Shown: positions 1 to 64,000 of the stretch, piece after piece
Position numbering within the stretch: position 1 is the stretch's first letter
How the letters are laid out: each line of letters opens with the position of its first letter
NCBI GenBank assembly: GCA_001774495.1
Contig: MFAE01000005.1
Location: 26,583 to 90,582, forward strand
DNA from: Candidatus Campbellbacteria bacterium RIFOXYC2_FULL_35_25
GTDB taxonomy: Bacteria; Patescibacteriota; Minisyncoccia; Phycocordibacterales; UBA12079
Length of the DNA stretch: 64,000 bases
Direction of reading: 5' to 3'
Position numbers and translations under genes: made by a program
The notes under the pieces: generated by a model
What the model saw: the letters and a program-made list of their open reading frames with translations, nothing else
Told to the model about the DNA's origin: nothing
Database searches by the model: none

Positions 1-2785
1 AGGACTTGTTTGTATTTCTCCTCACTTTAGTGGAGAAATTTCTCAAGCACTAAAAATGAACAATTTTGCTAAAGCAGAAGAAATTGCGATTTGGTATAAA
101 GAAAAATTTGGGGAAAACTTTTATCTTGAACTTACCCACCATCCAGAAATAAACGGGCAGATAGAATTAAAAGAAAAAATTATTGCATTTGGAAAAAAAA
201 TGAATATCCCGCTTGTCGCTGCTCACGATGTTTATTATCTGAAACCTGATGACAAAAGAGCTAGGGATATTTTAATGTCTATTCAGTCTTCCCAGGGAGG
301 TTCTTTTGGTGGAGAAAAAGATGACTTTTCTTTTATAAGCCAAAAACAAGCTCAAACATATTTTAAGAACACTCCTGAAGCTTTGGTAAACACTGAAAAA
401 ATAGCCAACCTATGTAATCTTGAGTTAGATTTAGACAGTTGGATTTTCCCTGATATTGATATTCCTGCAGGAGAAACCTACGACAGCCAACTTAAAAAAC
501 TAAGTTACGCGGGAATAGAAAAAAGAGGGCTTGAAAGAACAAAAGAAATTGAGGACCGAATAGAATACGAACTAGAAATCATAAAAAACAAAGGTTACTC
601 TTCTTACTTCTTGATAGTGGCGGACTTATTAAAATATGCAAAAGGAGCTGGAATATATACAAATACAAGAGGTTCCGCTGCTGGAAGCCTTGTTTCTTAC
701 TTAAACTTTATTACAAAAGTAAATCCAATAGAGCTAAAGCTACCCTTTGAGAGGTTTATGAATCCTCAAAGACCCGGCATCCCCGATATAGATATTGACA
801 TCGCAGACATCCGAAGAGATGATGTTATTGATTATGCGAGGAAAAAATATGGGAAAAAAGCAGTGGCTCAAATCGGGACATTTGGAACAATGGCCGCTCG
901 TGGTTCTGTTAGAGATGTAACTAGAGCTTTGGGGCTTCCCTATTCTCTTGGTGACCAAGTAGCAAAGTTAATCCCCATGGGGTCACAAGGATTCCCGATG
1001 ACAATTGAAAGGGCTTTGGAAATGGAAGAAGACCTGAGAAAACTTCACAAACAAAATAAAGATGTTCAAGAAATAATAAAATATGCAAAAAAAATTGAAG
1101 GTTGTGCAAGACACATTTCCACCCACGCAGCAGGAGTTTTAATTTCCCCTACTCGTATTGATGACTATTCCCCTGTGCAATTTGATAAGGAAGAAAAAAT
1201 TATTACTCAATATGACATGTACACTGGTGACCGTGATGGCGTGGTCAATTTACCCAAATTTGATATCTTGGGAATTAAAAACTTATCAATTCTTTCAAAT
1301 GCAGTTAACCTAGCGAAAGAATTAGAAGGGGTAGAGGTTGACTTAGATAATATTGATCTCGAAGACAAAAAAACTTATGACATGCTCTCCCGAGGAGAAA
1401 CACTGGGGACCTTCCAACTAAATGGGCAAGGAATGACACAATACTTAAAAGAACTAAAACCAGAAGATATTTGGGACATAATGGCTATGGTAGCTTTATA
1501 CCGTCCTGGACCAATGGCTTTTATTCCTGATTACATTAAAAGAAAAAACAATCCAGAACTAGTAACCTACCTTCACCCCGAATTAAAAGCTATTCTTGAG
1601 CCAACCTACGGAGTTATTATGTACCAAGATGACGTCATGCTTATTGCTGTTAATTTAGCGGGTTATACTTGGGGAGAAGCTGACAAATTTCGTAAAGCAA
1701 TGGGGAAGAAAATTCCAAAGATGATGCAAGAACAAAAAGAAAAATTTTATAAAGGTTGTCTTGAACACGGGCTTAAAGAAAAAATAGTGAAAGAACTTTG
1801 GGAATCTATCGAAACCTTCGCGGCCTATGGATTTAACAAAGCCCACTCAGCTAGTTACGGAAGAATCGCTTACGAAACTTCTTATATGAAGGCTAACTTC
1901 CCTATCGAATATTTAACCGCCTTACTTATGGCGGACTCTGGTGACACAGAAAAAGTCTCCGAAATAATTTCGGAATGTAAGAGGATGGAAATTCCTGTTC
2001 TTCCTCCAGATATTAATGAAAGTTTTACAGACTTCACAATTGTTGATTATGAAGGGGGGAAAGCTATTCGTTTTGGATTACAAACTATAAAAAACTTCGG
2101 CGAAGGTATCGCTAATATAATTATTGAAGAAAGAGCCAAAAATGGAAAATTCAAATCTCTGGAAGATTTTCTTGAAAGAATCCAGGATAGAAATTTAAAT
2201 AAAAAATCATTAGAGGCGCTGACTATGTGTGGGGCCATGGATAAATTGGAAGAAAGAGGTCAGATCTTGGGAAATATACCTGACTTACTTAATTACAATA
2301 AAGAAAACGCGAACAAACCAAAAGAGCAAGATTCTTTGTTTGGTCTTTTATCAAGCGACTCTAATATTCCTAAGCTAAAACTAAAAGAATTTCCGCCAGC
2401 AGAAACAAAAGACATGTTGTCTTGGGAAAAAGAATTGCTTGGTTTATATATATCAGGACATCCTCTCGATAAATACAAGGAACTCCTAAAAAAAGAGGGT
2501 AAGAATATAAAAAGCATCAAAGAAAAAACTCTCGATGGAGTAGAAACGGTTATTGCAGGAATTATCGAGGAAGTAAAACTAATTTTAACAAAAAAAGAGG
2601 CCAAAATGGCTTTTGTTAAGGTCTCTGATTTTAGTGATAGCATGGAAGTAGTGGTCTTCCCAAAAGTATTTGATGAGTACAGAGATCTTTTGGAAGCCAA
2701 CAAATGTGTTATTCTTCAAGGGAAAATATCAAGTCGCAATGGAGAAAAAGGTTTCCTTGTAAATACAGTTAAGGAGTTATTATAA
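1..2785 (+). CDS. dnaE: DNA polymerase III alpha subunit (DnaE), C-terminal ~925 aa; 5' end upstream of window (frame open from nt 2)
   Basis: 909-aa ORF plus open upstream frame; PHP-to-polymerase-core motifs (GYSSYFLIVAD, PDIDIDI, AAGVLIS), OB-fold tail; stop TAA 2783-2785. Confidence 0.9.
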   Translation, partial: GLVCISPHFSGEISQALKMNNFAKAEEIAIWYKEKFGENFYLELTHHPEINGQIELKEKIIAFGKKMNIPLVAAHDVYYLKPDDKRARDILMSIQSSQGGSFGGEKDDFSFISQKQAQTYFKNTPEALVNTEKIANLCNLELDLDSWIFPDIDIPAGETYDSQLKKLSYAGIEKRGLERTKEIEDRIEYELEIIKNKGYSSYFLIVADLLKYAKGAGIYTNTRGSAAGSLVSYLNFITKVNPIELKLPFERFMNPQRPGIPDIDIDIADIRRDDVIDYARKKYGKKAVAQIGTFGTMAARGSVRDVTRALGLPYSLGDQVAKLIPMGSQGFPMTIERALEMEEDLRKLHKQNKDVQEIIKYAKKIEGCARHISTHAAGVLISPTRIDDYSPVQFDKEEKIITQYDMYTGDRDGVVNLPKFDILGIKNLSILSNAVNLAKELEGVEVDLDNIDLEDKKTYDMLSRGETLGTFQLNGQGMTQYLKELKPEDIWDIMAMVALYRPGPMAFIPDYIKRKNNPELVTYLHPELKAILEPTYGVIMYQDDVMLIAVNLAGYTWGEADKFRKAMGKKIPKMMQEQKEKFYKGCLEHGLKEKIVKELWESIETFAAYGFNKAHSASYGRIAYETSYMKANFPIEYLTALLMADSGDTEKVSEIISECKRMEIPVLPPDINESFTDFTIVDYEGGKAIRFGLQTIKNFGEGIANIIIEERAKNGKFKSLEDFLERIQDRNLNKKSLEALTMCGAMDKLEERGQILGNIPDLLNYNKENANKPKEQDSLFGLLSSDSNIPKLKLKEFPPAETKDMLSWEKELLGLYISGHPLDKYKELLKKEGKNIKSIKEKTLDGVETVIAGIIEEVKLILTKKEAKMAFVKVSDFSDSMEVVVFPKVFDEYRDLLEANKCVILQGKISSRNGEKGFLVNTVKELL

Positions 2786-2813
2786 TTTGAAAGAGAGCCC
2801 CAAAGGGCTCTCT

Positions 2814-3116
2814 TTAGCATCGGCAAAGAGTGTTTTCTTCTGGCAAAGGAATCCATGTATCCTCCGCGTAACATTTTAATATTTGAGCCAAACCCATTTT
2901 TAAATCTAAAGATTCGTCACCTGTCTGAAAATCTTTATCAATTAACATCAGGAAAAGGTCTTCTGCGATAGAAAAAACTTCGTCTGAGTTTCCTGAAAAA
3001 TGTTCTCCTCTGAGGATTAATTTGAATCCTTCTCTCCCAGCACCATTCACAATCTTTTTATAGATTTTTAAACTGATTGGGTTTCTTTCATTGTCCATAA
3101 GACCTCCCTGACTCAT
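2814..3116 (-). CDS. hypothetical small protein (likely start at internal ATG 3098 preceded by AGGGAGG)
   Basis: 100-aa ORF, SD-like AGGGAGG before second Met; shares bidirectional hairpin terminator 2792-2813 with dnaE. Confidence 0.35.
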   Translation of the reverse strand: MSQGGLMDNERNPISLKIYKKIVNGAGREGFKLILRGEHFSGNSDEVFSIAEDLFLMLIDKDFQTGDESLDLKMGLAQILKCYAEDTWIPLPEENTLCRC

Positions 3117-3203
3117 TATTAAAATAACTTTTCTCTACATACAATTAAATTATATACAGGGGTGAAAGTCAAACAGGATTTTTGTGGATTACACTAAAAA
3201 AAT

Positions 3204-3491
3204 TTGACAAATTGCTTCTCACAAGGTAATCTATCCCGAGGTTATTTTTTATTAATATTTTTTGAGGTAAGAGTTTTGAAGAAAAAGAATGTTTGCGAAA
3301 CCTGCGGAGAAAAATTGAAGAAAAAATCTTGCGGGCTCTTTCTTTCAAAAGAAACCGGTTCCACTAACGAAGAAATTTTTGCCTGCGGAAATGAGAACTG
3401 TGGAATGTTACATGATACTTCGGGAAAATTGATTATCTTAAAAGGAAAAGGTTACACCGAAAAAGACTTGGTAAAACCACCTAAAAAATAA
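3204..3491 (+). CDS. hypothetical small CxxC...CxxC zinc-ribbon-like protein (possible TTG start at 3276 after GAGGT)
   Basis: ORF with CETCGEK...ACGNENCG; followed by hairpin+T-run terminator 3517-3546. Confidence 0.4.
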   Translation: MTNCFSQGNLSRGYFLLIFFEVRVLKKKNVCETCGEKLKKKSCGLFLSKETGSTNEEIFACGNENCGMLHDTSGKLIILKGKGYTEKDLVKPPKK

Positions 3492-3687
3492 AAAAGGTAA
3501 AAAGACCGAGGATACAAGGAGGGGCGCAAGTTCCTCCTTTTTTATTCTAAAATCTGTCAAAATCCCCATAATCTGAGCCATTTTTCACAAAATTTGACTT
3601 CTTATCTTTTTTATTTTATACTCCAGCTAGAAGCAGTCCTTTAACTTTCGTTTATTTTAGTTCAAAAAGAATGATAGAGGTGTTCGT

Positions 3688-4467
3688 ATGAACAAAGCAA
3701 AAAAGATTTTTTTTGTACTTATTGGAGCGGTTCTTTTAATAACCGCAGGAGACAGAGCCTTGTCACATCTCAATCGTGAGAACATTTCATCAGCTTTCGC
3801 TCGCGGAAAAATTCTAGCACTCTTCGTGAGCGAAGAGGTCTTGCCTTTTTTCACCCACAGTGAAACTTTTGAGTTTTCCTCCCGTGGAAAAACTCAAGCA
3901 TTCTTCTCCCTCGGAGATTTATTGCCTCTTTTTACCCAATATGGGTATGGGAACTTTTCATCCCGAACATCTGCGTGGTTCGCCTTCCGCAAAGCTCATC
4001 CAAGGAGATCGCTTCAGGAAATTCTGCACAGTAGGGCTTATCCCAAAAGATCAAACCGGGAAGTTCAATACTCTAAGAATTACCCAGCAGAAGTAGAAGA
4101 GGAAGCTTGGGACGACAACCCCTCTGACGAGAATGTCATCAACCCAGCGGAGCTCAAGAAGAGACCTCATGAAGTGGCTTCTTGGTATGGCCCAGGATTT
4201 TATTGGAAACAAACTGCCAGTGGGAAATGGTACAACCCAAAGGATAGCTTCGCCGCCCACAGGACTGCTCCGTTGGGCTCAAAAGTTAAGGTCACCAATA
4301 AGTTAAACGGGGAAAGTGTCGTTGTCGAAATTCTTGACAGGGGACCTTTCACCACAGATGGCAAAGGGCGCTACACACGAGACATTGATTTGACTCGGGC
4401 AGCAGCTCTGAAAATCGACATGATTCCAGAAGGCATTGTGCCAGTGGAAATAACTTTTTTGAACTAA
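3688..4467 (+). CDS. rlpA: RlpA-like lipoprotein, double-psi beta-barrel domain, N-terminal signal/TM
   Basis: C-terminal ASWYGPGFYWKQTASG...AAHRTAPLGSKVKVTNKLNGESVVVEILDRGPF matches RlpA/DPBB consensus; terminator 4485-4515. Confidence 0.75.
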   Translation: MNKAKKIFFVLIGAVLLITAGDRALSHLNRENISSAFARGKILALFVSEEVLPFFTHSETFEFSSRGKTQAFFSLGDLLPLFTQYGYGNFSSRTSAWFAFRKAHPRRSLQEILHSRAYPKRSNREVQYSKNYPAEVEEEAWDDNPSDENVINPAELKKRPHEVASWYGPGFYWKQTASGKWYNPKDSFAAHRTAPLGSKVKVTNKLNGESVVVEILDRGPFTTDGKGRYTRDIDLTRAAALKIDMIPEGIVPVEITFLN

Positions 4468-4613
4468 AATAAAAACGAAAGAAGCAGGGTCGATTTATCG
4501 GCCCTGTTTTTCTTTTTAATTAAAAAATTGATTTTTGAAAGAGAATAATGTACATTAGCAGAAGGAAAAGAAACATTTTAATTTTTAATAAACTTGGCTA
4601 GGGAGAAAATACT

Positions 4614-4880
4614 ATGAAAGTATTGCTGCCGCTAGACATCCCTTACGGGAGAACTTGCAAATTTGAAGGAGGAGAAGTTTGCCGACTATTCCTTTGGGGT
4701 CACGAAAATAGTCATTCTTCTTGCCGAGGGTGGAATGGAAGCCAAATTATTGAAAATTTTTTCAAACACCCAGCGTGTTTTGCCTTGCAAGAAAGAGAAA
4801 CGCATTGTTCCTCAGAACACCTGCATTTAGCAACAGGGTCCTGCCCTAGTTGCGATTATGGCAAACCACCCACTCCTTAA
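4614..4880 (+). CDS. hypothetical Cys/His-rich small protein, GC-rich islet
   Basis: 88-aa ORF, AGGGAG SD 8 nt before ATG, elevated GC, followed by GC-rich two-level hairpin element 4881-4930. Confidence 0.35.
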   Translation: MKVLLPLDIPYGRTCKFEGGEVCRLFLWGHENSHSSCRGWNGSQIIENFFKHPACFALQERETHCSSEHLHLATGSCPSCDYGKPPTP

Positions 4881-5000
4881 ATCCGCCCGACGAGAATTCC
4901 CGCTCTCGCTTGGCGGGTTTTCTCATTTTTGGTCAACCCAAAAAAAAAGAAACCCGCTTTGCGTAAACGCAAAGCGGGAGTTCTAGGTAATAAGGACGGC

Positions 5001-5279
5001 TCATCCCGAAGTCAATCCTGTTGCGTCGTAAAGATTCTGAAGGCTTTTTTGGGTTTCTCTCCCGACGACACCGTCAGCCTGCAAATCCGGAGAGGCAAAA
5101 CCCATACCAATGAGTGCATACTGGAAAAGGATTTTACTGTTGCGATGAGGCACATTGTAACGATAGTGCAAGAATATCTCCGCCACAGTGGCCTTGTTGG
5201 GAAGATGCCCCGCTCCTATGCACAAAATTCTCCAACGCTTCTTGATTTCTTCTTGGGACAACTGCTTTTTCTCACACAT
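5001..5279 (-). CDS. hypothetical protein with peptidoglycan-binding-like (PG_binding_1-type) motif DLQADGVVGRETQKSLQNLY
   Basis: 92-aa ORF in GC-rich islet; TGA stop; own hairpin+U-run terminator 4939-4978; overlapping + strand ORF 4929..5306 judged spurious. Confidence 0.4.
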   Translation of the reverse strand: MCEKKQLSQEEIKKRWRILCIGAGHLPNKATVAEIFLHYRYNVPHRNSKILFQYALIGMGFASPDLQADGVVGRETQKSLQNLYDATGLTSG

Positions 5280-5452
5280 CTGAATCCTCCTCTTGGGTTA
5301 AATTGACATCTTTAGTATACGGGCTTTTCTAAAAGTAATAATACTTATTCTGAAAATATAAGCAAGGATCACCAAAAAAACACCAAAAAATAAACGGCTA
5401 AGCTTTAAAAAGCTTAGCCGTTTATTTTTTGATGAATCACATATCTGGTTAT

Positions 5453-5716
5453 CTATTTTAAATCTGCAGCTTGAATAGGACTTTGTATTAAAGGAGGCGT
5501 CATATCGATTTCACCAAACTGTTTTTCATATTCGGCTACTTGTTTATTTATCCAGATGGCAATACTTTTCATAATCTGAGGTGTTGTCGCAAAAGAATCA
5601 AGATTATTACCGGATGTGATAGCAAAGGAAAATAAATCCTTTGCATAACCGCCAATGGCTCCATCACAGAATTTTTTTGGTAATTCGTTTAAATTTATTT
5701 TTGTTGGATCTATCAT
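5453..5716 (-). CDS. hypothetical protein
   Basis: 87-aa ORF, AT-rich native composition, bidirectional terminator 5382-5413 downstream. Confidence 0.4.
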   Translation of the reverse strand: MIDPTKINLNELPKKFCDGAIGGYAKDLFSFAITSGNNLDSFATTPQIMKSIAIWINKQVAEYEKQFGEIDMTPPLIQSPIQAADLK

Positions 5717-5906
5717 ATTTTTTAATTATTATAAGTAATACTCATATGCTATCATAAAAACATCTTTTTTTACTTTGAAATCAAAAAACTTGATTTTGAA
5801 TTTATGTTTGGTATCATCAATGGAATATTAACTCTATTTTAAAATAGTTGTTAAAAAGGAAATGCCTGTATAAAAATAGTGAATATTACAGTATAATATC
5901 CAAATT

Positions 5907-5928
5907 GGCCCTATCGTCTAACGGTTAT
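5907..5928 (+). pseudogene. tRNA-Glu 5' fragment (first ~21 nt) with duplicated promoter; part of 43-bp direct repeat
   Basis: attacagtataatatccaaattggccctatcgtctaacggtta occurs at 5886-5928 and again at 6074-6116 where it continues into the intact tRNA. Confidence 0.7.
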
Positions 5929-6094
5929 TGGAATAAAAAAACAAACTGCTTTGTTTTTTATCCAGTTCTGAGTGTAACGAAGAAATTTCCTTTATCGAAC
6001 GAAGTGAGATAGGAAATAGGGTAAGCCTTCGTTGAAGGCGATGTCTGCTTAAGACATATAAAAATAATCAAGATTACAGTATAATATCCAAATT

Positions 6095-6166
6095 GGCCCT
6101 ATCGTCTAACGGTTAGGACATCGCCTTCTCAAGGCGGAAATTCGGGTTCGATTCCCGGTAGGGTCA
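6095..6166 (+). tRNA. tRNA-Glu (anticodon CUC)
   Basis: GGCCCTA acceptor pairs with TAGGGTC (one G-U); Glu-type short D arm TCGTCTAACGGTTAGGACA; anticodon stem TCGCC/GGCGG, loop TTCTCAA (U33, A37); T-loop TTCGATT; close to E. coli tRNA-Glu. Confidence 0.85.
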
Positions 6167-6217
6167 CACCAAAAGTAAATCCGCCTGAATAAGGCAGATT
6201 TACTTTTGGTGTGACCC
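6161..6217. repeat. 57-bp inverted repeat (25-bp arms) that embeds the tRNA-Glu 3' end; likely terminator/processing hairpin
   Basis: gggtcacaccaaaagtaaatccgcc / ggcagatttacttttggtgtgaccc, one G-U-compatible mismatch. Confidence 0.8.
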
Positions 6218-6267
6218 TAAGAAAGCAAACTTCTTTGCTTTCGTCAGGAATCGAACGGCGGAGTATG

Positions 6268-6381
6268 TCGAGCGAAGCGAGACAGCGAGCCGCGTCCAGC
6301 GATACTTAGGATTTTTTAAAACACGAAGTGACTTAAAAAAGACTTAGTGATCGCGGGACGATTCCCTCCTGTAGGGTCACA
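6268..6381. repeat. tRNA-associated repeat modules: GC-rich cgagcgaagcgagacagcgagccgcg module, inverted copy of GTCCCGCGAT(T/C)ACTAAGTCTTTT, and degenerate tRNA 3'-end copy gggacgattccctcctgtagggtcaca (6355-6381)
   Basis: matches 24841-24863 (inverted) and tRNA-Glu 3' end cgattcccggtagggtcaca. Confidence 0.6.
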
Positions 6382-6431
6382 AACAAAAACCTCCCCACAC
6401 TTACGTGTGAGGAGGTTTTTGTTTAAATACC

Positions 6432-7901
6432 CTAAACCAAAGGTCTCATTATCGGAAAGAAAACCGTGTCTCTTAGATTACTTTGTTCTGTCAAAATTGC
6501 AACCAGTCTATCAATTCCCATACCAAAACCTGTCATTGGTGGCATCCCGTGTTCCATGGCATCAATAAATTCTGAATTAAATTCCATAGCTTCTGCATCT
6601 CCCTGTTCTTTCATCTTCATTTGTTTTTCCAAAAGATCTCTTTGAACAATAGGGTCAACTAACTCTGCATATTGATTGGTTACTTCAGCGCCATTGATAA
6701 CAAGTTGTGCTACTTCGGCTGTCCCGTCTTCGTTTTGGATAGCTAAGGGCTTTAAGGAACCAGGGTAATGAGTAACAAAAGTTGGATTAATAATTTTTCC
6801 TCGAGAACTTTTTTTGAAAACAAAATCAATCAAGTTACCGTCTGAAATTTTAGAAATTTCTTTTCCGTCAAAACCCAATTTCAAAGCATTTTTTTCTATT
6901 TCTTCTCGGCTAGCCCCTTGCGGATTCCAACCAGTGTTTTTCTCTACCAAATCATTAAAGCGAACTCTTTCCCATTTTTTATCTAAATCAATTTCAACCT
7001 CTTTCCCTTTCTCGTCAAAATTTTTAAATTGCATTTTACCTACTACATTTTTAGCAATATTCTTTATCATCTCTTCTGTCAGTTTAATATTATACTCAAG
7101 GTCTTTATAAGCTCTATACCATTCAATCATAGTAAACTCTTGAATGTGAGAAGGGTCTGAGCCTTCATTTCTAAAATTCTTACCGATTTCGTAAACAGCC
7201 GTGTAACCCCCAACCATAATCATTTTCAATTCTGCTTCCAAAGAAATTCTTAAAACCATATCAATATCATAATCATTGTGGTGAGTTTTAAATGTTTCAG
7301 CAATAGCCCCGGAAGCCTGATTTTGAAGAATAGGAGTTTCCACTTCCAAAAAACCTTCACCATCCAGTATTTTTCTTATTTCTGAAATAACTTTGGCTCT
7401 GATTATAAAACGATTTTGAGCATCTTTATCCATCAAAACATCTAAATATCTTTTTCGGTATTTTTGTTCAATATCTTGAAGACCGTGCCATTTCTCTGGC
7501 AAAGGTCTCAAACTCTTACTTATTATATCCCAACTGGAAACAACCACGGACTGCTGTCCCCTTTTGGTTGTAAATAATTTTCCTTCAACTTGAATAAAAT
7601 CTCCAATATCCATCACTTCTTCAAAAAAATTAAAAGATTCTTCAGTTACATCTTCTTTTTTTAAGATTCCTTGAAAAACAGCTGTTCCGTCATCAAAATT
7701 GAAAAAGGTTAAACCACCTTGAGGTCTTAAGGACATAATTCGCCCTACCAACTTTACATCTTTATCTTCTTTAAAACCCTCTGTTACCTCTTTTAAAGTA
7801 AGATCAAAATCCACCTTGGATGGATAAGGATTAATTTTATTTTTTTCTATTTTCTCCTTTTTTTCAATACGAACTTTGCGTATTTCATCTAGTGATGACA
7901 T
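6432..7901 (-). CDS. lysS: lysyl-tRNA synthetase, class II
   Basis: 489 aa; N-terminal OB anticodon-binding, class II motifs (FLEVETPIL, YEIGKNFRNEG, GFGMGIDRL). Confidence 0.95.
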   Translation of the reverse strand: MSSLDEIRKVRIEKKEKIEKNKINPYPSKVDFDLTLKEVTEGFKEDKDVKLVGRIMSLRPQGGLTFFNFDDGTAVFQGILKKEDVTEESFNFFEEVMDIGDFIQVEGKLFTTKRGQQSVVVSSWDIISKSLRPLPEKWHGLQDIEQKYRKRYLDVLMDKDAQNRFIIRAKVISEIRKILDGEGFLEVETPILQNQASGAIAETFKTHHNDYDIDMVLRISLEAELKMIMVGGYTAVYEIGKNFRNEGSDPSHIQEFTMIEWYRAYKDLEYNIKLTEEMIKNIAKNVVGKMQFKNFDEKGKEVEIDLDKKWERVRFNDLVEKNTGWNPQGASREEIEKNALKLGFDGKEISKISDGNLIDFVFKKSSRGKIINPTFVTHYPGSLKPLAIQNEDGTAEVAQLVINGAEVTNQYAELVDPIVQRDLLEKQMKMKEQGDAEAMEFNSEFIDAMEHGMPPMTGFGMGIDRLVAILTEQSNLRDTVFFPIMRPLV

Positions 7902-7905
7902 AAGA

Positions 7906-8370
7906 TTACTCTATATTTATAATTTTATAATCTACTTGCCCTGCGGGTGCCTTAAATGAAAATGTTTCCCCTTTCTTCTTTCCAAGCATTGCGCTAACCA
8001 AAGGAGACTTGGTGGAAATCTTGTTCTGGGCACTATCGGACTCTTCTGCCCCAACAATCTTGTAAGTCACACAATCTTCATTTCCTCTTTTACAAATAGT
8101 AACCGAACGCCCAATACCAACAACGTCTTTGCTCCCTTCTGTAATAATTTCAGCAGTCTTCAAAACATTTTCTACTATCATAATTCGATGTTCCAACTCT
8201 GCCTGAGCTTCTCGTGCTTGATGATATTCTGCATTTTCTTTTAAATCACCCATAGAACTAGTTTGGCCGAGCTCGGCGGCGATTTCTTTTCTCTTTGTTC
8301 CTTTCAAGAATTTTAATTCCTCTTCCAGTTCTTTAAATTTTTCTTTTGTTATATATTCTTTCTGTTCCAT
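7906..8370 (-). CDS. greA: transcription elongation factor GreA
   Basis: 154 aa, N-terminal coiled coil with GDLKENAEY motif, C-terminal FKBP-like domain. Confidence 0.9.
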   Translation of the reverse strand: MEQKEYITKEKFKELEEELKFLKGTKRKEIAAELGQTSSMGDLKENAEYHQAREAQAELEHRIMIVENVLKTAEIITEGSKDVVGIGRSVTICKRGNEDCVTYKIVGAEESDSAQNKISTKSPLVSAMLGKKKGETFSFKAPAGQVDYKIINIE

Positions 8371-8478
8371 AAGTCATAATAATAACACAAACTTAGACAA
8401 AATAAAAAATCCTCGGGGAAAACCCTGAGGCATTTAAACTCTTTATTTCACCAAAGGACCAAGGTCCACTGTTTTGAT

Positions 8479-8673
8479 TTATTTGCTTGGAATAATAAGC
8501 CAACCAACAGCATAAACAGCTACTGCTGGGATTATTGATGTCACCAAAGCAAGAAAAATACATACCATTCTAACAATAGTAGAATCAACACCAAAAGCCT
8601 CGCCGATTCCTCCGCAGATTCCCACAATTTTTTTGTCCTTTTTTGAAAGATGTAATTTTTTTATATTACTCAT
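8479..8673 (-). CDS. PspC-domain membrane protein
   Basis: 64 aa, KLHLSKKDKKIVGICGGIGEAFGVDSTIVRMV matches PspC domain consensus plus one TM. Confidence 0.7.
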   Translation of the reverse strand: MSNIKKLHLSKKDKKIVGICGGIGEAFGVDSTIVRMVCIFLALVTSIIPAVAVYAVGWLIIPSK

Positions 8674-8878
8674 GTTATTTAGATATTAAATGATACAATA
8701 CAATACTCGCAAAAGTCAATGGGACGTTATGGTTCAATAGCTATGCAACACTTTAATCAGGTAAGCTTAAATCTGGATGTATTTGAGGAAGTGAGAAAAA
8801 AATTTTTGAGCCTTATAAACATAAGGTGAAAAAACTTTTTTTGAAACTGACGAAAAAATACGCCAAATTTAAGCTTAC

Positions 8879-9247
8879 CTAAATACCTTTACAATTTGCG
8901 GCTGGCGTATACCCCTTATTTTCTGCCTCTTCTTTTGTCTCAAACCAAATTTTATTTGTCTCGCTAATTCTTTGGGCTCCAGAACACCAAGGTAAATGGT
9001 ATTTTGAGCCGTTTTTTGATACCACATAATTCCCTTTTACCTCATTTGATTCAATTACTTCAGATACTGAGGCAATATTATTTATTTGTAGAGGAAAATC
9101 ATTCTCTGTTATTTTTGACAATCTCCCTAAACCGAAAGAAGCGCTAGCAACTAAAATTATGGTAAAAACAAGAAAAACGTCCTGACTGTTGAAAAAATCA
9201 CTTACTAACTTGATTTTATTAGTTAAATATCTTATACTTTCTCGCAT
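8879..9247 (-). CDS. hypothetical membrane-anchored protein with C-terminal YHxPxC...GY.P...C motif
   Basis: 122-aa ORF, N-terminal TM, C-terminal SKYHLPWCSGAQRI...EEAENKGYTPAANC. Confidence 0.5.
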   Translation of the reverse strand: MRESIRYLTNKIKLVSDFFNSQDVFLVFTIILVASASFGLGRLSKITENDFPLQINNIASVSEVIESNEVKGNYVVSKNGSKYHLPWCSGAQRISETNKIWFETKEEAENKGYTPAANCKGI

Positions 9248-9345
9248 ACGTTTAATTATATATTAATTAGTAAGTGGGTGGTAGGAATAAATTAAAAAAG
9301 GTTTTAACTAAAAACTATCAACTATAAACTATAAACTAAACAAAT

Positions 9346-9618
9346 ATGGCACATAGAAAAGCTGGGGGATCAGCAAAAAACCTAAGAGATTCAAATCCTA
9401 AATATTTAGGAACTAAATTATATGACGGACAAACTGCAAAAGTTGGTTCTATTTTGGTACGCCAAAGAGGGACTAAAATTTTACCAGGAACTAATGTAGC
9501 AGTAGGAAAAGACCATACTCTATTCGCAATGAAAGAAGGGACGGTAAAATTTGGCAAAAAAAGAAAAGCCAATTTTGACGGGTCAGTAAAGATAAGAAAA
9601 GTTGCAAATATTGTTTAA
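9346..9618 (+). CDS. rpmA: 50S ribosomal protein L27
   Basis: [22 protein letters not shown]...; G-less ACTATAAACTA leader directly upstream, no SD. Confidence 0.9.
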
Positions 9619-9699
9619 TCTAAATATAAAAAAATAAAATAAAAACCACAGGAATTGATTTCTGTGGTTTTTATTTTTTATATGTTTTTTAAAACTCAC

Positions 9700-10149
9700 C
9701 TATTCTTTTTCTGCAGTAATCTTTAAAGTGAAACTAAACTCTTTACTTCCTACTTTTAGTTTTATTACATGCTCGGAAGCCTCTTTTATCGGTTTTTCTA
9801 ATACAATAAAATCTTCACCAATATCCAAAGCTTTTTGGTCTTTTATCACATCAACAATTGCTTTCTTGTCTATCCCAGCAAATAAATGTCCTTCTTTATT
9901 TACTTTAGTTGTTATATTTATAACAGAATCTTTTAATTTTAGGATATCTTCCATCAATTCAGCTTCCTCTTTAACCTGTTTCAGTTGTTGTTTTTCTTTC
10001 AAAATTTCTATCTCTTTTTTAGCGTCTTTAGTCGCTAGTTTTGCTAATTTTTTAGGAATCAAAAAATTCAAAGCATAACCATCAGCTATGTTTTTTAAAT
10101 CATATTTTTTTCCAACCTTTGGAACATTTTGTAGTAAAATAATTTTCAT
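9700..10149 (-). CDS. rplI: 50S ribosomal protein L9
   Basis: MKIILLQNVPKVGKKYDLKNIADGYALNFLIPKKLA typical L9 N-domain. Confidence 0.9.
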   Translation of the reverse strand: MKIILLQNVPKVGKKYDLKNIADGYALNFLIPKKLAKLATKDAKKEIEILKEKQQLKQVKEEAELMEDILKLKDSVINITTKVNKEGHLFAGIDKKAIVDVIKDQKALDIGEDFIVLEKPIKEASEHVIKLKVGSKEFSFTLKITAEKE

Positions 10150-10201
10150 AATATCTTTTCTTTAATTTAATAATTAATCAAACTTCTCTAAAAACTAGAA
10201 A

Positions 10202-11428
10202 CTATTTATTTAGTATCTCAATAGCTTTTTCAAATTGAGGATCAAGACCTGCTTTAAAATCTTCTAGGGTGAATTCAACCTCTGTGTCAGGGGTTAACCC
10301 CTCTTTAGAAATTGAAACTCCATTTGGTGTTAGCCACCTTGCGATAGTTACTTTCAAAGAAGTTTCTGGGGTTATTTCAACTAACTCTTGGACCGAACCT
10401 TTCCCAAAAGTTTGTTCCCCGACAAGTGTGGCAATACCGTGCTCTTGCAAGGCTCCGGCTAATATTTCAGAAGCCGAGGCCGAACCGCCGTCAACCAGTA
10501 TAACAAACTTTAAGTCTTTGTTAAAGATATCGTAGCCTTTACTTCGATGTATTTTGTTTTCCTGGGTTCCTCCAAAATCTTCGATAACCACGGTCTTTCC
10601 TGCTGGCAAAAACCAACTAGCCATATCAACTGCCGCCTCCATATAACCACCGGGGTTTCCTCGAAGGTCTAAAATTAATTTATCTACCTTTCCAGACTGA
10701 TTTCCTTCTTTAAATTCTCTCAAAGCTTCTCTGAAAAGATCTGGGGAAGTAGCAGTAAAGCTATATAAATAAATAATAAAAACTTTCCCCTTTGACTCAG
10801 TCTTTATTGTGGGAATGTTTATGATATCTCTAACGACTGTTATTTCTAAGGGCTTATCTTCTTCATCTCTCATCAAAGAAAATTTAACTGGGGTTCCTTT
10901 TTCTCCTCTTATTAATTTTACGGCTTTATCTGTACTGAAATCGGAAGATAAAACGTCATCTATTTTTAATATTTTATCACCAGACTTGATTCCAGCTCTA
11001 TCAGCCGGGGTATCTTTCAAAGGAGCAATAACTGTTAAAATTCCATCCCTGATTCCTATCTCCATACCCACACCAGTAAAATTCCCAGCGATATCGCTCG
11101 CAAAAAGTTCATTCTCTTCTGGGGGTAAGAAAACTGTGTAAGGGTCACCAAAGGAACTGGCCAAGCCCTGTATAGCACCCCAGACTCTAGCTTGGTCATC
11201 TGTCCCATCAAAATCTACATATTTTTCATTTAAAAGGTTCCATGTTTTCCAAAAAGGCCCAAAATCAACCTTATTGCCTAAATCATCGGTTTTGTTAATT
11301 AAAGAATCAATTTTATTCTGACTAGCTTCACGACTTTGCCCAAAGCGAAAACCTACAAGAAACACGCCTGTAATTAGTGTAATAGCGAGGAGAGGGAAAA
11401 TTATTTTTTCAATTAATTTTTTTTGCAT
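10202..11428 (-). CDS. ctpA: carboxyl-terminal processing protease (S41 family) with PDZ domain
   Basis: 408 aa, N-terminal TM, PDZ (GIKSGDKILKIDD), S41 motifs LDLRGNPGG, TFGKGSVQ. Confidence 0.9.
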   Translation of the reverse strand: MQKKLIEKIIFPLLAITLITGVFLVGFRFGQSREASQNKIDSLINKTDDLGNKVDFGPFWKTWNLLNEKYVDFDGTDDQARVWGAIQGLASSFGDPYTVFLPPEENELFASDIAGNFTGVGMEIGIRDGILTVIAPLKDTPADRAGIKSGDKILKIDDVLSSDFSTDKAVKLIRGEKGTPVKFSLMRDEEDKPLEITVVRDIINIPTIKTESKGKVFIIYLYSFTATSPDLFREALREFKEGNQSGKVDKLILDLRGNPGGYMEAAVDMASWFLPAGKTVVIEDFGGTQENKIHRSKGYDIFNKDLKFVILVDGGSASASEILAGALQEHGIATLVGEQTFGKGSVQELVEITPETSLKVTIARWLTPNGVSISKEGLTPDTEVEFTLEDFKAGLDPQFEKAIEILNK

Positions 11429-11495
11429 TATTTATAAATAAAAAATAAATATGGAGATATTATATCATAAGTTTTTTTGTAGAGAAATTAAAAAA

Positions 11496-11546
11496 GGCGG
11501 AACAGTATAAAACTGCCCGCCTTTCGGGAATCCCTAAGGGATTCTC
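11496..11546 (-). terminator. tandem hairpins (ggcgg...cgcc; palindrome GAATCCCTAAGGGATTC) followed by U-run on minus strand
   Basis: directly downstream of stop of 11553..11888 gene. Confidence 0.6.
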
Positions 11547-11552
11547 AAAAAA

Positions 11553-11888
11553 TCAGAAAGAAAGAGATTTTTGAATGAGGGATTCATTTGCCCCCATGCA
11601 ATCATAGACAAAAGTCTCCTTCTCCCCCGAGACACTTTCGGTTGCGTAAGAAACACAACCATCGGAATCTCTGGACACAAAGATTCGATCCCCCTGGATT
11701 CCCATGCCCAAGTATTTCCACTCGGAGACCTCAGGAGCCTCAGAAACGACAACTTCCTCGGCCACCGGCTTTGCTGGAGGAGTAACTTCTTCCTCTCCAA
11801 GAAAAAAGGCAGCCCCCATTAAAAAAATAAACAATGCCAATGAAACAATTACTGTGGGACGGGTTCCTACTAGGTTGTTCTTCGCCAT
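11553..11888 (-). CDS. hypothetical secreted/membrane-anchored protein, GC-rich islet (start at Met27 of ORF-track model, SD GGGAG)
   Basis: 111 aa from MAKNNLVG...; signal/TM then acidic Pro-rich linker; many overlapping ORFs in other frames typical of locally high GC. Confidence 0.4.
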   Translation of the reverse strand: MAKNNLVGTRPTVIVSLALFIFLMGAAFFLGEEEVTPPAKPVAEEVVVSEAPEVSEWKYLGMGIQGDRIFVSRDSDGCVSYATESVSGEKETFVYDCMGANESLIQKSLSF

Positions 11889-12162
11889 GATTATTTCTCC
11901 CAAAATATTATGAACTTCTTTCCTCCCCTTGTCCTCTGTTGTTAATAGTAGCACATAACTATGCATTATGTCAATGGTTTGTTATATTTCAACAGCTATA
12001 CAGCACCTTAAACCAAAAAAGAGTCCCCAACTATTGTATTTCTAATATCAAAAACATACAGTATAATAAAATAGAAGTTGTGATATAAAAAGAAACAAAA
12101 AATTTACAGAATAAATTTTTTTAACTTATTACTTGCTACTTATTCACTTACTACTATTTTTT

Positions 12163-13077
12163 ATGATAAAAAAACATACTTACAAAAAGTTAACTTGGAT
12201 TGATTTGTTCAAACCAACAAAAGAAGAGGTTTTGGGTTTAATGGAAGAATATGATATTAACCCCAGCATTGCCAATGACCTTTTGTCTCCATCATTTAGA
12301 CAAACAGTAGATGCCCATGAAAATTTTATTTATTTAATCCTTCACTTTCCTGCCCTCAAACATACACACAGCAATGAGCCCAATCAGGAAATTGATTTTC
12401 TTATTGGAAAAGATTTTATCATTACCTCAAGATATGACGATATTGATTCTATCCACAAATTCTCAAAAGTTTTTGATGTCAATTCAGTTCTAGAAAAAGA
12501 AGATATGGAAAGAGATGGAGGTTATATATTTCTTCTACTGATGAAAAAACTTTATGCATCGATTGATTATGAGATTGAATATATTCAAGATGCTTTAGAA
12601 AAGGCGGAGGATAGTATTTTCAAAGGCGAAGAAAAAAGAATGGTCCAAGAACTGTCAAAAATCGGGCGTGATTTACTCAACTTAAAGCAAGCCACAAACA
12701 ACCATCAATCAGGGCTTGAATCATTACAAGTGGCTGGATTAAGCTTTTTGGGAGATGAATTCTCAAAAAATATAAATAAAATTATAAACGAGTACCACAA
12801 AATAAGACACAACATTGCTATCAATGTTGAATCATTAAACGAGCTCAGATATACAAACAATTCGCTTTTAAGCACAAAACAAAACGAAACAATGACAATT
12901 TTGACTATTATGGCGTTCGTTACATTCCCATTGTCTTTATTGGCCTCAATTTTTGGGATGAATACACAACACATGCCTATCATTGGCTCTGATTATGATT
13001 TTTGGAAAGTTCTTGGAATAATGCTTCTTTTAACAACTACATTTTCCCTATTCTTTAAATACAAAAAATGGCTCTAA
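12163..13077 (+). CDS. corA: CorA-family Mg2+/Co2+ transporter (ORF-track start 12133 is inside low-complexity leader; ATG 12163 preferred)
   Basis: two C-terminal TMs with FGMN signature; stop overlaps cysS start. Confidence 0.85.
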   Translation: MIKKHTYKKLTWIDLFKPTKEEVLGLMEEYDINPSIANDLLSPSFRQTVDAHENFIYLILHFPALKHTHSNEPNQEIDFLIGKDFIITSRYDDIDSIHKFSKVFDVNSVLEKEDMERDGGYIFLLLMKKLYASIDYEIEYIQDALEKAEDSIFKGEEKRMVQELSKIGRDLLNLKQATNNHQSGLESLQVAGLSFLGDEFSKNINKIINEYHKIRHNIAINVESLNELRYTNNSLLSTKQNETMTILTIMAFVTFPLSLLASIFGMNTQHMPIIGSDYDFWKVLGIMLLLTTTFSLFFKYKKWL

Positions 13078-14501
13078 AAATCTACAACACCCTTTCTAAG
13101 ACTAAAGAAGAATTTAAACCTCTTGAAGATAACAAAGTGAGGTTTTATTATTGTGGGCCAACTGTCTACAAAACCCAACATATTGGTGGGTTAAGGGGTA
13201 ATTTTAATGCTGATTCCATCCGACGCTCTTTAACATACTTAAATTATAAAGTTAACTTTGTATCAAATTATACCGATGTAGGACACTTAACCGGAGATAA
13301 TATTGGTGATGCTGATACAGGAGAAGATAGAATGGAAATAAGTGCGCGGTTAGAAATGAAAACCCCGAAAGAAATCGCAGATGTTGCTATTGAAGATTAC
13401 GAAAGGGACACAAAAGAATTAAATTTATTATTTCCAACGACAAGATGCCGGGCTACCGACTACATCCAAGAAATGGTTGATATGATTCAAATTTTATTGG
13501 ACAAAAATTTTGCTTACCAAACAAACTTGGCAATTTATTTTGATGTATCAAAAGCAAAAGATTACACAAGACTTTCTGGCCAAAAAATGGAGGAACAAAT
13601 TGGGGGAGCAGGAACTGGCGATACCACCGACACAGAAAAAAGAAACCCAGCTGATTTTGCTTTATGGTTTTTTAAAAAAGGTAAACATGAAAATGCCCTT
13701 CAAACATGGAGTTCTCCTTGGGGCGAAGGTTTCCCTGGATGGCATATTGAATGTTCTGCAATGAGCAAGAAACATTTAGGCGACACCATGGATATTCATA
13801 TGGGAGGAAAAGAACATATTTCTATCCACCATACAAACGAAATCGCGCAAAGTGAATCTGCTAACGGGGTAAATTTTGTTAATTACTGGGTCCACAATGA
13901 GCACCTCGTAGTTGATAATAAAAAAATGTCAAAATCTATCGGGAACGTTGTAATGTTAAAAGACATAAAAGAAAAAGGTTTTGACCCATTGGCTCTTCGT
14001 TATTTTTTCTTACAAGCACATTACCGCTCTGGACAAAATTTTACTTGGGAAGCTTTGGATTCTGCACAGAAAGGCTTAATAAATCTGTATGAGCAGGTAG
14101 CTTCATTAGGAAATAAGGTTGGAGAAACAAACAAGGAATACAAAAATAAATTTACAGAAAAAATTGAGGATGATTTTAACACACCCCAAGCATTAGCTGT
14201 TGTTTCAGAATTATTAAAATCAGATTTGCCTAACGAGAATAAACTAGCGACTATTTTAGATTTTGATAAAGTGCTAGGCCTAAATTTAAGTAAGGCAAAA
14301 GAAAAAATTCCACAAGAAATTTCAATTGAGGAACTTTCTCCAGAAATTCAAAATTTAATTAAAGAAAGACAAACAGCTCGTGACAATAAAGATTATCAAA
14401 AATCTGATGAATTAAGGGCTTCAATCATTGATAAAGGTTATGAAGTAAAAGATACTCCTGAGGGGCAGAAAGTTTTTAAAAAGCTAACAGCAGACAGCTA
14501 A
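13068..14501 (+). CDS. cysS: cysteinyl-tRNA synthetase
   Basis: 477 aa, class I HIGG/KMSKS motifs, CGPTVY zinc-binding start. Confidence 0.95.
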   Translation: MALKIYNTLSKTKEEFKPLEDNKVRFYYCGPTVYKTQHIGGLRGNFNADSIRRSLTYLNYKVNFVSNYTDVGHLTGDNIGDADTGEDRMEISARLEMKTPKEIADVAIEDYERDTKELNLLFPTTRCRATDYIQEMVDMIQILLDKNFAYQTNLAIYFDVSKAKDYTRLSGQKMEEQIGGAGTGDTTDTEKRNPADFALWFFKKGKHENALQTWSSPWGEGFPGWHIECSAMSKKHLGDTMDIHMGGKEHISIHHTNEIAQSESANGVNFVNYWVHNEHLVVDNKKMSKSIGNVVMLKDIKEKGFDPLALRYFFLQAHYRSGQNFTWEALDSAQKGLINLYEQVASLGNKVGETNKEYKNKFTEKIEDDFNTPQALAVVSELLKSDLPNENKLATILDFDKVLGLNLSKAKEKIPQEISIEELSPEIQNLIKERQTARDNKDYQKSDELRASIIDKGYEVKDTPEGQKVFKKLTADS

Positions 14502-14532
14502 CGGCTCACAGCAACGGACAAAAAAAGAAAAA

Positions 14533-14565
14533 GGTTCCGTCGCGAGCGACGAAACCTTTTTGTAT
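14533..14565. terminator. hairpin ggttccgtcgcgagcgacgaaacc + T-run, A-run before (bidirectional)
   Basis: between convergent cysS and 14581..15315. Confidence 0.6.
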
Positions 14566-14580
14566 TTTGGCGGAAAAATG

Positions 14581-15315
14581 TCATTCGTCGACAATTTCTG
14601 TATTGCGACAAAAACCACCTGGTTTTTTGGAAGAGAGCCAATCCTTTGCTACGGCCCATTTTTCTTGTGTTTTTTTATCACTAAGAAAAATAATCAAAAA
14701 AATAAAGAAACAAAGAAACAAACAAGTTAAAAGAAAGGGTATCAAACCATTAGTAGCAACCACTTTGGTGGCATACGCACTTGCTTGAAAAAAAGAACTG
14801 ACTGTTCCAAAAAGCCACAAAACACTTGCGATGATTTCTTCCCAAAAAGAAGCCACCAAATAACCCATCCCTAAAGGAAGCAGAAATTTCCAAGGGGCAA
14901 TGAATTTTTTCTCATTTTCTTTGCCGTATGTTTGGTACGGTTTAAAACAGGTTTGAGCATCTCTTGAAATCAAAGGAATGAAACCACAAACTAGACCAAC
15001 TGTTCCCGCAATCCCTATAATGATTCCAAAAACAAACATGATTGCAATGTTAACTGGTATCCCCCAAAAAAATCCCCGGATTACTTGGCAGTCATTTCTT
15101 GGACATACTACTTTCCTGTTAATTGTAACCCAGAAATTGTTACGAAAAAGATATTTAATGACAAAACTGTTTTTATTGATTCTCAATTCTCCTGCTTCAT
15201 TTCTATTGGGAGTTCCCAATGCAAACTCTGAGATAAGCCCAACCAACAAAACATAAAAAAAGAAAGTTTCAATGACTAAACAAAACGGGCTAATCCAAAA
15301 AATCCAGTTCCACAT
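14581..15315 (-). CDS. hypothetical polytopic membrane protein
   Basis: 244-aa ORF with ~6 hydrophobic segments. Confidence 0.5.
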   Translation of the reverse strand: MWNWIFWISPFCLVIETFFFYVLLVGLISEFALGTPNRNEAGELRINKNSFVIKYLFRNNFWVTINRKVVCPRNDCQVIRGFFWGIPVNIAIMFVFGIIIGIAGTVGLVCGFIPLISRDAQTCFKPYQTYGKENEKKFIAPWKFLLPLGMGYLVASFWEEIIASVLWLFGTVSSFFQASAYATKVVATNGLIPFLLTCLFLCFFIFLIIFLSDKKTQEKWAVAKDWLSSKKPGGFCRNTEIVDE

Positions 15316-15600
15316 AACAACTCCTCCTTATACTCAATATTTGACTAAGATGAACATCTCAAAAAATCTATAGATATAGTAATACTAATTGACTCATTTG
15401 TAAATAGTAAGAAAAAATTTTGAGAAGGCTATAACAACGAAAAACAAGGCGAATTTTGACTCCGTCAAAATTCGCCTTGTTACTTAATACTTATTACTTA
15501 ATACTGGGGATAAAAATCTTCGATTTTTATCCCCACTTCCTCCCCACTTTAATATCTTTTAAAGGTTTGGGCATTTTTTTCATTGTGCTAGAATACTTCA

Positions 15601-16995
15601 ATGGCTGAAAAAATAAATAAAAATTTAAGAATCCCCCCTCAAGATATTGATTCGGAAAAGGCTCTTTTGGGTTCGGTTATGCTTAAAGCAGATTCCTTGT
15701 ATGACATTTTGGACTTCATCTCAAAAGATTGTTTTTACTCCGAAAAACATAGAATAATTTTTGAAGCCATGGTGGATCTTTTTTCAAAAAGAGAACCAAT
15801 TGACTTACTGACGCTTTCAACAAAATTAAAAGAAAGAAAAGCTTTGGAACAAGCCGGTGGAAATACTTACTTAACAGAACTAGTTAATTTTGTTCCTTCT
15901 TCTTCAAACATTGAATACTATGGAAAAACAGTCCACAAAAAATATATGATGAGACGTCTTATCGAGTCGTCCGAAGAAATCGCCGGGATTGGGTATAACG
16001 AAGAACACAATTTAGAAGAATCTTTGGACCGAGCGGAAAAAAGTGTGTTTGGAATTTCAGCTTCAATTGTTGCCAACAACTACATAAAAATAAAAGATGC
16101 TTTAGGAGAAGCCTTTGAAAGATTGAGTCGTCTCCATGAATCAAAAGACGAACTACGTGGAGTCCCTTCTGGATTTAAAGATTTGGATGATAAACTTTCT
16201 GGCTTTCAAAAATCAGACCTTATTATCTTAGCCGCTCGTCCTTCCATGGGTAAGACTGCTTTTGCATTGGACATCGCCAGAAAAGTTGCAGTTAACCATA
16301 ACATGGCTGTGGCAATTTTTTCTTTAGAGATGAGCTCCCAACAATTAGTAGATAGAATGTTAGCCGCTGATTCTAAAGTTGATGCTTGGAAACTAAGAAC
16401 GGGAAGACTGAACCAAGAAAGTGAGTTTGATTTGATAAGAGAATCTTTGGACACCCTTTCAAAGGCTCCTATTTTTATAGATGACCAGCCTGCTAACAAC
16501 ATCTTAAAAATGCGATCAATCGCAAGAAAATTGAAAAGACAGCATGATTTGAAACTGATTATTGTTGATTACCTCCAGCTTATGGCTCCTACTCAAACAA
16601 GGGCATCTGATAACATGGTTCAACAAGTAACAGAAATTTCTAGGTCTCTTAAGCACCTAGCCAGAGAATTAGATGTTCCTGTCATTGCTCTTTCACAGCT
16701 AAGCCGTGCCATTGAACAAAGAGGTGGACGCCCCAAACTTTCAGACTTGAGAGACTCTGGTTCTATTGAGCAAGACGCCGATGTTGTTATGTTTATTCAC
16801 AGAGAAAAAAATGAGGCTGGTGAAAAATCAAACATCACGGAAATATTAATCGAAAAACACAGAAACGGTCCGACTGGAAGAATTACATTAAATTTTGATG
16901 ATAAAAAAGCAACCTTCCAAAGTATTGATAAAAACTCCTTCGAAGATTTTACTGTCTCTCAAACAGGAGGTGATGAGGATACTGATGATTTCTAA
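15601..16995 (+). CDS. dnaB: replicative DNA helicase DnaB
   Basis: 464 aa, N-terminal DnaB domain, Walker A ARPSMGKTAF, RecA-like core. Confidence 0.95.
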   Translation: MAEKINKNLRIPPQDIDSEKALLGSVMLKADSLYDILDFISKDCFYSEKHRIIFEAMVDLFSKREPIDLLTLSTKLKERKALEQAGGNTYLTELVNFVPSSSNIEYYGKTVHKKYMMRRLIESSEEIAGIGYNEEHNLEESLDRAEKSVFGISASIVANNYIKIKDALGEAFERLSRLHESKDELRGVPSGFKDLDDKLSGFQKSDLIILAARPSMGKTAFALDIARKVAVNHNMAVAIFSLEMSSQQLVDRMLAADSKVDAWKLRTGRLNQESEFDLIRESLDTLSKAPIFIDDQPANNILKMRSIARKLKRQHDLKLIIVDYLQLMAPTQTRASDNMVQQVTEISRSLKHLARELDVPVIALSQLSRAIEQRGGRPKLSDLRDSGSIEQDADVVMFIHREKNEAGEKSNITEILIEKHRNGPTGRITLNFDDKKATFQSIDKNSFEDFTVSQTGGDEDTDDF

Positions 16996-17010
16996 TGATT
17001 CTCAAACAAT

Positions 17011-17628
17011 ATGAATAGAATAGATAAATTAACTGAATATTTTTCCAAATTTCCAGGAATTGGCCCAAGGCAAGCTAAAAGATTTGTTTATTTTTTGTTA
17101 GCTAAGGATAATAATTTTTTAAAAGAATTGGCCGAAAATATTTTAAATCTTAAAGACGAAGTAAAAATTTGTAATTTCTGCTATCGCTACTACCCTGACC
17201 AAGGAGGAAAACAATCTGTGTGTGATATTTGTTCTGACAACAACAGAGATGACTCTGTTTTAATGGTAATTGGCAAAGACGCGGATATGGAAAATATTGA
17301 AAAAAATCACATCTTCAATGGAAAATATTTTATTCTTGGTGGGTATTTACCCATTATGAGTGACAACGCTCCTTGGGTTCGCTCCAGAGAACTGATGCAA
17401 TTAATTGAGAAAAGAAGCAAAGGCAAAGAACTAAAAGAAATTATTTTAGCCCTCAGCCTAAGCCCCGAAGGAGAAAACACAATTCACTACATTATGCAGG
17501 TTTTAGAGCCACTAAGAGCCAAATTCGGCTTTAATATCACTACTCTGGGTAAAGGTTTGTCTACAGGAACAGAGCTGGAATACTCTGATGACGATACACT
17601 TAAAAACGCATTAAAAAACAGAAGCTAA
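17011..17628 (+). CDS. recR: recombination protein RecR
   Basis: HhH (FPGIGPRQAKRF), C4 zinc finger CNFC...CDIC, Toprim domain. Confidence 0.9.
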   Translation: MNRIDKLTEYFSKFPGIGPRQAKRFVYFLLAKDNNFLKELAENILNLKDEVKICNFCYRYYPDQGGKQSVCDICSDNNRDDSVLMVIGKDADMENIEKNHIFNGKYFILGGYLPIMSDNAPWVRSRELMQLIEKRSKGKELKEIILALSLSPEGENTIHYIMQVLEPLRAKFGFNITTLGKGLSTGTELEYSDDDTLKNALKNRS

Positions 17629-17722
17629 GCTTCTGTTTTTTCTTTACTTATTTTTTGTTTGAGGTAACATAAGATTTAGAAATGTTGTTTTTTGGTAAAA
17701 CCAAGAGCAAGGAGGATTGATT

Positions 17723-18097
17723 ATGTTGTTTCTACAAAATTTGCCAAAGAGTGTACAACTTTTTTTAGTCATTCTCACTTTCTTTTCTTTTTTAGCCTTT
17801 CTTTTTTTTATGATTCGTCTTTTTTTTAGACGAGATAAAAAGGAGATTCTGAAAAAACTAAACAGAAACGGAAGCCCGAGAACGGTTGGTCTAGTCTATA
17901 TAGACCAAAAATCAAGAGGAAAAGAAGCTGGTAGAACATATTTCAAACAAGCCATCACGGGAGATCTTTGTTTTGTTGACGAAGTAGTTAACGAAAGTAT
18001 TCTTATGAGCCAGTTTATGCCACATATAGCCGAGGAATACAGACTCGTCAAAGGAGGTAAAGATTTCGAAATCAAAATGGTTGCTTACATACACTGA
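17723..18097 (+). CDS. hypothetical membrane protein (ATG 17723 after AAGGAGG; ORF-track start 17717 is TTG)
   Basis: ~124 aa, N-terminal TM; TGA stop; hairpin terminator 18116-18150. Confidence 0.4.
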   Translation: MLFLQNLPKSVQLFLVILTFFSFLAFLFFMIRLFFRRDKKEILKKLNRNGSPRTVGLVYIDQKSRGKEAGRTYFKQAITGDLCFVDEVVNESILMSQFMPHIAEEYRLVKGGKDFEIKMVAYIH

Positions 18098-18183
18098 TTT
18101 TTTTCACTAAGTATGGGAATCAAAAGCAGGGGCCCTCCTAGGCCCCTGCTTTTTTAAAACCAGAGATAACTCTTGCTTTGTGA

Positions 18184-18489
18184 CTAGTACGAAGAAATAA
18201 ATTGATAGGAAAAAAACACTGATGTAAGTAAATAAACAATTATTATTGACACTATCAACGTAATAAAAAAATGAAGTGCCCTCCTATTTTTTACAAAAAT
18301 AATAACAAACAAAGCAGAAATAATAGACAAGACGAAAGGAGCATAAATAGATAACAGAGCAAAAATCATTCGTACTATTTGTCCTCCAAAAGACAAAGCT
18401 ACCCAAAACATCAACATAAAAATTACCCAAACAACTACTGGCACCAATAATATCTTTTTCCACTGAATATTTTTATTTTCTGTAATCAT
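18184..18489 (-). CDS. hypothetical small membrane protein
   Basis: 101 aa, 3 hydrophobic helices. Confidence 0.35.
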   Translation of the reverse strand: MITENKNIQWKKILLVPVVVWVIFMLMFWVALSFGGQIVRMIFALLSIYAPFVLSIISALFVIIFVKNRRALHFFITLIVSIIIVYLLTSVFFSYQFISSY

Positions 18490-18509
18490 GAAATAAATTA
18501 ATTAAATTT

Positions 18510-18743
18510 TTAATCTTTAGAAAGAATCATTTTGAGTTTAAATTTTTTGTCAGAACTTAAAATCCAATACAAAACCAAACCAAGGAGTATCATTACCTGC
18601 CAGCCAATGTATTTATAAACTTGGCCAAAAATCAAAAAATTTCCGATAGCTATAGTAAAAAAAAGAAACACGGGGCAAGAAAACAACTTAAACATAGCTT
18701 TCTGAAAAGTTGATTCTTTTTTCTTCTTATTGTTATTTTTCAT
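18510..18743 (-). CDS. hypothetical small membrane protein
   Basis: 77 aa, 2 TM; start abuts rmuC stop via AGTAGTAAGTATTAAGTA motif. Confidence 0.35.
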   Translation of the reverse strand: MKNNNKKKKESTFQKAMFKLFSCPVFLFFTIAIGNFLIFGQVYKYIGWQVMILLGLVLYWILSSDKKFKLKMILSKD

Positions 18744-18756
18744 TACTTAATACTTA

Positions 18757-19842
18757 CTACTCATTATTAGGTTTATCAATCACCAATTCCTCAACCTCTG
18801 AAGATTCTCCTGTGATTCTCAAAACATCCTTGTCTATCTTTTTGAATTCTTTTCTAGAGGTGTTGTAATGATTAACCGTTGTGGCCAAAGAATTTCCTAG
18901 TTTTGCATGATAATTATCATAAGCTTTAATATGCCCCTGCAGTTTTTCAACGTTTTTTATAATTTCTTTGGCTGATTCTTCTATCTGAAAAGCCTTAAAT
19001 CCTTGCAAAATTGTACTTAAATAGGCCACAAAAGTAGTAGGCGACACTATTATCACCTTTCTATCTCTATAAGCATATTCAATCAAACTCTTTGTGTTTA
19101 CCTTTACTGAGCCAACCTCATTTACCAACAAATCATAATAAATCGCTTCGGCGGGAATATACATAATAGCAAAAGGAAGTGTCCCCTCTTTGGGTTTTAT
19201 ATACTTTGAAGTTTCGTCAATCCTCTTTTTTAAATCATTTTTAAAATCTTTCTCAAGCTCTATCTTTCTGTTTTCGTTTTCTTCATTTGTAATTCTATTA
19301 TAATTATCTAGAGAAAATTTTGCATCGACTGGAATTATTCCATCTTTAGTAAAAATTACTGCATCAACTATATCTCCATCTTTGAAACTATATTGCATTT
19401 GAAAAGCTGTCGGAGGCAAAATATTATTTAAAATCAATTCCAGACCAGATTCCCCCAGGTTCCCTCTTTGTTTTTGATTCTTCAAAACTTTTTCAAGATT
19501 TTGAAGTTGTTCTGTCATGCTAAAAACTTGTTTGTTGGTTTCTTTTATTTCAGTCATTTGCCCAATCATCTCTTTTATAAGTTTTTGAGACTCTTGGGAC
19601 TGGTTTCGGGAGGATTCGTTCATCATCTTTGAAGACTCCCCTATTTTCATGTCCAATGTTTTTGTTAAATCCCGATTAGTCCTCATCAATTCATTTAACT
19701 GATTTTGGATAAGTAAAAAACTATTATCGTCCTTTTTTTCTTCACCATTGTTTTGAGTTTTTAGTAATTTAAACAAAAAATAGGTCATTGTGCCCACAGC
19801 AATCACTAAAAAAACAATTAAAACGATCAAAAGATTTTCCAT
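18757..19842 (-). CDS. rmuC: DNA recombination protein RmuC
   Basis: N-terminal TM, long coiled coil, C-terminal RmuC nuclease-like domain (MYIPAEAIYYDLL). Confidence 0.8.
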   Translation of the reverse strand: MENLLIVLIVFLVIAVGTMTYFLFKLLKTQNNGEEKKDDNSFLLIQNQLNELMRTNRDLTKTLDMKIGESSKMMNESSRNQSQESQKLIKEMIGQMTEIKETNKQVFSMTEQLQNLEKVLKNQKQRGNLGESGLELILNNILPPTAFQMQYSFKDGDIVDAVIFTKDGIIPVDAKFSLDNYNRITNEENENRKIELEKDFKNDLKKRIDETSKYIKPKEGTLPFAIMYIPAEAIYYDLLVNEVGSVKVNTKSLIEYAYRDRKVIIVSPTTFVAYLSTILQGFKAFQIEESAKEIIKNVEKLQGHIKAYDNYHAKLGNSLATTVNHYNTSRKEFKKIDKDVLRITGESSEVEELVIDKPNNE

Positions 19843-19973
19843 TGATTAAATAATAACATTTTGTTTTTAATAAAACAAAAACACCTTAAGTATTGTTTTC
19901 TTTTTTAGTTTGTGTTACTGTCTGAGACAGAAAAGTTTCCTTCGCAACCTAACCCTTACTTGGGAGAAAGAAC

Positions 19974-20246
19974 ATGCCACAAGACACTCTTTGTTCCTTT
20001 GGTGACTTTCTGAGGGAACAGCTAAGCTTGATCACAGGGTTTTGTCTTAAAGATTTTGGAAGCCATACAATATCAACCGCAACTATTGATGGCGACATAG
20101 TGACCCTCTCTGTAAAAGGCGATACGAAAATTCTCGACCGGGTAATAATTTCTCTTAAAGAAATGACTTTCGTCGTAGCAAAAGGTGAGATGGTTTCTCA
20201 AAACCCCCTCCCGATAGGAGAAGGAAATTTCCAACTCAGGATTTAA
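19974..20246 (+). CDS. hypothetical protein
   Basis: 90-aa ORF; shared hairpin terminator 20268-20295 with ATPase gene. Confidence 0.4.
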   Translation: MPQDTLCSFGDFLREQLSLITGFCLKDFGSHTISTATIDGDIVTLSVKGDTKILDRVIISLKEMTFVVAKGEMVSQNPLPIGEGNFQLRI

Positions 20247-20320
20247 CCCCTGTTGTACAAGCAAAAAAAGGCACGTTGCAAGGCGTGCCTTTTCCTTATT
20301 TATTTTTATACCAGTCTCTG

Positions 20321-23053
20321 TTATTTTAATTCTTTTTCAAAAACGAAATATTTGGTAACCTCTATCAAAATCAGATTAAACACTCCAATCCCCAGCAAAA
20401 ACAATAGCTCTTTCCCGGAAAGGATCGTTAAAGAGAGCATGTTTCTTATTGGGTCAAAAAATAGTGCGGCGAGCAAGAACAAAATACTTATCACCCAAGA
20501 GATTAACAAAAACTTATTTGAAAGAAAATTTTCTTTCCACAAGGGTGTCCTTAGTGATTTAAATGAAAAGGCAAAGAAAATTGAATCTAGGGAAACAACA
20601 GCGAACATAATAGTTCTAACCTCTTCTATCCTCAAATCAAATTGCATAAGTACCCAATAAAGTCCAACTAAAAACAGACCTGTAACAATGGAAACTATTG
20701 CTATTAAACGTTTTAACTGAGAGGAAACAATATTTGTATTATCTGATGAACGAGGATTTCTTTTCATCAAGTCTTTTTCTCCTGGCTCAAAAACAAAAGC
20801 AAAATTCATTAAACCCTCTTCGATAATATTCGCCCAAAGAATTTGAGCCGGCAAAATAGGCAAAGGAAGTCCAATAATAAGAGAACCCCCAATCAAGAAC
20901 ACTTCACTGAAACTAGTCGATAACAGATAACCAACTATTTTTTTTAAATTATCAACGATCCTTCTCCCTTCCTCAATGGCAAATGTAATTACAGAAAAAT
21001 CTCCATCTAACAAAATAATATCTGAGGCTTCTTTAGAAACGTCTGTCCCATTACCCATAGCTATCCCGATATCAGCCCCTTGAAGAGCCGGGGCATCATT
21101 TACTCCGTCTCCTGTCATAGCCACCACCTCCCCATCTTTTTGGAAGATTCTTGATATCCTTAATTTTTGAGATGGTTCCATTCTAGCCAAGACTTTTGTA
21201 TGTTTTAAAGCCTCCAACAACTCTTCATCATTCATTTTATCTATTTCTACCCCTGTCAAAACGCGGTCTCCCTTCTTCATAATTCCAACTTCTTGAGCAA
21301 TTTTTCCAGCCGTATTAGGATTATCTCCTGTTATCATAATAACCCTCGCTCCGGCCTCTGTAGCTATCTTTATGGCATCCTTTGCATTAGCCCTAACAGG
21401 ATCACTGAAGCCAAAAAATCCCACAAAAACTAAATCTGTGACTATCTCCCCAGCGTTCTTTTCTTCTGCGGGGATTTTTTCCCAGTCAACGTCCTTGTAG
21501 ACCAAAGCAGTAAAGCGTATCCCCTCGCTACTTTTCTCAGCTTGAACTTTCTGAAACGACTCTAATAAAGCCCCTGTCATTTCTTCTTTCTTTCCATTTA
21601 TAAAAATAAATTTTGAATTTTCTAAAAGAAGTTCCGGTTTGCCACTCACAAATAATCTATTAATTTTATGACTTCCGTTTTTATTTAGAGAAGCACTAAA
21701 ACCATTTTTAGATTCAAATCCTAGCATATCAATCCTTTTGTGATCAATAGAGAAATCATTTTGGCTTACCCCGTATTCCAAACCAGCCATAACCATCGCT
21801 TTCTCTAACGGACGTCCCCTCACTATTAATTTACCAGGGGAGTTTTCGTCTTCTTCAACAAAAGCGTCTGAAGAAATGACTGCCATCTTTAATAAATCCC
21901 TATTATCTCCTTCGTCAATTTTCAGATTTTTATTATGCAAAGACTCTGCTGTAAAAATTTCTGCCAAGTGTAGCTTTGCTTCAGTTATTGTCCCTGTTTT
22001 ATCTGTTAAAATTATAGTAGTACTCCCTAATGTTTCTGCTGCTAATAAATTCCTAACTAAACCACCCTTTTTTAATATGGCAGACATTCCAACGGCCAAA
22101 ACAGAGGTAACAGCAACAGGAAGCCCTGAAGGCATAACAGCGACTGCAACAGCGATGGCAACTAAAATCATTTCAAGAAGAGGTTCCTCTCTTAAAAGAC
22201 CTAAGACTAAAATTATAAGTAAAGAAATTACAACAGCAATGCTTAAAAATTTTGATAATTTTTCTATACTCTCCTTTATAGGAGTCTTCTCTTCTTCTAT
22301 ATCACCTAAACTTTTGGCTATTTTTCCTATTTGAGTTCTATTTCCTGTTTCGACAACGATACCCTTACAGTAACCAGCGGCAATGAGAGTTCCCATCCAA
22401 ACCATATTAGTTCTTTCAATAATTGAAACCTCTTTTCCTAAAGTTTCAATACTTTTTGAAACGTTAGCCCATTCTCCTGTCAAAACAGATTCGTTAATGG
22501 AAATATTTTTTTCTTTAATTAATCTTATGTCCGCGGGAATATACATACCAGCATCAAGAATGACAATATCTCCTGGAACTAGTTCCTTGGCTAGAATTAA
22601 ACTTTTCTTTCCTTCTCTTACAACCGTTGCATATTTTTGCTGAGATTTATTTAATTCATCAAAAGCTTTTGAAGCTTTATTCTCTTGTAAAGTTCCTATG
22701 ATTGTATTAATAGCAAGGGCGATAAAAATAACAGTAGCATCAGCGAATTCATTTAAAAGTAAGGTTAATATCCCAGCTAACAATAATATAAAAACCAAAG
22801 GACTCTTAAATTGAGTCAAAATTTTCCCCCAAATTCCTAACCCATCCTTTTTTCCAAAAGAGTTTTCTCCGTGTTTTTCACGCAACTTTAACACTTCTGA
22901 GTTACTAAGCCCCTCCACCAGGTGGGTTTTCAATTTTTCCGCAATTTCCTCTGTATTTAATAGGTACCAATCTATTTTTTTAATCATAACCAATATTATA
23001 ACAGAAGAATATAAAAACATACAAAACGAAAGAACAAAGATACTAAAAAACAT
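20321..23053 (-). CDS. cation-transporting P-type ATPase (Ca2+/Mg2+ type IIA/IIB-like)
   Basis: 910 aa; DKTGTITE phosphorylation site, TGDN, GDGVNDAPAL, 10 TM. Confidence 0.9.
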   Translation of the reverse strand: MFFSIFVLSFCMFLYSSVIILVMIKKIDWYLLNTEEIAEKLKTHLVEGLSNSEVLKLREKHGENSFGKKDGLGIWGKILTQFKSPLVFILLLAGILTLLLNEFADATVIFIALAINTIIGTLQENKASKAFDELNKSQQKYATVVREGKKSLILAKELVPGDIVILDAGMYIPADIRLIKEKNISINESVLTGEWANVSKSIETLGKEVSIIERTNMVWMGTLIAAGYCKGIVVETGNRTQIGKIAKSLGDIEEEKTPIKESIEKLSKFLSIAVVISLLIILVLGLLREEPLLEMILVAIAVAVAVMPSGLPVAVTSVLAVGMSAILKKGGLVRNLLAAETLGSTTIILTDKTGTITEAKLHLAEIFTAESLHNKNLKIDEGDNRDLLKMAVISSDAFVEEDENSPGKLIVRGRPLEKAMVMAGLEYGVSQNDFSIDHKRIDMLGFESKNGFSASLNKNGSHKINRLFVSGKPELLLENSKFIFINGKKEEMTGALLESFQKVQAEKSSEGIRFTALVYKDVDWEKIPAEEKNAGEIVTDLVFVGFFGFSDPVRANAKDAIKIATEAGARVIMITGDNPNTAGKIAQEVGIMKKGDRVLTGVEIDKMNDEELLEALKHTKVLARMEPSQKLRISRIFQKDGEVVAMTGDGVNDAPALQGADIGIAMGNGTDVSKEASDIILLDGDFSVITFAIEEGRRIVDNLKKIVGYLLSTSFSEVFLIGGSLIIGLPLPILPAQILWANIIEEGLMNFAFVFEPGEKDLMKRNPRSSDNTNIVSSQLKRLIAIVSIVTGLFLVGLYWVLMQFDLRIEEVRTIMFAVVSLDSIFFAFSFKSLRTPLWKENFLSNKFLLISWVISILFLLAALFFDPIRNMLSLTILSGKELLFLLGIGVFNLILIEVTKYFVFEKELK

Positions 23054-23364
23054 AAAAAAGTTTTCAACATTTTTAACTTATCAAAAAATAGTGTAGTATT
23101 CGCTGATGTTCCCAGAAAATAAAAACCGTAATATAAAAAATGAATATGATATCCTCTTAATTTTTATGTTAATGGGAACAGTAATCACCGGTGTTTTTTT
23201 ATTTAAAGTGTCATCTTTTGTTGCGGTAAAAAGCTTTGATTTATTGATGTTAGCAACGGTCAGTAGTTTTTAATTTTTTTATAGAGTAAAATATAAATAT
23301 CTTTTAAAAAAATATTTTATAAATTAATTCTATAAACTATCAACTATAGACTACAAACTTAAAT

Positions 23365-23817
23365 ATGTTACAACAACAAATCAGAGAACAATTAACAGAA
23401 TCAATGAAAGCTCGAAACGAAGTGAGGACATTGGTCTTAAAAAGTCTTTTATCTGCTTTCACAAACGAATTAGTGGCTCAAAGAAAAAAACCCTCCGAGG
23501 CATTGTCTGATGGAGATGTTCTTAATGTTATTAAAAAAGCCGTTAAACAAAGAAAAGATTCAGTTGAACAGTTCTCGAAAGGAGGCCGAGAAGATTTGGT
23601 GCAGAAAGAACAAGCTGAATTAGAAATTTTAAGCGCCTACGTTCCAGAAACAATGAACAAAGAAGAAATTTTGAAAATTGCTCAAGCAAAAAAGGACCAG
23701 CTTGGAATTGAAGATAAATCAAAAATGGGAATATTAATGGGAGCGTTGATGAAAGAATTGGGGGGAAAGGCTGATGGCGGGGATGTAAAAGAGGTTGTTG
23801 ATGGATTGTTTGAATAA
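23365..23817 (+). CDS. GatB/YqeY domain protein
   Basis: 150 aa, YqeY-family N- and C-terminal helices; G-less CTATAAACTATCAACTATAGACTA leader. Confidence 0.85.
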   Translation: MLQQQIREQLTESMKARNEVRTLVLKSLLSAFTNELVAQRKKPSEALSDGDVLNVIKKAVKQRKDSVEQFSKGGREDLVQKEQAELEILSAYVPETMNKEEILKIAQAKKDQLGIEDKSKMGILMGALMKELGGKADGGDVKEVVDGLFE

Positions 23818-24005
23818 GGAAAACTTAAGAAAAATTTAGGTCAATAAGGTCTCGAATTTTTAATTTATAATTTATAATTTTTAAAAACAATACGAATAAA
23901 ACTGATAAATAGAGTTTTGTATAAATAATGAGAAAATATAAAATTGCCAGCGAGATGCTGACAATTTTTGGTTCAAATCTTTAACAAGAAGTTGCTTCGA
24001 AAAAA

Positions 24006-24251
24006 TTACTTTCTTCCTAACCGTTCAGAAAGATCTCTCCAATAGTTATTTTTTTCCAAGGAAGATTTCCAACTAAATAACTGAACTAAAATGAAACTAG
24101 GGTGAACTCTCATTTCTAATAATTCACCAAGAGAGTGTTCATTAAAACCCGCCTCCTTATTCTTTCTTATCCGCTCCAATTTTTCTCCAGAACCAGGAAC
24201 AGCATTTTTGCATTGAGAGACGAAATCACTCCATTTTTTCTCAGTATCCAT
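24006..24251 (-). CDS. hypothetical protein
   Basis: 81-aa ORF. Confidence 0.35.
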   Translation of the reverse strand: MDTEKKWSDFVSQCKNAVPGSGEKLERIRKNKEAGFNEHSLGELLEMRVHPSFILVQLFSWKSSLEKNNYWRDLSERLGRK

Positions 24252-24355
24252 AATCTTTGCCCTCTTTAGATTTTAGTTTCAAGTAGCAAACAAAGGTTAA
24301 CAAATCTCAGTTTAATATACATAAATATTAAAGAAAAATCAATAAAAATGATTAA

Positions 24356-24384
24356 ACCGCGCCTTTTGAGGGGCGCGGTTTTTG
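24356..24384. terminator. hairpin accgcgcc ttttgagg ggcgcggt + T-run
   Basis: immediately downstream of 24409..24648 on minus strand. Confidence 0.6.
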
Positions 24385-24408
24385 CCACTGATGGTAGCGG
24401 CGAAACTG

Positions 24409-24648
24409 TTATTGGGAATGTCCCCTTCGTCCGATACTCCTGAAAAAAGAAAACGCCTGAGCGAGGATTCCTGGCCGATGAATAATAGTCTCGGTGACAA
24501 CCTGAGTGGCCCGAGGAACCACAGTACGATGAACTTGCCGTCGTGACGGCCGATGTTTTCTCCGAGATGATTTTTGGGGGATTCCCCACGAAGGAAATCT
24601 CCGTCCATTTCTCTGCTCAGAACTCATTGTTTTCCGACTCGCAACCAT
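24409..24648 (-). CDS. hypothetical very basic (Arg/Lys/His-rich) 79-aa protein, GC ~53%, cargo of tRNA-Phe-associated island
   Basis: strong SD cGGAGGaatatcATG; three overlapping minus-frame ORFs typical of high GC; terminator 24356-24384. Confidence 0.4.
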   Translation of the reverse strand: MVASRKTMSSEQRNGRRFPSWGIPQKSSRRKHRPSRRQVHRTVVPRATQVVTETIIHRPGILAQAFSFFRSIGRRGHSQ

Positions 24649-24749
24649 GATATTCCTCCGTGTCTGAATGGATAAAATGATACTTCCTGCGATATTTATA
24701 CACTATTAGTGGTTATTTGTCAAGGAGTTTTAAATGGCTCTTTTATACG

Positions 24750-24930
24750 GGCTCGTCTCGCGGTTACTAATTTAAAACGGGCTTCGGTCACAAATCACTA
24801 AGTATATTTTTCGCGCTTCGCAACTGCTTAGGGGCGGGTCGTCCCGCGATTACTAAGTCTTTTATTTATTCAAGACTAGTAAAAAGGACTCGGTCACGAA
24901 TCACTAACTTTTTTATTCGTCCTCCGGACT
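24750..24930. repeat. cluster of short direct repeats (T/C)ACTAA units: CGCGGTTACTAA, GGTCACAAATCACTAAG, CCCGCGATTACTAAGTC, CGGTCACGAATCACTAAC; shared with tRNA-Gly and tRNA-Glu loci
   Basis: 24891-24927 ~85% identical to 26425-26460; 24841-24863 matches 6339-6360 inverted. Confidence 0.7.
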
Positions 24931-25040
24931 CCAAAAAACTAAGTGTTCGCGACCCCGCCTCACTCGTCGTGCTCGCTATCGCTCCGCGCGACATCGTTCC
25001 GGCTTCCGAGCCCGCACACAAAGTCCTCAAGGACTTTGCT

Positions 25041-25104
25041 CCCTCGACACAGCAAAAGAAAAAAGACGAATAAATTCGTCTTTTTTCTTTTGCTGTGTCG
25101 AGGG
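25041..25104. repeat. 64-bp perfect palindrome (30-bp arms, loop taaa) whose right arm continues into the partial tRNA-Phe 3' copy
   Basis: ccctcgacacagcaaaagaaaaaagacgaa taaa ttcgtcttttttcttttgctgtgtcgaggg. Confidence 0.85.
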
Positions 25105-25148
25105 GCGGGCTCGGACCGCCGACCCTTCGCTCTTCAGGCGAATGCTCT
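25095..25148 (-). pseudogene. partial tRNA-Phe copy (3' 54 nt: acceptor 3' strand, T arm, anticodon arm, D-stem 3' strand), att-like direct repeat of intact gene
   Basis: 54/54 identity with 25289-25342 then divergence. Confidence 0.8.
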
Positions 25149-25290
25149 CCCTCCTATTGCCTGCTCGCCCTTCGGGACTCGCTTCGGCAATTTTTTGCTT
25201 CGCAAAAACCAGATAAAAAGCTTAAACGCTTTTTATCCAACTGAGCAACGCTCAGTTGCTAGAGCATTAATAAATTTAGTTTATACAGTG

Positions 25291-25363
25291 TGTCGAGGGG
25301 CGGGCTCGGACCGCCGACCCTTCGCTCTTCAGGCGAATGCTCTACCAACTGAGCTACCTCGAC
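25291..25363 (-). tRNA. tRNA-Phe (anticodon GAA)
   Basis: GTCGAGG/CCTCGAC acceptor, D arm TAGCTCAGTTGGTAGAGC, anticodon stem TTCGC/GCGAA loop CTGAAGA, T stem GGCGG/CCGCC with unusual T-loop TCCGAGC. Confidence 0.85.
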
Positions 25364-25494
25364 ATATATTTTATATTTTATGAGAAAACTACCTTTAACA
25401 TCAATTCATTATTAAAGATGCCCCATATTAACATTTTATAAGAAATTACGCATCAAAAAGGACATTTTATAATCTTAAAACTACTAAGAAAAAA

Positions 25495-25794
25495 CTATCG
25501 AGGCAATTCGCCAGTTTTATCCAATAAGCTTGGGAGAATACCGGTCACCTTTTTTATATTTTCAACTAATGCACCAATCCCCTTCCCAACACTACCATAC
25601 CCCTGAGAAAAACCTTCTATTATTGGTTGAACATAGTAATAAGCGCCTAGAGCTAAGCCAATTATAATTAACCAATAAATAAATTTAGTAATTCTCTTCC
25701 ACTTTACGTCTGACCAAATCTTTGAGAGAATTTCATTGTTCTCCTTAGAGACTTCTAAATTTTCTTCTAGTAACTCTTTCAATTCCTCATCCAT
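25495..25794 (-). CDS. hypothetical membrane protein
   Basis: 99 aa, acidic N-terminus, one TM. Confidence 0.45.
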   Translation of the reverse strand: MDEELKELLEENLEVSKENNEILSKIWSDVKWKRITKFIYWLIIIGLALGAYYYVQPIIEGFSQGYGSVGKGIGALVENIKKVTGILPSLLDKTGELPR

Positions 25795-25935
25795 AAGAAA
25801 AATTATAGCAAAAATATCAACAAAGTAAATATAATTAATTGAATTTAAGTCCTAATAATGATATCTTTAAATTTGTTGCCATTACAAAATGTCTGCCTAG
25901 GCAGATTAAGTAGGCTTTAAATTTTTTATATTTGT

Positions 25936-26007
25936 GCCCCCGTAGTTCAATGGATAGAACAGTCCCGTCCTAAGGGATAGATGTGGGTTCGATTCTTGCC
26001 GGGGGCA
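25936..26007 (+). tRNA. tRNA-Arg (anticodon CCU)
   Basis: GCCCCCG/CGGGGGC acceptor, D arm TAGTTCAATGGATAGAAC, anticodon stem GTCCC/GGGAT loop GTCCTAA, T-loop TTCGATT (T stem has 3 G-U pairs); hairpin terminator 26035-26053. Confidence 0.7.
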
Positions 26008-26091
26008 CATGTATAAGAAATTTAAAAAACAAAAAAATCCCCTCTAGGGATTTTTTTGTTTTACTATAATCTATAAACTATCTACTACCAA

Positions 26092-26325
26092 CTATTTCAA
26101 CAATTCTTCAATTCCATTTTTATCAAAACCAAAAACAACTGTTCCATCAATAACAATAACAGGAACTCCCATTTGCCCATCTGTTAGTTTTAACAATTCT
26201 TCTCTCTTTTCTTCACTTCCTGATACATCAATTTCTTCAAACTCAACTCCTTTTTCTCTAAAAAAATCTTTGGCCATTAAACAATAAGTACAAGTTGGTG
26301 TTGAATAAATAATTACTTTTTTCAT
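26092..26325 (-). CDS. glutaredoxin-like protein (CxxC thioredoxin fold)
   Basis: 77 aa, MKKVIIYSTPTCTYCLMAK..., cis-Pro VPVIVIDG. Confidence 0.85.
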   Translation of the reverse strand: MKKVIIYSTPTCTYCLMAKDFFREKGVEFEEIDVSGSEEKREELLKLTDGQMGVPVIVIDGTVVFGFDKNGIEELLK

Positions 26326-26404
26326 AATAAATTAAAGATTAAATTTAATAACGAATTTTATTATAACATAATAAATGGGAACGCAAAATTTTCTTGTATC
26401 TTAT

Positions 26405-26631
26405 TCATGGGTAGGGAGGAGAATCGGTCACGAATCACTAAGCCTTTTGTTCGTCCTCCGCTCGATCATTAGTTTATTGTAGGGAGAATCGCCTTCCAGT
26501 TCTAAGTTCAGCCTTCGCCCTTCGGGACTCGTCTTCACTAAGAACTCGCAGGCCCGTCGCTCGTATTTTTCTTTCGCTTCACTACAGAAAAATATACTTC
26601 GCTCTTTCCGATTCTCCCTACCCGCTACAAA
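26405..26631. repeat. tRNA-Gly-associated mosaic: two direct partial copies of the tRNA-Gly 3' end (26409-26427, 26478-26493), one inverted copy (26607-26625), CGGTCACGAATCACTAAG module (26425-26460) and TCGCCCTTCGGGACTCG module (26515-26531, also at 25165-25181)
   Basis: direct sequence comparison with tRNA-Gly 26675-26745 and tRNA-Phe locus. Confidence 0.75.
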
Positions 26632-26674
26632 AATAAACAAAAACAGAGCTATTCGCTCTGATTTTGTATTTTTG

Positions 26675-26745
26675 TGCGGGTAGGGAGAATCGGACTCCCG
26701 TCTCATCCTTGGGAAGGACGTGTCATACCACTAAACTATACCCGC
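26675..26745 (-). tRNA. tRNA-Gly (anticodon CCC)
   Basis: GCGGGTA/TACCCGC acceptor, anticodon stem CGTCC/GGATG loop TTCCCAA, T stem GGGAG/CTCCC with T-loop TCCGATT. Confidence 0.8.
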
Positions 26746-26809
26746 ATAGATGAATTTTTAATTTCAAATTTCAATTCATTACTACAAACTACTCACTACT
26801 CACTACCAA

Positions 26810-27187
26810 CTAATCAAACCATCCTAAAAACTTGCTCCAAATTCCATCACCTTTACCATCATCTTCTTTTTGCTTGGTGTCTTTGGGATCAATTATCAAA
26901 ACCATTTTTTCTCCACTTTTTGCCACACCAAATTTGCTTCTTATCTCTCCCTCCTCTCCTTCTTTCGTTTTCAAAATTTCAATTTCAGACGATAGATTCT
27001 CTCCTCTTTCTTTTAACTCTTCTAATTCCCGTTGAGCAAGCTCTTTATTAATTCTTGTAATTTTTGATTCCCTGTAAGCGGTCCAAACTCCTTTTAAAAT
27101 AAAAAGGGTCACCAAGGCAAGCAAAAAAATAGTAACCTTTGAATAAATAATTCTTCTGACTACTTGTTTTTCTTCAAAATCAAACAT
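26810..27187 (-). CDS. FtsB/DivIC-like septum formation initiator
   Basis: 125 aa, N-terminal TM, coiled coil, IRSKFGVAKSGEKMVLI matching FtsB C-terminal motif. Confidence 0.6.
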   Translation of the reverse strand: MFDFEEKQVVRRIIYSKVTIFLLALVTLFILKGVWTAYRESKITRINKELAQRELEELKERGENLSSEIEILKTKEGEEGEIRSKFGVAKSGEKMVLIIDPKDTKQKEDDGKGDGIWSKFLGWFD

Positions 27188-27519
27188 TGGAGTAATTATA
27201 AAATTAATATTTCCTAAAGTCTATAAAACATTAGAAATAACTTTTGACTTTATAAGCTTTTAACATTAAACTGTGTGTATGTTATTTAATCCAAAACATA
27301 AAAAGAAAATTAAAGTATTTTGGGGAGTTATGGGGGCTCTACTTATCGTAAGTATGATACTTCTTTACATGCCTATTCTTTTTTAATTCTTTAGAAGTCA
27401 AAAAGACAAAAATGGTCGTTTCTAAGGATTCGGCTTTTTTTATTGCATATCCTTTGGTTTATATGTAAGATACTAAATAGATTTGTTCTAGTAAAAACAC
27501 TCACATATGGAGGCGAAAG

Positions 27520-27963
27520 ATGAGCACAATAAAGATTTTTTTTAACCAAGACTGTTTTCCTGCGGAACTCTGTCAACAAACCAGCGAGGTCAAGCAATTG
27601 CTCTCCAAAGCGGAAGGACTCTTGAGGGAGATCCAAATCAAAACCAACAAAATTCAGGAGGAATGCACTCACGAGCCAGGCAATTTCAAAAAAATCTGTG
27701 TTGATTCCAGCGACAACCTGGAAATCATGGAAGATCTTTTTTTAAGAAAAAATGGTTGGGTCTGGGTTGGAACCCAGTGCCCGAAATGCAAAAAAATCTC
27801 CTCGAGACCATCTTATGACCCCAAGGTTGAGTGTGAAAAATGTGGCGGAAAAATGAAGGATCGATGCCTTGGTTTGCGGGCAAACGTCCTAGCTCATGTC
27901 TTCCAGTGCGAAGTCTGCGACCATGAATTCGTCGAGGATTTAATGAAAAAGAGACTTCTTTAA
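27520..27963 (+). CDS. hypothetical Cys-rich protein with two zinc-ribbon knuckle pairs (CPKC...CEKC; C...CEVC)
   Basis: 147 aa, SD GGAGGCGAAAGATG, elevated GC; operon with next ORF. Confidence 0.5.
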   Translation: MSTIKIFFNQDCFPAELCQQTSEVKQLLSKAEGLLREIQIKTNKIQEECTHEPGNFKKICVDSSDNLEIMEDLFLRKNGWVWVGTQCPKCKKISSRPSYDPKVECEKCGGKMKDRCLGLRANVLAHVFQCEVCDHEFVEDLMKKRLL

Positions 27964-27998
27964 CCGACAGGACTCATCCAAAAAAGGAGGCTAATAAG

Positions 27999-28223
27999 AT
28001 GAAAGATTGTGTCGTTGAAAATAGCAAGACTATTCACAAATGTGGAGAGCCGAGAATCCATACATTTGATAATCTTGTGCAATCCCACCCTAGTATCGTG
28101 GGGAAAACTGTCCCAATTAAGGCCGAAATATATCCTTGCCAGGAGGTAGGTTTTGTTAAGGCGGGGCACGCCGGACAAGAATCTGCCCTAAGATTTACAA
28201 ACCGAATGCGGCCTCCTCAATAA
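27999..28223 (+). CDS. hypothetical protein
   Basis: 74 aa, strong SD AAGGAGG 8 nt upstream; terminator hairpin 28261-28286. Confidence 0.4.
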   Translation: MKDCVVENSKTIHKCGEPRIHTFDNLVQSHPSIVGKTVPIKAEIYPCQEVGFVKAGHAGQESALRFTNRMRPPQ

Positions 28224-28254
28224 GGGAAGGCATAAAATCTGTCTTCCCACTTCC

Positions 28255-28293
28255 TAAAAAGGTTTAGCAACAGTTGTTGCTAAACCTTTTTTT
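28255..28293. terminator. hairpin ggtttagcaacagttgttgctaaacc + T-run
   Basis: between convergent 27999..28223 and leuS. Confidence 0.7.
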
Positions 28294-28326
28294 ACTTACT
28301 ACTTGATACTTGCTACTTATTACTTA

Positions 28327-30777
28327 CTACTCATTACTCTCTACCACAATGTTTAAAATTCTATTTTTGACGTAAATGATCTTTTTGGGTTCTTTTCCTT
28401 CAAGCCATTTTTTTATCAATTCGCTTGCAAGAGCTTTCTTGCTAACATCCTCTTCCTCAGTTCCCTCTTCTATTTCTATAGTCTCTCTAACTTTTCCATT
28501 TACCTGAACGGCTATTTTGTGGATACTGTCTTTAGACAAGCTCTCATCAAATTTTGGCCAACTTTCATCTTGAATCAAACTTTCATTTCCCAACTGGTGC
28601 CAAAGCTCTTGTGTAATATGCGGAGCAAAAGGAGAAAGTATTGTTAAAAATGTTTGATAATCTTCTTTTGAGATACTTGATTTTTTTACTGTGTTTATAA
28701 ATTTCATCATATCAGAAACAGCAGTATTATAAGCCAACTCATCTATACCTTTCGTCATTCTTTTAATTGTCTTATGCAATTCCCTAACAACATCTTCAGA
28801 ACTTTTTTCTTTTAGTTCATCTTTGGTAAACCAAACTTTTTCCAAAAATCTATAAACTCCCACTATATTATCTTCATTCCACATTACCTCGTCTTCCAAT
28901 GGTGCAGCAAAAAGCATATAAGTCCTTACGGAATCAGCCCCAAAACTTTTAACCATATCATCTGGATTAACCACATTACCCTTTGATTTGCTCATTTTCT
29001 TGCCCTGCGCGTCCAAAACCATCCCTTGGTGCCTTAGCTTCAAAAACGGCTCATCAAAGTCTAGAAGGCCTATTTTGTTCATCGCTTTTGTGAAAAAACG
29101 AGCAAATAATAAGTGCATATAAGTATGTTCGGCCCCACCAATATACAAATCAACCGGCAACCATTTCTTACGAATTTCTGAACAAAACTCAGAATCATTT
29201 AGAGCATCTGGATATCTTAAAAAGTACCAAGAAGAATCAACAAAAGTGTCCATGGTGTCATATTCGGGAGTCCAACCTTTTCCAAAAATTTTTTCAGTTC
29301 TTTCTTTAAATTCTTTTGAAGCCCCTAATGGAGAAACTCCCTTTGGTTTAAAATCAACATCGATGGGAAGAATCCAAGGAAGATGCTCTTCAGGAACCAA
29401 GGTCGCCTTACCCTCGGGAGAATAAACGATCGGAATCGGACAACCCCAATATCTCTGTCGAGAAATTGACCAATCTCTTAAACGATAATTGGTTGTCATT
29501 TCCCCACCAACAAATTCTGTAATTTTCTTCTTAGCTTCTTCGGAGTTCATTCCATTGAATTGTCCTGATTCCATAAGTAACCCAAAACCTATCGTTGCAA
29601 AACCAGACTCACGAGCACTTTTTATTTTTAATTCTGCTAATCCTGGAATAATTTCGTCAACAGATTTAACCTCAGCTATAACTGGCTTAATTTCAATATC
29701 TTTTTGTAATGCAAACTGAAGGTCTCTATCATCATGAGCCGGCACCGCCATAATCGCACCAGTTCCATAGTTAACCAACACATAATCAGCAATGAAAACT
29801 GGTATTTCTTCGCTGTTAGCTGGATTAATAGCCGAAATTCCCTCAAGCTTCACCCCTGTCTTCTCTTTACCCTCTATTCTCTCCATTTCTGTCTTATTTT
29901 GAGCTTTAATCCCGTACTCCTCAACCTCGTCCCAGTTTGTAATTTGGTCCTTCAATTCGGAAACAAGCGAATGTTCTGGGGCAAGCACCATATAAGTAGC
30001 ACCAAACAAAGTGTCAGGACGAGTAGTAAATACCTCTATTTCGTTCGCTGTTAGCTGTGATCTGTGAGCTGTCAGCTTAAACTTAATCTTTGCTCCTTCA
30101 CTCTTCCCTATCCAATTTCTCTGATTTTTTTTAGTATGTTCTGGCCAATCAACTTTGTCTAAGTCATTAATTAAATCATCGGCGAAATCTGTAATCTTGA
30201 AAAACCACCCTGGTATTTTTTTCTGTTCAATTTGGGTTCCGCATCTTTCACACTCACCATTAAGAACTTGTTCGTTCGCAATTACAGTCTGGCAAGAAGA
30301 ACACCAATTTGCTTTTTGTGTACTTTGATAAACTAAATCATTTTTATAAAATTGTTGAAAAATCCATTGAGTCCATTTGTAGTATTTTGGATCAGAGGTT
30401 ACTGCCTGTTCATCAAAATCATAATTAAGACCCAACATCTTCATTTGTTTAATATAATTGCTGATATTTTTTTCAGTAGTTTGGGCGGGGTGAACTCCTG
30501 TTTTTATTGCAAAGTTTTCAGCCGGCAAACCAAAGGCGTCAAACCCTTGAGGGTGCAAAACATTAAATCCCTGCATCTTTTTGAAACGGTAATATACATC
30601 ACTCGCGGTATAACTTTCAGTATGTCCCATATGAAGACCATCACCGGACGGATAAGGAAACATATCAAGCATGTAAAACTTATTTTTAGTATCGTCTTTG
30701 TCTATTTTAGAAACCTTATTTTCCTCCCAAATCTTTTGCCATTTCCCCTCAATATCATTGTGATTGTATTTTTCCAT
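28327..30777 (-). CDS. leuS: leucyl-tRNA synthetase
   Basis: 816 aa, HMGH and KMSKS motifs, editing (CP1) domain. Confidence 0.95.
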   Translation of the reverse strand: MEKYNHNDIEGKWQKIWEENKVSKIDKDDTKNKFYMLDMFPYPSGDGLHMGHTESYTASDVYYRFKKMQGFNVLHPQGFDAFGLPAENFAIKTGVHPAQTTEKNISNYIKQMKMLGLNYDFDEQAVTSDPKYYKWTQWIFQQFYKNDLVYQSTQKANWCSSCQTVIANEQVLNGECERCGTQIEQKKIPGWFFKITDFADDLINDLDKVDWPEHTKKNQRNWIGKSEGAKIKFKLTAHRSQLTANEIEVFTTRPDTLFGATYMVLAPEHSLVSELKDQITNWDEVEEYGIKAQNKTEMERIEGKEKTGVKLEGISAINPANSEEIPVFIADYVLVNYGTGAIMAVPAHDDRDLQFALQKDIEIKPVIAEVKSVDEIIPGLAELKIKSARESGFATIGFGLLMESGQFNGMNSEEAKKKITEFVGGEMTTNYRLRDWSISRQRYWGCPIPIVYSPEGKATLVPEEHLPWILPIDVDFKPKGVSPLGASKEFKERTEKIFGKGWTPEYDTMDTFVDSSWYFLRYPDALNDSEFCSEIRKKWLPVDLYIGGAEHTYMHLLFARFFTKAMNKIGLLDFDEPFLKLRHQGMVLDAQGKKMSKSKGNVVNPDDMVKSFGADSVRTYMLFAAPLEDEVMWNEDNIVGVYRFLEKVWFTKDELKEKSSEDVVRELHKTIKRMTKGIDELAYNTAVSDMMKFINTVKKSSISKEDYQTFLTILSPFAPHITQELWHQLGNESLIQDESWPKFDESLSKDSIHKIAVQVNGKVRETIEIEEGTEEEDVSKKALASELIKKWLEGKEPKKIIYVKNRILNIVVESNE

Positions 30778-30812
30778 ATCTAAATATATTACAACAAAAA
30801 CATGAAAAACAA

Positions 30813-30852
30813 ACTATACTAAAATTTACGCGACCGCGTAAATTTTAGTATA
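30813..30852. repeat. 40-bp sequence, copy 1 (38-bp perfect palindrome with 18-bp arms; extended to 23-bp arms 30810-30857); identical to 31529-31568
   Basis: actatactaaaatttacgcgaccgcgtaaattttagtata; 75 bp downstream of stop of 30928..31482. Confidence 0.9.
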
Positions 30853-30927
30853 GTTTGTTTTTTCCTTCATTTTATTACTTCTCTTTATTATTTCCCTTTA
30901 TTATTTATTTTTCTTTATTATAAATAA

Positions 30928-31482
30928 CTACTTAGTTAAACCAAAAACTTCTTTTAACCACTCTTCGTTTTCTATTCTATTTACTTCCATATACAAAACA
31001 TCTTCATCAGCAAAAAAATTTGTTTTAAGTAGAAAAATAAGCTCTTCACACTCATAAGGAAGAACCCATACACTATTTTGTAATTTAATAAACCCTAATC
31101 TATCTAAATTATGACGAAGTAATTCTCGAAGTCTCTTTTTTTTCTCTGGAATATCAAAAATAATAACTCTCCATTTTTTATCCCAATTCTTTGGCTTTTC
31201 TATTTCTATTTCTTCTAATTCATATTGGGAAATCATTTCCCTACCCTTTTTTGTAAGTTCTATAAATTCAACACTGCCTTTTTTTACTTTTTTTATTAAA
31301 CCTTTCTTTAATAGTGTTTTTACAGAATTATTCATATAATATTTTTCTTTCGACCAACCCTTCTTTTTTGGTAAAAACATTTTTAAAGATTGCAAAGCAT
31401 TTGGAGCTAAAACAGCCATACCAACCAAGCCGGTAATCGCTATTGTGGATAAAATTATTTTTTGATAATTTATATTTTTCAT
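30928..31482 (-). CDS. membrane-anchored wHTH + Cas2/VapD/PaaX_C-like (ferredoxin-fold) domain protein; orphan, no cas1 or CRISPR array
   Basis: N-terminal TM; LKKGLIKKVKKGSVEFIELTKKGREM wHTH-like; WRVIIFDIPEKKKRLRELLRHNLDRLGFIKLQNSVWVLP resembles Cas2 core (RVLVFFDLP...GF.MLQ.SV). Confidence 0.6.
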   Translation of the reverse strand: MKNINYQKIILSTIAITGLVGMAVLAPNALQSLKMFLPKKKGWSKEKYYMNNSVKTLLKKGLIKKVKKGSVEFIELTKKGREMISQYELEEIEIEKPKNWDKKWRVIIFDIPEKKKRLRELLRHNLDRLGFIKLQNSVWVLPYECEELIFLLKTNFFADEDVLYMEVNRIENEEWLKEVFGLTK

Positions 31483-31528
31483 TTTTTATTATCTTTTATA
31501 TAAAAATATTATATATTTATATAATATC

Positions 31529-31568
31529 ACTATACTAAAATTTACGCGACCGCGTAAATTTTAGTATA
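31529..31568. promoter_or_regulatory. 40-bp sequence, copy 2 (identical palindrome), 46 bp upstream of start codon of 30928..31482: candidate operator
   Basis: perfect identity with 30813-30852; position in promoter region; AT-rich promoter between it and ATG. Confidence 0.5.
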
Positions 31569-31610
31569 TCTTGATAAGTAAGATCGAGATTGTTAAGCAT
31601 CAAAAAAACA

Positions 31611-31633
31611 AAAACCGCCAAAGGCGGTTTTTG
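31611..31633. terminator. hairpin aaaaaccgcc aaa ggcggttttt
   Basis: downstream of 31695..32249 stop, preceded on minus strand by stop-rich TAGTAGCGAGTATTAAGTAATAAGTAG. Confidence 0.7.
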
Positions 31634-31694
31634 TTTACTTTCTACTTATTACTTAATACTCGCTACTAGAAATTTAAATAAAAATTTTCAATTT

Positions 31695-32249
31695 TTATTT
31701 AAATTTCTTTATTCCAAGCCATATCAAAACCAACAAGGCTAGCCCTAAAATTCCAACTTGCAAATATTCACTAGCAAACTGCCAATATCTAACAGATGCA
31801 ACGATGAAAGTAAGAACTCCACCAAGTGAAAATGCTACCGAAATGACTGCTTGAGTAGACATCATGAATCCGATTATAATCGAAATAACACCTAAAGCAA
31901 TCAGAGTCATAAAGACATTCCTTTCATATTTTTCTAGAGCTGACCGATATTCTTGGTTACAGGTAAAGTAAAGATCACAATACCCAGGGTTCATAACTTC
32001 TCCATTTTCTCCTCTAATAACTGGTTCAGATTCTGGAGCATTGATAGCCTTAATATTTTCATTCCATTGTCCTCCTTGTTCTAAACACATATCCTTTGTA
32101 TCAATTTTTTCAATTACCTGCTTTTCTTGGCAGAAATTGGTGTACTCGGGAGAATTGTAAGCAACCTTCATTGCATAGGCAAAGAAAAGATTAAGAACGA
32201 CGATGATTCCTAAAATTAATGCCCATTTTAATATTTTGTTATTTTCCAT
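31695..32249 (-). CDS. hypothetical membrane protein with extracytoplasmic Cys-rich domain
   Basis: 184 aa, N-terminal TM, 6 Cys in loop, 2-3 C-terminal TM; heptamer SSR 95 bp upstream. Confidence 0.5.
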   Translation of the reverse strand: MENNKILKWALILGIIVVLNLFFAYAMKVAYNSPEYTNFCQEKQVIEKIDTKDMCLEQGGQWNENIKAINAPESEPVIRGENGEVMNPGYCDLYFTCNQEYRSALEKYERNVFMTLIALGVISIIIGFMMSTQAVISVAFSLGGVLTFIVASVRYWQFASEYLQVGILGLALLVLIWLGIKKFK

Positions 32250-32343
32250 ATTATTTATATTATTGAGATTAATAAAAATTCTAATAATAAACTAGAAATT
32301 GAATAGAGAATCATGAATTAAGAATTCTGAATCATGATTCTTT

Positions 32344-32410
32344 ATTCGTGATTCGTGATTCGTGATTCGTGATTCGTGATTCGTGATTCGTGATTCGTGA
32401 TTCGTGATTC
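32344..32410. repeat. heptanucleotide tandem repeat (ATTCGTG) x 9.5, perfect
   Basis: attcgtg units 32344-32406 plus attc; intergenic between SPFH stop (32432) and start of 31695..32249. Confidence 0.95.
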
Positions 32411-32431
32411 TGTTTTGTTAATAAAAAACTA

Positions 32432-33208
32432 CTATTTTTTACTAACAAAATTAGAATATCCTTTTATAGCTTCCAAAACTTCTGTAGGAATCATCCAGAT
32501 GGTTGTATTTGATTGATCAGAGCTTAAATCGTTAATTGCTTGCAATGTTCTCAAATGCATAGCCCCAGGGGTAGCGGAAAGTTTTGCAGCCGCTAGAGCT
32601 AGGTTGTCAGCAGCAATTCGATCACCGTCAGCTTTAATAATAACAGCTCTCTTTTCTCTTTCAGCTTCAGCTTCTTTTGAAATAGTTCTCTTCAAGTCTT
32701 CTGGGATAATAACATCCTTTAGTTCAACCGATTCGATATCGATTCCCCAAGGATCGGTGAGGGAGTCAACTCTTTCTTTAATCTGCAAAGCTATTTCAGC
32801 TCTTTTCTGCAACAAATCATCCAAACTTCTTTCTCCCACAAAGTTTCTCATCGTTGTTTGAGCAACCTGTGAAGTAGCATAGTAGTAATCTTCTACTTCA
32901 AGAACAGCCTTAGAAGCCTCAACAATTTTATAATAAACAACGGCATTGATCTTTACCGGGATATTATCCTTTGTAATCACTTCTTGATCGGGAACATCTA
33001 CTGCTTTTGTTCTTATATCGACCTTTGTCATAGATTGAAAAATTGGAATAACAAGTCTCCATCCTGGTTGTTTTATTCCTGTAAATTTACCAAGGGTAAA
33101 CATAACCCCTCTTTGATACTGATTCACCTGCCTCAATATCAATACCAAAATTACAATAATAACTGGTATGTATGTTAACAGGTTTGGACCTCCTAAAAAT
33201 GTATTCAT
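32432..33208 (-). CDS. SPFH/band-7 (stomatin/prohibitin-like) domain protein
   Basis: 258 aa, N-terminal TM, SPFH core, coiled-coil tail; G-less CTATAGACTATAAACTAAA leader before ATG. Confidence 0.85.
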   Translation of the reverse strand: MNTFLGGPNLLTYIPVIIVILVLILRQVNQYQRGVMFTLGKFTGIKQPGWRLVIPIFQSMTKVDIRTKAVDVPDQEVITKDNIPVKINAVVYYKIVEASKAVLEVEDYYYATSQVAQTTMRNFVGERSLDDLLQKRAEIALQIKERVDSLTDPWGIDIESVELKDVIIPEDLKRTISKEAEAEREKRAVIIKADGDRIAADNLALAAAKLSATPGAMHLRTLQAINDLSSDQSNTTIWMIPTEVLEAIKGYSNFVSKK

Positions 33209-33372
33209 GGTTAATTTAGTTTATAGTCTATAGTTTTTAGTCTATAGAAAAATATAGTATTAATAATATAATTATAACACAGTCTAGTTTTTAGTTGATA
33301 GTTGATAGTTTTTAGGAAAAAGAAAAAGCCCGTCCCGGAAAAAATTTCATGAGTCTCTCAATTCCTTGCTTT

Positions 33373-33438
33373 TTTTAAAAGAAATTTTTCTGACAAAAAT
33401 GACGACCGTCATTTTTATCAGAAAAATTTCTTTTAAAA
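33373..33438. repeat. 66-bp near-perfect AT-rich palindrome (32-bp arms, 1 mismatch, centre gacg ac cgtc)
   Basis: tttaaaagaaatttttctgacaaaaatgacg / cgtcatttttatcagaaaaatttcttttaaaa. Confidence 0.85.
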
Positions 33439-33485
33439 AACCATGGTGATCTATCCTAACCAATTTAAATATTTTACGAGAAAAA

Positions 33486-33953
33486 AGCCCGTCCCGGAAA
33501 CCGGGGCGGGCTACAAAACAACAAAAAGATAGCTCGGGATCGCTGGGTGGCGGTTTGAAAATTTCATTGACCGTCGCCTTCAGGGCGGTTTTTTACGTCG
33601 CAGGCGTCTCTTTTTGGTGTTTTTCTATTTGGAAACCTCCCCATATAAACAGAGAAGCTCCACCCATAAGAGCAAAACAAATATAGAAAAAAAGCAGGGC
33701 AAAATGATGAAAGAAAAAATCATTTAACCAATTTCGATAAAAATCATTTAACAGAAGAATATTAAGATCTGAAAAAAACAATACTGATACCATCAAGAAA
33801 AAACCAATGGCCACAGAGCAATAAGCAATAGACTTCATAGCACTCCTCCTTTCTTTTTTATACTTTTTTATGAAAGACAAAAAATTCTAACCATAGACTA
33901 ACAACATAGACGAGGGTTGTCAATCATTTTGGCTTCTTTTACAATTATTTAGA
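33486..33953. repeat. 468-bp direct repeat, copy A (apparently 100% identical to 34461-34928); contains gene 33593..33880 and GC hairpin AGCCCGTCCCGGAAACCGGGGCGGGCT
   Basis: base-by-base comparison of the two stretches; identical 95-aa translations. Confidence 0.9.
33593..33880 (-). CDS. hypothetical small membrane protein (2-3 TM), copy A
   Basis: 95 aa; identical to 34568..34855. Confidence 0.5.
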   Translation of the reverse strand: MSFIKKYKKERRSAMKSIAYCSVAIGFFLMVSVLFFSDLNILLLNDFYRNWLNDFFFHHFALLFFYICFALMGGASLFIWGGFQIEKHQKETPAT

Positions 33954-34085
33954 AATTAAGAATTTAAAATTAATTTGATTTTAAAATTGGATGCGGAACG
34001 AAGGTTTGAGGTAGTTATTTGGAAAAAGAAAAAGCCCGTCCCGGATAACCGGAACGGGCTGCAAAACAACATTTGGTGTTTTTGT

Positions 34086-34292
34086 TTATAAAAAAAGTTT
34101 TTCACCAAAAGCGTTAATCCCTTTGCCGTCAGGGTAATGAACCCTTTTACATACCGGGCACGCCGGCATATCCTCAAATTGAGGATTTGAACATCACCCC
34201 CCTCCAGAGACCATCATACTTTTTGAAGGAGAATCTTGATCTATTGCCTCCCCACAGTCAGTACATGGAAATTGAAAAGTATCTTGTCCCAC
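34086..34292 (-). pseudogene. small zinc-ribbon ORF (CTDCG...CPVCK) with strong SD (AAGGAGG-6nt-GTG) interrupted by in-frame TGA at 34194-34196 next to a G6 tract
   Basis: translation MGQDTFQFPCTDCGEAIDQDSPSKSMMVSGGG*CSNPQFEDMPACPVCKRVHYPDGKGINAFGEKLFL*; upstream TTGACA promoter-like. Confidence 0.35.
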
Positions 34293-34460
34293 TCTTACCT
34301 CCTTATAATGGCTCTGGTTTTTTGTACCGGGTTAAATAATCTATCGTTAGATTAACAGATCAGATTATATTGTCAACAAAAAATTAATTTGATTTTAAAA
34401 TTGGATGCAGAACGAGGAGTTGAGGTAGTTTTTAGTTGATAGTTTTTAGGAAAAAGAAAA

Positions 34461-34928
34461 AGCCCGTCCCGGAAACCGGGGCGGGCTACAAAACAACAAA
34501 AAGATAGCTCGGGATCGCTGGGTGGCGGTTTGAAAATTTCATTGACCGTCGCCTTCAGGGCGGTTTTTTACGTCGCAGGCGTCTCTTTTTGGTGTTTTTC
34601 TATTTGGAAACCTCCCCATATAAACAGAGAAGCTCCACCCATAAGAGCAAAACAAATATAGAAAAAAAGCAGGGCAAAATGATGAAAGAAAAAATCATTT
34701 AACCAATTTCGATAAAAATCATTTAACAGAAGAATATTAAGATCTGAAAAAAACAATACTGATACCATCAAGAAAAAACCAATGGCCACAGAGCAATAAG
34801 CAATAGACTTCATAGCACTCCTCCTTTCTTTTTTATACTTTTTTATGAAAGACAAAAAATTCTAACCATAGACTAACAACATAGACGAGGGTTGTCAATC
34901 ATTTTGGCTTCTTTTACAATTATTTAGG
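34461..34928. repeat. 468-bp direct repeat, copy B
   Basis: identical to 33486-33953. Confidence 0.9.
34568..34855 (-). CDS. hypothetical small membrane protein, copy B (identical to 33593..33880)
   Basis: 95 aa identical protein. Confidence 0.5.
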   Translation of the reverse strand: MSFIKKYKKERRSAMKSIAYCSVAIGFFLMVSVLFFSDLNILLLNDFYRNWLNDFFFHHFALLFFYICFALMGGASLFIWGGFQIEKHQKETPAT

Positions 34929-35083
34929 CCGAAATACCCAGCCATAGCAATCAGCGGGAAACATGGGTACAGAACTTTTTTCAGTTTCCTAAACCGTGTC
35001 GGCCCAGGAGGATGAGTCAGCCCCCAAATTGATCCCACAAAACCGACAAGAAAAACAATAACGCATGCTGATTTAATATCCAT
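34895..35083 (-). CDS. hypothetical small protein (weak)
   Basis: 62-aa ORF whose 3' end overlaps the duplicated segment. Confidence 0.25.
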   Translation of the reverse strand: MDIKSACVIVFLVGFVGSIWGLTHPPGPTRFRKLKKVLYPCFPLIAMAGYFGLNNCKRSQND

Positions 35084-35293
35084 ACCTTCTCCTTTTTCGC
35101 CACTATGTTAAAAAGCTTCCCAAAATTCTTGTTCTATAATAACGTCTATTTTACTAATTGTCAATACTTGTATTAAGTTAATTTCAAAATTAAATGCAGA
35201 ACGAGGAGTAAGAGTAAAATTTTGTGAGACGTATTTTCAATACGGTGAACAAAATTTTGCGAATTACGACAAAGCTCTGCGCCAATTTTGGAA

Positions 35294-36388
35294 TTAAATC
35301 CTAAATTCGATGACATCCCCATCCTTCACAACATATTCCTTCCCTTCTATCCTCTTCAAACCCTTTTCTCGCGCGACGGCGTGAGAACCACAAGAAATCA
35401 AATCCTGCCAATTTATTACATCAGCTTTGATAAACTTGTCTTTAAAATCTGTGTGAATAGCTGTGCCTGCCATAGGAGCTGCCCAACCACGCTTTATTGT
35501 CCAAGCTCTAGATTCATCTTCCCCTGTTGTGAAATATGTAATCAAATCTAACAATTCATATCCTGTCCTGATTAAACCATCAATATCATCAGCAGAACCA
35601 CCGAGCTGTTGTTTAAATTCTTCTTTTTCATCAGGCGCAAAGTCTTGTAATTCATGTTCAATCTGAGCATCAACTTTTACATACTTAGCCCCAGTTTCTT
35701 CAAAAAACTTTATCAGTTGGTCATATCTTTCGTCTTCAATTTCATCCAAATTTTGCCCACCCGACTTTTTGTTCAAAATATAAAAAATTGGTTTCATTGT
35801 AAGCAAGTGAAGAGCTTTAACAATTTTTATTTCTTCTTCGTCCATCTCCACAGTTGAAGCAAACTTTCCATCGTCTAAAACTTTTTCTATTTTTTGTAAA
35901 ACTCCTTTTTCAATAATTGCATTTTTATCTTGCCTTCTTACATCCTTTTCAACATTATCCAATCTCTTGGTAACAGTTTGAAAGTCTGCCATTATTAATT
36001 CAAGATTAATAACTTCCACATCATCCATTGGATCAATTTTCCCTTCCACGTGAATAATTTTGTCGTCTTCAAAAATTCTCACCAATTCGGCGATAGCATC
36101 TACTTCTCTAATATTGGCCAAGAATTTATTTCCCAAACCTTCTCCAGAGTGAGCTCCGGCAACCAGACCAGCGATATCAACAAACTCAATTGCCGCTGGA
36201 ACCATTTTTTTTGATTTTGAAAATTCGTTTAATTCTTCTAACCTTTGGTCAGGAACAGAAACAACCCCGACTGATGGGTCGATAGTACAAAATGGGTAGT
36301 TTTCTGCTTCGACAGACTTTTTGGTCAAAGCGTTAAACAAAGTTGATTTTCCTACGTTGGGCAAGCCCACAATACCTATCGAAAGCAT
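35294..36388 (-). CDS. ychF: ribosome-binding ATPase YchF (Obg-family GTPase)
   Basis: 364 aa, G1 GLPNVGKST, coiled-coil insert, C-terminal TGS domain. Confidence 0.9.
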   Translation of the reverse strand: MLSIGIVGLPNVGKSTLFNALTKKSVEAENYPFCTIDPSVGVVSVPDQRLEELNEFSKSKKMVPAAIEFVDIAGLVAGAHSGEGLGNKFLANIREVDAIAELVRIFEDDKIIHVEGKIDPMDDVEVINLELIMADFQTVTKRLDNVEKDVRRQDKNAIIEKGVLQKIEKVLDDGKFASTVEMDEEEIKIVKALHLLTMKPIFYILNKKSGGQNLDEIEDERYDQLIKFFEETGAKYVKVDAQIEHELQDFAPDEKEEFKQQLGGSADDIDGLIRTGYELLDLITYFTTGEDESRAWTIKRGWAAPMAGTAIHTDFKDKFIKADVINWQDLISCGSHAVAREKGLKRIEGKEYVVKDGDVIEFRI

Positions 36389-36607
36389 AAGGTTATTAAG
36401 AGATTAATGATTAATTTGTAAATTAGTAAAAAAGGGGAGGTAAAATTTTTAATTTATAATTTTTAATTTATAAACAATTTTTAATGATAAAATTTTTAAA
36501 ATTTAAAAGTTGGGATTATGATACCTTGCAATGGAAATCGCAAAGCCAATTCCCCTCCTTAACCTCGTTATAATAGCCTTTTTTAAGCGAAAACTCAATA
36601 AATAAGA

Positions 36608-36648
36608 AAACCCGTCCAACAAGAAACAGGTTTTCTTGTTGGACGGGT
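36608..36648. terminator. hairpin cccgtccaacaagaaa acag gttttcttgttggacggg
   Basis: downstream of 36655..37086. Confidence 0.7.
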
Positions 36649-36654
36649 TGTTCG

Positions 36655-37086
36655 CTACTGGGCGAGCTCACAGAAAGTTTGCTTGTCAAAAGTTTTCCAA
36701 GTTCCTCCACGCAAAATTGTTAGAGTGGGGTTATTATCCCAGTCCCTAATTTTTTCAAAAGCATAAAAAATTTGTCTTTGAGTAATCCACCCAATAACTC
36801 GGTGGTCTTTGCGACTGAAGGCTTTTGAGGTCCCTCTTCTCCTGATCAAAACGAAATCCTGAAACCCCAGTGCGAAATCAAAGAGACAAAAGGTTTTTCC
36901 GAGTTCGTCTTCCCAGATGACGACATTTCCGTTCTCGGTAAAATAATACTGCCCTATTGTTCTTACATTTTTAGTCCTGCAAAGCTGTAAATCCTCTTCA
37001 GAGAAATTACCATCCTTCACGGGACTTCCGATTATAGGGAAACCTAGTCGTCTCTCACCTTTGAACCTTTGCATGGCTGTATTCAT
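36655..37086 (-). CDS. hypothetical protein, GC-rich islet (start at Met15 of ORF-track model after AAGGAG)
   Basis: 143 aa; elevated GC; flanked by GC hairpins 36608-36648 and 37227-37255. Confidence 0.45.
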   Translation of the reverse strand: MNTAMQRFKGERRLGFPIIGSPVKDGNFSEEDLQLCRTKNVRTIGQYYFTENGNVVIWEDELGKTFCLFDFALGFQDFVLIRRRGTSKAFSRKDHRVIGWITQRQIFYAFEKIRDWDNNPTLTILRGGTWKTFDKQTFCELAQ

Positions 37087-37226
37087 TGGTTTACTCCTTC
37101 TTTGGGTTATTACAGAGAACCGATACAAATCTTTTTCTAGATTACCTCAAAAGAAAAGCTTTTTCAAGCTTTATGTGTTCCGTCCCTACATTCTGTTAGG
37201 CAAGGCCTACTAGATTAATAAAAAGA

Positions 37227-37262
37227 AAACCGCCCAGATAAGAAACGGGCGGTTTCTTTTTT
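37227..37262. terminator. hairpin aaaccgccc agataagaaac gggcggttt + T-run
   Basis: between 36655..37086 and 37401..37841. Confidence 0.7.
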
Positions 37263-37400
37263 GGACGATTGTTGTTTACCACGGAATCCACGGAGGGATT
37301 GATGCGAATTCATGCCCCATGGCAGCCATTGTGATAACGATGGTCATCATATACGGATAAAGTGCGTTATACAAATTTGTCATGGTTCTCCACCTCTTTT

Positions 37401-37841
37401 TTAATGATTGCCGCAATTTGGGCATTTACCATCGGCGGATTGCATATGTTCGATAGAACCGTGAACTTCGCAATCAGGATTCTTGGTGGGCTGGTCTGCT
37501 GAAGTCCAGAATCCGTTTTCAGGATTAAAGCTTGCAACGAAACATTCCACTTTCGCTTTCGGATAAAGTCTTTTGATTCCCAAACCAACATTCAGTGCAA
37601 GCCGTTGCCGAACTCCTTGTGTTCTTTCTGGTTTTTCGAAGAGACCACTAATTTCGATGATGATTTCTTCACCCAGACCATAAGACATAAGGTCAGGAAC
37701 AAACAAGCAGGTCATGTCGTTTTCATCCTTCAAACCAAGTTCGTAAATACCAACAACAGCGGATACAATCGATTGATGAACCTTGTTCAGCATCTCCTCT
37801 GTCTGATTAGCAGGAAGACACCATACTTTGATTATGGGCAT
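37401..37841 (-). CDS. hypothetical protein: N-terminus MPIIKV... reminiscent of tautomerase-superfamily Pro1 start, C-terminal zinc ribbon (C..H..CPNCGNH); GC-rich islet
   Basis: 146 aa ORF, elevated GC. Confidence 0.4.
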   Translation of the reverse strand: MPIIKVWCLPANQTEEMLNKVHQSIVSAVVGIYELGLKDENDMTCLFVPDLMSYGLGEEIIIEISGLFEKPERTQGVRQRLALNVGLGIKRLYPKAKVECFVASFNPENGFWTSADQPTKNPDCEVHGSIEHMQSADGKCPNCGNH

Positions 37842-38004
37842 TAGAATATCTCCTTTAGGTGGTTTTTATACCGTGTATTGAAAATGACTCACTTTTTTCT
37901 AACAAAAATATACATCAAACTGGCTTGTTTGTAAATAGGTTTATAAAAAATGAGCTGTGAGTTGTAAGCTGTCGGCTGTTAGCTTCTCTTAGCTATCCCC
38001 TCAT

Positions 38005-38565
38005 TTAAAACAATTGCATTGTTTTAAATTTTTTTCTTATCTCTTTAAAATTAGGAAAAGTCTGAGCAACTAAGTTCCAAAAATTTTGCGAATGATTAAA
38101 TTCTCCCAAATGACACAGCTCGTGAACAATAATATAATCCCGCAACTCCTCGGGTAAAAACAAAATCTTAAAATTAAAATTTAAATTACCATTTCTTGAG
38201 CAACTTCCCCATCGAGTCTTTTGATTTTTAACAAAAATTTTATTATATTTAAAACCATAAATTTTATTAAAGTATTCTATCCTTTCAGTGGCCAACGAAA
38301 AAGCTTTTTCTTTATTTTCTAAATTAAATTTTGGAAAATAAGCATTTTTTATACTTTTAAAAAAATTGATTTTACTTAAAACCCAATCAGCTTTTTCAAT
38401 TAAAAACTTTTCGATGGCATCCTCTGTCCCTCCCCTAGGCATGGTAGCAACAACACTGCCATCACGGCGAACAAGCAAACGCAATCTTCTAGCTCTTTTA
38501 CTTTTCTTAATTGAATAAGAAATATTATTTTCTTTTAATTTTATATTTTTAGCTTCCACAAACAA
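38005..38565 (-). CDS. YgjP-like metal-dependent hydrolase (DUF45/M48-related, HExxH...NHS)
   Basis: IIVHELCHLGEFNHSQNFWNLV matches DUF45 signature. Confidence 0.75.
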   Translation of the reverse strand: MFVEAKNIKLKENNISYSIKKSKRARRLRLLVRRDGSVVATMPRGGTEDAIEKFLIEKADWVLSKINFFKSIKNAYFPKFNLENKEKAFSLATERIEYFNKIYGFKYNKIFVKNQKTRWGSCSRNGNLNFNFKILFLPEELRDYIIVHELCHLGEFNHSQNFWNLVAQTFPNFKEIRKKFKTMQLF

Positions 38566-38695
38566 ATAATATCACAGTTATTTCTATCTTTTTTCTCCCT
38601 TTGTTCTTTTTATTGACAGGGTATAGGTAATAAAGTATATTTTTAACAGAAATGTAAACCTTATCATACATTTAGAAACATAAAGGGGGGCTAAG

Positions 38696-39202
38696 ATGGT
38701 GGAAAATAAGATATACCCAAAAGATGTTGAAGCCGTTTTTTTCAAAGCTGCGGAACGGGGTTGGGCAGTTACTGGAACAGCAACAGAAACTTCCACCCTA
38801 CTTCCAGGGTACAAACTTATCCGTTTTAAATCAGGAAAATTTTCTGTTTTAGACGCCTACTGCGTCAACCCAGCAAGCGACAAGTCAGCAGGATTCACCA
38901 CCATTTGGTGCGACGACGTTCCGGTATGGACGATGCATTACAGCGGGAGGTATCAGAAACGATTGATCCCACTCCTTAAACTAGCCTTACAAGCAAACAT
39001 CATCAGCCGTACCTTTGTGGGAGGACGTGGTCCGACGACTTTTACCGATGAAGAACGGTACCCAGACCTTGTCTATATCAACAATGTTGTAAGGGGAAGG
39101 AGAACCTTCTCCAGTTTTGCAGGAAGAGAAATTATTGTTGACGTGGGAAACCTCAACCTCCCATTGGGGTATCACGACTACCGGGGAATAAGTCTCCTCT
39201 AA
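38696..39202 (+). CDS. hypothetical protein, GC-rich islet
   Basis: 168 aa; TTGACA-17-TAAAGT-like promoter and AAAGGGGGG SD upstream; followed by two-level GC hairpin element. Confidence 0.5.
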   Translation: MVENKIYPKDVEAVFFKAAERGWAVTGTATETSTLLPGYKLIRFKSGKFSVLDAYCVNPASDKSAGFTTIWCDDVPVWTMHYSGRYQKRLIPLLKLALQANIISRTFVGGRGPTTFTDEERYPDLVYINNVVRGRRTFSSFAGREIIVDVGNLNLPLGYHDYRGISLL

Positions 39203-39250
39203 ACCCGCCCAACGAGAAAACCCGCCATTCTCGTATGGCGGGTTTTCTTT
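39197..39250 (+). terminator. two-level GC hairpin element aaacccgcccaacgagaaaacccgccattctcgtatggcgggttttct; homologous to 4881-4930
   Basis: outer stem cccgcc/ggcggg, inner stem acgagaa/ttctcgt; same architecture and ~70% identity to element after 4614..4880. Confidence 0.6.
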
Positions 39251-39393
39251 ATTTTAATACTCTAGAGTCTAACTCTGCAAGTCATTAAAAAGTTATTTAT
39301 TAGCTATAATATTTTCTTGACCCCTAATTTAAACTGGTGTAGTATCAACAATAGATTGTACCCTGAGACTAAATTTATTTTAGGAGGAAAGAC

Positions 39394-39705
39394 ATGAGTA
39401 CGCCAAGAAAAATCGAATTGTCCAAAGATTTTAGTTCAAAAGGTTGTTATAAAGCTAAAGCTGAAATATTTAAGGATACAGGAGGTATGGCTTTATCAAT
39501 AAATATAAAAAATGAAACTACCGGAAATCTGGTGGCGAGCGATCATTTTGGTATTGGAAGCTTGAATTTAAACGAGGAGAGAGAAAACTGGCTTGCTAAC
39601 ATAATCGTAAGCAATATGATTCGTTTAGCGGTGGCAGTTAGAAAAGAAACTGGGAATGAGATATATACTGCTTATCAAAATTTTATTACTTCCATTTCTC
39701 CCTAA
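39394..39705 (+). CDS. hypothetical protein
   Basis: 103 aa; TTGACC/TAGTAT promoter-like, SD TAGGAGG. Confidence 0.45.
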   Translation: MSTPRKIELSKDFSSKGCYKAKAEIFKDTGGMALSINIKNETTGNLVASDHFGIGSLNLNEERENWLANIIVSNMIRLAVAVRKETGNEIYTAYQNFITSISP

Positions 39706-39776
39706 ACTTTTTCAGCACTCGTGTTTGTCTTTCATAAAATATGGCCTCCTTGGTATAAGGAGGCCATATTTAATAT

Positions 39777-40004
39777 TTATTTCATAATATCTTTCAACTC
39801 ATCTTGATGCGCCTGCATAACTTCCATAGTAGCGGCCATCTGATCTTTTCCCTCTTTCATCTTGGCTTGAACTTCAAGACCGATTTTTTGGAAAAGCTCT
39901 GGATTTTTTTCAATTAATAGTAAAATTTTTTCTTGCTCTGCCTCTGGGACTCCTTTCATTTGAGACTTGAGCATCTTCTTCATTAACATATTTTTTATTC
40001 CCAT
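39777..40004 (-). CDS. hypothetical Met/Lys/Glu-rich helical small protein
   Basis: 75 aa; G-less AAACTATAAACTAATAACTAACGACTAAACC leader before ATG. Confidence 0.4.
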   Translation of the reverse strand: MGIKNMLMKKMLKSQMKGVPEAEQEKILLLIEKNPELFQKIGLEVQAKMKEGKDQMAATMEVMQAHQDELKDIMK

Positions 40005-40252
40005 AGGTTTAGTCGTTAGTTATTAGTTTATAGTTTTTAGAAAATTTTTAAAAACAAAAACTTATTTGCAATTAATTTATAATTAATAAAATAATAACAC
40101 AGGAGGATAGAAAATAAAAATAAAAAACACTTCTAGTTTTTTTCATACTTAAATTTATATAGGCATGAAAAAAACCGCCGAAGCGATTTCTTTCATAGTA
40201 CCTATTAAGTAGCAAGCTAAATAATAAGTACTTTAATTAGTATACTAAAGTG

Positions 40253-40342
40253 AGAAAAAAAAGCAAGCTTCTTGTTGATAACTCAAATTTAATTTACAGA
40301 GTCTTAGTCTCTGTAAATTAAATTTGAGTTATCAACAAGAAG
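40253..40342 (-). terminator. exceptionally long perfect hairpin (34-bp arms, 7-nt loop) followed on minus strand by U9: probable murJ terminator
   Basis: cttcttgttgataactcaaatttaatttacagag tcttagt ctctgtaaattaaatttgagttatcaacaagaag; A-run 40253-40262 on plus. Confidence 0.65.
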
Positions 40343-40456
40343 TAATAAGTAGTAAGTAGTGAGTATTAAGTTTCTGGATTGCTTCAGGCTTCGCCTTCGC
40401 AAAGACAAAAATCGTTTGCTATAAGCTATCGGCTATTAGCTATTAGCTTTCTAATA

Positions 40457-42133
40457 TTATAGTTCTCTTTTTTCTGGGATTATTACTCTATTTTTCCAAA
40501 TTTTATTATTTAAAGCCCCGCCGATTTCCCTTAACTCCCGACTCCCTAATAACCACAAAACAAAAATTCCTGCCACTAGACCAATCAAGCCCGGGAACAA
40601 TCCCTGCAAGAAAATTCCCAAGAGAGTCTTCGTGTCTAAGAATAAAGCAAAGACATCTAAAAGCTTGTAGGCGACAAAACCCATTATCAGCGAAGAAAAC
40701 AAGCTATGCCAAAAAGTGGTTGATATGGAAAAACTAAACTTTTTAAAATCCTTTTGGAAGATAAAAATCAAAACCAACGCATTGATAATAACTCCCAACG
40801 AATAACTTAGGGCTAACATCAAAACAACGGCTCCCCCAACATTCTCTATCCTGAAAATTGACTCAATAAAATATCTGAATGCATCATATTTTGTAAAAGC
40901 CCAATTTAATAAAACAGCGAAGCCAACGATAAAAGTAGAAGAAAAAACATTTACAAAAAGAGGTTTCCTTGTATTCCCCATTGCATAATAACCCCGAACA
41001 AATAACAAAACTAAGCTCTGAGCAGTTATTGAAAAAACAAACAAAGCCAAGCAGGCTGCTGTTAACCTAGTAGCAGACCAATCAAACTCTCCTGTTCCAA
41101 GAATAGTTCTTACTATCTGGGCTCTTAATACAACAAACAGAACCATGGCGGGTAAAGACCAAAAAATTATGTGTCTTGTGGCGGAAGCCATTTGCTTAAG
41201 AAATTTTTCTTCTTCTCCACTCGAGAATAATTTTGCTAAAGTTGGGAAAGCGGCCACAGAGTAACTGACTCCTATGATACTTAGAGGGACTGACTGCAAA
41301 TTGAATGATAAATTAAAAACAGAAATCGCCCCGATTCCCATTGTGGAAGCAAATCCCACTAAGAAAAAGAAAGCTAATTGATTGGCAGACATCGTTAAAG
41401 TCCTAGGCAAAGATAATAGGACAACCTTTTTAATATCGTTGAAATTTATTTTGAGAGATACTTTAGGAAGCAAGCCTATCTTTTTCACAACAGGAATTTG
41501 AATCATAAAATGCAGTAAGGCACCGAGAACAACTCCCAAGGCTAATCCTTTTAAACCAAAAATTGGGTAGAAGAAAAATATACCGAAAATTATTCCAGCA
41601 TTATAAAGGAGCGGACTAATCGCGTAAACTAAAAATTTTTTCTTCACCTGAACGATACTAGCAAAAAGATTGGATAGCCCGAGAAAAATTGGAGACAGCA
41701 ACAAAATCCGTGTCAAAGAAATAGTTTCATTTAAAGCTTCTACGGGGAAACCAGAAAATATGTTTTTTATAAGGAAAGGAACAAAAAAGAAAACAATACC
41801 GCTAACGACTACAATAAATAAAAAGAAAGTAGTGAAAACACTATTTATAAAATTTTGAATTTCGGTCTCATTTTTTTGAGCCTTATCTGCTAAGAAAGGA
41901 ATCAAAACCGAGATGGAGACGATGGATGCCACGGTAATAAAAATAAAATCTGGGATACGGAAAGAAGCATAATATACATCCAAAGTTTCCCCCGCACCAA
42001 AAAAATGTGCTAAAGAGCGATCCCTTAACAAGGCTAAGATGTGCGAAAAAAGAGCAAAAACACCTAAAAGATAAGCGGCCTCATGAAGACCGCTTATCTC
42101 TCTATTTAAAAGTTTGAAAATCTTTTTAACCAT
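40457..42133 (-). CDS. murJ: lipid II flippase MurJ (MviN)
   Basis: 558 aa, 14 TM, N-terminal LLRDRSLAHFFGAG..DVYYASFRIP MurJ signature. Confidence 0.85.
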   Translation of the reverse strand: MVKKIFKLLNREISGLHEAAYLLGVFALFSHILALLRDRSLAHFFGAGETLDVYYASFRIPDFIFITVASIVSISVLIPFLADKAQKNETEIQNFINSVFTTFFLFIVVVSGIVFFFVPFLIKNIFSGFPVEALNETISLTRILLLSPIFLGLSNLFASIVQVKKKFLVYAISPLLYNAGIIFGIFFFYPIFGLKGLALGVVLGALLHFMIQIPVVKKIGLLPKVSLKINFNDIKKVVLLSLPRTLTMSANQLAFFFLVGFASTMGIGAISVFNLSFNLQSVPLSIIGVSYSVAAFPTLAKLFSSGEEEKFLKQMASATRHIIFWSLPAMVLFVVLRAQIVRTILGTGEFDWSATRLTAACLALFVFSITAQSLVLLFVRGYYAMGNTRKPLFVNVFSSTFIVGFAVLLNWAFTKYDAFRYFIESIFRIENVGGAVVLMLALSYSLGVIINALVLIFIFQKDFKKFSFSISTTFWHSLFSSLIMGFVAYKLLDVFALFLDTKTLLGIFLQGLFPGLIGLVAGIFVLWLLGSRELREIGGALNNKIWKNRVIIPEKREL

Positions 42134-42145
42134 TTTGCCTTGAAA

Positions 42146-44314
42146 TTAGTTTTCTACCCCTTCTTCTTCTGTGGTAGTAGGAGCAGGGGTAGGGTTACTT
42201 TCTTGCCCTAAACTCTTTATAAGATCTTTGATATCCTTGTTGTCTGGGTTCAATAGACTAACCGTCTCAAACTGAATACGAGCGTCCTCTGTTCTTCCCA
42301 AGTTATAATATGCCAAACCTAAGTAATATCTAGCGTCTGAGTAATTGGACTGAAGAATAACAGCTTTCTCTAGAGTAGCAACAGCTTCATCAAGATTTTT
42401 ATTGTTGTATTCAAGTGCCCCTAGTTTAAAAATAAGAGAAGGGTTTCTAGGATTTAAACCAACAGCTTTTTTATAAGAGCTTATTGCCCCATCATAGGCT
42501 CCCTCAACGCCAGACAATGCCATAGCCTCATATACATCACCCAGAAATACCCAATTGCTATAATTATTTTTATCAATTTCCGTCGCCTTTTCCGCACTTT
42601 GAATTATGTTGTTTAAGATAGCCTGAAATTGCTGTTTTGTTTCTTCATCAGTAAGACCCTCTTCTGGTGTATTTAATTTTAATTCATTTATTTTCGACAA
42701 AAATTTATAGTAATCTGCGTTTTCTGATAACTGTATCGCTTTTACTATGTTTTTTTCAGCCTCTTCTAAACTACTACCTCCAAGACCTCTGTTAGAATAA
42801 ACTGAGGCCATGAATTTTTGTGAAATTGTGTAAGCCCCCACCAACGAAGCCAAAATCAAGAATATCAAAACAATTGTTACAATAAAATCAAATCTTTGAT
42901 TGTTCAGGAAAGTAATTTTTTTGGTCTTCAAAACACCATTCTGAATAAGCAACGCTATCAAAGCCCCTGTAAACACAAAGGTAAGCGTCATAAGCACATT
43001 TGAAGGGACATAAACTATCGAGAATATCCACAAGAACAAAGTCGCAAAAAAAGATAATGTTAACAAATAATTTTCCGAGGAAGCAAATGCCGATTTAAAA
43101 CCTAGATAAAACAAAGCACCCAAGAAAGCAATCCATAAAATAAAACCTAAAATACCAACAGTAATCAAAGCAGAGGAAATAAAACTAAATCCTATGACGA
43201 AATCTACATTGGCAAAGGCAGTATTGTTTATTTCCAAGGGTTTATGCAAAAGCCATTGACTTAAAAACTTGTTTGGGCCAGCTCCCAACAAAGCATATTT
43301 ACTGGTCAACGTCCCCTTAGCAACACTCATAGTGCCTATTAAAGAAGGACGAACTTCCGTATCGGTTATTTTGAAAAGTGACGGCAATTTAGCTCCAACA
43401 TTGTTAGCCCCTAACACAAAGGTAAAAGACATGACTAAAACTAAAATTGAAATTACCGGGAATTTTTTACCCATAAAACCTTTTTGATCTTTTTGAAACT
43501 TATTATTTGAAATAATAAAAGCAGACGTTATGAAAGAGAATATTCCTAACACTACCCATAAAATAGTCAGATTAGTCAGAGCAACAAAAAACAGCGAGAC
43601 AAAAAAAGCAATGAAAATGAAGATCTTTAAAACCTTGCTAAGGTTTACAAATTCAATCACAAACAAGGATGAAATGGATATTAAGCCACAGAAAATTCCT
43701 AATTCATTCCATCCACCAATTAAATTTGAAGTTGGATTGGTTGATATGTTGGCAATAAAACTAATGCCAGGAATTAACCTTAATATTTGGAAAATGGCTA
43801 CAACAAAAAAAGAAACAAAAAAAGTCGCAAATAAGTAATACACTTTTCTTTTTGTGTTTAAAATACTCGAGACTAAAAACATTAGGATAAACAGGGTAAA
43901 GACCGAAGAAAATGTTCCGACTTCAAACCCCAGACCAATTAAAGAGGCAGATATTGAGCCAGAAAACAGAGAAGAGAATAGATAAACGACGGGGATAGAA
44001 ATTCCTAAAATAATAATAGGGTTTTGGGAAGCCGTAAATTCGCCATCTTTTAATCGTGCTATCACCCATAGTATAAACAAAAACGTAGTAATAAGAGAAA
44101 CTACTATACCTTTACTAAATAAAAAAGAAAATTCTGGGAGAGGTATAAAGAATATTGGGAGAAAAAAAACTAGGCACAACAACAGGAAAAAAGAAAAGTC
44201 GTGTTCCTTTTTTATATCCTGAACAACGGTACTTTTAATTTCTGATTTTTTTTCGTTAATTTCAAAAACTACTTCTTTTTCATCACTTGTCTTTACTTTA
44301 AATTTTTTAAACAT
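42146..44314 (-). CDS. O-antigen ligase/polymerase-like polytopic membrane protein with C-terminal TPR repeats
   Basis: 722 aa, ~12 TM then TPR (YYLGLAYYNLGRTEDA). Confidence 0.6.
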   Translation of the reverse strand: MFKKFKVKTSDEKEVVFEINEKKSEIKSTVVQDIKKEHDFSFFLLLCLVFFLPIFFIPLPEFSFLFSKGIVVSLITTFLFILWVIARLKDGEFTASQNPIIILGISIPVVYLFSSLFSGSISASLIGLGFEVGTFSSVFTLFILMFLVSSILNTKRKVYYLFATFFVSFFVVAIFQILRLIPGISFIANISTNPTSNLIGGWNELGIFCGLISISSLFVIEFVNLSKVLKIFIFIAFFVSLFFVALTNLTILWVVLGIFSFITSAFIISNNKFQKDQKGFMGKKFPVISILVLVMSFTFVLGANNVGAKLPSLFKITDTEVRPSLIGTMSVAKGTLTSKYALLGAGPNKFLSQWLLHKPLEINNTAFANVDFVIGFSFISSALITVGILGFILWIAFLGALFYLGFKSAFASSENYLLTLSFFATLFLWIFSIVYVPSNVLMTLTFVFTGALIALLIQNGVLKTKKITFLNNQRFDFIVTIVLIFLILASLVGAYTISQKFMASVYSNRGLGGSSLEEAEKNIVKAIQLSENADYYKFLSKINELKLNTPEEGLTDEETKQQFQAILNNIIQSAEKATEIDKNNYSNWVFLGDVYEAMALSGVEGAYDGAISSYKKAVGLNPRNPSLIFKLGALEYNNKNLDEAVATLEKAVILQSNYSDARYYLGLAYYNLGRTEDARIQFETVSLLNPDNKDIKDLIKSLGQESNPTPAPTTTEEEGVEN

Positions 44315-44670
44315 AACAAAAAATAATAATGGTAATACTATGCACTAATTATAGAATAAAAAATTTGTTTTACCAAACAAGCCCTGTTGATACAATTAAG
44401 CGAAAATTGATTCTTTTCATTTTCTTGCAAAAATAAGACAAAAAAACCAGCGCTCGAAGCACTGGGGATTTTTTGAGACGGTTGGCTATTTCCATCTATA
44501 CTCAAAACAATTTCAGTAGAGATGAAAAAGGCCATCCGAAGATGACTTTTTTCATGCACTTATCAAATAGCAAGCTATTTAATAAGTACTCGTACATAAT
44601 ACTCGAAGCCAATAACAAAGTCAAGCTTTTTATAAAGTTTTATTTACTAAAAGAGAAAATCCTTAATGTT

Positions 44671-45726
44671 TTAGGCAATTAAAGCTATTATCATGCCTAA
44701 GATAGAAAAAATAATACCTATAATCCAAAACCTCATGGTAACCTTGTAACTCGGCCAGCCTAAGGCTTCGAAGTGGTGATGAATTGGTGCTACCAAAAAA
44801 ACCTTCTTTCCATTTCTCAATTTTTTTGAAAAAACTTGAATAATAACGGAGGCTGTAGTGATAAAAAGAGGGAAAGCAATTATAGGCAAGATCAATACAT
44901 GCCCAGTTAAAAAGGCTACCACAGTAAGTGTTGTTGTTAAACCCAAGATACCTGTCTCTGACATATAAAACCTAGCTGGTGGAATATTAAACCAAAGGAA
45001 AGCCAAAATCCCTCCAACGATGACTGCACAAAAAGCAGCTAGGTTGATTTGATTTTGGAAGAAAGCAATCCCTGCATAGGCGGAAAAAATCGACGCCATA
45101 ATGCCCCCCGACAAACCATCAATTCCATCAATAACTCCGGTCGAAAAAAGAGCCAACATGACCATCATAAAAAATGGGATAAACCAAACACCTAACTCCC
45201 ATACTCCATTAAAAGGAATATCTATGGATGTCACTCCTAATTTTGAATAAAACCACCAACCCCCAATCAAACCTATCAACAAAACAACTCCGATTCTTAT
45301 TTTTAAAGGAATTCCTCCTGCAACGTAACCACCCTTCCCAAAAACAACCCAAAAATCATCAACAAGCCCCAACAAAGATGCAGAAACAAGAGTAAACAAA
45401 GGGAGCCAAGTCTGAGTTCGACTCATAAAATCGAGTTTTTGGGTTAAAGCATCCGGGAATAAGTAAGGGAGTAACCAAAAGATAAAGGTGGTAGTCAAAA
45501 CGCTCCCCCAAATTATGATTCCTCCCATCCGAGGAGTCCCTGTATCCTTTTCTTTGTGGAGTTCATTAAAGATAGGAGTTCCATTATTATCACCAAGCCC
45601 CCCAGCCTTTCCTGATTTCTTCTTCCACATTTTGTATTTGTATAAGTAATGAGTCAAAAAGGGAGTCATTACTATTCCTATAAAGAAGGCTACGGTCCAT
45701 GGGATAAAAATTTTTAGAATGTCCAT
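44671..45726 (-). CDS. mraY: phospho-N-acetylmuramoyl-pentapeptide transferase MraY
   Basis: 351 aa, PRMGG, DGIDGLSGG motifs, 10 TM. Confidence 0.9.
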   Translation of the reverse strand: MDILKIFIPWTVAFFIGIVMTPFLTHYLYKYKMWKKKSGKAGGLGDNNGTPIFNELHKEKDTGTPRMGGIIIWGSVLTTTFIFWLLPYLFPDALTQKLDFMSRTQTWLPLFTLVSASLLGLVDDFWVVFGKGGYVAGGIPLKIRIGVVLLIGLIGGWWFYSKLGVTSIDIPFNGVWELGVWFIPFFMMVMLALFSTGVIDGIDGLSGGIMASIFSAYAGIAFFQNQINLAAFCAVIVGGILAFLWFNIPPARFYMSETGILGLTTTLTVVAFLTGHVLILPIIAFPLFITTASVIIQVFSKKLRNGKKVFLVAPIHHHFEALGWPSYKVTMRFWIIGIIFSILGMIIALIA

Positions 45727-45845
45727 AGAAAATTTTTACGAAAATTTTAGTATTAAGTAATAAGTAGTAAGTATTAAGTATAAATGAAAAAGTTAAAAGT
45801 TGAAAGTTTATAATTTCTAGCGAGGACGAAAGGGAGGTATAGTCC

Positions 45846-46100
45846 ATGAAAAAAATTGATCGTGAGGCAATTATAATTATTTTTGTTGTTCTCTTGGTAT
45901 GCAGTCTTTTTAGAAGCACGCGTACCATACACTCTCTCGAGGAGAATCTATCCTCGATCGAAACTGCTGTGATGAGAGAGTGTGACTTCTCTAATGAGGA
46001 ATGCATCACCTGCAAACCAAAAGGGATTGTCGCCGTAAAACATCATCTCGACGGAAGTAATGAATTTATTTGGGGCAAGGATAAAGTTTCTAGAATCTAG
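45846..46100 (+). CDS. hypothetical protein
   Basis: 84-aa ORF with SD GGGAGG; moderately GC-rich. Confidence 0.3.
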   Translation: MKKIDREAIIIIFVVLLVCSLFRSTRTIHSLEENLSSIETAVMRECDFSNEECITCKPKGIVAVKHHLDGSNEFIWGKDKVSRI

Positions 46101-46263
46101 GCCTCCGACGAAATTCAAACTCCTTTGGAAAGTGAGCCGATTGATACATCGGTATACTAACCAGAATACACCTAGCCTAGGGGGCCTCGGAACTTGTTTG
46201 TTCCGTGGCCTCTTTTTTTGTTTGTTAAAAAGTCACAAGCCTAGCTTGTGACTTTTTAAAGAT

Positions 46264-46289
46264 TTGTTACGTAGCATGCTACGTAACAA
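46264..46289. repeat. 26-bp perfect palindrome ttgttacgtagcatgctacgtaacaa inside a 500-bp hairpin-rich intergenic region (46100-46595)
   Basis: self-complementary; neighbours: hairpins 46230-46254, 46430-46462, 46488-46530 and GC-rich CCGTCGTTTCGCTTCGCTCC module also seen at tRNA loci. Confidence 0.8.
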
Positions 46290-46594
46290 GGTTCTGAATT
46301 GCTTCGAAATTACTCCCCGAGGCCTCACCTCTCCCGTCGTTTCGCTTCGCTCCACTTCTCCTCGAGGACTTAAAATTTTTTAGGAAAAGTTTTAAGCAAC
46401 GACGGGCCTCCGTCCGTAATTTCTCGCAAAGACGACGAAAGGCAGAGCCTTTCGTCGTCTTTTAAAAATTAATTTATTAAAAATTTTTAAACCCCCACCC
46501 CTTTCTTTTCCAAAACAAAGGTGTGGGGGTTTAAAAATTAAAAATTAAAAATTTCAGATGTTTTTTCTACTCACTACTCACTACCAACTACTCA

Positions 46595-47527
46595 CTATTC
46601 CTGTGCAACTTTTTCTATACTAGCAGAAACTAATTTTCCCACGTCTTTGAAACGGCCTTCTCGGGAAGAACCTAAAACAGAAACAATGATAGGATGACCT
46701 ATGCCAATATCAAAAGCGATAACTAAATTTCCTCCAGCCAAATCTGTAAAGCCGGTTTTAGAAGCAATTATTCCGGGGATGGCTTCCGCGTATTGATTGG
46801 TATTGTAAACAGTATGAGTAAAATCTTTTGATTTTATTTCCAAACTCGAATATTTTGTAGCCTCAAGAATCTGCGGTTTCTCTTTTATGATCTGCCCCAT
46901 TAGCATAGCCACATCTTTTGCCGAACCATAGGCCCCACCAACATCCTGACTTACATCTAACCCAGATTCGTTTAAAAAATAAGTTTGGATTAATCCTAAA
47001 TTTTGAGCTTTTTGGTTCATTTCTTTAATAAACATTTCTTCCTGTGTTTGTCCCTCTCCTGTATTAATAGAACCTATGATAGAGGCAAGGGCGTGCGCTC
47101 CATCATTAGATGAAGATACTAAAGTAAAGTCCAAAACATCAGCGAGTCTCCATTTTTCACCCATCAAGAAACCACTATCCCCTTCTTCGTTGATGTCCTG
47201 ACTGTCTATGGTAACAATGATTCCTTCTGGAACTAATTCTGAAACAACTAGTGCTGTCATTAACTTTGTTAAAGATGCCAAAGGTAACTGAGCTTCCCCA
47301 TTCATTGAATAAATTATTTTATTTTCGTAAGTGTCCCAAACGAAAGCTGATTTTGCTTCCAAAACCAAGTCTTCAAATGGATCTATTTTTTCTTCCGCAA
47401 TATTGACCTCTGATTCAATTATTATTTCTTCTTTTTTACTTAAAAAATAAAAAAGAAAAACGCCCACCAAAACGACAGTGGTTGTTATTAGAACAATAAT
47501 TTTATTTTTATTTTTTGCGAAATTCAC
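46595..47527 (-). CDS. D-alanyl-D-alanine carboxypeptidase (S11, PBP5-like)
   Basis: 310 aa, SLTK, SSN, KTGFT motifs, N-terminal TM. Confidence 0.8.
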   Translation of the reverse strand: MNFAKNKNKIIVLITTTVVLVGVFLFYFLSKKEEIIIESEVNIAEEKIDPFEDLVLEAKSAFVWDTYENKIIYSMNGEAQLPLASLTKLMTALVVSELVPEGIIVTIDSQDINEEGDSGFLMGEKWRLADVLDFTLVSSSNDGAHALASIIGSINTGEGQTQEEMFIKEMNQKAQNLGLIQTYFLNESGLDVSQDVGGAYGSAKDVAMLMGQIIKEKPQILEATKYSSLEIKSKDFTHTVYNTNQYAEAIPGIIASKTGFTDLAGGNLVIAFDIGIGHPIIVSVLGSSREGRFKDVGKLVSASIEKVAQE

Positions 47528-47557
47528 TTATACCAAAATACCACAAATAAGCCGAAT

Positions 47558-48109
47558 TTAAAAGCTTTCAAAGCCTTTTTGTTGTGCTTGGATTTGATTA
47601 TCTTCAATTTCTTTTTGAGTTTGTTCATATTCAGGTAATTCTTTCAGTTCAGAAATCCCCAGATAGGACAATAATTCAAATGTTGGTAAGTAAAAAAAAC
47701 TTCTTTGATTATTTTCATCGGTTTTTCTTTCAACCAATCCTCTAACCAAAAGATTTCTCAAAATAGTTGCCGAGTTAACCCCTCTAATATAATCAATCTC
47801 TGATTTCCTCACAGGCCCGCGATACAGAACAATAGAGAGAGTTTCCAAACTGGCTTTACCTAAATCTTTTGATAATTCTTCCTTCTTTAATGACTCAATA
47901 ATTTCGTGGGCCTCAGGACCAGTGGCAAGCATTACCTTGTCATCCTTAAAAATTAATCTTATACCCCGGTCCTCTAACTTTATTTTTAATTCTTCTAAAC
48001 TAGTTTTAATATCATCTTCTTTTACATTCAAAATGCTTGCCAATTTTTTATATGACATGGCCTCCCCTTTAAAAAATAATATCGCTTCAATTTGTTTATC
48101 TAGATTCAT
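47558..48109 (-). CDS. scpB: segregation and condensation protein B
   Basis: 183 aa, tandem wHTH ScpB motifs. Confidence 0.85.
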   Translation of the reverse strand: MNLDKQIEAILFFKGEAMSYKKLASILNVKEDDIKTSLEELKIKLEDRGIRLIFKDDKVMLATGPEAHEIIESLKKEELSKDLGKASLETLSIVLYRGPVRKSEIDYIRGVNSATILRNLLVRGLVERKTDENNQRSFFYLPTFELLSYLGISELKELPEYEQTQKEIEDNQIQAQQKGFESF

Positions 48110-48217
48110 AATATTTTAGTCGATAGTTTATAGACTATAGTTTATAGTATAAAATTATATTATTAAAGTATAAATTATCTAAATTCTATAGACTATCAAC
48201 TAAAAACTATAGACTGT

Positions 48218-48967
48218 CTAATTATAACTTGGGACACTTACTTCTTGGTTTTCAATACTTATATCATCAAAATTAGTGGTTTGTTTAACCATAATAATTC
48301 CCTGTTTTACTAATTCCAACAACGCCAAAAAACTTATAACAACATTTACCTTCTCTGTTTTTCCTTTCTGAGAAAAATCATTGAAACTCATCTTTATGTT
48401 TTCCCGAACTCTTTTTGTAAGACTATCTATCATCTCCTCTAAACTAATAACAGTCTTTACGACTTTTTTAGGAACAATTTCTACTTTTGGAAGATTATTT
48501 AAAACATCCTTCATCAATAAAAAAATATTTTTTGTTGTAATCTTTTTATCGGGAGAAAAGATTGGCTCTATATTTCTAAACTCGGATTTTGCAAAAAAGA
48601 TTTCCTTTCCAAATTTATCATTTATATAAATACTCAACTCTTTTGTTCTTTTATAAATTTTTAATCTCTTTCCTAAATCATCAATACTATGTTCTTCTTC
48701 TAGGGTTAGGTTCAAAGTTGGCAAAAGAGATTTAGATTTTATCAACATTAAAATAGAAGCGACTAAAACAAAGTCTGCGGAATTTTTAATTTTTGACAAT
48801 GAAGAAAAACTAGTAAAATTTTGATCATTTCTAATATAAGCGATATAATCGTCTGTTATTTCAGCCAAAGAAACATCGTTTATATGAAGTTTTCTTTTTT
48901 CAATTAAATTTAAGAGTAGATCAAGAGGGCCTTCAAAAATCTCTGTTTTTACTTTGTAATCTTCCAT
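48218..48967 (-). CDS. scpA: segregation and condensation protein A (start at Met13 of ORF-track model)
   Basis: FEGPLDLLLNLIEKRKL..ITDDYIAYI ScpA N-terminal motif; leader ACTTGATACTTACTACTTTATACTTATTCAC before ATG. Confidence 0.85.
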   Translation of the reverse strand: MEDYKVKTEIFEGPLDLLLNLIEKRKLHINDVSLAEITDDYIAYIRNDQNFTSFSSLSKIKNSADFVLVASILMLIKSKSLLPTLNLTLEEEHSIDDLGKRLKIYKRTKELSIYINDKFGKEIFFAKSEFRNIEPIFSPDKKITTKNIFLLMKDVLNNLPKVEIVPKKVVKTVISLEEMIDSLTKRVRENIKMSFNDFSQKGKTEKVNVVISFLALLELVKQGIIMVKQTTNFDDISIENQEVSVPSYN

Positions 48968-49027
48968 GTGAATAAGTATAAAGTAGTAAGTATCAAGTAT
49001 CAAGTTTGAAACTTTTAATTAGTATTT

Positions 49028-49058
49028 TAAAAAAACAAACCCGCGCCAGAGACGCGGG
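49028..49058 (-). terminator. hairpin cccgcg ccagaga cgcggg followed by U-run on minus
   Basis: downstream of 49079..49414. Confidence 0.65.
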
Positions 49059-49078
49059 TATGTGCAAAAGATTCATTA

Positions 49079-49414
49079 CTACTGATTTCTGCACTGAGGG
49101 CAAAGGGTTTCAAAATAATTTTTCTCTACCCCTTTCTGGATACTTTCAATTGTTAGCGGGGAGCTATGCCAAGGCCCGCCCGACTGAGAGACCACGAGTT
49201 TGTGCTTCACACAAACCTTACGAAACGGTTTTTTACATTTATCGCATCCTACGATTCTTAACAAAAAACCGTGAGATTGAGGGTCCGCACAAACCGACTT
49301 ACCAGGCTTCCACTTCCCTTTGTAATAAACCCTTTGATGCTTTTGGCATGCTGGAATTTCAAGAAATTGAGACATAGGTCTTCCTCCCATGAAAGTAATA
49401 AACAAAAATAACAA
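49079..49414 (-). CDS. hypothetical Cys-rich zinc-ribbon-like protein, GC-rich islet
   Basis: 111 aa (or 98 aa from MSQFLEIPACQKH...), CDKCKK...CPQCRNQ. Confidence 0.45.
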   Translation of the reverse strand: MLFLFITFMGGRPMSQFLEIPACQKHQRVYYKGKWKPGKSVCADPQSHGFLLRIVGCDKCKKPFRKVCVKHKLVVSQSGGPWHSSPLTIESIQKGVEKNYFETLCPQCRNQ

Positions 49415-49472
49415 TTCTGTCTAAAATAATAAACTAAAACAGTCAAAAAGTCAATACTGACTGTCCCACCTG

Positions 49473-49664
49473 CTAACGAGTGAATACACTAACTAGGGAA
49501 ATAGCAAAACTAAAAAACCCAGTAATTAGAGCAATGAGGGTGGCTCTATCGCTATACCATTTATAATTAGCGGAGATGTCTGAATTTTGTACTAAATTTG
49601 GAACAGCCCCTTGAACAGCTGGGTTCTGTTGATTCTGCGCTGATTTGTTTTTATTATCTTCCAT
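49473..49664 (-). CDS. hypothetical small membrane protein
   Basis: 63 aa, Gln/Asn-rich N-terminus, one TM. Confidence 0.35.
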   Translation of the reverse strand: MEDNKNKSAQNQQNPAVQGAVPNLVQNSDISANYKWYSDRATLIALITGFFSFAISLVSVFTR

Positions 49665-49725
49665 ACGTTAAATATTATATCATTACAAAAAAATATCTAA
49701 AAAATTATTGTGTATAATGCCTAAG

Positions 49726-51558
49726 CTACTCACTTTTCATCATTTTTAAGAAAATATCTTGTGAAATATTAACCTTTCCTCGGTCTTTCATCTTCTTTTT
49801 TCCTTTCTTTTGCTTTTCTCTTAATTTCATCTTTCTCGTAATATCTCCCCCGTACATATGAGCGGTTACGTCTTTTTTCATGGCAGAAATTTTCTTTGAT
49901 GCCAGAATTCTCCCCATGGCTTTAACTTGTACTTTCATGACGAACATTTGACGAGGTAAGATTTTATATAATTTTTCAACAATTTTGTCTGCTTCTTCTT
50001 GGGCTCTTCTCCTGGAAACTACTCTTGAGAAAGCTGTGATGACTTCATCAGCGACAAGGATATCTAAACGAACGACATCAGAATCCCTATGGTCGTTCAT
50101 CTTATACGACAAAGAAGCAAAACCAGAGGAAAGACTTTTTATTTCATCAAAAAAGTTCCTCATTAATTCTCTTAAAGGCATGAGAATATCAATGGAGATT
50201 CGATTGTTTCCGAAATCTTTTGAGTCACCTATTTCGGCCTCGTGGTCAAAAAATGTTTTCATCAAAGCTCCCATATACTCTGAAGGAGTTATTATATTAA
50301 CGTTAGCCCATGGCTCTATAATTCTGGCGACCGTTCCATCATCGGGAAATAGTGATGGAGAATAAATTGTTTCCTTTTTTCCATTTTTATATTCAACCTC
50401 GTAAGTGATACTTGGATGGGTAATGACAAGATCCAAATCAAACTCTCTTTTTAATCTTTCAGTAATAATTTCTAGGTGGAGCATCCCCAAAAAACCACAA
50501 CGGAACCCTCTTCCTAGTGAATTGGATTTTTCTTCCTCATAGGAAAAAGATGAATCGGTTAGCTTTAATCTATCAAGCGATTGTTTTAACAAATCAAATT
50601 CATCAGAATCTTCAGGGAAAATTGAAGCCCAAACTACTGGCTCTGGTGTCATATAACCGCTCAAAGATTCCAACGGTTTTCGGCTCAATGTAATGGTATC
50701 CCCCACAGAAGCTACTCCTGGCTTTTTTATTCCGGTAACAATATAACCGATTTCACCAGCCCCTAAAAATTCTTTGGGCTTTTCATCAGGACAAAAAATA
50801 CCCACTTCAAGAGAATTAAATTTTTCTCCGATAGCTTTAAAAATTAAGTTTTCATTCTTGGAAACCTTTCCGTCCAGCACTCTCACATACACGATAATCC
50901 CTCGATGTGTTGAGTATTTAAAATCAAAAACAAGCGCCCGGAAACTATCCGTTTCTTCTAAAATTTCTTTGGGCGAAGGAATTTTTTCTATGATTGATTT
51001 TAAAATTTCTTCAACCCCTTCCCCTGTTTTTCCCGAGGCCTCGATGATGTCATCTTCATCACAATCGACAAGACGACTTAATTCTTTTTTTACTTCATCT
51101 ATACGAGCCAAAGGAGAATCAACTTTACTCAAAACAGGGATGATAACCATCCCTATTTTTTTTGCCATCTCTAATGTTGTTAGTGTTTGAGCCTGGACCC
51201 CCTGAGTAGCGTCAACTAGCAAAATAGACCCCTCAACGGCCCTTAAAGCCCTAGAAACCTCGTAGGAGAAGTCTATATGTCCAGGGGTGTCTATCAAGTT
51301 AAGAATATATTTTTTGCCACCCATTTCATAATCCATTCGGGCTGGTTGCATTTTTATGGTAATTCCCCGTTCCCTTTCAAGTTCCATACTATCCAAAAAC
51401 TGCTCCTTCATTTTTCTTTTTTCGACAGTATTAGTAACCTCGAGCATTCTGTCAGCAAGTGTGCTTTTTCCATGGTCAATGTGGGCTATAATTGAAAAAT
51501 TTCTTATATTAGATAAATCCATAGACATCAGTATAAGGTAGCAAGTAGCTAGTAGCAA
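49726..51558 (-). CDS. lepA: elongation factor 4 (LepA); true start probably internal (MSMDLSN...)
   Basis: IIAHIDHGKSTLADRM G1, DTPGHIDF, LepA C-terminal domain. Confidence 0.95.
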   Translation of the reverse strand: MLLATCYLILMSMDLSNIRNFSIIAHIDHGKSTLADRMLEVTNTVEKRKMKEQFLDSMELERERGITIKMQPARMDYEMGGKKYILNLIDTPGHIDFSYEVSRALRAVEGSILLVDATQGVQAQTLTTLEMAKKIGMVIIPVLSKVDSPLARIDEVKKELSRLVDCDEDDIIEASGKTGEGVEEILKSIIEKIPSPKEILEETDSFRALVFDFKYSTHRGIIVYVRVLDGKVSKNENLIFKAIGEKFNSLEVGIFCPDEKPKEFLGAGEIGYIVTGIKKPGVASVGDTITLSRKPLESLSGYMTPEPVVWASIFPEDSDEFDLLKQSLDRLKLTDSSFSYEEEKSNSLGRGFRCGFLGMLHLEIITERLKREFDLDLVITHPSITYEVEYKNGKKETIYSPSLFPDDGTVARIIEPWANVNIITPSEYMGALMKTFFDHEAEIGDSKDFGNNRISIDILMPLRELMRNFFDEIKSLSSGFASLSYKMNDHRDSDVVRLDILVADEVITAFSRVVSRRRAQEEADKIVEKLYKILPRQMFVMKVQVKAMGRILASKKISAMKKDVTAHMYGGDITRKMKLREKQKKGKKKMKDRGKVNISQDIFLKMMKSE

Positions 51559-51586
51559 GTAGCAACTGAAAATTTTTTCGAAGTTT

Positions 51587-52858
51587 CTATCTCACCAAAA
51601 GTTCGTCAGCTTTTTCCGGGTGAGCCATTACCTCTTCAACCACAAATTCCATTCTTGTGGCCCAACGAGAACCTTTTACCAAAATGAGGTCTTTTTCTTT
51701 TATTAAATTTTGTAAAAAGGCGCCGGCTTTCTGAGAATCATCAAATTCAAAAATGTTCTTCTTGTTCATCCCTGACTTATGAGCTCCTTCCGCAATATCT
51801 TTGGCACGCAAACCAACAACTAAAAGAATGTCACAGATCCCCGCTACAATTTTCCCGGCCTTTTTATGTTCTTCTGTAGCGTATTCTCCTAATTCCATCA
51901 TATCTCCCAAGACAGCTATTTTTCTTTCAGCCTCTACCTCTCCTAACATTTTCAACGCCCATTCTACAGCTAAAGGAGAAGAATTGTACGAATCATCTAT
52001 AATAATAGAATTTTTTATACCTTCGATTAATTTCATTCTTCCTGGTTGAGCTAAATGATCTTCGGATAAAGCCTGGGACATAGAAACAAGATTAAGGCCC
52101 TGCGAGATTCCCACAGCGATTGCAGCTAGTGCTGGATAAATATGTTGAACCCCAATAACCCCTGTCATATTTACAGGAACACTAGTTCCCTTGCTGTTCG
52201 CCTTAAAGACCATCCCAGTAACTTTCCCTTCTTTATAAGAAAATTGATTATTTGAACCCCAAATATCAGCCTCATCATTTTCTAATCCATACGTAATAGT
52301 TTTCTGATCATTTTCTTCTTTTATTTTTAAAACATCCTTATCGTCATAATTAAGAATGATATAACCATCTTCTTTTAAATATCTAACTAATTTCTTTTTT
52401 TCTTGGATGACGGCATCTGGGGAATCAAAGTATTCAACATGAACCGGAATTTCTGCAAAACGAGTAATAACAGCGATGTCTGGCTTTAGCCATTTTGCTA
52501 TATCCTCAATATCATTGGGATGGTCTGCCCCCACTTCTAACACAAGCCATTTTGGATAATGGTTTTTAAAAAGAATTAGTGCCAATCCTTCAAAAATATT
52601 TTTTAACCAAATAAAAATGTTGTTTCCTCCGTTGGGACAACCCAAAATACTCAGAGGAACACCAATTTCACTATTAAAACTTTTCTCACTTTTTCTAACA
52701 AAGAAAGCTGAACTTAGAACAGTAAAAATAGCATCTTTGGCAGTAGTTTTCCCTACACTACCTGTTATCGCCACAATTTTAGGTTTATATTTTTTCAAAA
52801 CAATTTTCGCCTCCAGTTGGATTATAAAAACTATTATTTTTTTAAAGGTTGATTTCAT
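51587..52858 (-). CDS. murF: UDP-MurNAc-tripeptide--D-Ala-D-Ala ligase MurF (Mur ligase family)
   Basis: 423 aa, ITGSVGKTT P-loop, Mur ligase middle/C domains; dcw context. Confidence 0.8.
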   Translation of the reverse strand: MKSTFKKIIVFIIQLEAKIVLKKYKPKIVAITGSVGKTTAKDAIFTVLSSAFFVRKSEKSFNSEIGVPLSILGCPNGGNNIFIWLKNIFEGLALILFKNHYPKWLVLEVGADHPNDIEDIAKWLKPDIAVITRFAEIPVHVEYFDSPDAVIQEKKKLVRYLKEDGYIILNYDDKDVLKIKEENDQKTITYGLENDEADIWGSNNQFSYKEGKVTGMVFKANSKGTSVPVNMTGVIGVQHIYPALAAIAVGISQGLNLVSMSQALSEDHLAQPGRMKLIEGIKNSIIIDDSYNSSPLAVEWALKMLGEVEAERKIAVLGDMMELGEYATEEHKKAGKIVAGICDILLVVGLRAKDIAEGAHKSGMNKKNIFEFDDSQKAGAFLQNLIKEKDLILVKGSRWATRMEFVVEEVMAHPEKADELLVR

Positions 52859-52943
52859 AATTTGGTTTTTAGTTGTTAGTTATTAGTATTCTTCAGAATT
52901 TTTTTAGCTGTAAGCTGTCGGCTGTGAGCTGTAAGCTTTTCTA

Positions 52944-54650
52944 TTACCGGTCGGGGGGTATCTCATAATAATTTATTAAAAATTTTGCTGTATTCATAAA
53001 AGGCTCGGTCAAAGTGCTAGATGCATATTTTACCTCTTTGGGGTTTATTATATAGAAAAATACTAGAAACTCTGGATTATAGGCAGGAAAATATCCAAAA
53101 AAACTATGCAGGTACTTATCATCATAATATCCTCTCCCGTCTTCTTTAGCCATTTGCGCAGTTCCTGTTTTCGCGGCAATGCTATAATGCTCCATCTTCA
53201 CGGTGCCCCCCATAAGAGCCTTGTCTACAACCTCTACCAACATTCTGGTGATTTCCTCGGAAGTGCTTTCTTTAAAAACTTGATCCCCGTCATCATACAA
53301 CAGTTCTCGTGCCAATCCAACCCTGTACTTAATCCCCTCAGTTAAATGGGGGGTAATTAACTTTCCTCCATTAGCCAGTGCTGATAAGGCCCGAACAGTT
53401 TCGACAGGAGTAAGAGCAATCCCTTGCCCGAATGATGCCGTAGCATATTCAAGATCCCTGGGGCTTTTTAAATTATTAACAAGGCCATAGGTTTCATTAG
53501 GTAAATCTATCCCGGTTTCTTCTCCTATTCCCAGTTTCAGCATATACTCCGCAAACTTTTCTTTGCCAGTTTCTTGCATTACAAAAACAACTCCTGTGTT
53601 AAGCGACTGATTCAAAACCTCCTGCATAGGAACAATACCCCTCGCTTTTCCGTCGTAGTTAGAAATCTTCGCCCCGTCAATAAGTAAAGAACCTTTGTCA
53701 TTATAAGTTGTCTCCGCAGTTACTGATTTTGTGTCCAATCCAATTGCCATAGTTAATGGTTTTATAATAGAGCCCATTTCGAAAACATTCTCTACAAAGG
53801 AATTAGAAAAAATAGAATTATCTTTTTCTTCTTGAAAGTTATTTAAATCAAAACCTGGATCAATCGCTAAGGCATAAATTTTACCCGTCTTTGGGTCAAG
53901 AACGACTCCGACAGCCGAATCTGTATTCCACTTTTCCCCAACTTTCTTTAGCTCAGATTCTAGAAATAATTGAACGGATGGTTCTATACTTAAAACTATT
54001 TCCCCCTTTTTCTTACCTTCAAGAAACCTGTCTTTTACATTAGAAAAAATTTCTGCAAAAAAATTTATGTACAAATCATTGCCTTCTCTTGTTAATAAGT
54101 CATCATAATATTTTTCAACCCCATAACGTCCATCTAAAACATTTTCATCAAAAGCAACAAAACCAAGAGTTCTAGAAGCAAGCTCTCCCCCTGGGTAAAA
54201 TCTCCATTTTTGTTTTTTTAGATCAACCCCATCAATATTCAAAGCTTCAATTTTCTTCGCAGTTTCTTCGTCTAACTTTTCGGCTAATTCTTCATACGTG
54301 TCATCCTTCTTATTGGCTTTATTGTAAAAAGCATCAACCTCTAAGTCGACAATCTCTGATAATTTTTTATAAGTATCCTTGGGGTCAACTATTAAACTAG
54401 GGTTAATTATTAAGATGAAACCAGTTTTTAACGTGGCAGCAGAAATTAGTTGCCCGTCTTTGTTTTTAAAATAAATAGACCCTCTATCAAAAACTCCTCC
54501 TTGAGGGGTAACGTAGTGCTTCTCGGCCTGGTCTCTATAATCGCTACCTTTTAGCACCTGTAAAGAATACAATTGCACCATTAAAATAAATGCTACAAAA
54601 GAAACCAGCCCATACAATATTTTTATCCTTAATACATTAAATGATGGCAT
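52944..54650 (-). CDS. ftsI: penicillin-binding protein 2 / FtsI transpeptidase
   Basis: 568 aa, N-terminal TM, dimerisation domain, SIIK, SLN, KTGTA motifs. Confidence 0.9.
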   Translation of the reverse strand: MPSFNVLRIKILYGLVSFVAFILMVQLYSLQVLKGSDYRDQAEKHYVTPQGGVFDRGSIYFKNKDGQLISAATLKTGFILIINPSLIVDPKDTYKKLSEIVDLEVDAFYNKANKKDDTYEELAEKLDEETAKKIEALNIDGVDLKKQKWRFYPGGELASRTLGFVAFDENVLDGRYGVEKYYDDLLTREGNDLYINFFAEIFSNVKDRFLEGKKKGEIVLSIEPSVQLFLESELKKVGEKWNTDSAVGVVLDPKTGKIYALAIDPGFDLNNFQEEKDNSIFSNSFVENVFEMGSIIKPLTMAIGLDTKSVTAETTYNDKGSLLIDGAKISNYDGKARGIVPMQEVLNQSLNTGVVFVMQETGKEKFAEYMLKLGIGEETGIDLPNETYGLVNNLKSPRDLEYATASFGQGIALTPVETVRALSALANGGKLITPHLTEGIKYRVGLARELLYDDGDQVFKESTSEEITRMLVEVVDKALMGGTVKMEHYSIAAKTGTAQMAKEDGRGYYDDKYLHSFFGYFPAYNPEFLVFFYIINPKEVKYASSTLTEPFMNTAKFLINYYEIPPDR

Positions 54651-54655
54651 AAAAA

Positions 54656-54982
54656 CTAATCAGCAGTTGCCATAGTTAGATTTTGACTAGACAACTTTCT
54701 TGAAGCAAACTTTGGATTTTTAACATCAACAAAACCTACTGAGTGAGCATAGTCTAAATTAATATCATTTTTTAAAGCAATATAATAAAATTCGTATTCA
54801 CTTATTTGGGAACTCAAATCAACAAGTTCTTCAACCATTCTATCTCTTTCAACGATATTAAAAACAGTTTGTTTTACAAAATACATGTAAGAAAAAACCG
54901 AGGCAAACAACACGAAAGCCATTAACCAAAAAACTTTTTTTTCTATACCCCTTATATTCATTTTTTCTGTAATTGTATCCAT
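54656..54982 (-). CDS. ftsL: FtsL-like cell division protein
   Basis: 108 aa, single TM, position between rsmH and ftsI. Confidence 0.5.
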   Translation of the reverse strand: MDTITEKMNIRGIEKKVFWLMAFVLFASVFSYMYFVKQTVFNIVERDRMVEELVDLSSQISEYEFYYIALKNDINLDYAHSVGFVDVKNPKFASRKLSSQNLTMATAD

Positions 54983-54991
54983 AATATTTTT

Positions 54992-55888
54992 TTAATTTTT
55001 TTCTATAACTCTTAATTTTGCGCTTCTTGATTTTGGGTTGTTTAAAACTTCTTCCCGGCTCGGCGTAATAGGTTTTTTTATGATAGGCATCCCTTCCCCC
55101 CCTTTCTTTTTATCTCTTATAAAATTCTTTACAATCCTATCTTCCAGACTATGAAATGAGACTACGGCCATCCTTCCTCCTTCATCCAAAGCGTCAAACC
55201 CTTTGCTCAAACCGTCTTTCAGTGACCCTAATTCATCATTCACCGTAATTCTTAATGCTTGAAATGTTTTTGTAGCAAAATGTGTTCTCCCTTTTCTATA
55301 TTTCACCGGGACCGCATCGCTTATAATTTTTATCAATTCAAAAGTAGTCTCTATCGATTTCTCCTGTCTTGCTTCAACAATTAATTTTGCGATTCTCCTG
55401 GAATATTTTTCCTCCCCATAACCGAATAAAACATCTGCAATATTATTCTCTTCCCAATCGTTAACGATATCTCTAGCCGTAAAATCTACTTTGTCTGAAT
55501 CACAGCTAAGAGTCATCACAAGTGGTTCGTCCTTTTGAAAAGAAAATCCTCTCCCAGAATTTTTTAACTGGTCTGAACTTAAACCTAAATCTAAAGTTAT
55601 TGCATTTACCTTTCTTATCTTTAATGTTTTTAAAACTTTATCTAAATTTCTAAAATTTTCGTTTATTAAATATTTTTTACATCCGCAATCTTTTAGTTTT
55701 TTTTCAACCATGGCTATCGCTTCCTTATCATGATCAAGGCCAATTACTGTTCCCTTCTTCCCTACCGCTTTACATAATTGTTCCGAATAGCTACCTCCTC
55801 CAAGAGTTCCGTCCAAAACAACCTCACCTAACTTTAGATTTAAATTTTTTATTACTTCATTTAAAAGAACTGGAATATGCTCTGTCAT
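54992..55888 (-). CDS. rsmH: 16S rRNA m4C1402 methyltransferase RsmH (MraW)
   Basis: HIPVLLNEV..DGTLGGGSYS SAM motif. Confidence 0.9.
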   Translation of the reverse strand: MTEHIPVLLNEVIKNLNLKLGEVVLDGTLGGGSYSEQLCKAVGKKGTVIGLDHDKEAIAMVEKKLKDCGCKKYLINENFRNLDKVLKTLKIRKVNAITLDLGLSSDQLKNSGRGFSFQKDEPLVMTLSCDSDKVDFTARDIVNDWEENNIADVLFGYGEEKYSRRIAKLIVEARQEKSIETTFELIKIISDAVPVKYRKGRTHFATKTFQALRITVNDELGSLKDGLSKGFDALDEGGRMAVVSFHSLEDRIVKNFIRDKKKGGEGMPIIKKPITPSREEVLNNPKSRSAKLRVIEKN

Positions 55889-55892
55889 AATT

Positions 55893-56330
55893 TTAAATTA
55901 CACCGATTTCTCCCAATTTTTCCGCTAATACGTCAGCCTGATTTTCAATTCTCTTTTTGTAAATTCTCCAAGCTTTTTCATCCCAAATTTCTATGTGACT
56001 ATAAACTCCGGCCAAAACAATCTTGTTTTTTAGTCTCGCAAAATCCTTCAAAAAATCTGGTATTAATATTCTTCCAATAGAATCAACATCGGTTTCGACA
56101 GCCCCTGCCAACATAAAACGATTGAATCCTCTCTGATCTGCTTGCCCTATAGAGAGTTGCGACAATTTTTCTGAAACTATTTTCTCCCACTCTATCGGAG
56201 TATATACAGAAAGACAATTATCCAGACCGTGAGTTATTATCACCTTTTTTCCAACTTCTTTACGAAATTTTGCAGGTAATGAAACCCTTTTTTTTATGTC
56301 TATTGTATGTGTGTATTCGCCTATTAACAT
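55893..56330 (-). CDS. mraZ: transcriptional regulator MraZ
   Basis: 145 aa, two DxxxR-type MraZ repeats (TIDIKKRVSLP). Confidence 0.9.
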   Translation of the reverse strand: MLIGEYTHTIDIKKRVSLPAKFRKEVGKKVIITHGLDNCLSVYTPIEWEKIVSEKLSQLSIGQADQRGFNRFMLAGAVETDVDSIGRILIPDFLKDFARLKNKIVLAGVYSHIEIWDEKAWRIYKKRIENQADVLAEKLGEIGVI

Positions 56331-56544
56331 GATTATTTCCAGTGGTTTTTATATCACCCACAATCTCCCACTTACCTACCATTATATACCACCAGATACC
56401 ACAATACAAAACAAGTTATCCACATTCAATATGCCCTTTAAAACCAAAATTTATAATAAAAAAACCCGCAGTCGCCTGAGCGGCCGCGGGGTCTACCTAA
56501 TTTGCTCCAGTGAATACATCAGCTGAAATTTCTTTCTTGTAAAA

Positions 56545-56889
56545 CTAATCATTTTTTTGCAACCACTCCGCGATCCTTTCCGTTCCTGCTTTTCTGTTTT
56601 CCTTATCTTGTTTCCAATTTTCCCTAAATAATGTAATCAAGGAAACAAAAATAGAGAGCGCGAACGAAGCCATCATTGTCGAGAAAAAAGTGTTAAAAAA
56701 CAATGCGGCGTCAATTTCATTGTAACCCGCCAAATAGCAAAAGAGGATTACAGAGACAGTGCAAAGCGATAATGATATCCCCGTTCCCCGCTTCTGTAAA
56801 ACATCCAAAAGTAAAAACGTAAAGAAAACAGCAAAACAAAACCAAAGTGCGAAAAACAAAAAGTAATTCATTGAGTTTCCTCCCTTCAC
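56545..56889 (-). CDS. hypothetical membrane protein
   Basis: 114 aa, 3 TM; terminator hairpin 56461-56500 downstream. Confidence 0.4.
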   Translation of the reverse strand: MKGGNSMNYFLFFALWFCFAVFFTFLLLDVLQKRGTGISLSLCTVSVILFCYLAGYNEIDAALFFNTFFSTMMASFALSIFVSLITLFRENWKQDKENRKAGTERIAEWLQKND

Positions 56890-57036
56890 TTGAAGTTAAA
56901 ATCCTACTTAGAAACTTTTTCTACGAAGAACTATACAACAAATTGAAAATTTAAGCAATATAATGGATGAATATATAAGTACAGAAAACCCTGGCCAATG
57001 AACAGCCAGGGCAAAATCTTCTTAACCTCTTTTTGA

Positions 57037-57375
57037 CTACTTTTTTTGAGGGGGAACCTCCCATTCGTAAATAATATCCTCTCTTTCTTCTTGTTCATTT
57101 CCCTTATATTCACCACGGAAAGCTTTAGGCAACACCGAGGTAAGCTCAAATGTTACTCCTGCAACAAAAGCAGAGGCAGCGAGAATAAAAAGGAAAACTT
57201 CACTTGAGATAGGATAAATTAAAAAATGATTTCTTTCCCAAAATAAAAACGTAGAGAAAAGAAGCCAACAGGCAAGAAACCCGAGAGAAATCTTTGCTTT
57301 AAAATTTGCTAAAAAGGAAAAACTCATTACGACAGCCAACCCAAACAAAATAACAATAGACCATGTGTTTTCCAT
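57037..57375 (-). CDS. hypothetical membrane protein
   Basis: 112 aa, 3 TM. Confidence 0.4.
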   Translation of the reverse strand: MENTWSIVILFGLAVVMSFSFLANFKAKISLGFLACWLLFSTFLFWERNHFLIYPISSEVFLFILAASAFVAGVTFELTSVLPKAFRGEYKGNEQEEREDIIYEWEVPPQKK

Positions 57376-57462
57376 CTTTCATTCCTCCAAGGCTAAGGTT
57401 AATACTATAGATTTCTAAAAAAACAGTACCATATTCGCCCTACAAATGCTATTATCTAATCT

Positions 57463-59526
57463 ATGAAAAATATAAAAATTATGAAAAATAAACATTCAGG
57501 CAAAAAACACGACTCGAAAGATTTTAACCATAACAAAAATAAGCATTCCAACACCTCTAGAAATACTAGGGGTGGAGAAACTATGGAAGGGGTTATTTTT
57601 GTAACAATGAGAGGAAACGGCTTTGTTAAGGTTGTTAATTTAAAAGATGACGTTGAAATATCAGAATTTAATCTTAATACCGCTCTCAATAAAGATATTG
57701 TAAAAATTTCTCTGGAACCAAAAAGAGGCAATCGAGCTGAAGGAAGAGTAGAAGAAATTATCGAAAGAGCTAAAACCGAATTTGTTGGAACTATCACAAA
57801 AAAAGAAGGGGCTATGTTTTTTACTCCAGATGATAAAAAAGTTTATAGAGAAATAGTGATAATCCCTAACAGAAAGTCAGAACAAGCTAAAACAAATCAG
57901 AAAGTACTTATAAAAATGGAACCTTGGACAAATCCTAAGGCTAACCCTAAAGGTGAAATTGTTAAAGTGCTCGGGGACAAGGGGGACAATAATGTTGAGA
58001 TGGAATCCATTGTTTATGAAAAAGGTTTCAGCCCTCACTTCCCTAAAAGTATAGAGGACGAGGCCCACAGAATAAAAGAAAGTGCCCCTGCTGATTTCGA
58101 AGAGGAAGTTAAAAAAAGACTTTCTGCCCCAGATGGACCACCTTCAAGTTGGGATTTTAGAAATACCACAACTTTTACCATTGACCCTTTTGACGCTAAA
58201 GATTTCGACGATGCTCTTTCCTTTAAAGAATTGCCTGACGGAAACTATGAAGTTGGTATCCATATTGCTGATGTAACTCATTATGTAAAAGAAGGAAGTA
58301 TTATTGATAAAGAAGCCGTAAAAAGAGGAACTTCTATTTATTTAGTTGACCGAACAATTCCAATGCTACCAGAAGTTTTGTCTAACGACCTTTGTTCGCT
58401 GAACCCTCATACAGATAAACTGGCTTATTCCGCTATTTTTAAAATAAATGACAAATGCGAAGTCTTGGATCGATGGTTTGGAGAAACAATAATAAATTCT
58501 AACCGAAGATTCAGCTATCTAGAAGCCCAGGAAGTTTTAGATAAACATGAGGGAGAGTTCCACAAGGAATTATTTACATTGAATGAACTGGCTTTAATCA
58601 AAAGAAAAAGAAGAACAAAAAACGGAGCAATAACTTTTGGAAGTATAGAAGTAAAATTTAAATTAGATGAAAAAGGTTTCCCTATTGAAGTTTATGAAAA
58701 AGAACTATTGGAAACCAATGAGTTAATTGAAGATTTTATGCTTTTGGCAAACAGAGAAGTTTCTGAATACATAGACCGTCTAAACAAAAAGACTGGGGTG
58801 ATTAATCCTTTTGTTTACAGAATCCACGATGTCCCTAAACAAGAAAAAATTATTGAACTACAATCTTATTTAAGAAATATTGGTTATGAATTAAACACGG
58901 ATAAAGACGGCAATGTGACAGCAAAAGATATAAATAAATTATTAAACATAATTCAAGGAATAGACGAGCAGGACCTTATTGAAAAAGCTATTTTGAAATC
59001 AATGGCAAAAGCTATCTACTCAACAACCAACATTGGACATTTCGGTTTGGCTTTTGAACATTACACTCATTTCACCTCCCCTATCCGAAGATATCCTGAC
59101 ATGATGGTACACCGTCTAATGAAAAAGTATCTAAAAGACGAAAGAATTTCTGCTCAAGAAAAAAGAACTTACGACAGACTTTGTGCTAGTTCCTCAAGAC
59201 AAGAAATTGTTGCCGTGGAAGCAGAAAGGGACTCACAAAAATACAAATACACAGAATATATGTCACAACGAATTGGGGAAGAATTTGAAGGAATAATCAC
59301 GAGCGTTGTAGAATGGGGAGTTTACGTACAGGACTCTGTAACTAAGACGGAAGGTCTAGTGAGTGTCAGAAGCCTAAAAGACGACCATTATAACATTGAC
59401 CCAAAAAACTATCGAATCAAAGGAGAAAAAACCGGGAGGACTCTCACCCTTGGTGACAAGGTTAAAGTTAAATTGACCGGAACCGATCTAGACAAGAGGA
59501 CGATAGACTTTGAGATAATAGGGTAA
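57463..59526 (+). CDS. rnr: ribonuclease R (RNB-family 3'-5' exoribonuclease) with basic His/Lys-rich N-terminus and C-terminal S1 domain
   Basis: RNB catalytic motifs (DPFDAKDFDDALS, LVDRTIPMLP), S1 domain at C-terminus. Confidence 0.9.
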   Translation: MKNIKIMKNKHSGKKHDSKDFNHNKNKHSNTSRNTRGGETMEGVIFVTMRGNGFVKVVNLKDDVEISEFNLNTALNKDIVKISLEPKRGNRAEGRVEEIIERAKTEFVGTITKKEGAMFFTPDDKKVYREIVIIPNRKSEQAKTNQKVLIKMEPWTNPKANPKGEIVKVLGDKGDNNVEMESIVYEKGFSPHFPKSIEDEAHRIKESAPADFEEEVKKRLSAPDGPPSSWDFRNTTTFTIDPFDAKDFDDALSFKELPDGNYEVGIHIADVTHYVKEGSIIDKEAVKRGTSIYLVDRTIPMLPEVLSNDLCSLNPHTDKLAYSAIFKINDKCEVLDRWFGETIINSNRRFSYLEAQEVLDKHEGEFHKELFTLNELALIKRKRRTKNGAITFGSIEVKFKLDEKGFPIEVYEKELLETNELIEDFMLLANREVSEYIDRLNKKTGVINPFVYRIHDVPKQEKIIELQSYLRNIGYELNTDKDGNVTAKDINKLLNIIQGIDEQDLIEKAILKSMAKAIYSTTNIGHFGLAFEHYTHFTSPIRRYPDMMVHRLMKKYLKDERISAQEKRTYDRLCASSSRQEIVAVEAERDSQKYKYTEYMSQRIGEEFEGIITSVVEWGVYVQDSVTKTEGLVSVRSLKDDHYNIDPKNYRIKGEKTGRTLTLGDKVKVKLTGTDLDKRTIDFEIIG

Positions 59527-59544
59527 AAAATCATTTCATTTCAA

Positions 59545-59582
59545 AACAAAAAAACAAACACAGGGAGTGTTTGTTTTTTTGT
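59545..59582. terminator. hairpin acaaacac aggga gtgtttgt + T-run (bidirectional)
   Basis: between convergent rnr and 59600..62245. Confidence 0.7.
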
Positions 59583-59599
59583 TTCCATTTAATTTCTTT

Positions 59600-62245
59600 C
59601 TAATCCCCGTAAACCTCCCCAAACACTTTTCTCGTCTTCGGCCCAAAAACTCCATAACCTGTTCCTCCTGCAGAACCAGAACAAACAATGTTGTGTTTGC
59701 ATTGGAATCTTTGAATAGCTTTGGTAGTAAGTGAACCATAGTAACCAGAAGTGAGGCCTTCGGGATAAAGGGAGGGATCCTGAGCCAAAGTTTCTTGAAG
59801 CTTTTTAACCTGTTCGTTTTCCAAACCGTAGTAAAGATTAGAGGTAAAAGAGTAACCACTGGTAGACGGTTGGCTGGTAGTAGTTGAAGAAGAAGGACTT
59901 GCAGTCTCTGTTCCTCGGAGAGCTATAGTAGCCTTGGCGAGTGTAGCTTGGTCGGCACCAAAGGATTGAATAAGGGTAAGGATTGCTTGAATCTGAGTTT
60001 CTGAGAGACTGGAAGAGTTAGTTGTTGCGATGGTGTTGGTAACGGGTACCAAGGAGGTAGAAGAAGTCCTTGGGGCAGTAAATGTTGTGGGGGTTCCTCC
60101 GCCAGTGGAAGGGGTTGTTACTGGTGGAGTATAACTGCCCCCTCCACCTCCACCTCCACCTCCTCCACTATTAACTAAGGTCACCGCAGTCTGAGTAGTA
60201 GCACTCACTACCGTAGAATAATCGCTTGTATTAGATGTAGTGTCGTAAGCACTCACTCTGAAAGTATAAGTAGTGTTGGCTGTTAATCCTGTGTTGGAGT
60301 AGGAATTACTGGTAGTGGTTGTGATTAAACTAGTTGGCGTGCAGGAAGACCCGGTACACCTGTAAATGCTGTAGCCACTTACTCCTGAGTTATCAGTGGA
60401 GGCTGTCCAAGTTAGATTGATTTGGGAAGAAGAAATAGCTGTCGCAGTTAGATTAGCAGGGGTAGTGGGGACAGAAGTATCAACTACGGGTAAAGCAATG
60501 TTGAAAGTAATAAGGGTGTCGGTAGCATTACTATTTCCCAAGACATCAATACAACGGGCATAGTAAGTATGGCTACCACTACTTAATCCACTCACTGTTG
60601 CTGTATGGTTTGTAGTAGCAGCTCCTGAGAACGTATTAGTTTTTGATGCAAAAGAAACCCCAGCCGTAATGGAATACGTACAAATAGCTGGCTCGTCAGT
60701 AGTAAGTGAAAGTGTAGCTGAGGTGGTTCCTGCCGTTAGGGTACCAGTGGGGGTAGGAGAAGAAATAACAGGGGCGGCAGTTTCAGCTACGAGAACAGTA
60801 CAAGATTGAGTTTCTGTTGTGATTGGTTTGGTCGTGGTGGTTTTACAGCTATTAGCATCGGTACAAATTCGATTGTGAGACTGAGAACTGTTGGCACATG
60901 TGCTCCAAATTGTCCAACCTGAGCAATACCAGTTTTCGACACAGACAGGAGTAATATATTTTTCCAAATATCTTTCCACTGACCAACCGTCAATAGCATT
61001 GTCATAGTTTATTTGCCACCACCAATCACTACCATTATATGTTGGGCCACCAATAACAGTGCCGAGAGAGCCGGTCGGCTCATTTCCAAGATAGGTACCA
61101 ATAAAAGACGGAGTAGCACGGACATTGAGAGTGGTTGTTGTTTTGACACGATCGTTAATAACTAGTTTGGTGGAAACTGTCTGTGAGCTGGTGCAGGATT
61201 GAGTTTGGGTTTCAATTGGTTTGGTGTTGGTGGTGCCACAACTCTTGGTGTCAGTACAAGCTCTGGTTTGGTTTTGGAAGTTATTGGTGCACGTGGACCA
61301 AGCGGACCAGTTTGTGCAGGACCAGGTTTCGGTGCAGGCAGCTGGAGGTGGAGCGACAACTTCATTCGGCATTCTATTCCAAATCTGAACATCATCCAGC
61401 CAGAACTTCCAGTTACCTGAGGTTGTGCGACCTTCTGATGTGCTTCCATTCATAGGCATCACCGGACCTTTATAATAAGCAGGGGTAACAACCGCAATTC
61501 TTTTGAAATCTTCTGATTGATGAATGCCCTCTTGATTTAATTTAGCATCTGAGACTGCATAACTGCCACTGTCATCTCGCCACATCCTAAGAGCTCCATC
61601 AGTTGCACTTGATGACGAGGGCATTTTGACTTCAATAGCGTATTCATGCCATTGATTATCCTTTAAATAAATGTTAGTACCCCACATAACTTTACCAGAA
61701 TCATACCAATAAGTTGAACCACCATGTAGCCATCCAGCACCAAATGTTGCTTCTATTGAACGATTAGTAACCCCATTTATTCTAAGATGATTTGCTCCTC
61801 CCGAGCTCGCAGGTCCGCCAGGAAGAATATAGTCTGTTGCTTCTCCCACCCAATCTACTGGAAACTTTGCGGCGTATTTTATAAAAAGAACATCGCCAAA
61901 AGTCATTGTGCTTCTTCCGAAGATGTTTGGGAAATCAGATACAAAAAAAGAGTCCGTATCATAATCATTTAAAATACGACCATTTGGATCCATGCTCCTG
62001 ACGGCAAAAGATCCTCCGAAAGGACTATCCGAATCCAAGGTAAATCTATCTTTTTTTCCAGCTATATCCTGAGTAAATCCTTTTGCTGAATAATGACTCC
62101 AAATGCTTTCATCCAAGTTATCGCTTTCTTCAAAATCAGCACAGATTTTAAGCCCTTCAGGCATTGGATTAGGGCAATTTGCTTTCGCAGTGGAAGAAAA
62201 ACCAAAACAAATAAACAACACGAACAATACAATTATTTTTTTCAT
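59600..62245 (-). CDS. large secreted surface protein: signal peptide, ConA/glucanase-like beta-sandwich N-domain, 2 TSP1-like WSxWS Cys-rich repeats, SH3b-like segment, FN3 domains, poly-Gly linker, C-terminal peptidoglycan-binding (PG_binding_1-like) domain
   Basis: 881 aa; CTNWSAWSTCTNN..RACT and CSGWTIWSTCANS..RICT repeats; NLTWTASTDNSGVSGYSIYR FN3; GGGGGGGGGGG encoded by (cctcca)n 60135-60170; GVFGPKTRKVFGEVYG at C-terminus; GC clearly above window average. Confidence 0.8.
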   Translation of the reverse strand: MKKIIVLFVLFICFGFSSTAKANCPNPMPEGLKICADFEESDNLDESIWSHYSAKGFTQDIAGKKDRFTLDSDSPFGGSFAVRSMDPNGRILNDYDTDSFFVSDFPNIFGRSTMTFGDVLFIKYAAKFPVDWVGEATDYILPGGPASSGGANHLRINGVTNRSIEATFGAGWLHGGSTYWYDSGKVMWGTNIYLKDNQWHEYAIEVKMPSSSSATDGALRMWRDDSGSYAVSDAKLNQEGIHQSEDFKRIAVVTPAYYKGPVMPMNGSTSEGRTTSGNWKFWLDDVQIWNRMPNEVVAPPPAACTETWSCTNWSAWSTCTNNFQNQTRACTDTKSCGTTNTKPIETQTQSCTSSQTVSTKLVINDRVKTTTTLNVRATPSFIGTYLGNEPTGSLGTVIGGPTYNGSDWWWQINYDNAIDGWSVERYLEKYITPVCVENWYCSGWTIWSTCANSSQSHNRICTDANSCKTTTTKPITTETQSCTVLVAETAAPVISSPTPTGTLTAGTTSATLSLTTDEPAICTYSITAGVSFASKTNTFSGAATTNHTATVSGLSSGSHTYYARCIDVLGNSNATDTLITFNIALPVVDTSVPTTPANLTATAISSSQINLTWTASTDNSGVSGYSIYRCTGSSCTPTSLITTTTSNSYSNTGLTANTTYTFRVSAYDTTSNTSDYSTVVSATTQTAVTLVNSGGGGGGGGGGSYTPPVTTPSTGGGTPTTFTAPRTSSTSLVPVTNTIATTNSSSLSETQIQAILTLIQSFGADQATLAKATIALRGTETASPSSSTTTSQPSTSGYSFTSNLYYGLENEQVKKLQETLAQDPSLYPEGLTSGYYGSLTTKAIQRFQCKHNIVCSGSAGGTGYGVFGPKTRKVFGEVYGD

Positions 62246-62413
62246 TTTATTTTTATTTTTACGAAAATACTGAATAATTAAGATACATTTAATAAATTAA
62301 TTTTTAATTATCAATGCTTTTAATGTATACTAATTTCCCCTAATTAGTAAGTGTGTTTATCCACAAACCCTCTAAAAAACGAGTTGCTATAAAAAATTGA
62401 CAAAAAAATCATT

Positions 62414-62821
62414 TTGTATTATTCTGGTGGAGGAATTAGTTTGGGAGATTTTCAATCTTTTACTTCGGGGGAAGAAAACATGATAATCACTCAGGAATTT
62501 TTGGAAAAAAACGGTGCATGTCCTGCTCTTTTGAATGCCTTTTGGAAGGAACTAGATGGTCAGGCTCCTGTAAAAAGAACTCTGCGGTGGCTACGAAGAA
62601 CGTACATGGGATGTTGGGAAGCTTGGTTTTTAACCGTAACCCTCCCCGTAACACAAGCTTTTGTGGAAGAAGGGGCTAACCCTCGTGCTTACGAGGATCG
62701 AGCCCTCAAACTGACCCACGGCAAAAAGCCGGAAATACACATCTTTCTCATTGACCAGATAAGGGAACGGGAGGAACAAGAAGAAAAGGAAAGAAAGAAT
62801 CGCCTCATAAGACGATCCTGA
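62414..62821 (+). CDS. hypothetical protein, GC-richer (likely start ATG 62480; ORF-track start is TTG)
   Basis: ~113 aa; TGA stop; hairpin terminator 62836-62866. Confidence 0.35.
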   Translation: MYYSGGGISLGDFQSFTSGEENMIITQEFLEKNGACPALLNAFWKELDGQAPVKRTLRWLRRTYMGCWEAWFLTVTLPVTQAFVEEGANPRAYEDRALKLTHGKKPEIHIFLIDQIREREEQEEKERKNRLIRRS

Positions 62822-62914
62822 TCAAGAGGAATAAGACCCGGCGAGAAATCGTCGGGTCTCACTTTTTATATATTTACTGTTTCAAAAACCTTAAAAACTT
62901 CTTTCTTGGCAAAC

Positions 62915-64000
62915 CTATTTAGCCACTTTAACCGCTTCATCCAATTCAACTGAAAGCAACCGAGAAACTCCATCACCTCCCATAGTTATCCCATAAAGCA
63001 AACCTGCTCGTGCCATTGTTTCGCGGTTGTGGGTAATAAGAATTAATTGAGAATATTTTGAAAGGTTCTCTATCATGTCTCCGTAACGACGTGAATTGGC
63101 TTCATCTAAAGCTGCATCAGTTTCATCCAAGATGATAAATGGTGGTGGATTAATTTGAGACATAGCAAAAATAAGAGCAATAGAAGTTAAAGACCTCTCC
63201 CCTCCAGAAAGCATCTGCAAGCCCTTTGTCTTTTTGTTAGGCAAAGCCACATTAATATCAATTCCATCCTGCTCTTGTTGTTCCTCCTCTTCATTATATT
63301 CCTCAGCAGAGGTAGCTACAGCAAAGTCATCAATATCCTCCGCTTTTTTTCTTTTTTGAGCCTTCACAGAAAACAATTCTGCTCTCCCCCCTCCAAACAT
63401 AGTTGCGAAAAAACTATTAAACTGAACATTTATTTTTTCAATTCCCTCTTTAAATTCAAGGTCTAATTTTTCTTTTAATTCAGCTATTAATTCATTTAAC
63501 GAAGTCGCTGATTTATCTAAATCCAAGATTTCTTTTTCTAAAAATTCGTCCCTTTCTTGAACCTCTTTATACTCTTTCATTATTTCTTCACTTGAACCAC
63601 CCCCCATATCCTCCAATTTGATTTTTATTCTTTCAATTATTCTGCGTCGCTCTTCTTGTTTATTTCGGTCTTCATTAATGACTTCTTCTAGGCTAATTTC
63701 AAAATCAAAAAACTGAATAGAATCTCTCCCCGCCAAAACAAAGGCTTCTTTTAATTCTCTTTTATAGTTTTCATCCTCGATATCTATTTTGTCCTCTAAG
63801 TTTTTTAATGAATTCAATTTTGAATTTATTTCAGATTTCTGTGCTTTGATTTCAAAAATCCTTACTTCAGCCTTTCTGCTAGTATCCTTTTCTGATTCAA
63901 TCTCACTTTTTACTTTTTCAAAATCAGCAACAACAATCTTTTCTTCTGACAAAAAGTTTTTCATTTCTTCATCTAATCCTTTTTTTTCTTCCTTTAGTTT
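62915..64000 (-). CDS. smc: chromosome partition protein Smc, C-terminal head segment (5' part of gene beyond window end)
   Basis: LSGGERSLTSIALIFAM signature motif, Walker B FIILDETDAALD, coiled coil upstream. Confidence 0.9.
   Translation of the reverse strand, partial: KLKEEKKGLDEEMKNFLSEEKIVVADFEKVKSEIESEKDTSRKAEVRIFEIKAQKSEINSKLNSLKNLEDKIDIEDENYKRELKEAFVLAGRDSIQFFDFEISLEEVINEDRNKQEERRRIIERIKIKLEDMGGGSSEEIMKEYKEVQERDEFLEKEILDLDKSATSLNELIAELKEKLDLEFKEGIEKINVQFNSFFATMFGGGRAELFSVKAQKRKKAEDIDDFAVATSAEEYNEEEEQQEQDGIDINVALPNKKTKGLQMLSGGERSLTSIALIFAMSQINPPPFIILDETDAALDEANSRRYGDMIENLSKYSQLILITHNRETMARAGLLYGITMGGDGVSRLLSVELDEAVKVAK

What the first reader, a model, noticed from the sequence alone, without database searches (positions are those of the whole stretch)
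24266..25380. tRNA-Phe locus carries integration-scar architecture and a GC-rich cargo gene for a highly basic 79-aa protein
Downstream of the intact minus-strand tRNA-Phe (25291-25363) there is a 54-nt perfect direct copy of its 3' portion at 25095-25148. This is an att-like duplication. That copy is fused into a 64-bp perfect palindrome (25041-25104, 30-bp arms). Further degenerate tRNA-Phe pieces lie nearby in both orientations, including the D-loop GCTCAGTTGG in hairpin 25232-25254 and an inverted 3' end at 24995-25020. Next comes a cluster of (T/C)ACTAA direct repeats (24750-24930). Then comes a ~53% GC segment in a ~1/3-GC genome encoding 24409..24648. That ORF has a strong SD (GGAGG-6nt-ATG), a 79-aa product with about 24% Arg/Lys/His, and its own terminator. 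No integrase gene is present, so this looks like a remnant or satellite-type insertion at a tRNA. The basic protein could be a nucleic-acid-binding cargo.
Basis: seen in the sequence. Interest (0 to 1): 0.7.

Follow-up and report, generated by a model that had tools for sequence, protein, structure and literature searches.

The report
Structured repeat elements behind tRNA genes
The "integration scar" behind this tRNA-Phe gene is one copy of a widespread family of small folded DNA elements, which I could not find described anywhere, that sit behind tRNA and tmRNA genes of Patescibacteria and carry copies of the host tRNA's own 3' end; the supposed protein "cargo gene" is an orphan reading frame with no relatives.

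Summary
They are not an integrase scar with a protein cargo.

The repeats, the palindrome and the "ACTAA" motifs belong to a conserved element of about 130-200 nt. Its order is: intact tRNA, terminator-like palindrome, inverted copy of the tRNA 3' end (X'), conserved three-way-junction core, direct copy of the tRNA from T-loop C56 to C74 (X2).
- The window holds three loci: Phe, Glu and Gly.
- An 18-mer of the core occurs in more than 120 Patescibacteria genome stretches.
- A covariance model finds about 190 copies, behind tRNAs of 19 amino-acid identities and behind tmRNA genes.
- All 25 model base pairs covary.
- Copies behind different tRNAs in one genome share the hairpin and core but carry tRNA-specific arms.
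- Syntenic relatives differ in copy number.
- A second family of about 90 nt sits in D-loops of partial tRNA copies.
- No recombinase gene is nearby, no Rfam family matches, and I found no paper describing it.

The 79-aa ORF has no homolog, and its segment is absent from the closest syntenic relative.

Best reading: a non-autonomous mobile fold-back element that probably acts as folded single-stranded DNA. How it moves is not known.

The parts
25291..25363 (-). Intact tRNA-Phe(GAA), the host gene
   Evidence: ARAGORN; Rfam tRNA 67.3 bits
25290..25308 (-). X1: tRNA positions C56-C74 (CGAGCCCGCCCCTCGACAC), the segment that the elements copy in direct and inverted form
   Evidence: String search. 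The same 19-mer recurs at 25095-25113.
25250..25268 (-). Inverted copy of the tRNA-Phe D-arm / anticodon-stem region (AATGCTCTAGCAACTGAGC)
   Evidence: the repeat finder pair I2, 95% complementary to 25336-25354
25237..25247 (-). D-arm 5' fragment (TGCTCAGTTGG) of a truncated second tRNA-Phe copy, ending at G19
25150..25236 (-). Type-2 element (about 87 nt, three hairpins, ends in AATAGGAGG), inserted in the D-loop of the truncated tRNA-Phe copy
   Evidence: Homologous copies in L108, L151, L152, L179, L084 and the window Glu locus. Its third hairpin shows compensatory changes: TTGCC/GGCAA, TTTCC/GGAAA, TCGCC/GGCGA.
25094..25151 (-). 58-nt copy of the tRNA-Phe 3' part (D-stem 3' strand to C74 plus 1 nt). 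ARAGORN's second 'tRNA-Phe' call (25095-25169) rests on this piece and lacks a 5' acceptor strand.
   Evidence: (23.3 bits, below the gathering score)
25041..25104 (.). S: perfect 31-nt-arm palindrome (A-tract, stem-loop, T-tract, terminator-like). Its outer arms are the tRNA 3' end (CCCTCGACACA) and the inverted copy of that end (first part of X').
   Evidence: The same design occurs in 74 of 93 units elsewhere.
25006..25040 (-). Small inserted hairpin (25040->25016) followed by the second part of X' (GCGGGCTCGG, reverse complement of T-loop and T-stem 3' strand)
   Evidence: family consensus
24879..25018 (-). Type-1 unit. Its sub-features are P2 (AAGCC / GGC), internal loop plus hairpin P3 (24995->24963), GGGG, P4 (GGTCGCGAACACT / AGTGATTCGTGACC), hairpin P5 (24938->24908), the P4 3' strand TTAGTGATTCGTGAC (24907->24893), and a degenerate X2 (CGAGTCC, 24892->24886).
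   Evidence: R1 covariance model, 96.7 bits, E 3e-26; structure and covariation; coordinates
24748..24881 (-). Three partial 3'-half modules. Each has a P5-like hairpin, a TTAGTRAT... P4 3' strand and a fragment of the tRNA-Phe T-loop/T-stem.
   Evidence: (partial hit 24863->24789)
24694..24723 (-). Promoter-like site, TTGACA-17 nt-TATAAAT. The TTGACA lies in what looks like a decayed tRNA-Phe 3' end (CCTCGACA to CCTTGACA).
   Evidence: Read from sequence. Compare L151, which has CCCGCCCCTTGACAC at the same place. The scan tool missed the site because its -10 rule requires T at position 6.
24354..24693 (-). Lineage-specific GC-rich segment that holds the orphan 79-aa ORF (24409-24648) and ends in an intrinsic terminator (24381-24354). 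It is not part of the element family and its function is unknown.
   Evidence: No homologs; no Pfam or Rfam match; fold no more stable than shuffles, z = -1.4; absent from L151-L230
5885..6421 (+). tRNA-Glu(CTC) locus with the same design. Its parts are a 43-nt direct repeat of promoter plus tRNA 1-21 (5885-5927 = 6073-6115), a type-2 element (about 5928-6021), tRNA-Glu (6095-6167), the S palindrome (6160-6218), a small hairpin, a type-1 unit with compensatory P4 variant (6242-6372), X2 (ending at 6381), and a terminator (6385-6421).
   Evidence: (82.3 bits)
26409..26745 (-). tRNA-Gly(CCC) locus. Its parts are the tRNA (26745->26675), an imperfect S palindrome (26673->26628), X' (26627->26608), a decayed type-1 unit (26620->26478), and a further partial module CTTAGTGATTCGTGAC+CGATTCTCC..CCCTACCC (26442->26409).
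   Evidence: (23.6 bits, E 8e-5, not in the seed alignment)

Best explanation
The 24748-25290 stretch is a stack of small non-autonomous repeat elements that colonise tRNA genes in Patescibacteria.

**Type-1 unit (about 130-200 nt).** It lies directly behind an intact tRNA or tmRNA gene, in this order:
- a terminator-like palindrome (S);
- an inverted copy of the host tRNA 3' end (X');
- a conserved core;
- a direct copy of the host tRNA from T-loop C56 to C74 (X2).

X' pairs with X2. Together with the two core arms (P2/P3 and P4/P5) this gives a three-way junction.

**Type-2 element (about 90 nt).** It sits after G19 in the D-loop of partial tRNA copies that lie beside the intact gene.

**Shown by the analysis**
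- the architecture itself;
- covariation of the structure;
- the tie to tRNA and tmRNA 3' ends;
- arms that match the local tRNA;
- near-identical S and core behind different tRNAs within one genome;
- differences in presence and copy number between relatives;
- decayed and nested copies.

**Inferred**
- The elements are selfish and are mobilised in trans by an enzyme that has not been identified.
- They act as a folded single strand of the tRNA-sense strand, more likely DNA than RNA.
- On insertion at or next to the T-loop TT|CGA site, the tRNA 3' end is re-copied by fold-back (snap-back) synthesis at the downstream hairpin. The tRNA therefore stays intact.

**Side effects at this locus.** The element provides the terminator behind the tRNA. 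A decayed tRNA-end remnant supplies a -35-like TTGACA.

The GC-rich segment with the 79-aa ORF is a separate, lineage-specific insertion and most likely does not code for a protein.
For: **Spread**
- It has no exact match in viral contigs.
- Model R1 finds nothing in the 20 viral candidates recovered with shorter patterns.

**Position**
- 103 of 126 model hits have a same-strand tRNA ending within 450 nt upstream, with a median gap of 68 nt.
- 98 of 155 tRNAs in those loci carry a unit, covering 19 amino-acid identities.
- Eight of the hits with no upstream tRNA lie about 50-100 nt behind tmRNA genes.

**Structure**
- RNAalifold predicts 25 pairs, 15 of them with compensatory changes.
- On 150 hits, 94.5% of cells are paired against 73.7% in shuffles and 30-43% in slid controls.
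- There are 692 double-sided changes against about 200 in shuffles, and all 25 pairs covary.
- The Glu unit in the window and the L017 unit carry compensatory P4 variants.

**Target-derived arms**
- X2 matches its own tRNA at 14.2 of 19 positions, against 9.3 of 19 for other tRNAs. 29 of 73 units match at 17 or more positions.

**Recent movement**
- In assembly CAYZIR01, the units behind tRNA-Phe and tRNA-Val share S (44 of 46 nt) and the core. X1, X' and X2 differ with the tRNA.
- A tRNA-Gly unit in another genome has an S identical over 45 aligned nt apart from a one-base gap.

**Polymorphism**
- tRNA-Arg(CCT) is empty in the window and occupied in L017.
- L155 has a full unit plus a partial one. 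The near-identical L156 has only a footprint.
- L151, L152 and the window differ in module number.
- A type-2 element is nested inside a type-1 P4 in L108.

**Single-strand signature**
- Triloops make up 117 of 266 apical loops in the variable hairpins. C(GNA)G loops number 49, GNRA 4 and UNCG 0.
- CGAAG occurs 66 times against 1 for its reverse complement.
- G-U pairs number 81 against 47 A-C.
- 74 of 93 units have a terminator-like hairpin plus T-run between the tRNA and the core, against 59 of 400 background windows.
Against: - No mobilising enzyme was found. There is no recurrent transposase, integrase or RT ORF in the 120 loci, and none among the 49 window ORFs scanned against Pfam.
- No excised form or truly naive empty site was seen. 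L156 keeps half of the S hairpin, so it is more likely a deletion product.
- How an internal segment (X') comes to match each new host tRNA is unexplained. The fold-back step is my inference.
- An 18-mer that is identical across more than 120 species would also fit a host-selected function.
- The ssDNA-versus-RNA call rests on loop statistics and on published knowledge of d(GCGAAGC) mini-hairpins, not on any experiment.
- The G-U excess is modest.
- The loci were chosen by the motif, so occupancy figures are biased upward.
Confidence: 0.55

Rival explanations
1. The X'-core-X2 unit is a host-selected non-coding RNA. It would be a mimic of the tRNA acceptor/T-arm minihelix with a large conserved insertion in place of the T-loop. 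It could be processed by RNase P, RNase Z or the CCA-adding enzyme, and could act in tRNA-related regulation, quality control or as a decoy, with one unit for each cognate tRNA.
For: - Strong covariation and an 18-mer that does not vary across more than 120 species.
- Stem A reproduces the acceptor and T stems of the cognate tRNA.
- In L084 the core sits directly in the T-loop of a full-length tRNA-Glu copy, like an intron.
- The structure favours the tRNA-sense strand: G-U 81 against A-C 47.
- A terminator-like site follows X2 in 29% of units against 15% in background windows.
Against: - Only about 63% of the sampled tRNAs carry a unit, and orthologous tRNAs differ between relatives.
- Tandem, truncated and nested copies are common.
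- 80% of units are separated from the tRNA promoter by a terminator-like hairpin, and I saw no promoter of their own.
- The loops are DNA-type GNA triloops rather than the GNRA or UNCG loops usual in RNA.
- No Rfam family matches.
Confidence: 0.22
2. The locus would be the remnant of a classical integrase-mediated genomic island or satellite that integrated into tRNA-Phe. The duplicated tRNA 3' end would be attL/attR, and the GC-rich 79-aa ORF would be surviving cargo encoding a basic nucleic-acid-binding protein.
For: - A direct repeat of the tRNA 3' portion starts inside the tRNA, as at att sites.
- tRNA and tmRNA genes are the classic integrase targets (established knowledge; tmRNA association).
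- The GC-rich segment has promoter-like, SD-like and terminator signals.
- That segment is an indel relative to L151.
Against: - The same core follows 19 tRNA identities and tmRNA genes, whereas one integrase normally serves one site.
- The units are 130-200 nt, and no integrase lies near any of about 190 copies.
- An inverted copy of the target and a covarying three-way junction are not att features.
- The ORF has no homolog in two exhaustive searches, and the alternative 89-aa frame also has none.
- Two overlapping ORFs in the other two frames of the same strand are open over it.
Confidence: 0.08
3. The direct-inverted-direct copies of tRNA pieces are passive mutational scars. They would come from fold-back template switching at highly transcribed, hairpin-rich tRNA genes, with no element that moves. 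On this view the core is simply an old scar inherited vertically.
For: - The whole unit can be read as a zig-zag of direct and inverted T-arm-like pieces. The P2 and P4 strands resemble T-stem and T-loop halves, with hairpin apices at each turn (read from the sequences).
- In L155 the inverted copy starts exactly at a hairpin.
Against: - One conserved core sequence occurs behind unrelated tRNAs and behind tmRNA.
- It is almost identical behind different tRNAs of one genome, and between genomes.
- Independent scars would not share an 18-mer across more than 120 species, and they would not keep compensatory pairs.
Confidence: 0.1

Closest known systems
Genomic islands and prophages integrated by tyrosine integrases into the T-loop-to-3'-end segment of tRNA and tmRNA genes (the sublocation classes of Williams 2002; cited from my own knowledge)
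   Same: They sit at the 3' end of tRNA and tmRNA genes. A direct repeat starts in the T-loop and runs to the end of the gene. The tRNA stays intact.
   Different: The elements here are 130-200 nt and have no integrase. One core family serves at least 19 tRNA identities. An additional inverted copy of the target is present. The core is a covarying three-way junction. Tandem and partial arrays are common.
REP/REPIN elements with RAYT transposases, and the PATE derivatives of IS200/IS605 (single-strand, hairpin-dependent HUH transposition; from my own knowledge)
   Same: They are short, GC-rich, non-autonomous, multi-copy and intergenic. Their hairpin structure is strand-specific and conserved. 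Mobilisation in trans is plausible.
   Different: REPINs and PATEs do not carry arms copied from the target and are not tied to tRNA ends. No Y1/HUH gene was found near any copy. The core sequences show no match in Rfam.
Folded single-strand recombination substrates: integron attC sites and the CTX-phi attP hairpin (from my own knowledge)
   Same: A folded single strand rebuilds a duplex copy of the chromosomal target. Here, stem A (X':X2) equals the duplex of the tRNA 3' end. After insertion, the target site and an inverted copy of it lie at one end.
   Different: No IntI or Xer involvement is shown. There is no R/L-box consensus. The core sequence is highly conserved here, whereas attC conserves only its structure.
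Introns in tRNA genes: group I introns of Patescibacteria at position 35/36 (bioRxiv 10.1101/2025.07.03.662931) and mobile archaeal introns at non-canonical loop positions (from my own knowledge)
   Same: They are insertions into tRNA loops in the same phylum. One copy here (L084) has the core directly inside the T-loop of a full-length tRNA copy.
   Different: The functional tRNA copy here is uninterrupted. The interrupted copies are decayed. There is no match to intron models in Rfam, and the units are too small for group I introns. The insertion points are G19 and C56, not the anticodon loop.
tRNA-like minihelix RNAs such as the tmRNA tRNA-like domain (from my own knowledge)
   Same: An acceptor stem plus T stem helix carries a large insertion.
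   Different: No T-loop is retained. There is no evidence of expression. Copies are polymorphic and often decayed.

Membership tests
Integrase-type att scar / integrated island at a tRNA | Direct repeat of the tRNA 3' portion flanking the inserted DNA | tested here: met
   The 58-nt repeat 25094-25151 / 25289-25346. X1 and X2 19-mers occur family-wide.
Integrase-type att scar / integrated island at a tRNA | A site-specific recombinase gene in or next to the element, or a larger parent element that carries one | tested here: not met
   None among the 49 window ORFs scanned against Pfam across the 64 kb. No recurrent recombinase ORF in 120 loci. No copies in viral contigs.
Integrase-type att scar / integrated island at a tRNA | Specificity of one element family for one tRNA gene, or very few | tested here: not met
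   The same core follows tRNAs of 19 amino-acid identities and tmRNA genes.
Protein-coding cargo gene (79-aa basic protein) | Conservation of the protein in relatives, or any detectable homolog | tested here: not met
   Only the sequence itself among 5.8 billion and 1.84 billion proteins. No Pfam match. Absent from 80 related loci.
Protein-coding cargo gene (79-aa basic protein) | Coding signature that distinguishes this frame from the other frames | tested here: inconclusive
   ORFs of 79, 89 and 107 aa in the three frames of the same strand overlap one another. GC by codon position is 0.54/0.56/0.40, against 0.46/0.33/0.32 for LeuRS. No population variants fall inside the ORF.
Protein-coding cargo gene (79-aa basic protein) | Evidence of translation | not testable with these tools
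   No ribosome-profiling or proteome data are available here.
Known structured RNA family (Rfam 15) | Match to a curated covariance model | tested here: not met
   Only tRNAs reach the gathering score. Nothing relevant appears up to E = 10 in 24200-25450.
MITE-like non-autonomous transposable element | Short, multi-copy, no coding capacity | tested here: met
   Units of 95-223 nt; about 190 model hits in about 1 Mb of loci; three loci in the window.
MITE-like non-autonomous transposable element | Element-borne terminal inverted repeats and a short, fixed-length target-site duplication | tested here: inconclusive
   Inverted arms exist (X'/X2), but they are copied from the host tRNA and are not carried by the element. 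The direct repeat is 19 nt, C56-C74.
MITE-like non-autonomous transposable element | An autonomous partner that shares the ends | tested here: not met
Whole genomes were not searched.
tRNA intron (group I or bulge-helix-bulge type) | Interrupts the only functional gene copy and is removed to give a mature tRNA | tested here: not met
   The intact tRNA is uninterrupted. Interrupted copies lack stems, as in L084 copy 2 and the truncated Phe copy.
Single-strand (HUH or folded-hairpin recombination) mobile DNA | Strand-specific conserved hairpins with DNA-type loops | tested here: met
   C(GNA)G 49, GNRA 4, UNCG 0; CGAAG 66 against CTTCG 1.
Single-strand (HUH or folded-hairpin recombination) mobile DNA | A cognate HUH or tyrosine enzyme, and single-stranded intermediates | not testable with these tools
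   This needs whole-genome phyletic profiling and biochemistry.

The most novel reading that the evidence does not exclude
These could be a new class of mobile genetic element that targets the tRNA elbow. Type 2 inserts after G19 and type 1 before C56, and these two bases form a tertiary pair in folded tRNA. On this reading the element recognises a folded single-stranded tRNA or tDNA and rewrites part of itself (X' and X2) from each new target by fold-back copying. A less likely alternative is that each unit is a cognate tRNA-minihelix RNA with a cellular role in Patescibacteria.
Probability: 0.3. Interest if true: 0.9.

Novelty: new variant of a known kind. Interest (0 to 1): 0.72.

Why it matters
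**For annotation**
- These elements explain GC-rich "islands", false second tRNA calls and contig breaks next to tRNA genes in Patescibacteria assemblies.
- In one search, about eight of the ten contigs shown stop inside or at the edge of this locus.
- Three of the five tRNA genes in this window carry one.

**For biology**
- It is a very widespread, sequence-conserved, structured element with no known enzyme and no entry in Rfam.
- I found no description of it in six full-text searches.
- It keeps an essential tRNA intact while inserting at its T-loop boundary.
- It carries both a direct and an inverted copy of its target. Known transposons and integrative elements do not do this, so an unrecognised insertion or copying mechanism is likely.
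- The elements also supply terminators, and occasionally promoter-like sequence, to neighbouring genes in very small genomes.

**Practical point**
- A conserved core whose arms are defined by the target is the kind of design that has led to programmable recombination tools in other systems.

Tried and rejected
**Hypotheses rejected**
- **The GC-rich 330 nt is a housekeeping RNA** (RNase P, tmRNA, SRP or 6S). Rfam gives no hit at gathering score or up to E = 10, ARAGORN finds no tmRNA, and the fold z-score is only -1.4.
- **ORF-less group II intron inserted after the terminator hairpin.** There are no Rfam intron hits and no domain-V-like sequence.
- **T-loop intron whose removal rebuilds a tRNA.** A brute-force in silico splice test only recovered the upstream intact tRNA joined to X2. 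No 5' exon abuts the core directly. The single exception, L084 copy 2, is decayed.
- **Known self-cleaving ribozyme cores or a kink-turn.** I compared these by eye from memory and found no convincing match. This was not tested further.

**Searches that found nothing**
- **Phage or plasmid origin.** The motif has no exact match in IMG/VR, and model R1 finds nothing in 20 candidate viral loci.
- **Associated protein.** Clustering 1,215 ORFs from the 120 loci gave only housekeeping neighbours.
- **GC-rich segment as a gene fragment from elsewhere.** Two frames gave no homolog.
- **Literature.** Six searches returned only a paper on group I introns at position 35/36.

**Not settled**
- **A naive empty site at tRNA-Phe.** L156 looked empty but keeps half of the S hairpin. 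It probably arose by deletion between direct repeats.
Full report
**1. The observation**

The window is a low-GC (about 34%) chromosomal region. It belongs to Candidatus Campbellbacteria bacterium RIFOXYC2_FULL_35_25, a groundwater member of the Patescibacteria. Its genes are core housekeeping genes such as DnaE, DnaB, RecR, LepA, Mur ligases, PBPs, MraW/MraZ, SMC and ScpAB, RNase R and several aminoacyl-tRNA synthetases. No integrase, transposase or reverse transcriptase was found among the 49 ORFs scanned against Pfam.

- tRNA-Phe(GAA) is intact at 25363->25291.
- A 58-nt copy of its 3' part lies at 25094-25151, with one mismatch.
- A perfect palindrome with 31-nt arms lies at 25041-25104.
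- Inverted and direct D-arm pieces lie at 25250-25268 and 25237-25247.
- An inverted T-arm piece lies at 25006-25015.
- The ACTAA repeats are present.
- A segment of about 51% GC holds the ORF 24409-24648(-), which has an SD-like GGAGG and a terminator.

**2. The repeats belong to a family**

The sequence behind tRNA-Gly(CCC) at 26410-26674 shares exact motifs with the Phe locus: TTAGTGATTCGTGACCGA and GAGTCCCGAAGGGCGA. The sequence around tRNA-Glu(CTC) at 5885-6421 shares the architecture, with a compensatory variant of the core motif. The 18-mer has no exact match in viral contigs.

In those loci an intact same-strand tRNA of almost any identity ends about 150-210 nt upstream of the motif. 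Reading about 60 of them gives this consensus:
- the tRNA, whose last 19 nt (C56 to C74) I call X1;
- a terminator-like palindrome, S;
- X', the reverse complement of the tRNA 3' end, often split by a small hairpin;
- AAA;
- P2, with an internal loop and a variable hairpin P3;
- GG;
- P4, GGUCGMGAACACU paired with AGUGAUUCGUGACC, whose last C is tRNA C56;
- a variable hairpin P5;
- X2, a direct copy of C56-C74.

X' pairs with X2, so the unit folds as a three-way junction.

**3. Statistics**

*Structure.* A 33-sequence alignment (A2) gives an RNAalifold structure of 25 pairs, 15 of them with compensatory changes. I built covariance model R1 from it.

In the window R1 scores as follows:

| Locus | Coordinates | Bits | Note |
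|---|---|---|---|
| Phe unit | 25018->24879 | 96.7 | in the seed alignment |
| Glu unit | 6242-6372 | 82.3 | in the seed alignment |
| Gly unit | 26620->26478 | 23.6 (E 8e-5) | decayed, not in the seed |

*Copy number.* R1 gives 161 hits in 703 kb of loci L011-L110 and 35 more in L111-L130. It finds none in 20 viral candidates.

*Covariation.* On 150 hits:
- 94.5% of cells pair, against 73.7% in shuffles and 30-43% when partners are slid;
- there are 692 double-sided changes against about 200 in shuffles;
- all 25 pairs covary.

That alignment is fitted to the model, which favours the structure. The slid controls and the independent MAFFT/RNAalifold result point the same way.

*Position.*
- 103 of 126 hits have a same-strand tRNA within 450 nt upstream, with a median gap of 68 nt.
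- 98 of 155 tRNAs in these motif-selected loci carry a unit, covering 19 amino-acid identities.
- Eight of the hits without a tRNA lie about 50-100 nt behind tmRNA genes, which also end in a T-arm and an acceptor strand.

*Arms.* X2 matches its own tRNA at 14.2 of 19 positions against 9.3 of 19 for other tRNAs. X' shows the same trend more weakly.

**4. Evidence that the units move or turn over**

- In assembly CAYZIR01, the units behind tRNA-Phe (L052) and tRNA-Val (L061) share S at 44 of 46 positions and nearly the same core. X1, X' and X2 follow the local tRNA. A tRNA-Gly unit from another genome (L114) has an S identical over 45 aligned nt apart from a one-base gap.
- tRNA-Arg(CCT) has only a plain terminator in the window. 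In L017 it has a full unit with identical 19-nt X1 and X2.
- I anchored on the neighbouring YqeY gene and obtained 80 related loci. Among the syntenic ones:
  - L151 has the window's Phe architecture but fewer modules.
  - L152 has one simple unit.
  - L155 has a full unit and a partial one.
  - L156, which has near-identical flanks, has only the tRNA plus half of S, most simply a deletion between direct repeats.
- Decayed, truncated and tandem copies are common. Examples are the three partial modules at 24748-24881 and the Gly locus.

That is not what is seen.

**5. A second family**

The 87 nt at 25150-25236 form another structured element, type 2. It has three hairpins, and the third shows compensatory changes. 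It has homologs in L108, L151, L152, L179, L084 and the window Glu locus. In seven of the eight copies found it lies after G19 of a partial tRNA copy next to the intact gene.

On the 5' side of tRNA-Glu, the direct repeat that flanks it is 43 nt long and includes the -10 box.

In L108, the eighth copy is inserted into the T-loop-like GGGG|CGAGAAC of a type-1 P4. In L084, a full-length but decayed tRNA-Glu copy carries type 2 in its D-loop and a type-1 core directly in its T-loop.

The two insertion points, after G19 and before C56, are the partners of the G19:C56 elbow pair of folded tRNA. That is established tRNA structure. Any link to the insertion mechanism is my inference.

**6. DNA or RNA?**

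- In the variable hairpins, triloops dominate (117 of 266 loops). C(GNA)G loops number 49, GNRA 4 and UNCG 0.
- CGAAG occurs 66 times against once for its reverse complement, and GCGAAGC occurs 29 times.
- From my own knowledge, d(GCGAAGC) and GNA triloops are the classic very stable DNA mini-hairpins, whereas structured RNAs favour GNRA and UNCG loops.
- 80% of units are separated from the tRNA by a terminator-like hairpin plus T-run, against 15% of background windows. I saw no promoter of their own.
- G-U pairs outnumber A-C pairs 81 to 47.

I therefore favour a folded single strand of DNA, the tRNA-sense strand. This is an inference and not a demonstration.

**7. Mechanism**

*Shown.* The target-derived direct repeat runs from C56 (the TT|CGA position of the T-loop) to C74. 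An inverted copy of the same segment joins the downstream hairpin S to the core.

*Inferred.* In L155 the inverted copy begins exactly at a small hairpin. This suggests fold-back copying from that hairpin back to the T-loop. The unit as a whole reads as a zig-zag of direct and inverted T-arm-like pieces.

*Unknown.* I could not identify the enzyme. I also could not see how X' is rewritten for a new tRNA. Folded-hairpin recombination (as with CTX-phi or integron attC), HUH-type single-strand transposition, and retro-type snap-back synthesis all remain possible.

**8. The GC-rich segment and the 79-aa ORF**

- The minus strand carries TTGACA-17 nt-TATAAAT at 24723-24694. The TTGACA lies in what looks like a decayed tRNA-Phe 3' end.
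- A terminator lies at 24381-24354. A transcript of about 335 nt is therefore plausible.
- The 79-aa ORF has no homolog other than itself in two exhaustive searches, and the overlapping 89-aa frame has none either.
- There is no Pfam or Rfam match.
- The fold is not unusually stable.
- Three same-strand ORFs, one in each frame, overlap across it.
- The segment is absent from all 80 related loci. L151 among them keeps a 47%-identical homolog of the neighbouring 81-aa gene.

It is a lineage-specific insertion of unknown origin. I put the chance that it encodes a real protein at about 15%.

**9. Comparison with known systems, and novelty**

The closest known systems are tRNA/tmRNA-targeting integrative elements, REPIN/PATE-type hairpin repeats, folded single-strand recombination sites and tRNA introns. 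Each shares some features with these elements, and each fails on at least one defining feature (see the membership table). Rfam 15 has no matching family. Six full-text searches found no description; the only related paper concerns group I introns at position 35/36.

I file the finding as a new variant of a known kind, namely small non-autonomous structured repeat elements. It has a real chance of being something further from known types.

**10. Verdict**

The interest lies in the element family and not in the ORF.

Noticed in passing
L001:1-140 (= window 25218->25149 joined to 25343->...): A 19.5-kb contig from another sample starts with the end of the type-2 insert, then the 58-nt repeat, then the start of the same insert. 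This implies either an extra tandem copy of the 195-nt [insert + repeat] unit or a circular junction in that population. The assembly used k = 141, which is longer than the repeat.
   Followed up: partly
L005:1-158, and the contig ends of L001, L003, L004, L006-L008 and L010 within window 24649-25343: Contigs from several samples break inside the element array. L005 switches exactly at TTAGTGATTCGTGACCGA into sequence that looks like a unit behind tRNA-Gly(TCC). This is either an assembly chimera or recombination between units. L010 shows different synteny downstream of the 81-aa gene, leading into a tRNA-Gly(TCC).
   Followed up: partly
window 24006-24251 (-): The word-index protein search returned only the query itself for the 81-aa ORF next to the locus. 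Even so, it has a 47%-identical homolog in the same position in L151. It is therefore probably a real, fast-evolving small gene.
   Followed up: yes
window 25095-25169 (-): ARAGORN calls a second tRNA-Phe here. It consists of the 58-nt 3' copy plus the end of the type-2 element, has no 5' acceptor strand, and scores 23.3 bits in Rfam (gathering score 29). It is a false or pseudo tRNA call of a kind likely to recur in Patescibacteria annotations.
   Followed up: yes
window 27500-28300: This is another GC-rich stretch (about 45%). It holds a 147-aa ORF with four CxxC-type motifs (27520-27963, +) and a 74-aa ORF. Neither has a significant Pfam match. No element motif was seen there.
   Followed up: no
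window 4801-5306: A stretch of about 50% GC upstream of the tRNA-Glu locus carries a 125-aa TTG-start ORF with no Pfam match. I did not examine whether it relates to the elements.
   Followed up: no
L041:3415-3542: A LOOT RNA (Rfam RF03000, 79 bits) lies in one of the Patescibacteria loci fetched for the motif. It is unrelated to the element.
   Followed up: no
L084:500-1480 (-) and L108:6460-6880 (+): These loci hold tandem arrays of two or three partial or decayed copies of tRNA-Glu or tRNA-Lys upstream of the intact gene. Each copy carries a D-loop insertion and an inverted anticodon-arm piece. tRNA loci in these genomes appear to be hotspots of partial gene duplication.
   Followed up: partly
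window 30928-31482 (-): A 184-aa protein with a PaaX central Cas2-like domain (PF20803, E 2e-19) lies about 5.5 kb from the tRNA cluster. No link to the elements is known.
   Followed up: no

What the first reader, a model, noticed from the sequence alone, without database searches (positions are those of the whole stretch)
24750..26631. Shared short repeat modules link the tRNA-Glu, tRNA-Phe and tRNA-Gly loci
A ~37-bp module, CGGTCACGAATCACTAA(c/g)-TTCGTCCTCCG, occurs at 24891-24927 and 26425-26460 at ~85% identity. GTCCCGCGAT(T/C)ACTAAGTCTTTT occurs at 24841-24863 and inverted at 6339-6360. TCGCCCTTCGGGACTCG occurs at 25165-25181 and 26515-26531. A GC-rich CGTCGT..CGCT.CGCTCC module occurs at 24963-24990, 26545-26585, 6268-6300 (inverted) and also at 46335-46360. 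The modules are GC-rich, unlike the host DNA. They sit only in tRNA 3' flanks, plus the hairpin-rich 46100-46595 intergenic region. This pattern is consistent with a family of small non-autonomous elements or the conserved ends of tRNA-targeting integrative elements.
Basis: seen in the sequence. Interest (0 to 1): 0.6.

Follow-up and report, generated by a model that had tools for sequence, protein, structure and literature searches.

The report
tRNA T-loop insertion elements of Patescibacteria
The short repeats behind three tRNA genes are pieces of a ~200-base, protein-free, tightly folded DNA element found behind tRNA and tmRNA genes across the Patescibacteria, apparently undescribed; it seems to insert into the tRNA T-loop while supplying a replacement tRNA 3' end.

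Summary
The fourth, a GC-rich module that also links to 46.3 kb, is weak.

The modules are parts of one structured element of 201-221 nt. It sits directly 3' of tRNA-Glu, tRNA-Phe and tRNA-Gly.

An 18-mer from the element occurs in more than 120 genome stretches, almost all Patescibacteria of many classes. A covariance model built only from other genomes recovers all three window copies. It also finds 135 copies in 100 sources, 110 of them downstream of a same-strand tRNA or tmRNA.

Anatomy, from T-loop position C56:
- a copy of the tRNA 3' remainder;
- a terminator hairpin;
- an inverted copy of that remainder;
- two covarying hairpins;
- the displaced original 3' remainder, which decays.

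The elements carry no ORF, and no recombinase recurs nearby. Occupancy differs between species, and elements stack in tandem.

Best reading: a non-autonomous element that folds as a single strand and targets the T-loop, moved by an unknown enzyme acting in trans. I found nothing like it in Rfam 15 or in the searched literature. The mechanism is inferred, not shown.

The parts
6095..6167 (+). tRNA-Glu(CTC), host gene. Its last 19 nt, from C56 at 6149, are also the first segment (X) of the element.
   Evidence: ARAGORN and Rfam.
6149..6358 (+). Glu-locus element, 210 nt, variant B. H1 (6147-6255) holds the tRNA 3' remainder, a terminator hairpin, the inverted copy X' and a side hairpin. H2 is 6256-6292 and H3 is 6293-6360.
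   Evidence: The model hit at 6243-6370 scores 62.7 bits, E 4.8e-15. The ssDNA fold has z = -11.6. Antisense tRNA fragments lie at 6211-6219 and 6247-6256.
6339..6361 (+). Right-end module, B type: AAGACTTAGTGATCGCGGGACGA. This is the 3' strand of H3.
   Evidence: It pairs with 6293-6312, with compensatory changes relative to type A.
6359..6380 (+). Copy 2: the displaced, degenerate tRNA-Glu 3' remainder (CGATTCCCTCCTGTAGGGTCAC). A separate terminator follows at about 6383-6425.
25290..25363 (-). tRNA-Phe(GAA), the functional copy. Its T-loop reads TCCGA (C55).
25095..25151 (-). Older partial tRNA-Phe copy (positions 21-74). It forms a 58-nt direct repeat with 25289-25346. The canonical element is attached to this copy.
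   Evidence: (family D18, 98% identical).
24893..25113 (-). Phe-locus element, 221 nt, type A. H1 (25115-25005) includes the perfect 31-bp palindrome at 25041-25104. H2 is 25003-24957 and H3 is 24954-24892.
   Evidence: The model hit at 24881-25017 scores 87.6 bits, E 8e-22. The ssDNA fold has z = -13.8. Palindrome: pair I16.
24890..24927 (-). Right-end module, type A (GTTAGTGATTCGTGACCGA), plus the 3' half of hairpin b.
   Evidence: family D11.
24750..24863 (-). Stack of three truncated older elements. The right-end modules are at 24839-24861 (B), 24784-24802 (A') and about 24750-24772. Each is followed by a few nt of the tRNA-Phe 3' remainder.
26674..26745 (-). tRNA-Gly(CCC), host gene. Its T-loop reads TCCGA (C55).
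26492..26692 (-). Gly-locus proximal element, 201 nt, variant C. H1 (26694-26608) contains the bidirectional terminator at 26644-26660. H2 is about 26594-26555.
   Evidence: The model hit at 26480-26619 scores 30.6 bits, E 2.5e-6. The ssDNA fold has z = -11.0. Terminator. Antisense 19-mer at 26607-26625.
26409..26460 (-). Distal truncated type-A element. It keeps the 3' half of hairpin b and the module at 26424-26442, followed by a degenerate tRNA-Gly 3' remainder at 26409-26427.

Best explanation
**What it is.** The modules are parts of a small (about 170-230 nt), protein-free insertion element specific to the T-loop of tRNA and tmRNA genes in Patescibacteria.

**Anatomy.** The element lies between T55 and C56 of the gene. 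Reading in tRNA sense, it contains:
1. its own copy of the tRNA 3' remainder (X, from C56 to just past the discriminator), which keeps the tRNA intact;
2. an intrinsic terminator hairpin;
3. X', an inverted copy of X that also complements T54-T55, so that X, the terminator and X' form one long hairpin (H1);
4. two further hairpins (H2 and H3), whose bases and joining bases are highly conserved and whose tips vary freely.

The gene's original 3' remainder is pushed downstream as copy 2 and decays.

**Inferred mechanism.** The tRNA-sense strand folds as single-stranded DNA into three hairpins, which brings the two element ends together. An enzyme supplied in trans cuts and joins at T55|C56. The kind of enzyme is unknown; a single-strand transposase or recombinase is a guess. 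Because the element carries X, it can safely enter only a matching tRNA gene. Once copy 2 has decayed, precise loss would break the tRNA, which locks the element in place. Repeated entry builds the tandem stacks seen at the Phe and Gly loci.

**Shown versus inferred.**
- Shown: the anatomy, conservation, covariation, tRNA association, repeat boundaries, variable occupancy and differential decay.
- Inferred: mobility, the single-stranded DNA form, the cleavage positions and the enzyme.
For: Almost all are Patescibacteria of many classes.

**Independent recovery.** A model built from 67 copies in other genomes finds exactly three full-length copies in the window, all 3' of tRNAs.

**tRNA association.** The model finds 135 copies in 100 sources. 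Of these, 110 follow a same-strand tRNA or tmRNA, covering 21 tRNA identities plus tmRNA. The median gap is 63.5 nt.

**Structure.** 94% of cells are paired against 78.5% in shuffles. The covariation score is 0.407 against 0.131 (0 of 500 shuffles reach it), and slid controls give about 0.05. One H2 pair shows CG 25, GC 22, AU 14, UA 4.

**Repeat boundaries.**
- The module's last triplet follows the tRNA: TT|CGA with AC|CGA in 41 cases, TT|CAA with AC|CAA in 3.
- The repeat ends 0 to +3 nt beyond the tRNA end as called by ARAGORN in 31 of 50 cases.

**X' is kept while copy 2 decays.** Where the two differ (31 cases), X' pairs better with the tRNA's X in 28 and with copy 2 in 1.

**Occupancy varies between species**.
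- tRNA-Gly(CCC) is filled here but empty in L061 and L082.
- tRNA-Arg(CCT) is empty here and in L031 and L082, but filled in L015 and L061 with different cores.

**Tandem stacks** occur at the window Phe and Gly loci and in L107.

**Pointers to single-stranded DNA rather than RNA.**
- A terminator hairpin plus T-run lies between the tRNA and the core in 74 of 92 elements.
- Of 133 terminal loops, 66 are triloops (31 GNA, mostly C-GAA-G), 1 is GNRA and none is UNCG.
- In helices, G.T pairs outnumber A.C pairs 42 to 23 on the tRNA-sense strand.

**Fold of the window copies.** As single-stranded DNA, all three fold into three consecutive hairpins with z-scores of -11 to -14.

**No coding capacity.** The units contain no ORF, and no protein family recurs beside them.
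Against: - No transposase or recombinase has been linked to the elements, and no excised form or recent transposition event has been observed.
- A cut-and-paste element that carries X cannot by itself explain how matched X/X' pairs arose for about 21 tRNA identities plus tmRNA.
- Similar variable hairpins at different tRNAs within one genome could reflect gene conversion rather than movement.
- The loop statistics and the terminator position argue for DNA over RNA only indirectly. Read-through transcription is not excluded.
- The left end has no conserved sequence beyond the T-loop, which is unusual for transposase-driven elements.
- The sample of loci was chosen by an exact match to the right-end 18-mer, so occupancy figures are biased.
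Confidence: 0.55

Rival explanations
1. A host functional RNA. The unit would be transcribed as a tRNA 3' trailer or on its own. It would act through its tRNA-like minihelix and antisense arm, for example in tRNA processing, quality control, as a decoy, or as a small-RNA sponge like known 3' external transcribed spacers.
For: - The sequence and structure are conserved across the phylum, with covariation.
- X' is kept complementary to the functional tRNA.
- Wobble pairs favour the tRNA-sense strand.
Against: - An intrinsic terminator separates the tRNA from the core in 74 of 92 cases.
- No promoter is evident between them in the window.
- The same tRNA is occupied in some species and empty in others.
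- Tandem stacks contain decaying members.
- Loops are triloop-rich, with almost no GNRA or UNCG loops.
- No Rfam family matches.
Confidence: 0.15
2. Leftover attachment sites, or cis-mobilizable mini-elements, of ordinary integrase-driven islands or prophages that integrate in the T-loop of tRNA and tmRNA genes. The conserved core would be the integrase arm region.
For: - A direct repeat of the tRNA 3' end starts in the T-loop, which is a known crossover sublocation (established knowledge of tRNA-targeting integrases).
- tmRNA is also used.
- In L011, a 6.5-kb defence island lies between two element copies.
Against: - No integrase lies in or beside the units, including in L011 and L107.
- The size is uniform at about 200 nt.
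- Base-pair covariation points to selection on a folded single strand, not on double-stranded protein-binding sites.
- The same right end is used at about 21 different tRNA identities.
- No phage or plasmid copies were found.
Confidence: 0.15
3. Not mobile at all. The structure would be a by-product of fold-back template switching at tRNA terminators, which generates inverted plus direct duplications of the tRNA 3' end, later homogenised by gene conversion.
For: - X, the terminator and X' form a near-perfect palindrome centred on the terminator loop (pair I16).
- TTCGAA is itself palindromic.
- In 4 of 50 cases the direct repeat runs 18-23 nt past the tRNA into the terminator.
Against: - It does not explain a conserved, covarying two-hairpin core of about 100 nt, shared by more than 100 species at many different tRNAs.
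- It does not explain why different core variants occupy one site.
Confidence: 0.05
4. Generic REP-like intergenic repeats that happen to lie near tRNAs in this window.
For: They are GC-rich hairpins in an AT-rich genome.
Against: - 110 of 135 copies follow a same-strand tRNA or tmRNA. Most of the rest are at locus edges.
- None lies elsewhere in the 64-kb window.
- Each copy carries sequence matched to its own tRNA.
Confidence: 0.02

Closest known systems
Genomic islands and prophages that integrate in the T-loop of tRNA or tmRNA genes by tyrosine integrases
   Same: The target is the T-loop. The element supplies a replacement tRNA 3' end, and the original 3' end is left downstream as a direct repeat. 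tmRNA is also used.
   Different: Here there is no integrase and no cargo, and the unit is only about 200 nt. It carries an inverted copy of the tRNA end and a covarying hairpin core. One right end serves about 21 tRNA identities.
IS200/IS605-type single-strand elements and their protein-free derivatives (PATEs); REP elements with RAYT transposases
   Same: These are strand-specific hairpin structures near both ends, with no terminal inverted repeats. Non-autonomous copies are moved in trans. Internal bases pair with flank bases at the cleavage site; here that would be the AA of X' pairing with T54-T55 (an inference).
   Different: Those elements make no long duplication of the target, insert next to a 4-5-nt motif anywhere in the genome, and have similar left and right hairpins. 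Here the left hairpin is tRNA-derived. No Y1 transposase has been linked.
Folded single-strand attachment sites: integron attC and the CTX-phage attP(+) used by XerCD
   Same: A single strand folds so that sense and antisense copies rebuild a duplex. The stem bases are conserved while the distal stems vary, and there is a conserved bulged base.
   Different: There are no GTTRRRY core sites, no dif-like target, no IntI gene nearby and no cassette ORF. The fold has three arms, not one.
Group I introns in the T-loop of tmRNA genes and in tRNA anticodon loops of Patescibacteria (PMC11915505, PMC13011429)
   Same: They use the same small target region and are frequent in this phylum.
   Different: The tRNA gene here is uninterrupted, nothing matches the group I intron model, and the unit is too small.
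Casposons (Cas1-driven) at tRNA 3' ends
   Same: They give site-specific insertion at the 3' part of tRNA genes with a fixed-length target duplication.
   Different: Casposons make 14-15-bp duplications, have terminal inverted repeats, are large and encode Cas1 and a polymerase. None of these features is present here.

Membership tests
tRNA-targeting integrative element (tyrosine-integrase island or prophage) | An integrase gene inside the element, next to one att site | tested here: not met
   The 201-221-nt units contain no ORF. No recombinase is found in the window, in L011 or L107, or among clustered neighbours of about 120 loci.
tRNA-targeting integrative element (tyrosine-integrase island or prophage) | A direct repeat of the tRNA 3' end flanks the insert, with the crossover in the T-loop | tested here: met
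   The repeat starts at C56 and ends at the tRNA end +0 to +3 nt in 31 of 50 cases. An exact repeat lies 126-250 nt upstream in about half of the hits.
MITE | Terminal inverted repeats matching a parent IS, and a short fixed target duplication | tested here: not met
   The left end is tRNA-derived and locus-specific, and the right end is the conserved module. The two ends are not inverted copies of each other. The repeat is about 19-22 nt.
REP / BIME | Many copies scattered through intergenic DNA, independent of gene type | tested here: not met
   110 of 135 copies lie behind tRNA or tmRNA genes; only three full-length copies occur in 64 kb, all behind tRNAs.
IS200/IS605-derived single-strand element (PATE) | Strand-specific hairpins at both ends | tested here: met
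   Hairpins H1 and H3 are present, with covariation and a wobble bias on one strand.
IS200/IS605-derived single-strand element (PATE) | A Y1 (HUH) transposase in the same genomes, and no target duplication | not tested
   Whole genomes were not available. Under this model the flanking repeat is carried by the element rather than made at insertion, which these data cannot settle.
Integron attC | R''/R' core sites (RYYYAAC ... GTTRRRY) and an IntI-linked cassette array | tested here: not met
   The core sites are absent from the consensus, and there are no cassette ORFs.
Group I intron | It interrupts the gene and matches the group I catalytic core | tested here: not met
   The tRNAs are contiguous. 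No Intron_gpI hit appears at E<=5-10.
Any Rfam 15 family | A covariance-model match | tested here: not met
   Only the tRNA and tmRNA genes themselves match.

The most novel reading that the evidence does not exclude
A previously unrecognised class of protein-free selfish DNA that parasitises the most conserved hairpin in biology. It would fold as a three-armed single strand and use a tRNA-matched sense/antisense arm to home into the T-loop of essentially every tRNA species and tmRNA in Patescibacteria. It would replace the gene's 3' end and then become irremovable as the displaced end decays. Its mobilising enzyme, and the way new tRNA-matched arms are made, would then be new biochemistry. 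That could be a tRNA-shape-reading single-strand recombinase, or a templated way of copying the target into the element.
Probability: 0.35. Interest if true: 0.9.

Novelty: new variant of a known kind. Interest (0 to 1): 0.8.

Why it matters
- Patescibacteria have tiny, streamlined genomes, yet many of their tRNA genes and their tmRNA gene carry this ~200-nt structured passenger. Three of the four tRNA genes in this window are occupied.
- If the elements are mobile, they are a site-specific element with no protein of its own and a tRNA-matched arm. They would point to an unidentified enzyme that recognises tRNA-gene shape in single-stranded DNA.
- They would add a new case of an element that makes itself irremovable.
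- Practically, they explain partial tRNA calls such as the false tRNA-Phe at 25095-25169.
- They may also contribute to assembly breaks or rearrangements in MAGs (L128, L129).
- The covariance model could serve as a simple marker for the phylum.

Tried and rejected
- **Known RNA families.** Rfam at gathering and E-value thresholds, on the window and on a canonical copy, gave nothing.
- **Ribozyme look-alikes.** By eye, hairpin b (GAG...CGAA) resembles hammerhead or hairpin-ribozyme cores. It lacks the CUGA box and has no model hit.
- **Primer-binding site for reverse transcription.** The antisense arm complements the genomic trailer (CAC), not CCA, so I rejected this reading.
- **Split, permuted or intron-containing tRNA.** Rejected, because the upstream tRNAs are intact.
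- **Phage or plasmid origin.** Three pattern scans of viral contigs gave 0, 0 and one chance hit inside a coding region. blastn against phages and plasmids found nothing.
- **A full-length autonomous copy.**
  - L011 has 7 kb between two copies, but it is a defence island without a recombinase.
  - The 2-kb cargo in L107 has no recombinase-like ORF by eye (one ORF looks like a regulator; not scanned against Pfam).
  - Clustering 523 neighbouring ORFs gave only what look like housekeeping families (not Pfam-checked).
- **LysRS synteny.** In relatives the tRNA-Glu locus is not conserved, so no empty-site comparison was possible.
- **The 24252-24750 region.** It is not a detectable RNA family. 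Its 79-aa ORF is an orphan.
- **Same-species contigs.** They are identical to the window except L129.
- **Literature.** Five searches found no description.
Full report
**Setting.** The window is chromosomal DNA of a low-GC member of the Patescibacteria (CPR). The best LysRS relatives are Paceibacteria-like MAGs at 81% identity or less, and the neighbouring genes are housekeeping genes. Four tRNA genes are present: Glu 6095-6167 (+), Phe 25290-25363 (-), Arg 25936-26008 (+) and Gly 26674-26745 (-).

**Checking the observation.**
- The 37-bp module, the GTCCCGCGAT.ACTAAG module and the 17-mer TCGCCCTTCGGGACTCG are all at the stated places. Each has zero matches expected by chance.
- The GC-rich module reduces to an 11-mer shared by 6270-6280 and 46342-46352, which is only marginally unusual.
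- The 46.1-46.6 kb region is a run of hairpins. It has no detectable relation to the rest.

**What lies behind the tRNAs.**
- Mapping each tRNA against the window shows that each flank holds sense and antisense fragments of its own tRNA.
- Read in tRNA sense, every shared module is followed by the local tRNA's 3' remainder, beginning in the T-loop.

**Breadth.**
All but one of the named organisms listed are Patescibacteria: Saccharibacteria, Paceibacteria, Kaiser-, Campbell-, Yonath- and Lloydbacteria, and Minisyncoccia. The single Psychromonas hit lacks the rest of the element.
- In these loci the 18-mer lies about 150-230 nt behind a tRNA or tmRNA on the same strand. It is followed by that gene's 3' remainder.
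- An exact 14-nt repeat lies 126-250 nt upstream in about half of the hits.

**Common anatomy**. In tRNA sense the order is:
1. the tRNA up to T55;
2. X, running from C56 to just past the discriminator;
3. a terminator hairpin, usually bidirectional;
4. X', the reverse complement of X plus T54-T55, often interrupted by a conserved side hairpin (AGAAAGC...GCTTTCGTC);
5. AG.CG.AG;
6. variable hairpin a;
7. GAG..GGGGTCG.GAACACTTAG;
8. variable hairpin b;
9. CTTAGTGATTCGTGAC;
10. copy 2 of X.

**The model and what it finds.**
- A covariance model was built from 67 copies in other genomes. Scoring every position of the window, it finds three full-length copies and nothing else of note:
  - 24881-25017 (-), 87.6 bits;
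  - 6243-6370 (+), 62.7 bits;
  - 26480-26619 (-), 30.6 bits.
Modules 1 and 2 are the 3' strand of the last hairpin, in two variants whose stems differ by compensatory changes. Module 3 is the tip of hairpin b in a third variant at the Gly locus. Module 4 is hairpin a.
- In 100 sources the model finds 135 copies at E<=1e-5.
  - 110 have a same-strand tRNA or tmRNA within 700 nt upstream, and 93 have one within 120 nt.
  - 21 tRNA identities plus tmRNA are represented.
  - 13 of the 25 exceptions sit at a locus edge.

**Structure.**
- 94% of cells are paired, against 78.5% after shuffling. The covariation score is 0.407 against 0.131 (0 of 500 shuffles reach it), and slid controls give about 0.05. 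One pair of the second hairpin shows CG 25, GC 22, AU 14, UA 4.
- G.T pairs outnumber A.C pairs 42 to 23 on the tRNA-sense strand. A G.T pair in the last hairpin is present in 63 of the 67 model sequences and is replaced by A-T in the other four.
- Folded as single-stranded DNA from T54 to the right end, the three window elements each form three consecutive hairpins. Their z-scores are -13.8, -11.6 and -11.0.

**Boundaries.**
- The last triplet of the right-end module follows the tRNA's T-loop: CGA with CGA in 41 cases and CAA with CAA in 3. The repeat therefore starts at C56.
- The repeat ends 0 to +3 nt beyond the tRNA end as called by ARAGORN in 31 of 50 cases. In 4 cases it runs 18-23 nt further, into the terminator.
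- Defined this way, the window elements are 6149-6358 (210 nt), 25113-24893 (221 nt) and 26692-26492 (201 nt).

**Which parts are maintained.**
- Copy 2 is identical to the tRNA's 3' remainder in 31 of 93 elements and is degraded in many others.
- Where copy 2 differs, X' still complements the functional tRNA in 28 of 31 cases and complements copy 2 better in 1.
- So X' is retained while copy 2 decays. That fits copy 2 being the displaced original 3' end, and the X-terminator-X' hairpin being a working part of the element.

**Signs of gain and loss.**
- The same tRNA is occupied in some species and empty in others.
  - Gly-CCC is filled here and empty in L061 and L082.
  - Arg-CCT is empty here and in L031 and L082. 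It is filled in L015 and L061 with different cores.
- Elements stack in tandem.
  - At the window Phe locus, a complete element is followed by three truncated ones.
  - At the Gly locus, a complete variant-C element is followed by a truncated type A.
  - L107 shows a similar stack.
- Other core types share the same tRNA-terminator-X' layout.

**DNA or RNA?**
- A terminator hairpin with a T-run lies between the tRNA and the core in 74 of 92 elements, and 59 of these are bidirectional.
- Terminal loops are dominated by triloops: 66 of 133, of which 31 are GNA, mostly C-GAA-G. There is one GNRA loop and no UNCG loop. From established knowledge, GNA triloops closed by C-G make unusually stable DNA mini-hairpins, whereas structured RNAs favour GNRA and UNCG.
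- Both points suggest a single-stranded DNA structure, but neither proves it.
- The host tRNAs run in the same direction as most neighbouring genes and as the GC-skew trend. That would put the folding strand on the lagging-strand template. This is an inference.

**Enzyme.**
- None was found. The units contain no ORF.
- The window has no recombinase among the ORFs tested.
- No protein family recurs among 523 neighbouring ORFs.
- Phage, viral-contig and plasmid collections hold no copies.

**Open problem.**
- An element that carries X can safely enter only the matching tRNA gene. How matched X/X' pairs arose for so many tRNAs is unexplained.
- Similar variable hairpins at different tRNAs in one genome could reflect movement or gene conversion. 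Examples are the window Phe and Gly type-A copies, and L008 with L024.

**Comparison with known systems.**
- The target and the replacement of the tRNA 3' end match integrase-driven islands. However, there is no integrase, and the covariation pattern is that of a folded strand.
- The hairpin ends and protein-free copies recall IS200/IS605 derivatives. The rebuilt duplex recalls attC and the CTX-phage attP. The defining sequence features of those systems are absent.
- Group I introns use the same loop in tmRNA (PMC11915505) and the anticodon loop of Patescibacteria tRNAs (PMC13011429). They interrupt the gene, and their models do not match here.
- Five literature searches found no description of this element.

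**Verdict.** The 46-kb link should be dropped. Identity and anatomy are well supported; the mechanism is a reasoned inference.

Noticed in passing
window 5869-6115 and 25094-25346; L090 4200-4520: A second kind of duplication sits at tRNA position 21/22. At Glu, a 59-nt repeat (promoter plus tRNA positions 1-21) flanks a 129-nt insert at 5928-6056. At Phe, a 58-nt repeat (tRNA positions 21-74) flanks a 137-nt insert at 25152-25288. The Glu insert ends with an antisense copy of the anticodon arm. It has an 80%-identical homologue, also repeated, upstream of tRNA-Glu in another genome (L090). This may be a separate family that targets the D-loop.
   Followed up: partly
window 25111-25115, 25306-25310, 26690-26694; L056 2882-2954: tRNA-Phe (both copies) and tRNA-Gly have the T-loop TCCGA, with C instead of the near-universal U55. 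Only one other of 193 tRNAs examined has this. The C matches the base before CGA in the element's right end, so it could be a recombination scar.
   Followed up: partly
window 24252-24750 (-): A GC-rich 0.5-kb stretch lies at the far end of the Phe stack. It has a promoter-like TTGACA-17-TATAAA, a strong ribosome-binding site, a 79-aa basic ORF (24409-24648) and a terminator. The ORF has no homologue beyond identical copies, and no RNA family matches.
   Followed up: partly
window 9294-9341, 23330-23362, 26779-26815, 28289-28353, 30038-30078, 32300-32417, 33217-33341, 40003-40066, 45741-45805, 46564-46614, 48107-48215, 52856-52938: Many intergenic regions hold short arrays of 7-nt-period repeats, such as (TAGTNNN)n, (AGCTGTN)n and (GTGATTC)n, often just upstream of genes. 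Each array has its own unit.
   Followed up: no
L129 1-170 versus window 24907 onward: A contig of the same species is identical to the window from the right-end module downstream. Upstream of it, the contig carries a different element whose arm matches another tRNA. This is either a rearrangement through the shared module or a chimeric assembly. A second contig (L128) ends inside the same module.
   Followed up: partly
L011 363-7760: A 6.5-kb defence island (GmrSD-like nuclease, EcoRI-type methylase, AbiE toxin-antitoxin pair) lies between two copies of the element behind tRNA-Asn. It contains no integrase.
   Followed up: partly
L009 2828-2960, L124 180-308, L026 4810-4942, L077 6436-6570, L061 6499-6700: Other tRNAs carry the same tRNA-terminator-antisense layout but with different cores. 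This suggests a wider superfamily than the one modelled.
   Followed up: partly
window 33482-33781 and 34457-34756: A perfect 300-nt direct repeat occurs 975 nt apart. Each copy overlaps a 95-aa ORF with a faint pilin-like match.
   Followed up: no
window 30805-30862 and 31529-31573: A perfect 28-bp palindrome and a 91% matching copy flank a 184-aa ORF that has a Cas2-like (PaaX middle) domain. A second 184-aa ORF follows.
   Followed up: no
window 46100-46595: This intergenic stretch holds five separate palindromes or terminator-like hairpins and no recognisable RNA family. Its function is unknown.
   Followed up: partly
window 3000-6400: Cumulative GC skew peaks here, and gene orientation switches between tRNA-Glu and LysRS (convergent). 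This may be the replication terminus.
   Followed up: no
L002 5500-5700; L004 5740-5990: Relatives carry other GC-rich intergenic repeats, such as tandem ~55-nt units and motifs like CCTCGCAATGACGG. These are unrelated to the tRNA element.
   Followed up: no

What the first reader, a model, noticed from the sequence alone, without database searches (positions are those of the whole stretch)
30810..31568. Orphan membrane-tethered wHTH-Cas2-fold protein bracketed by two identical 40-bp perfect palindromes
The 184-aa product of 30928..31482 has an N-terminal TM helix and a wHTH-like segment (LKKGLIKKVKKGSVEFIELTKKGREM). Its C-terminal block WRVIIFDIPEKKKRLRELLRHNLDRLGFIKLQNSVWVLP aligns with the Cas2 N-terminal core (type II/I-C Cas2: RVLVFFDLP...RKFRKFL..GF.MLQ.SVY). 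That fold is shared by VapD and the PaaX C-domain. There is no cas1, no CRISPR array and no other cas gene in the 64 kb window. The gene is bracketed by two identical 40-mers, actatactaaaatttacgcgaccgcgtaaattttagtata (30813-30852 and 31529-31568). Each is a perfect 18-bp-arm palindrome. One sits at operator distance, 46 bp upstream of the ATG. The other sits 75 bp past the stop as a bidirectional hairpin with U-runs. This looks like a self-contained autoregulatory module, or a one-gene cassette with terminal inverted repeats, built around a Cas2-like nuclease fold fused to a DNA-binding domain. I do not recognise this architecture as a described family.
Basis: partly seen in the sequence, partly recalled or inferred. 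Interest (0 to 1): 0.75.

Follow-up and report, generated by a model that had tools for sequence, protein, structure and literature searches.

The report
PaaX-like gene flanked by cognate palindromes
A small, probably membrane-anchored DNA-binding protein of an ultra-small (CPR) bacterium sits between two identical copies of what is most likely its own long palindromic binding site, and this gene-plus-two-palindromes layout recurs in most members of a large, unstudied protein family.

Summary
A 184-aa gene (30928-31482, minus strand) lies between two identical 40-mers (30813-30852 and 31529-31568), each a perfect 18-bp-arm palindrome.

The protein is not an undescribed fold. It is a short PaaX-type protein with a winged helix and the Pfam PaaX_M "Cas2-like" domain (E=1.8e-19). 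Its top fold match is E. coli PaaX. It lacks the PaaX effector domain and has a strongly hydrophobic N-terminus. It belongs to a large Patescibacteria family (597 50%-identity clusters at E<=1e-30) that is often mislabelled Cas2.

The new finding is that 49 of 59 family genes share an element between their upstream and downstream flanks, against 1 of 92 controls. These are 36-50-bp palindromes with locus-specific arms and a conserved R-CG-RY-CG-Y centre. Symmetry is tightest at the centre and at arm positions 7-14, which suggests two half-sites about 27 bp apart, resembling PaaX's TGATTC-N27-GAATCA. The upstream copy sits just upstream of -10-like boxes.

Palindrome-gene-palindrome is present or absent as one unit between related genomes. 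Two strain contigs lack the gene and keep one hybrid palindrome.

The best reading is a self-contained autoregulatory module. A selfish or DNA-processing cassette is not excluded.

The parts
30928..31482 (-). Gene for the 184-aa short PaaX-like protein (hydrophobic N-terminus, winged helix, PaaX_M Cas2-like domain)
   Evidence: ORF. PF20803 PaaX_M E=1.8e-19 over residues 98-168. AF2 pLDDT 82.5. Foldseek top hit is 8a39, E. coli PaaX.
31390..31458 (-). Codes for residues 9-31, a hydrophobic segment that is a probable N-terminal membrane anchor with an invariant APN motif
   Evidence: Kyte-Doolittle 19-residue mean is 2.13 here. All 117 family members score >=1.62. The uncharged run has median 25 aa, with net charge +2.6 before and +4.0 after. 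AF2 instead folds it as two short helices, 6-17 and 22-36, so this is unresolved.
31210..31356 (-). Codes for residues 43-91: recognition-type helix, beta-hairpin wing and following helix of the winged-helix domain
   Evidence: AF2 secondary structure. Weak Pfam wHTH matches. Foldseek hits to AspA, PadR and F93. This is the least conserved region of the family, with majority fraction 0.48.
30979..31191 (-). Codes for residues 98-168: PaaX_M (Cas2-like, ferredoxin-type) domain with invariant F109-D110, E113, R119, R123, Q135-N136-S137
   Evidence: It is among the most conserved regions, with majority fraction 0.68 (tail 0.71).
31529..31568 (.). Upstream copy of the 40-mer (palindrome 31531-31568, 18-bp arms, centre CGACCG), 46 nt before the ATG; proposed operator
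   Evidence: Family-wide, the upstream copy's centre lies a median 49 nt before the ATG, with -10-like boxes between it and the ATG.
30805..30862 (.). Downstream copy (40-mer at 30813-30852, extended to perfect 28-bp arms with A5/T5 flanks), 75 nt after the stop and 35 nt before the leuS ATG; second site, terminator-shaped in this window
   Evidence: It is retained as the right half of the hybrid site in the gene-less contigs L104 and L105.
31606..31636 (-). Canonical intrinsic terminator of the preceding gene; upstream boundary of the module
   Evidence: The equivalent terminator directly precedes the leuS leader in L108 and L109, which lack the module.
30778..30794 (-). Conserved leuS leader TTGTAATATATTTAGAT; downstream boundary of the module, not part of it
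   Evidence: The same leader, TTGTAGTATATTTAGAT, is present in L108 and L109 with no palindrome.
33371..33440 (.). Solo 70-bp palindrome of the same class (34-bp arms, centre TGACGACCGTCA) with different arms and no family gene nearby
   Evidence: It is present in all strain contigs covering the site.

Best explanation
**Proposed mechanism.** The gene encodes a short PaaX-type DNA-binding protein. It has a probable N-terminal membrane anchor, a winged helix, and a PaaX-type Cas2-like domain that in PaaX serves as the dimerisation motif. It has no effector domain. The two 40-mers are its cognate binding sites.

A dimer is proposed to place its two variable winged helices on arm positions about 10-17 bp either side of the dyad. 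The conserved part of the protein would face the invariant R-CG-RY-CG-Y centre. This is analogous to E. coli PaaX on TGATTC-N27-GAATCA.

The upstream site lies over or just upstream of the -35 region of the gene's own short-leader promoter. Binding there would repress the gene's own transcription, as PaaX does at its own promoter Px by steric hindrance. The downstream site is a second operator. In this window it is also terminator-shaped. It may act as a roadblock or insulator towards leuS, or as a looping partner.

Because the two sites are long identical repeats, recombination between them deletes the gene and leaves a solo palindrome.

**Shown:** homology and fold; the family-wide gene-palindrome link; the symmetry profile; the promoter-relative position; the unit-wise presence or absence.

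**Inferred:** actual binding, repression, the role of the downstream copy, and membrane insertion.
For: **Protein identity**
- PF20803 PaaX_M at E=1.8e-19. TIGR02277 PaaX aligns residues 50-149 to profile positions 37-133.
- Foldseek's best hit is E. coli PaaX 8a39 over 184 columns at E=2e-5, followed by the PaaX-like structures 3l09 and 3kfw.
- Canonical PaaX binds a 39-bp spaced inverted repeat and represses its own promoter by steric hindrance. Its middle region is described as the dimerisation motif (PMC9493321).

**Gene-palindrome association**
- CGRYCG-centred palindromes number 97 in 33.6 kb next to family genes, against 6 in 335 kb elsewhere in the same loci.
- 49 of 59 distinct family genes share a >=12-mer between upstream and downstream flanks, against 1 of 92 matched controls.
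- The link holds for a Saccharibacteria member (L003) detected at 37.5% identity over the tblastn-aligned stretch, residues 13-147.

**Symmetry profile**
- The unpaired fraction is 0.01 at arm position 1, 0.14-0.25 at positions 2-6, 0.01-0.08 at positions 7-14, and near random beyond 16.
- This indicates two half-sites plus a conserved central octamer, not a uniform stem.

**Promoter geometry**
- The upstream centre-to-ATG distance has median 49, with 12 of 39 within 45-50.
- -10-like hexamers are enriched 20-40 nt downstream of the upstream centres: 42 there, against 8 for downstream copies.

**Conservation pattern**
- The winged helix is the least conserved part (0.48). The Cas2-like domain (0.68) and the tail (0.71) are the most conserved.
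- L001 and L017 have near-identical winged helices. They share the outer arm but differ in the inner arm.
- The orthologous modules in the window and in L107 have changed all four half-sites together.

**Extra sites**
- In MAG JAQTWD01, three further sites share the arm of one resident module.
Against: - No binding experiment exists.
- Downstream copies are not at promoter distance from the next gene in most loci, and 9 of 38 downstream neighbours are convergent. Solo sites lie 100-430 bp from the next start. A simple operator-for-a-target-gene role therefore fails for the second copy.
- The palindromes are longer and more perfect than a dimer's footprint needs. Of 53 positions that differ between the two copies of one locus, 29 are compensated within each palindrome. 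That points to selection for, or templated maintenance of, self-complementarity.
- If residues 9-31 are in the membrane, the winged helix lacks its first two helices.
- A pairwise test of winged-helix similarity against half-site similarity gave no signal (rho about 0.07).
- The promoter scan in the window itself is not above chance (7 found, 7.7 expected).
Confidence: 0.55

Rival explanations
1. Selfish or DNA-processing cassette. The palindrome-gene-palindrome unit is a one-gene element whose protein acts catalytically on its own palindromes. It might nick, cut or pair them at the CGRYCG centre through the Cas2-like domain. This would promote gain, loss, inversion or copying of the unit, and solo palindromes would be its footprints.
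For: - The whole unit is present in the window and in L107. It is absent, palindromes included, from the same syntenic slot in L108 and L109.
- Two contigs from other samples lack the gene and carry one hybrid palindrome.
- Solo palindromes and downstream copies are not at promoter geometry.
- In one MAG, three solo sites carry exactly the arms of a resident module.
- The Cas2-like domain is the most conserved part. It keeps an invariant Asp (D110) at the position that aligns with the end of Cas2 strand 1, together with E113, R119, R123 and Q135-S137.
- The central dinucleotide orientation (AC or GT) is random between copies, as expected from flip-flop recombination.
Against: - Paralogues within a genome are 50-70% identical, and each has its own arms, so there is no sign of recent transposition.
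- The window and L107 modules are orthologous and in the same slot, which indicates vertical inheritance.
- No relatives occur on viral contigs, and no recombinase or transposase domain is detected.
- No target-site duplication was seen.
- No catalytic activity is known for PaaX_M.
- Deletion between 40-bp direct repeats needs no dedicated enzyme.
Confidence: 0.2
2. Non-transcriptional DNA tether. The membrane-anchored protein binds its palindromes to hold specific chromosomal loci at the membrane, for chromosome organisation or segregation in very small cells. The sites lie beside the gene because a co-translationally inserted protein acts mainly in cis.
For: - All family members have a TM-like N-terminus, with more positive charge on the side of the DNA-binding domain.
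- Sites flank the gene rather than sitting only at its promoter, and some loci have 3-4 copies.
- The closest winged-helix structural neighbours include the centromere-binding protein AspA.
- There are several paralogues per genome, each with distinct sites.
Against: - The regular position of the upstream copy relative to -10-like boxes and the ATG suggests a link to transcription.
- Membrane insertion is unproven, and AF2 packs the segment into the winged helix.
- No partition ATPase or other partner is seen nearby.
Confidence: 0.13
3. The palindromes are structural hairpins, such as terminators, RNA-stabilising stems or DNA cruciforms. They insulate the gene and are not bound by its product.
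For: - The window's downstream copy has classic bidirectional-terminator shape.
- Self-complementarity is kept through 29 compensated differences between the copies of one locus.
- Palindromes often extend with site-specific sequence beyond the core shared between copies.
Against: - Sense-strand T-runs follow only 3 of 39 upstream and 3 of 44 downstream copies.
- There is no G.U over A.C bias on the sense strand (24 versus 18).
- Pairing is looser next to the centre, at positions 2-6, than further out. That is the opposite of what a hairpin nucleus needs.
- The upstream copy lies upstream of the -10-like boxes, and the preceding gene already has its own terminator.
- The class is about 160-fold enriched next to this one family.
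- Rfam finds nothing at these sites.
Confidence: 0.07
4. A genuine but orphaned Cas2, a remnant of a CRISPR adaptation module, as many database records label family members.
For: - TIGR01573 cas2 scores 27.5, just above its cut-off of 24.5.
- PADLOC Cas2 models match at E about 1e-6.
- Foldseek finds Cas2 structures for the C-terminal half.
Against: - Only about 40 residues (Cas2 profile positions 2-43) match. Pfam Cas2 is below threshold (21.1 against 23.8), while PaaX_M scores 70 bits.
- The protein carries an extra winged helix and a hydrophobic N-terminus.
- There is no cas1, other cas gene or array in 64 kb.
- Family members sit among housekeeping genes.
Confidence: 0.01

Closest known systems
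PaaX, the repressor of phenylacetate catabolism (E. coli and Pseudomonas; PDB 8a39, 3l09, 3kfw; Pfam PF07848 + PF20803 + PF08223)
   Same: - Winged helix followed by the PaaX_M Cas2-like middle domain.
- Best sequence-family and fold match.
- PaaX binds a long spaced inverted repeat, TGATTC-N27-GAATCA (39 bp), and represses its own promoter by steric hindrance. This matches the length scale and upstream position of the palindromes here.
   Different: - 184 aa, against about 300 for PaaX. The C-terminal effector domain (PaaX_C) is missing, so no phenylacetyl-CoA response is expected.
- The hydrophobic, TM-like N-terminus replaces or overlaps helices 1-2 of the winged helix.
- No paa genes are nearby.
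- The sites are fully palindromic through the spacer, with a conserved R-CG-RY-CG-Y centre.
- The sites are duplicated on both sides of the gene.
- There are several paralogues per genome, restricted to Patescibacteria.
Cas2 (CRISPR adaptation) and VapD
   Same: - Ferredoxin-like fold of the C-terminal half.
- Strand 1, helix 1 and strand 2 align at sequence level, including an Asp at the end of strand 1.
   Different: - Only about 40 residues align.
- There is no cas1 or array.
- DNA-binding and hydrophobic segments are fused on.
- PaaX_M scores far better.
Operator pairs that loop DNA around or into a gene (lac O1/O2, gal OE/OI, deo)
   Same: Two copies of one repressor's site, hundreds of bp apart, one at the promoter and one downstream. 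This comparison rests on my own knowledge and was not tested here.
   Different: - Here the second site lies beyond the whole gene.
- The two sites are identical over 40 bp and evolve in concert.
- No tetramerisation evidence exists.
REP elements with their RAYT transposase, and IS200/IS605 hairpin ends
   Same: A small gene flanked by palindromic, hairpin-capable repeats, with extra solo copies elsewhere in the genome. This comparison also rests on my own knowledge.
   Different: - No HUH or Tyr motif, and no transposase domain was detected.
- Only 2-5 copies per palindrome type, not hundreds.
- Each paralogue has its own sequence.
Membrane-anchored one-component regulators (ToxR, CadC)
   Same: A DNA-binding domain tethered to the membrane by a single hydrophobic segment, if the hydropathy prediction holds.
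   Different: - The order is reversed: the anchor is at the N-terminus.
- There is no extracytoplasmic sensor domain, since only about 8 residues precede the anchor.

Membership tests
PaaX family (TIGR02277 / COG3327) | Central PaaX_M (Cas2-like) domain, PF20803 | tested here: met
   E=1.8e-19, 70 bits against a cut-off of 24, residues 98-168. All listed homologues with a precomputed Pfam hit carry PF20803.
PaaX family (TIGR02277 / COG3327) | N-terminal PaaX-type winged helix | tested here: inconclusive
   TIGR02277 aligns from profile position 37, which is the recognition helix and wing. There is no PF07848 hit. Foldseek aligns the whole model to 8a39. Helices 1-2 are replaced by a TM-like segment.
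PaaX family (TIGR02277 / COG3327) | C-terminal effector-binding helical domain (PaaX_C, PF08223) | tested here: not met
   The protein ends at residue 184, about 16 residues after PaaX_M. There is no PF08223 hit. TIGR02277 scores 42.8 against a cut-off of 264.55.
PaaX family (TIGR02277 / COG3327) | Association with paa (phenylacetate) genes and a phenylacetyl-CoA response | tested here: not met
   Neighbours are housekeeping genes and no paa genes occur in the window. The effector response is not testable here.
PaaX family (TIGR02277 / COG3327) | Binds a long spaced inverted repeat at its own promoter | not testable with these tools
   Consistent by position and symmetry profile. Binding was not measured.
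Cas2 (PF09827 / TIGR01573) | Full-length match to the Cas2 profile above threshold | tested here: not met
   PF09827 scores 21.1, below 23.8, covering profile positions 2-36 of 74. TIGR01573 scores 27.5, above 24.5, but covers only positions 3-43 of 96.
Cas2 (PF09827 / TIGR01573) | Encoded next to cas1 and a CRISPR array | tested here: not met
   No array. No cas genes among ORFs of >=150 aa. Family loci lie among housekeeping genes.
Cas2 (PF09827 / TIGR01573) | Conserved Asp at the end of strand 1 | tested here: met
   D110 is invariant in 49 sequences and falls within the stretch aligned to the start of the Cas2 profiles. Catalysis was not tested.
Intrinsic (Rho-independent) terminator | G+C-containing stem-loop followed by a T-run | tested here: not met
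   This is met by the window's downstream copy only. The upstream copy has no T-run. Family-wide, 3 of 39 and 3 of 44 copies have sense-strand T-runs.
Transposable element with terminal inverted repeats (IS, or REP/RAYT type) | Recognisable transposase or recombinase domain | tested here: not met
   None found in Pfam, NCBIfam, PADLOC or PHROGs.
Transposable element with terminal inverted repeats (IS, or REP/RAYT type) | Several near-identical copies per genome and target-site duplications | tested here: not met
   Paralogues are 50-70% identical with different arms. No duplication was seen at the window junctions when compared with L108. No complete genome could be censused.
Single-pass membrane-anchored protein | Hydrophobic segment of about 20 uncharged residues flanked by positive charge | tested here: met
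   Kyte-Doolittle 19-residue maximum is >=1.62 in 117 of 117 members (median 2.2), while the rest of the protein reaches at most 1.53. The uncharged run has median 25 aa. AF2 breaks it into two helices. There is no experimental topology.

The most novel reading that the evidence does not exclude
Palindrome-gene-palindrome is a new kind of self-contained genetic element of Patescibacteria. In this reading, a membrane-anchored protein with a winged helix and a Cas2-like domain recognises its own paralogue-specific palindromes and processes or pairs them at the invariant CGRYCG centre. That would drive excision, inversion, copying or membrane tethering of the unit, and solo palindromes would be its footprints. 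It would give the Cas2-like fold a site-specific DNA role outside CRISPR.
Probability: 0.17. Interest if true: 0.85.

Novelty: new variant of a known kind. Interest (0 to 1): 0.62.

Why it matters
Patescibacteria (CPR) have tiny genomes and few recognisable regulators, and almost nothing is known about how they control genes. This family has several paralogues per genome. It comprises 597 clusters at 50% identity with E<=1e-30, and 2851 with E<=1e-10.

If these proteins are site-specific DNA binders whose sites can be read directly from the flanks of each gene, then protein-site pairs come ready-made for dozens of paralogues. That would make regulon prediction in uncultured CPR bacteria directly testable. 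It would also offer a natural library for studying how winged-helix specificity evolves.

The work also corrects a systematic misannotation, since many members are named "CRISPR-associated endonuclease Cas2". That label inflates apparent CRISPR content in CPR genomes.

If the rival reading is right, this is an undescribed class of small genetic element.

Tried and rejected
- **RNA-hairpin reading.** I counted arm mismatches by type. Sense G.U versus A.C was 24 versus 18, so there is no strand bias.
- **Terminator reading.** T-runs are rare family-wide.
- **Known RNA families.** Rfam on the whole window found only 4 tRNAs.
- **Phage or mobile association.** No relatives were found on viral contigs. 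PHROGs gave nothing, and PADLOC gave only partial Cas2 matches.
- **Sequence-level PDB searches.** Both the single sequence and the family profile gave only weak matches, with E>=0.05. The PaaX link rests on Pfam and on the fold search.
- **Direct-readout test.** Winged-helix identity against half-site identity across 1431 protein pairs gave rho about 0.07, no better than for the Cas2-like domain. The test is inconclusive, probably because arm registers shift by indels.
- **The 134-bp "insertion" splitting the gene in L100.** It contains a run of N and foreign sequence, so it is a scaffolding artefact and was discarded.
- **Downstream palindrome as the leuS operator.** Rejected as a general role. 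Relatives lacking the family gene have the same leuS leader with no palindrome, and most downstream copies are not at promoter distance from the next gene.
- **Genome-wide repeat.** Rejected.
- **Literature.** Six searches (PaaX with Cas2-like; PaaX with Patescibacteria; PaaX/Cas2/winged helix; PaaX/crystal structure/operator/palindromic; CPR with Cas2 and standalone; PF20803) found no description of this family or its palindromes.
- **Some pattern matches may be chance.** The 20-base core pattern also hit long palindromes in other lineages with no family gene in the fetched stretch (10 of 14 loci). Some of these are probably chance matches among palindromic intergenic elements.
Full report
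**1. The observation**

The window comes from *Candidatus* Campbellbacteria bacterium RIFOXYC2_FULL_35_25, or a near-identical strain. Its LeuS is 100% identical to that organism's.

The ORF 30928..31482 is on the minus strand and encodes 184 aa. The 40-mer occurs exactly twice, at 30813-30852 and 31529-31568. Shuffled sequence gives none. Each copy is a perfect 18+2+18 palindrome.

Three points were missed:
- The downstream copy extends to perfect 28-bp arms (30805-30862) flanked by A5/T5. It lies 35 nt before the leuS ATG.
- The upstream copy has no T-run, and the preceding gene already has its own terminator at 31606-31636.
- A third palindrome of the same class, 70 bp long with different arms, lies at 33371-33440.

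The surrounding 64 kb is core chromosome. It encodes DnaE, LysS-GreA, CysS, DnaB, RecR, LeuS, YchF, MurJ, ScpAB, LepA, Mur ligase, PBP, MraW and RNase R. There are no cas genes among ORFs of >=150 aa and no CRISPR-like array.

**2. The protein**

- **Sequence families.** Pfam assigns residues 98-168 to PF20803, "PaaX protein central Cas2-like domain" (E=1.8e-19). Cas2 itself falls below threshold. NCBIfam aligns residues 50-149 to positions 37-133 of the PaaX model. It also gives a marginal cas2 hit on about 40 residues, which explains why many homologues are named Cas2 in public records.
- **Structure.** An AlphaFold model built from 49 homologues has pLDDT 82.5. It shows helices at 6-17, 22-36 and 43-59, a beta-hairpin wing, a helix at 78-91, and then a beta-alpha-beta-beta-alpha-beta domain.
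- **Fold matches.** Foldseek's best match is E. coli PaaX (8a39, E=2e-5, 184 columns), followed by the PaaX-like structures 3l09 and 3kfw. The N-terminal half alone resembles the AspA, PadR and F93 winged helices. The C-terminal half alone resembles Cas2 and VapD.
The Cas2-fold inference is right, but the architecture is that of PaaX without its C-terminal effector domain.
- **N-terminus.** Residues 9-27 have a Kyte-Doolittle mean of 2.13. All 117 full-length homologues tested reach at least 1.62, while the rest of the protein reaches at most 1.53. The uncharged run has a median of 25 residues, with positive charge on both sides and more on the C-terminal side. That is the signature of a membrane anchor with the DNA-binding part in the cytoplasm. 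AF2 nevertheless packs the segment as helices 1-2 of the winged helix, so the point is unresolved.

**3. The family**

- A word-indexed search found 659 relatives. All the named ones are from Patescibacteria, most full-length members are 180-200 aa, and some MAGs have six or more paralogues.
- An exhaustive profile search of 1.84 billion cluster representatives found 5522 at E<=1e-3, 2851 at E<=1e-10 and 597 at E<=1e-30. The best 150 are almost all full-length matches of 180-200 aa.
- Invariant residues are concentrated in the Cas2-like domain: W100, K103, W104, F109, D110, E113, R119, R123, Q135, N136, S137, P142, Y143 and C145.
- The winged helix is the least conserved region.

**4. The palindromes are a property of the family**

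- **Genome scan.** A scan of 185,579 species' genomes for the core AATTTACGCGNNCGCGTAAATT gave 14 loci. In the complete 753-kb genome CP011215 the core occurs only twice, flanking a 73%-identical homologue. There the arms differ from the window's in their outer part yet are still perfectly self-complementary. Four of the 14 loci have a family member beside the palindrome, including a Saccharibacteria member (L003) detected at 37.5% identity over the aligned stretch.
- **Metagenome loci.** I fetched 80 family loci from metagenomes. In about half, strict criteria find a long palindrome both upstream and downstream of the gene. The two copies at one locus share arms. Arms differ between loci, even between paralogues on one contig. 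The centre is CGACCG/CGGTCG in 72 of 83 copies, CGATCG in 11, and never CGGCCG.
- **Enrichment.** Such palindromes number 97 in 33.6 kb beside family genes, against 6 in 335 kb elsewhere in the same loci.
- **Looser, assumption-free test.** 49 of 59 distinct family genes share a 12-mer or longer between their 200-bp flanks, against 1 of 92 controls matched for size and distance. Most loci that failed the strict test still share a 12-20-mer containing ACGGTCG or ACGATCG.

**5. What kind of element is it?**

*Against terminators and RNA hairpins*
- Sense-strand T-runs follow only 3 of 39 upstream and 3 of 44 downstream copies.
- Single-arm mismatches show no G.U bias on the sense strand (24 versus 18).
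- Rfam finds nothing at these sites.

*For a protein site*
- Arm symmetry is position-dependent. The unpaired fraction is 0.01 at the base next to the central hexamer, 0.14-0.25 at positions 2-6, 0.01-0.08 at positions 7-14, and decays to random beyond 16.
- That suggests two 8-bp half-sites whose centres are about 27 bp apart, plus a conserved central octamer R-CG-RY-CG-Y. The arms carry little family-wide information.
- E. coli PaaX binds TGATTC-N27-GAATCA (39 bp) and represses its own promoter by steric hindrance. Its middle region is described as the dimerisation motif (PMC9493321).
- The upstream copy is positioned regularly. The centre-to-ATG distance has median 49, with 12 of 39 within 45-50. 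Downstream copies spread from 19 to 165.
- -10-like hexamers pile up 20-40 nt downstream of upstream centres (42, against 8 for downstream copies), often 5-15 nt before the ATG. The upstream palindrome therefore sits over or just upstream of the -35 region of a short-leader promoter and is not part of the gene's own 5'UTR.
- L001 and L017 have almost identical winged helices. They share the outer arm AATTACRAAATTT but differ in the inner arm.

*Features that go beyond a simple operator*
- Of 53 positions at which the two copies of one locus differ, 29 are compensated so that both palindromes stay perfectly paired.
- Palindromes often extend with site-specific sequence beyond the core shared between copies.
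- This could reflect selection for hairpin or cruciform formation. It could also reflect templated correction of quasi-palindromes during replication, a known mutational process that I cite from my own knowledge.

**6. The module is one unit**

- The gene order YchF, Band_7, small membrane protein, LeuS is conserved among relatives.
- The family gene lies between the membrane protein and LeuS in the window and in L107 (family protein 70% identical). L107 has its own pair, ATACCAAAATATTTG-CGGTCG-CAAATATTTTGGTAT. All four half-sites have therefore changed together. The downstream centre lies 55 nt from the leuS ATG, compared with 56 in the window.
- In L108 and L109 (LeuS 71-72% identical) there is neither gene nor palindrome. 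There is only a terminator followed by the same leuS leader, TTGTARTATATTTAGATATG.
- The palindromes therefore belong to the gene, not to leuS.

*Strain level*
- Contigs from two other samples, L104 (ERZ5996431) and L105 (JGI 3300009031), join the upstream flank to the leuS leader through one hybrid palindrome. They lack exactly the 716-bp unit.
- These contigs differ from the window by a few SNPs. L105 also has a different gene upstream of Band_7, so they come from distinguishable variants.
- Loop-skipping by an assembler at a 40-bp repeat cannot be excluded without the reads.
- Several other contigs break at the upstream palindrome.

**7. Solo and extra copies**

- The window's 33371-33440 palindrome has no family gene nearby.
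- In MAG JAQTWD01, three solo sites carry the exact arm of one resident module.
- Some loci have three or four copies.
- Solo and downstream copies are mostly not at promoter distance from the next gene, and 9 of 38 downstream neighbours are convergent.
- The role of the second copy is therefore unexplained by simple target-gene regulation.

**8. Verdict**

The best-supported reading (0.55) is a PaaX-type, probably membrane-anchored, dimeric DNA-binding protein with its cognate sites. The upstream site would give autorepression. The downstream site would act as a second operator, whether roadblock, insulator or looping partner. The repeat pair also makes the gene prone to precise deletion.

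Rivals:
- A selfish or DNA-processing cassette acting at the CGRYCG centre (0.2).
- A membrane tether for chromosomal loci (0.13).
- Protein-independent structural hairpins (0.07).
- A true orphan Cas2 (0.01).

The protein family is known at the domain level and is misannotated in practice. I found no paper describing the paired, paralogue-specific palindromes with a conserved centre. I classify the finding as a new variant of a known kind.

Noticed in passing
window 32324-32410; also 9294-9341, 23330-23373, 26061-26097, 26779-26815, 28292-28353, 33217-33341, 40017-40066, 40337-40373, 45745-45795, 46564-46614, 48179-48229, 48971-49007: Intergenic regions are full of short tandem repeats with a 7-nt period (AACTATA, TACTTAC, AGTATTA; ATTCGTG x12.6), often right after stop codons, for example at the leuS stop. 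Similar heptads follow genes in related genomes (L108, L111). Function unknown.
   Followed up: no
window 33209-35293: About 2 kb between Band_7 and YchF has no long ORF. It holds a duplicated block of at least 471 bp (33482-33952 = 34457-34927, 975-bp spacing), each copy with a 95-aa TM-like ORF and a GC-rich hairpin (AAGCCCGTCCCGG...). The region differs between strain contigs, and L105 has a nucleotidyltransferase (NTP_transf_2) gene there instead.
   Followed up: partly
window 33371-33440: Solo 70-bp perfect-arm palindrome of the same CGRYCG-centred class (centre TGACGACCGTCA), with arms unrelated to the 40-mer and no family gene nearby. It is conserved in all strain contigs covering the site.
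   Followed up: partly
window 25041-25104, 40268-40342, 6159-6219: Other very long near-perfect palindromes (31-, 37- and 28-bp arms) that do not have the CGRYCG centre. The first lies among tRNA genes.
   Followed up: no
family loci L012, L015, L031, L041, L064, L066, L085 and window 28327-30777: Aminoacyl-tRNA synthetase genes (leuS, aspS, alaS, trpS, valS/ileS) appear unusually often as immediate neighbours of family modules. This was not tested statistically and may only reflect the housekeeping-rich gene content of CPR genomes.
   Followed up: no
protein of window 30928-31482 and its homologues: Many family members are named 'CRISPR-associated endonuclease Cas2' in public records. The cause is that TIGR01573 scores 27.5 against a cut-off of 24.5 on about 40 residues. 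This is a systematic misannotation that inflates apparent CRISPR content in Patescibacteria.
   Followed up: yes
L100 4913-5037: An apparent 134-bp insertion splitting the family gene in one public scaffold is a run of N plus unrelated sequence, which is a scaffolding artefact. It produced the 135-aa database protein P0007.
   Followed up: yes
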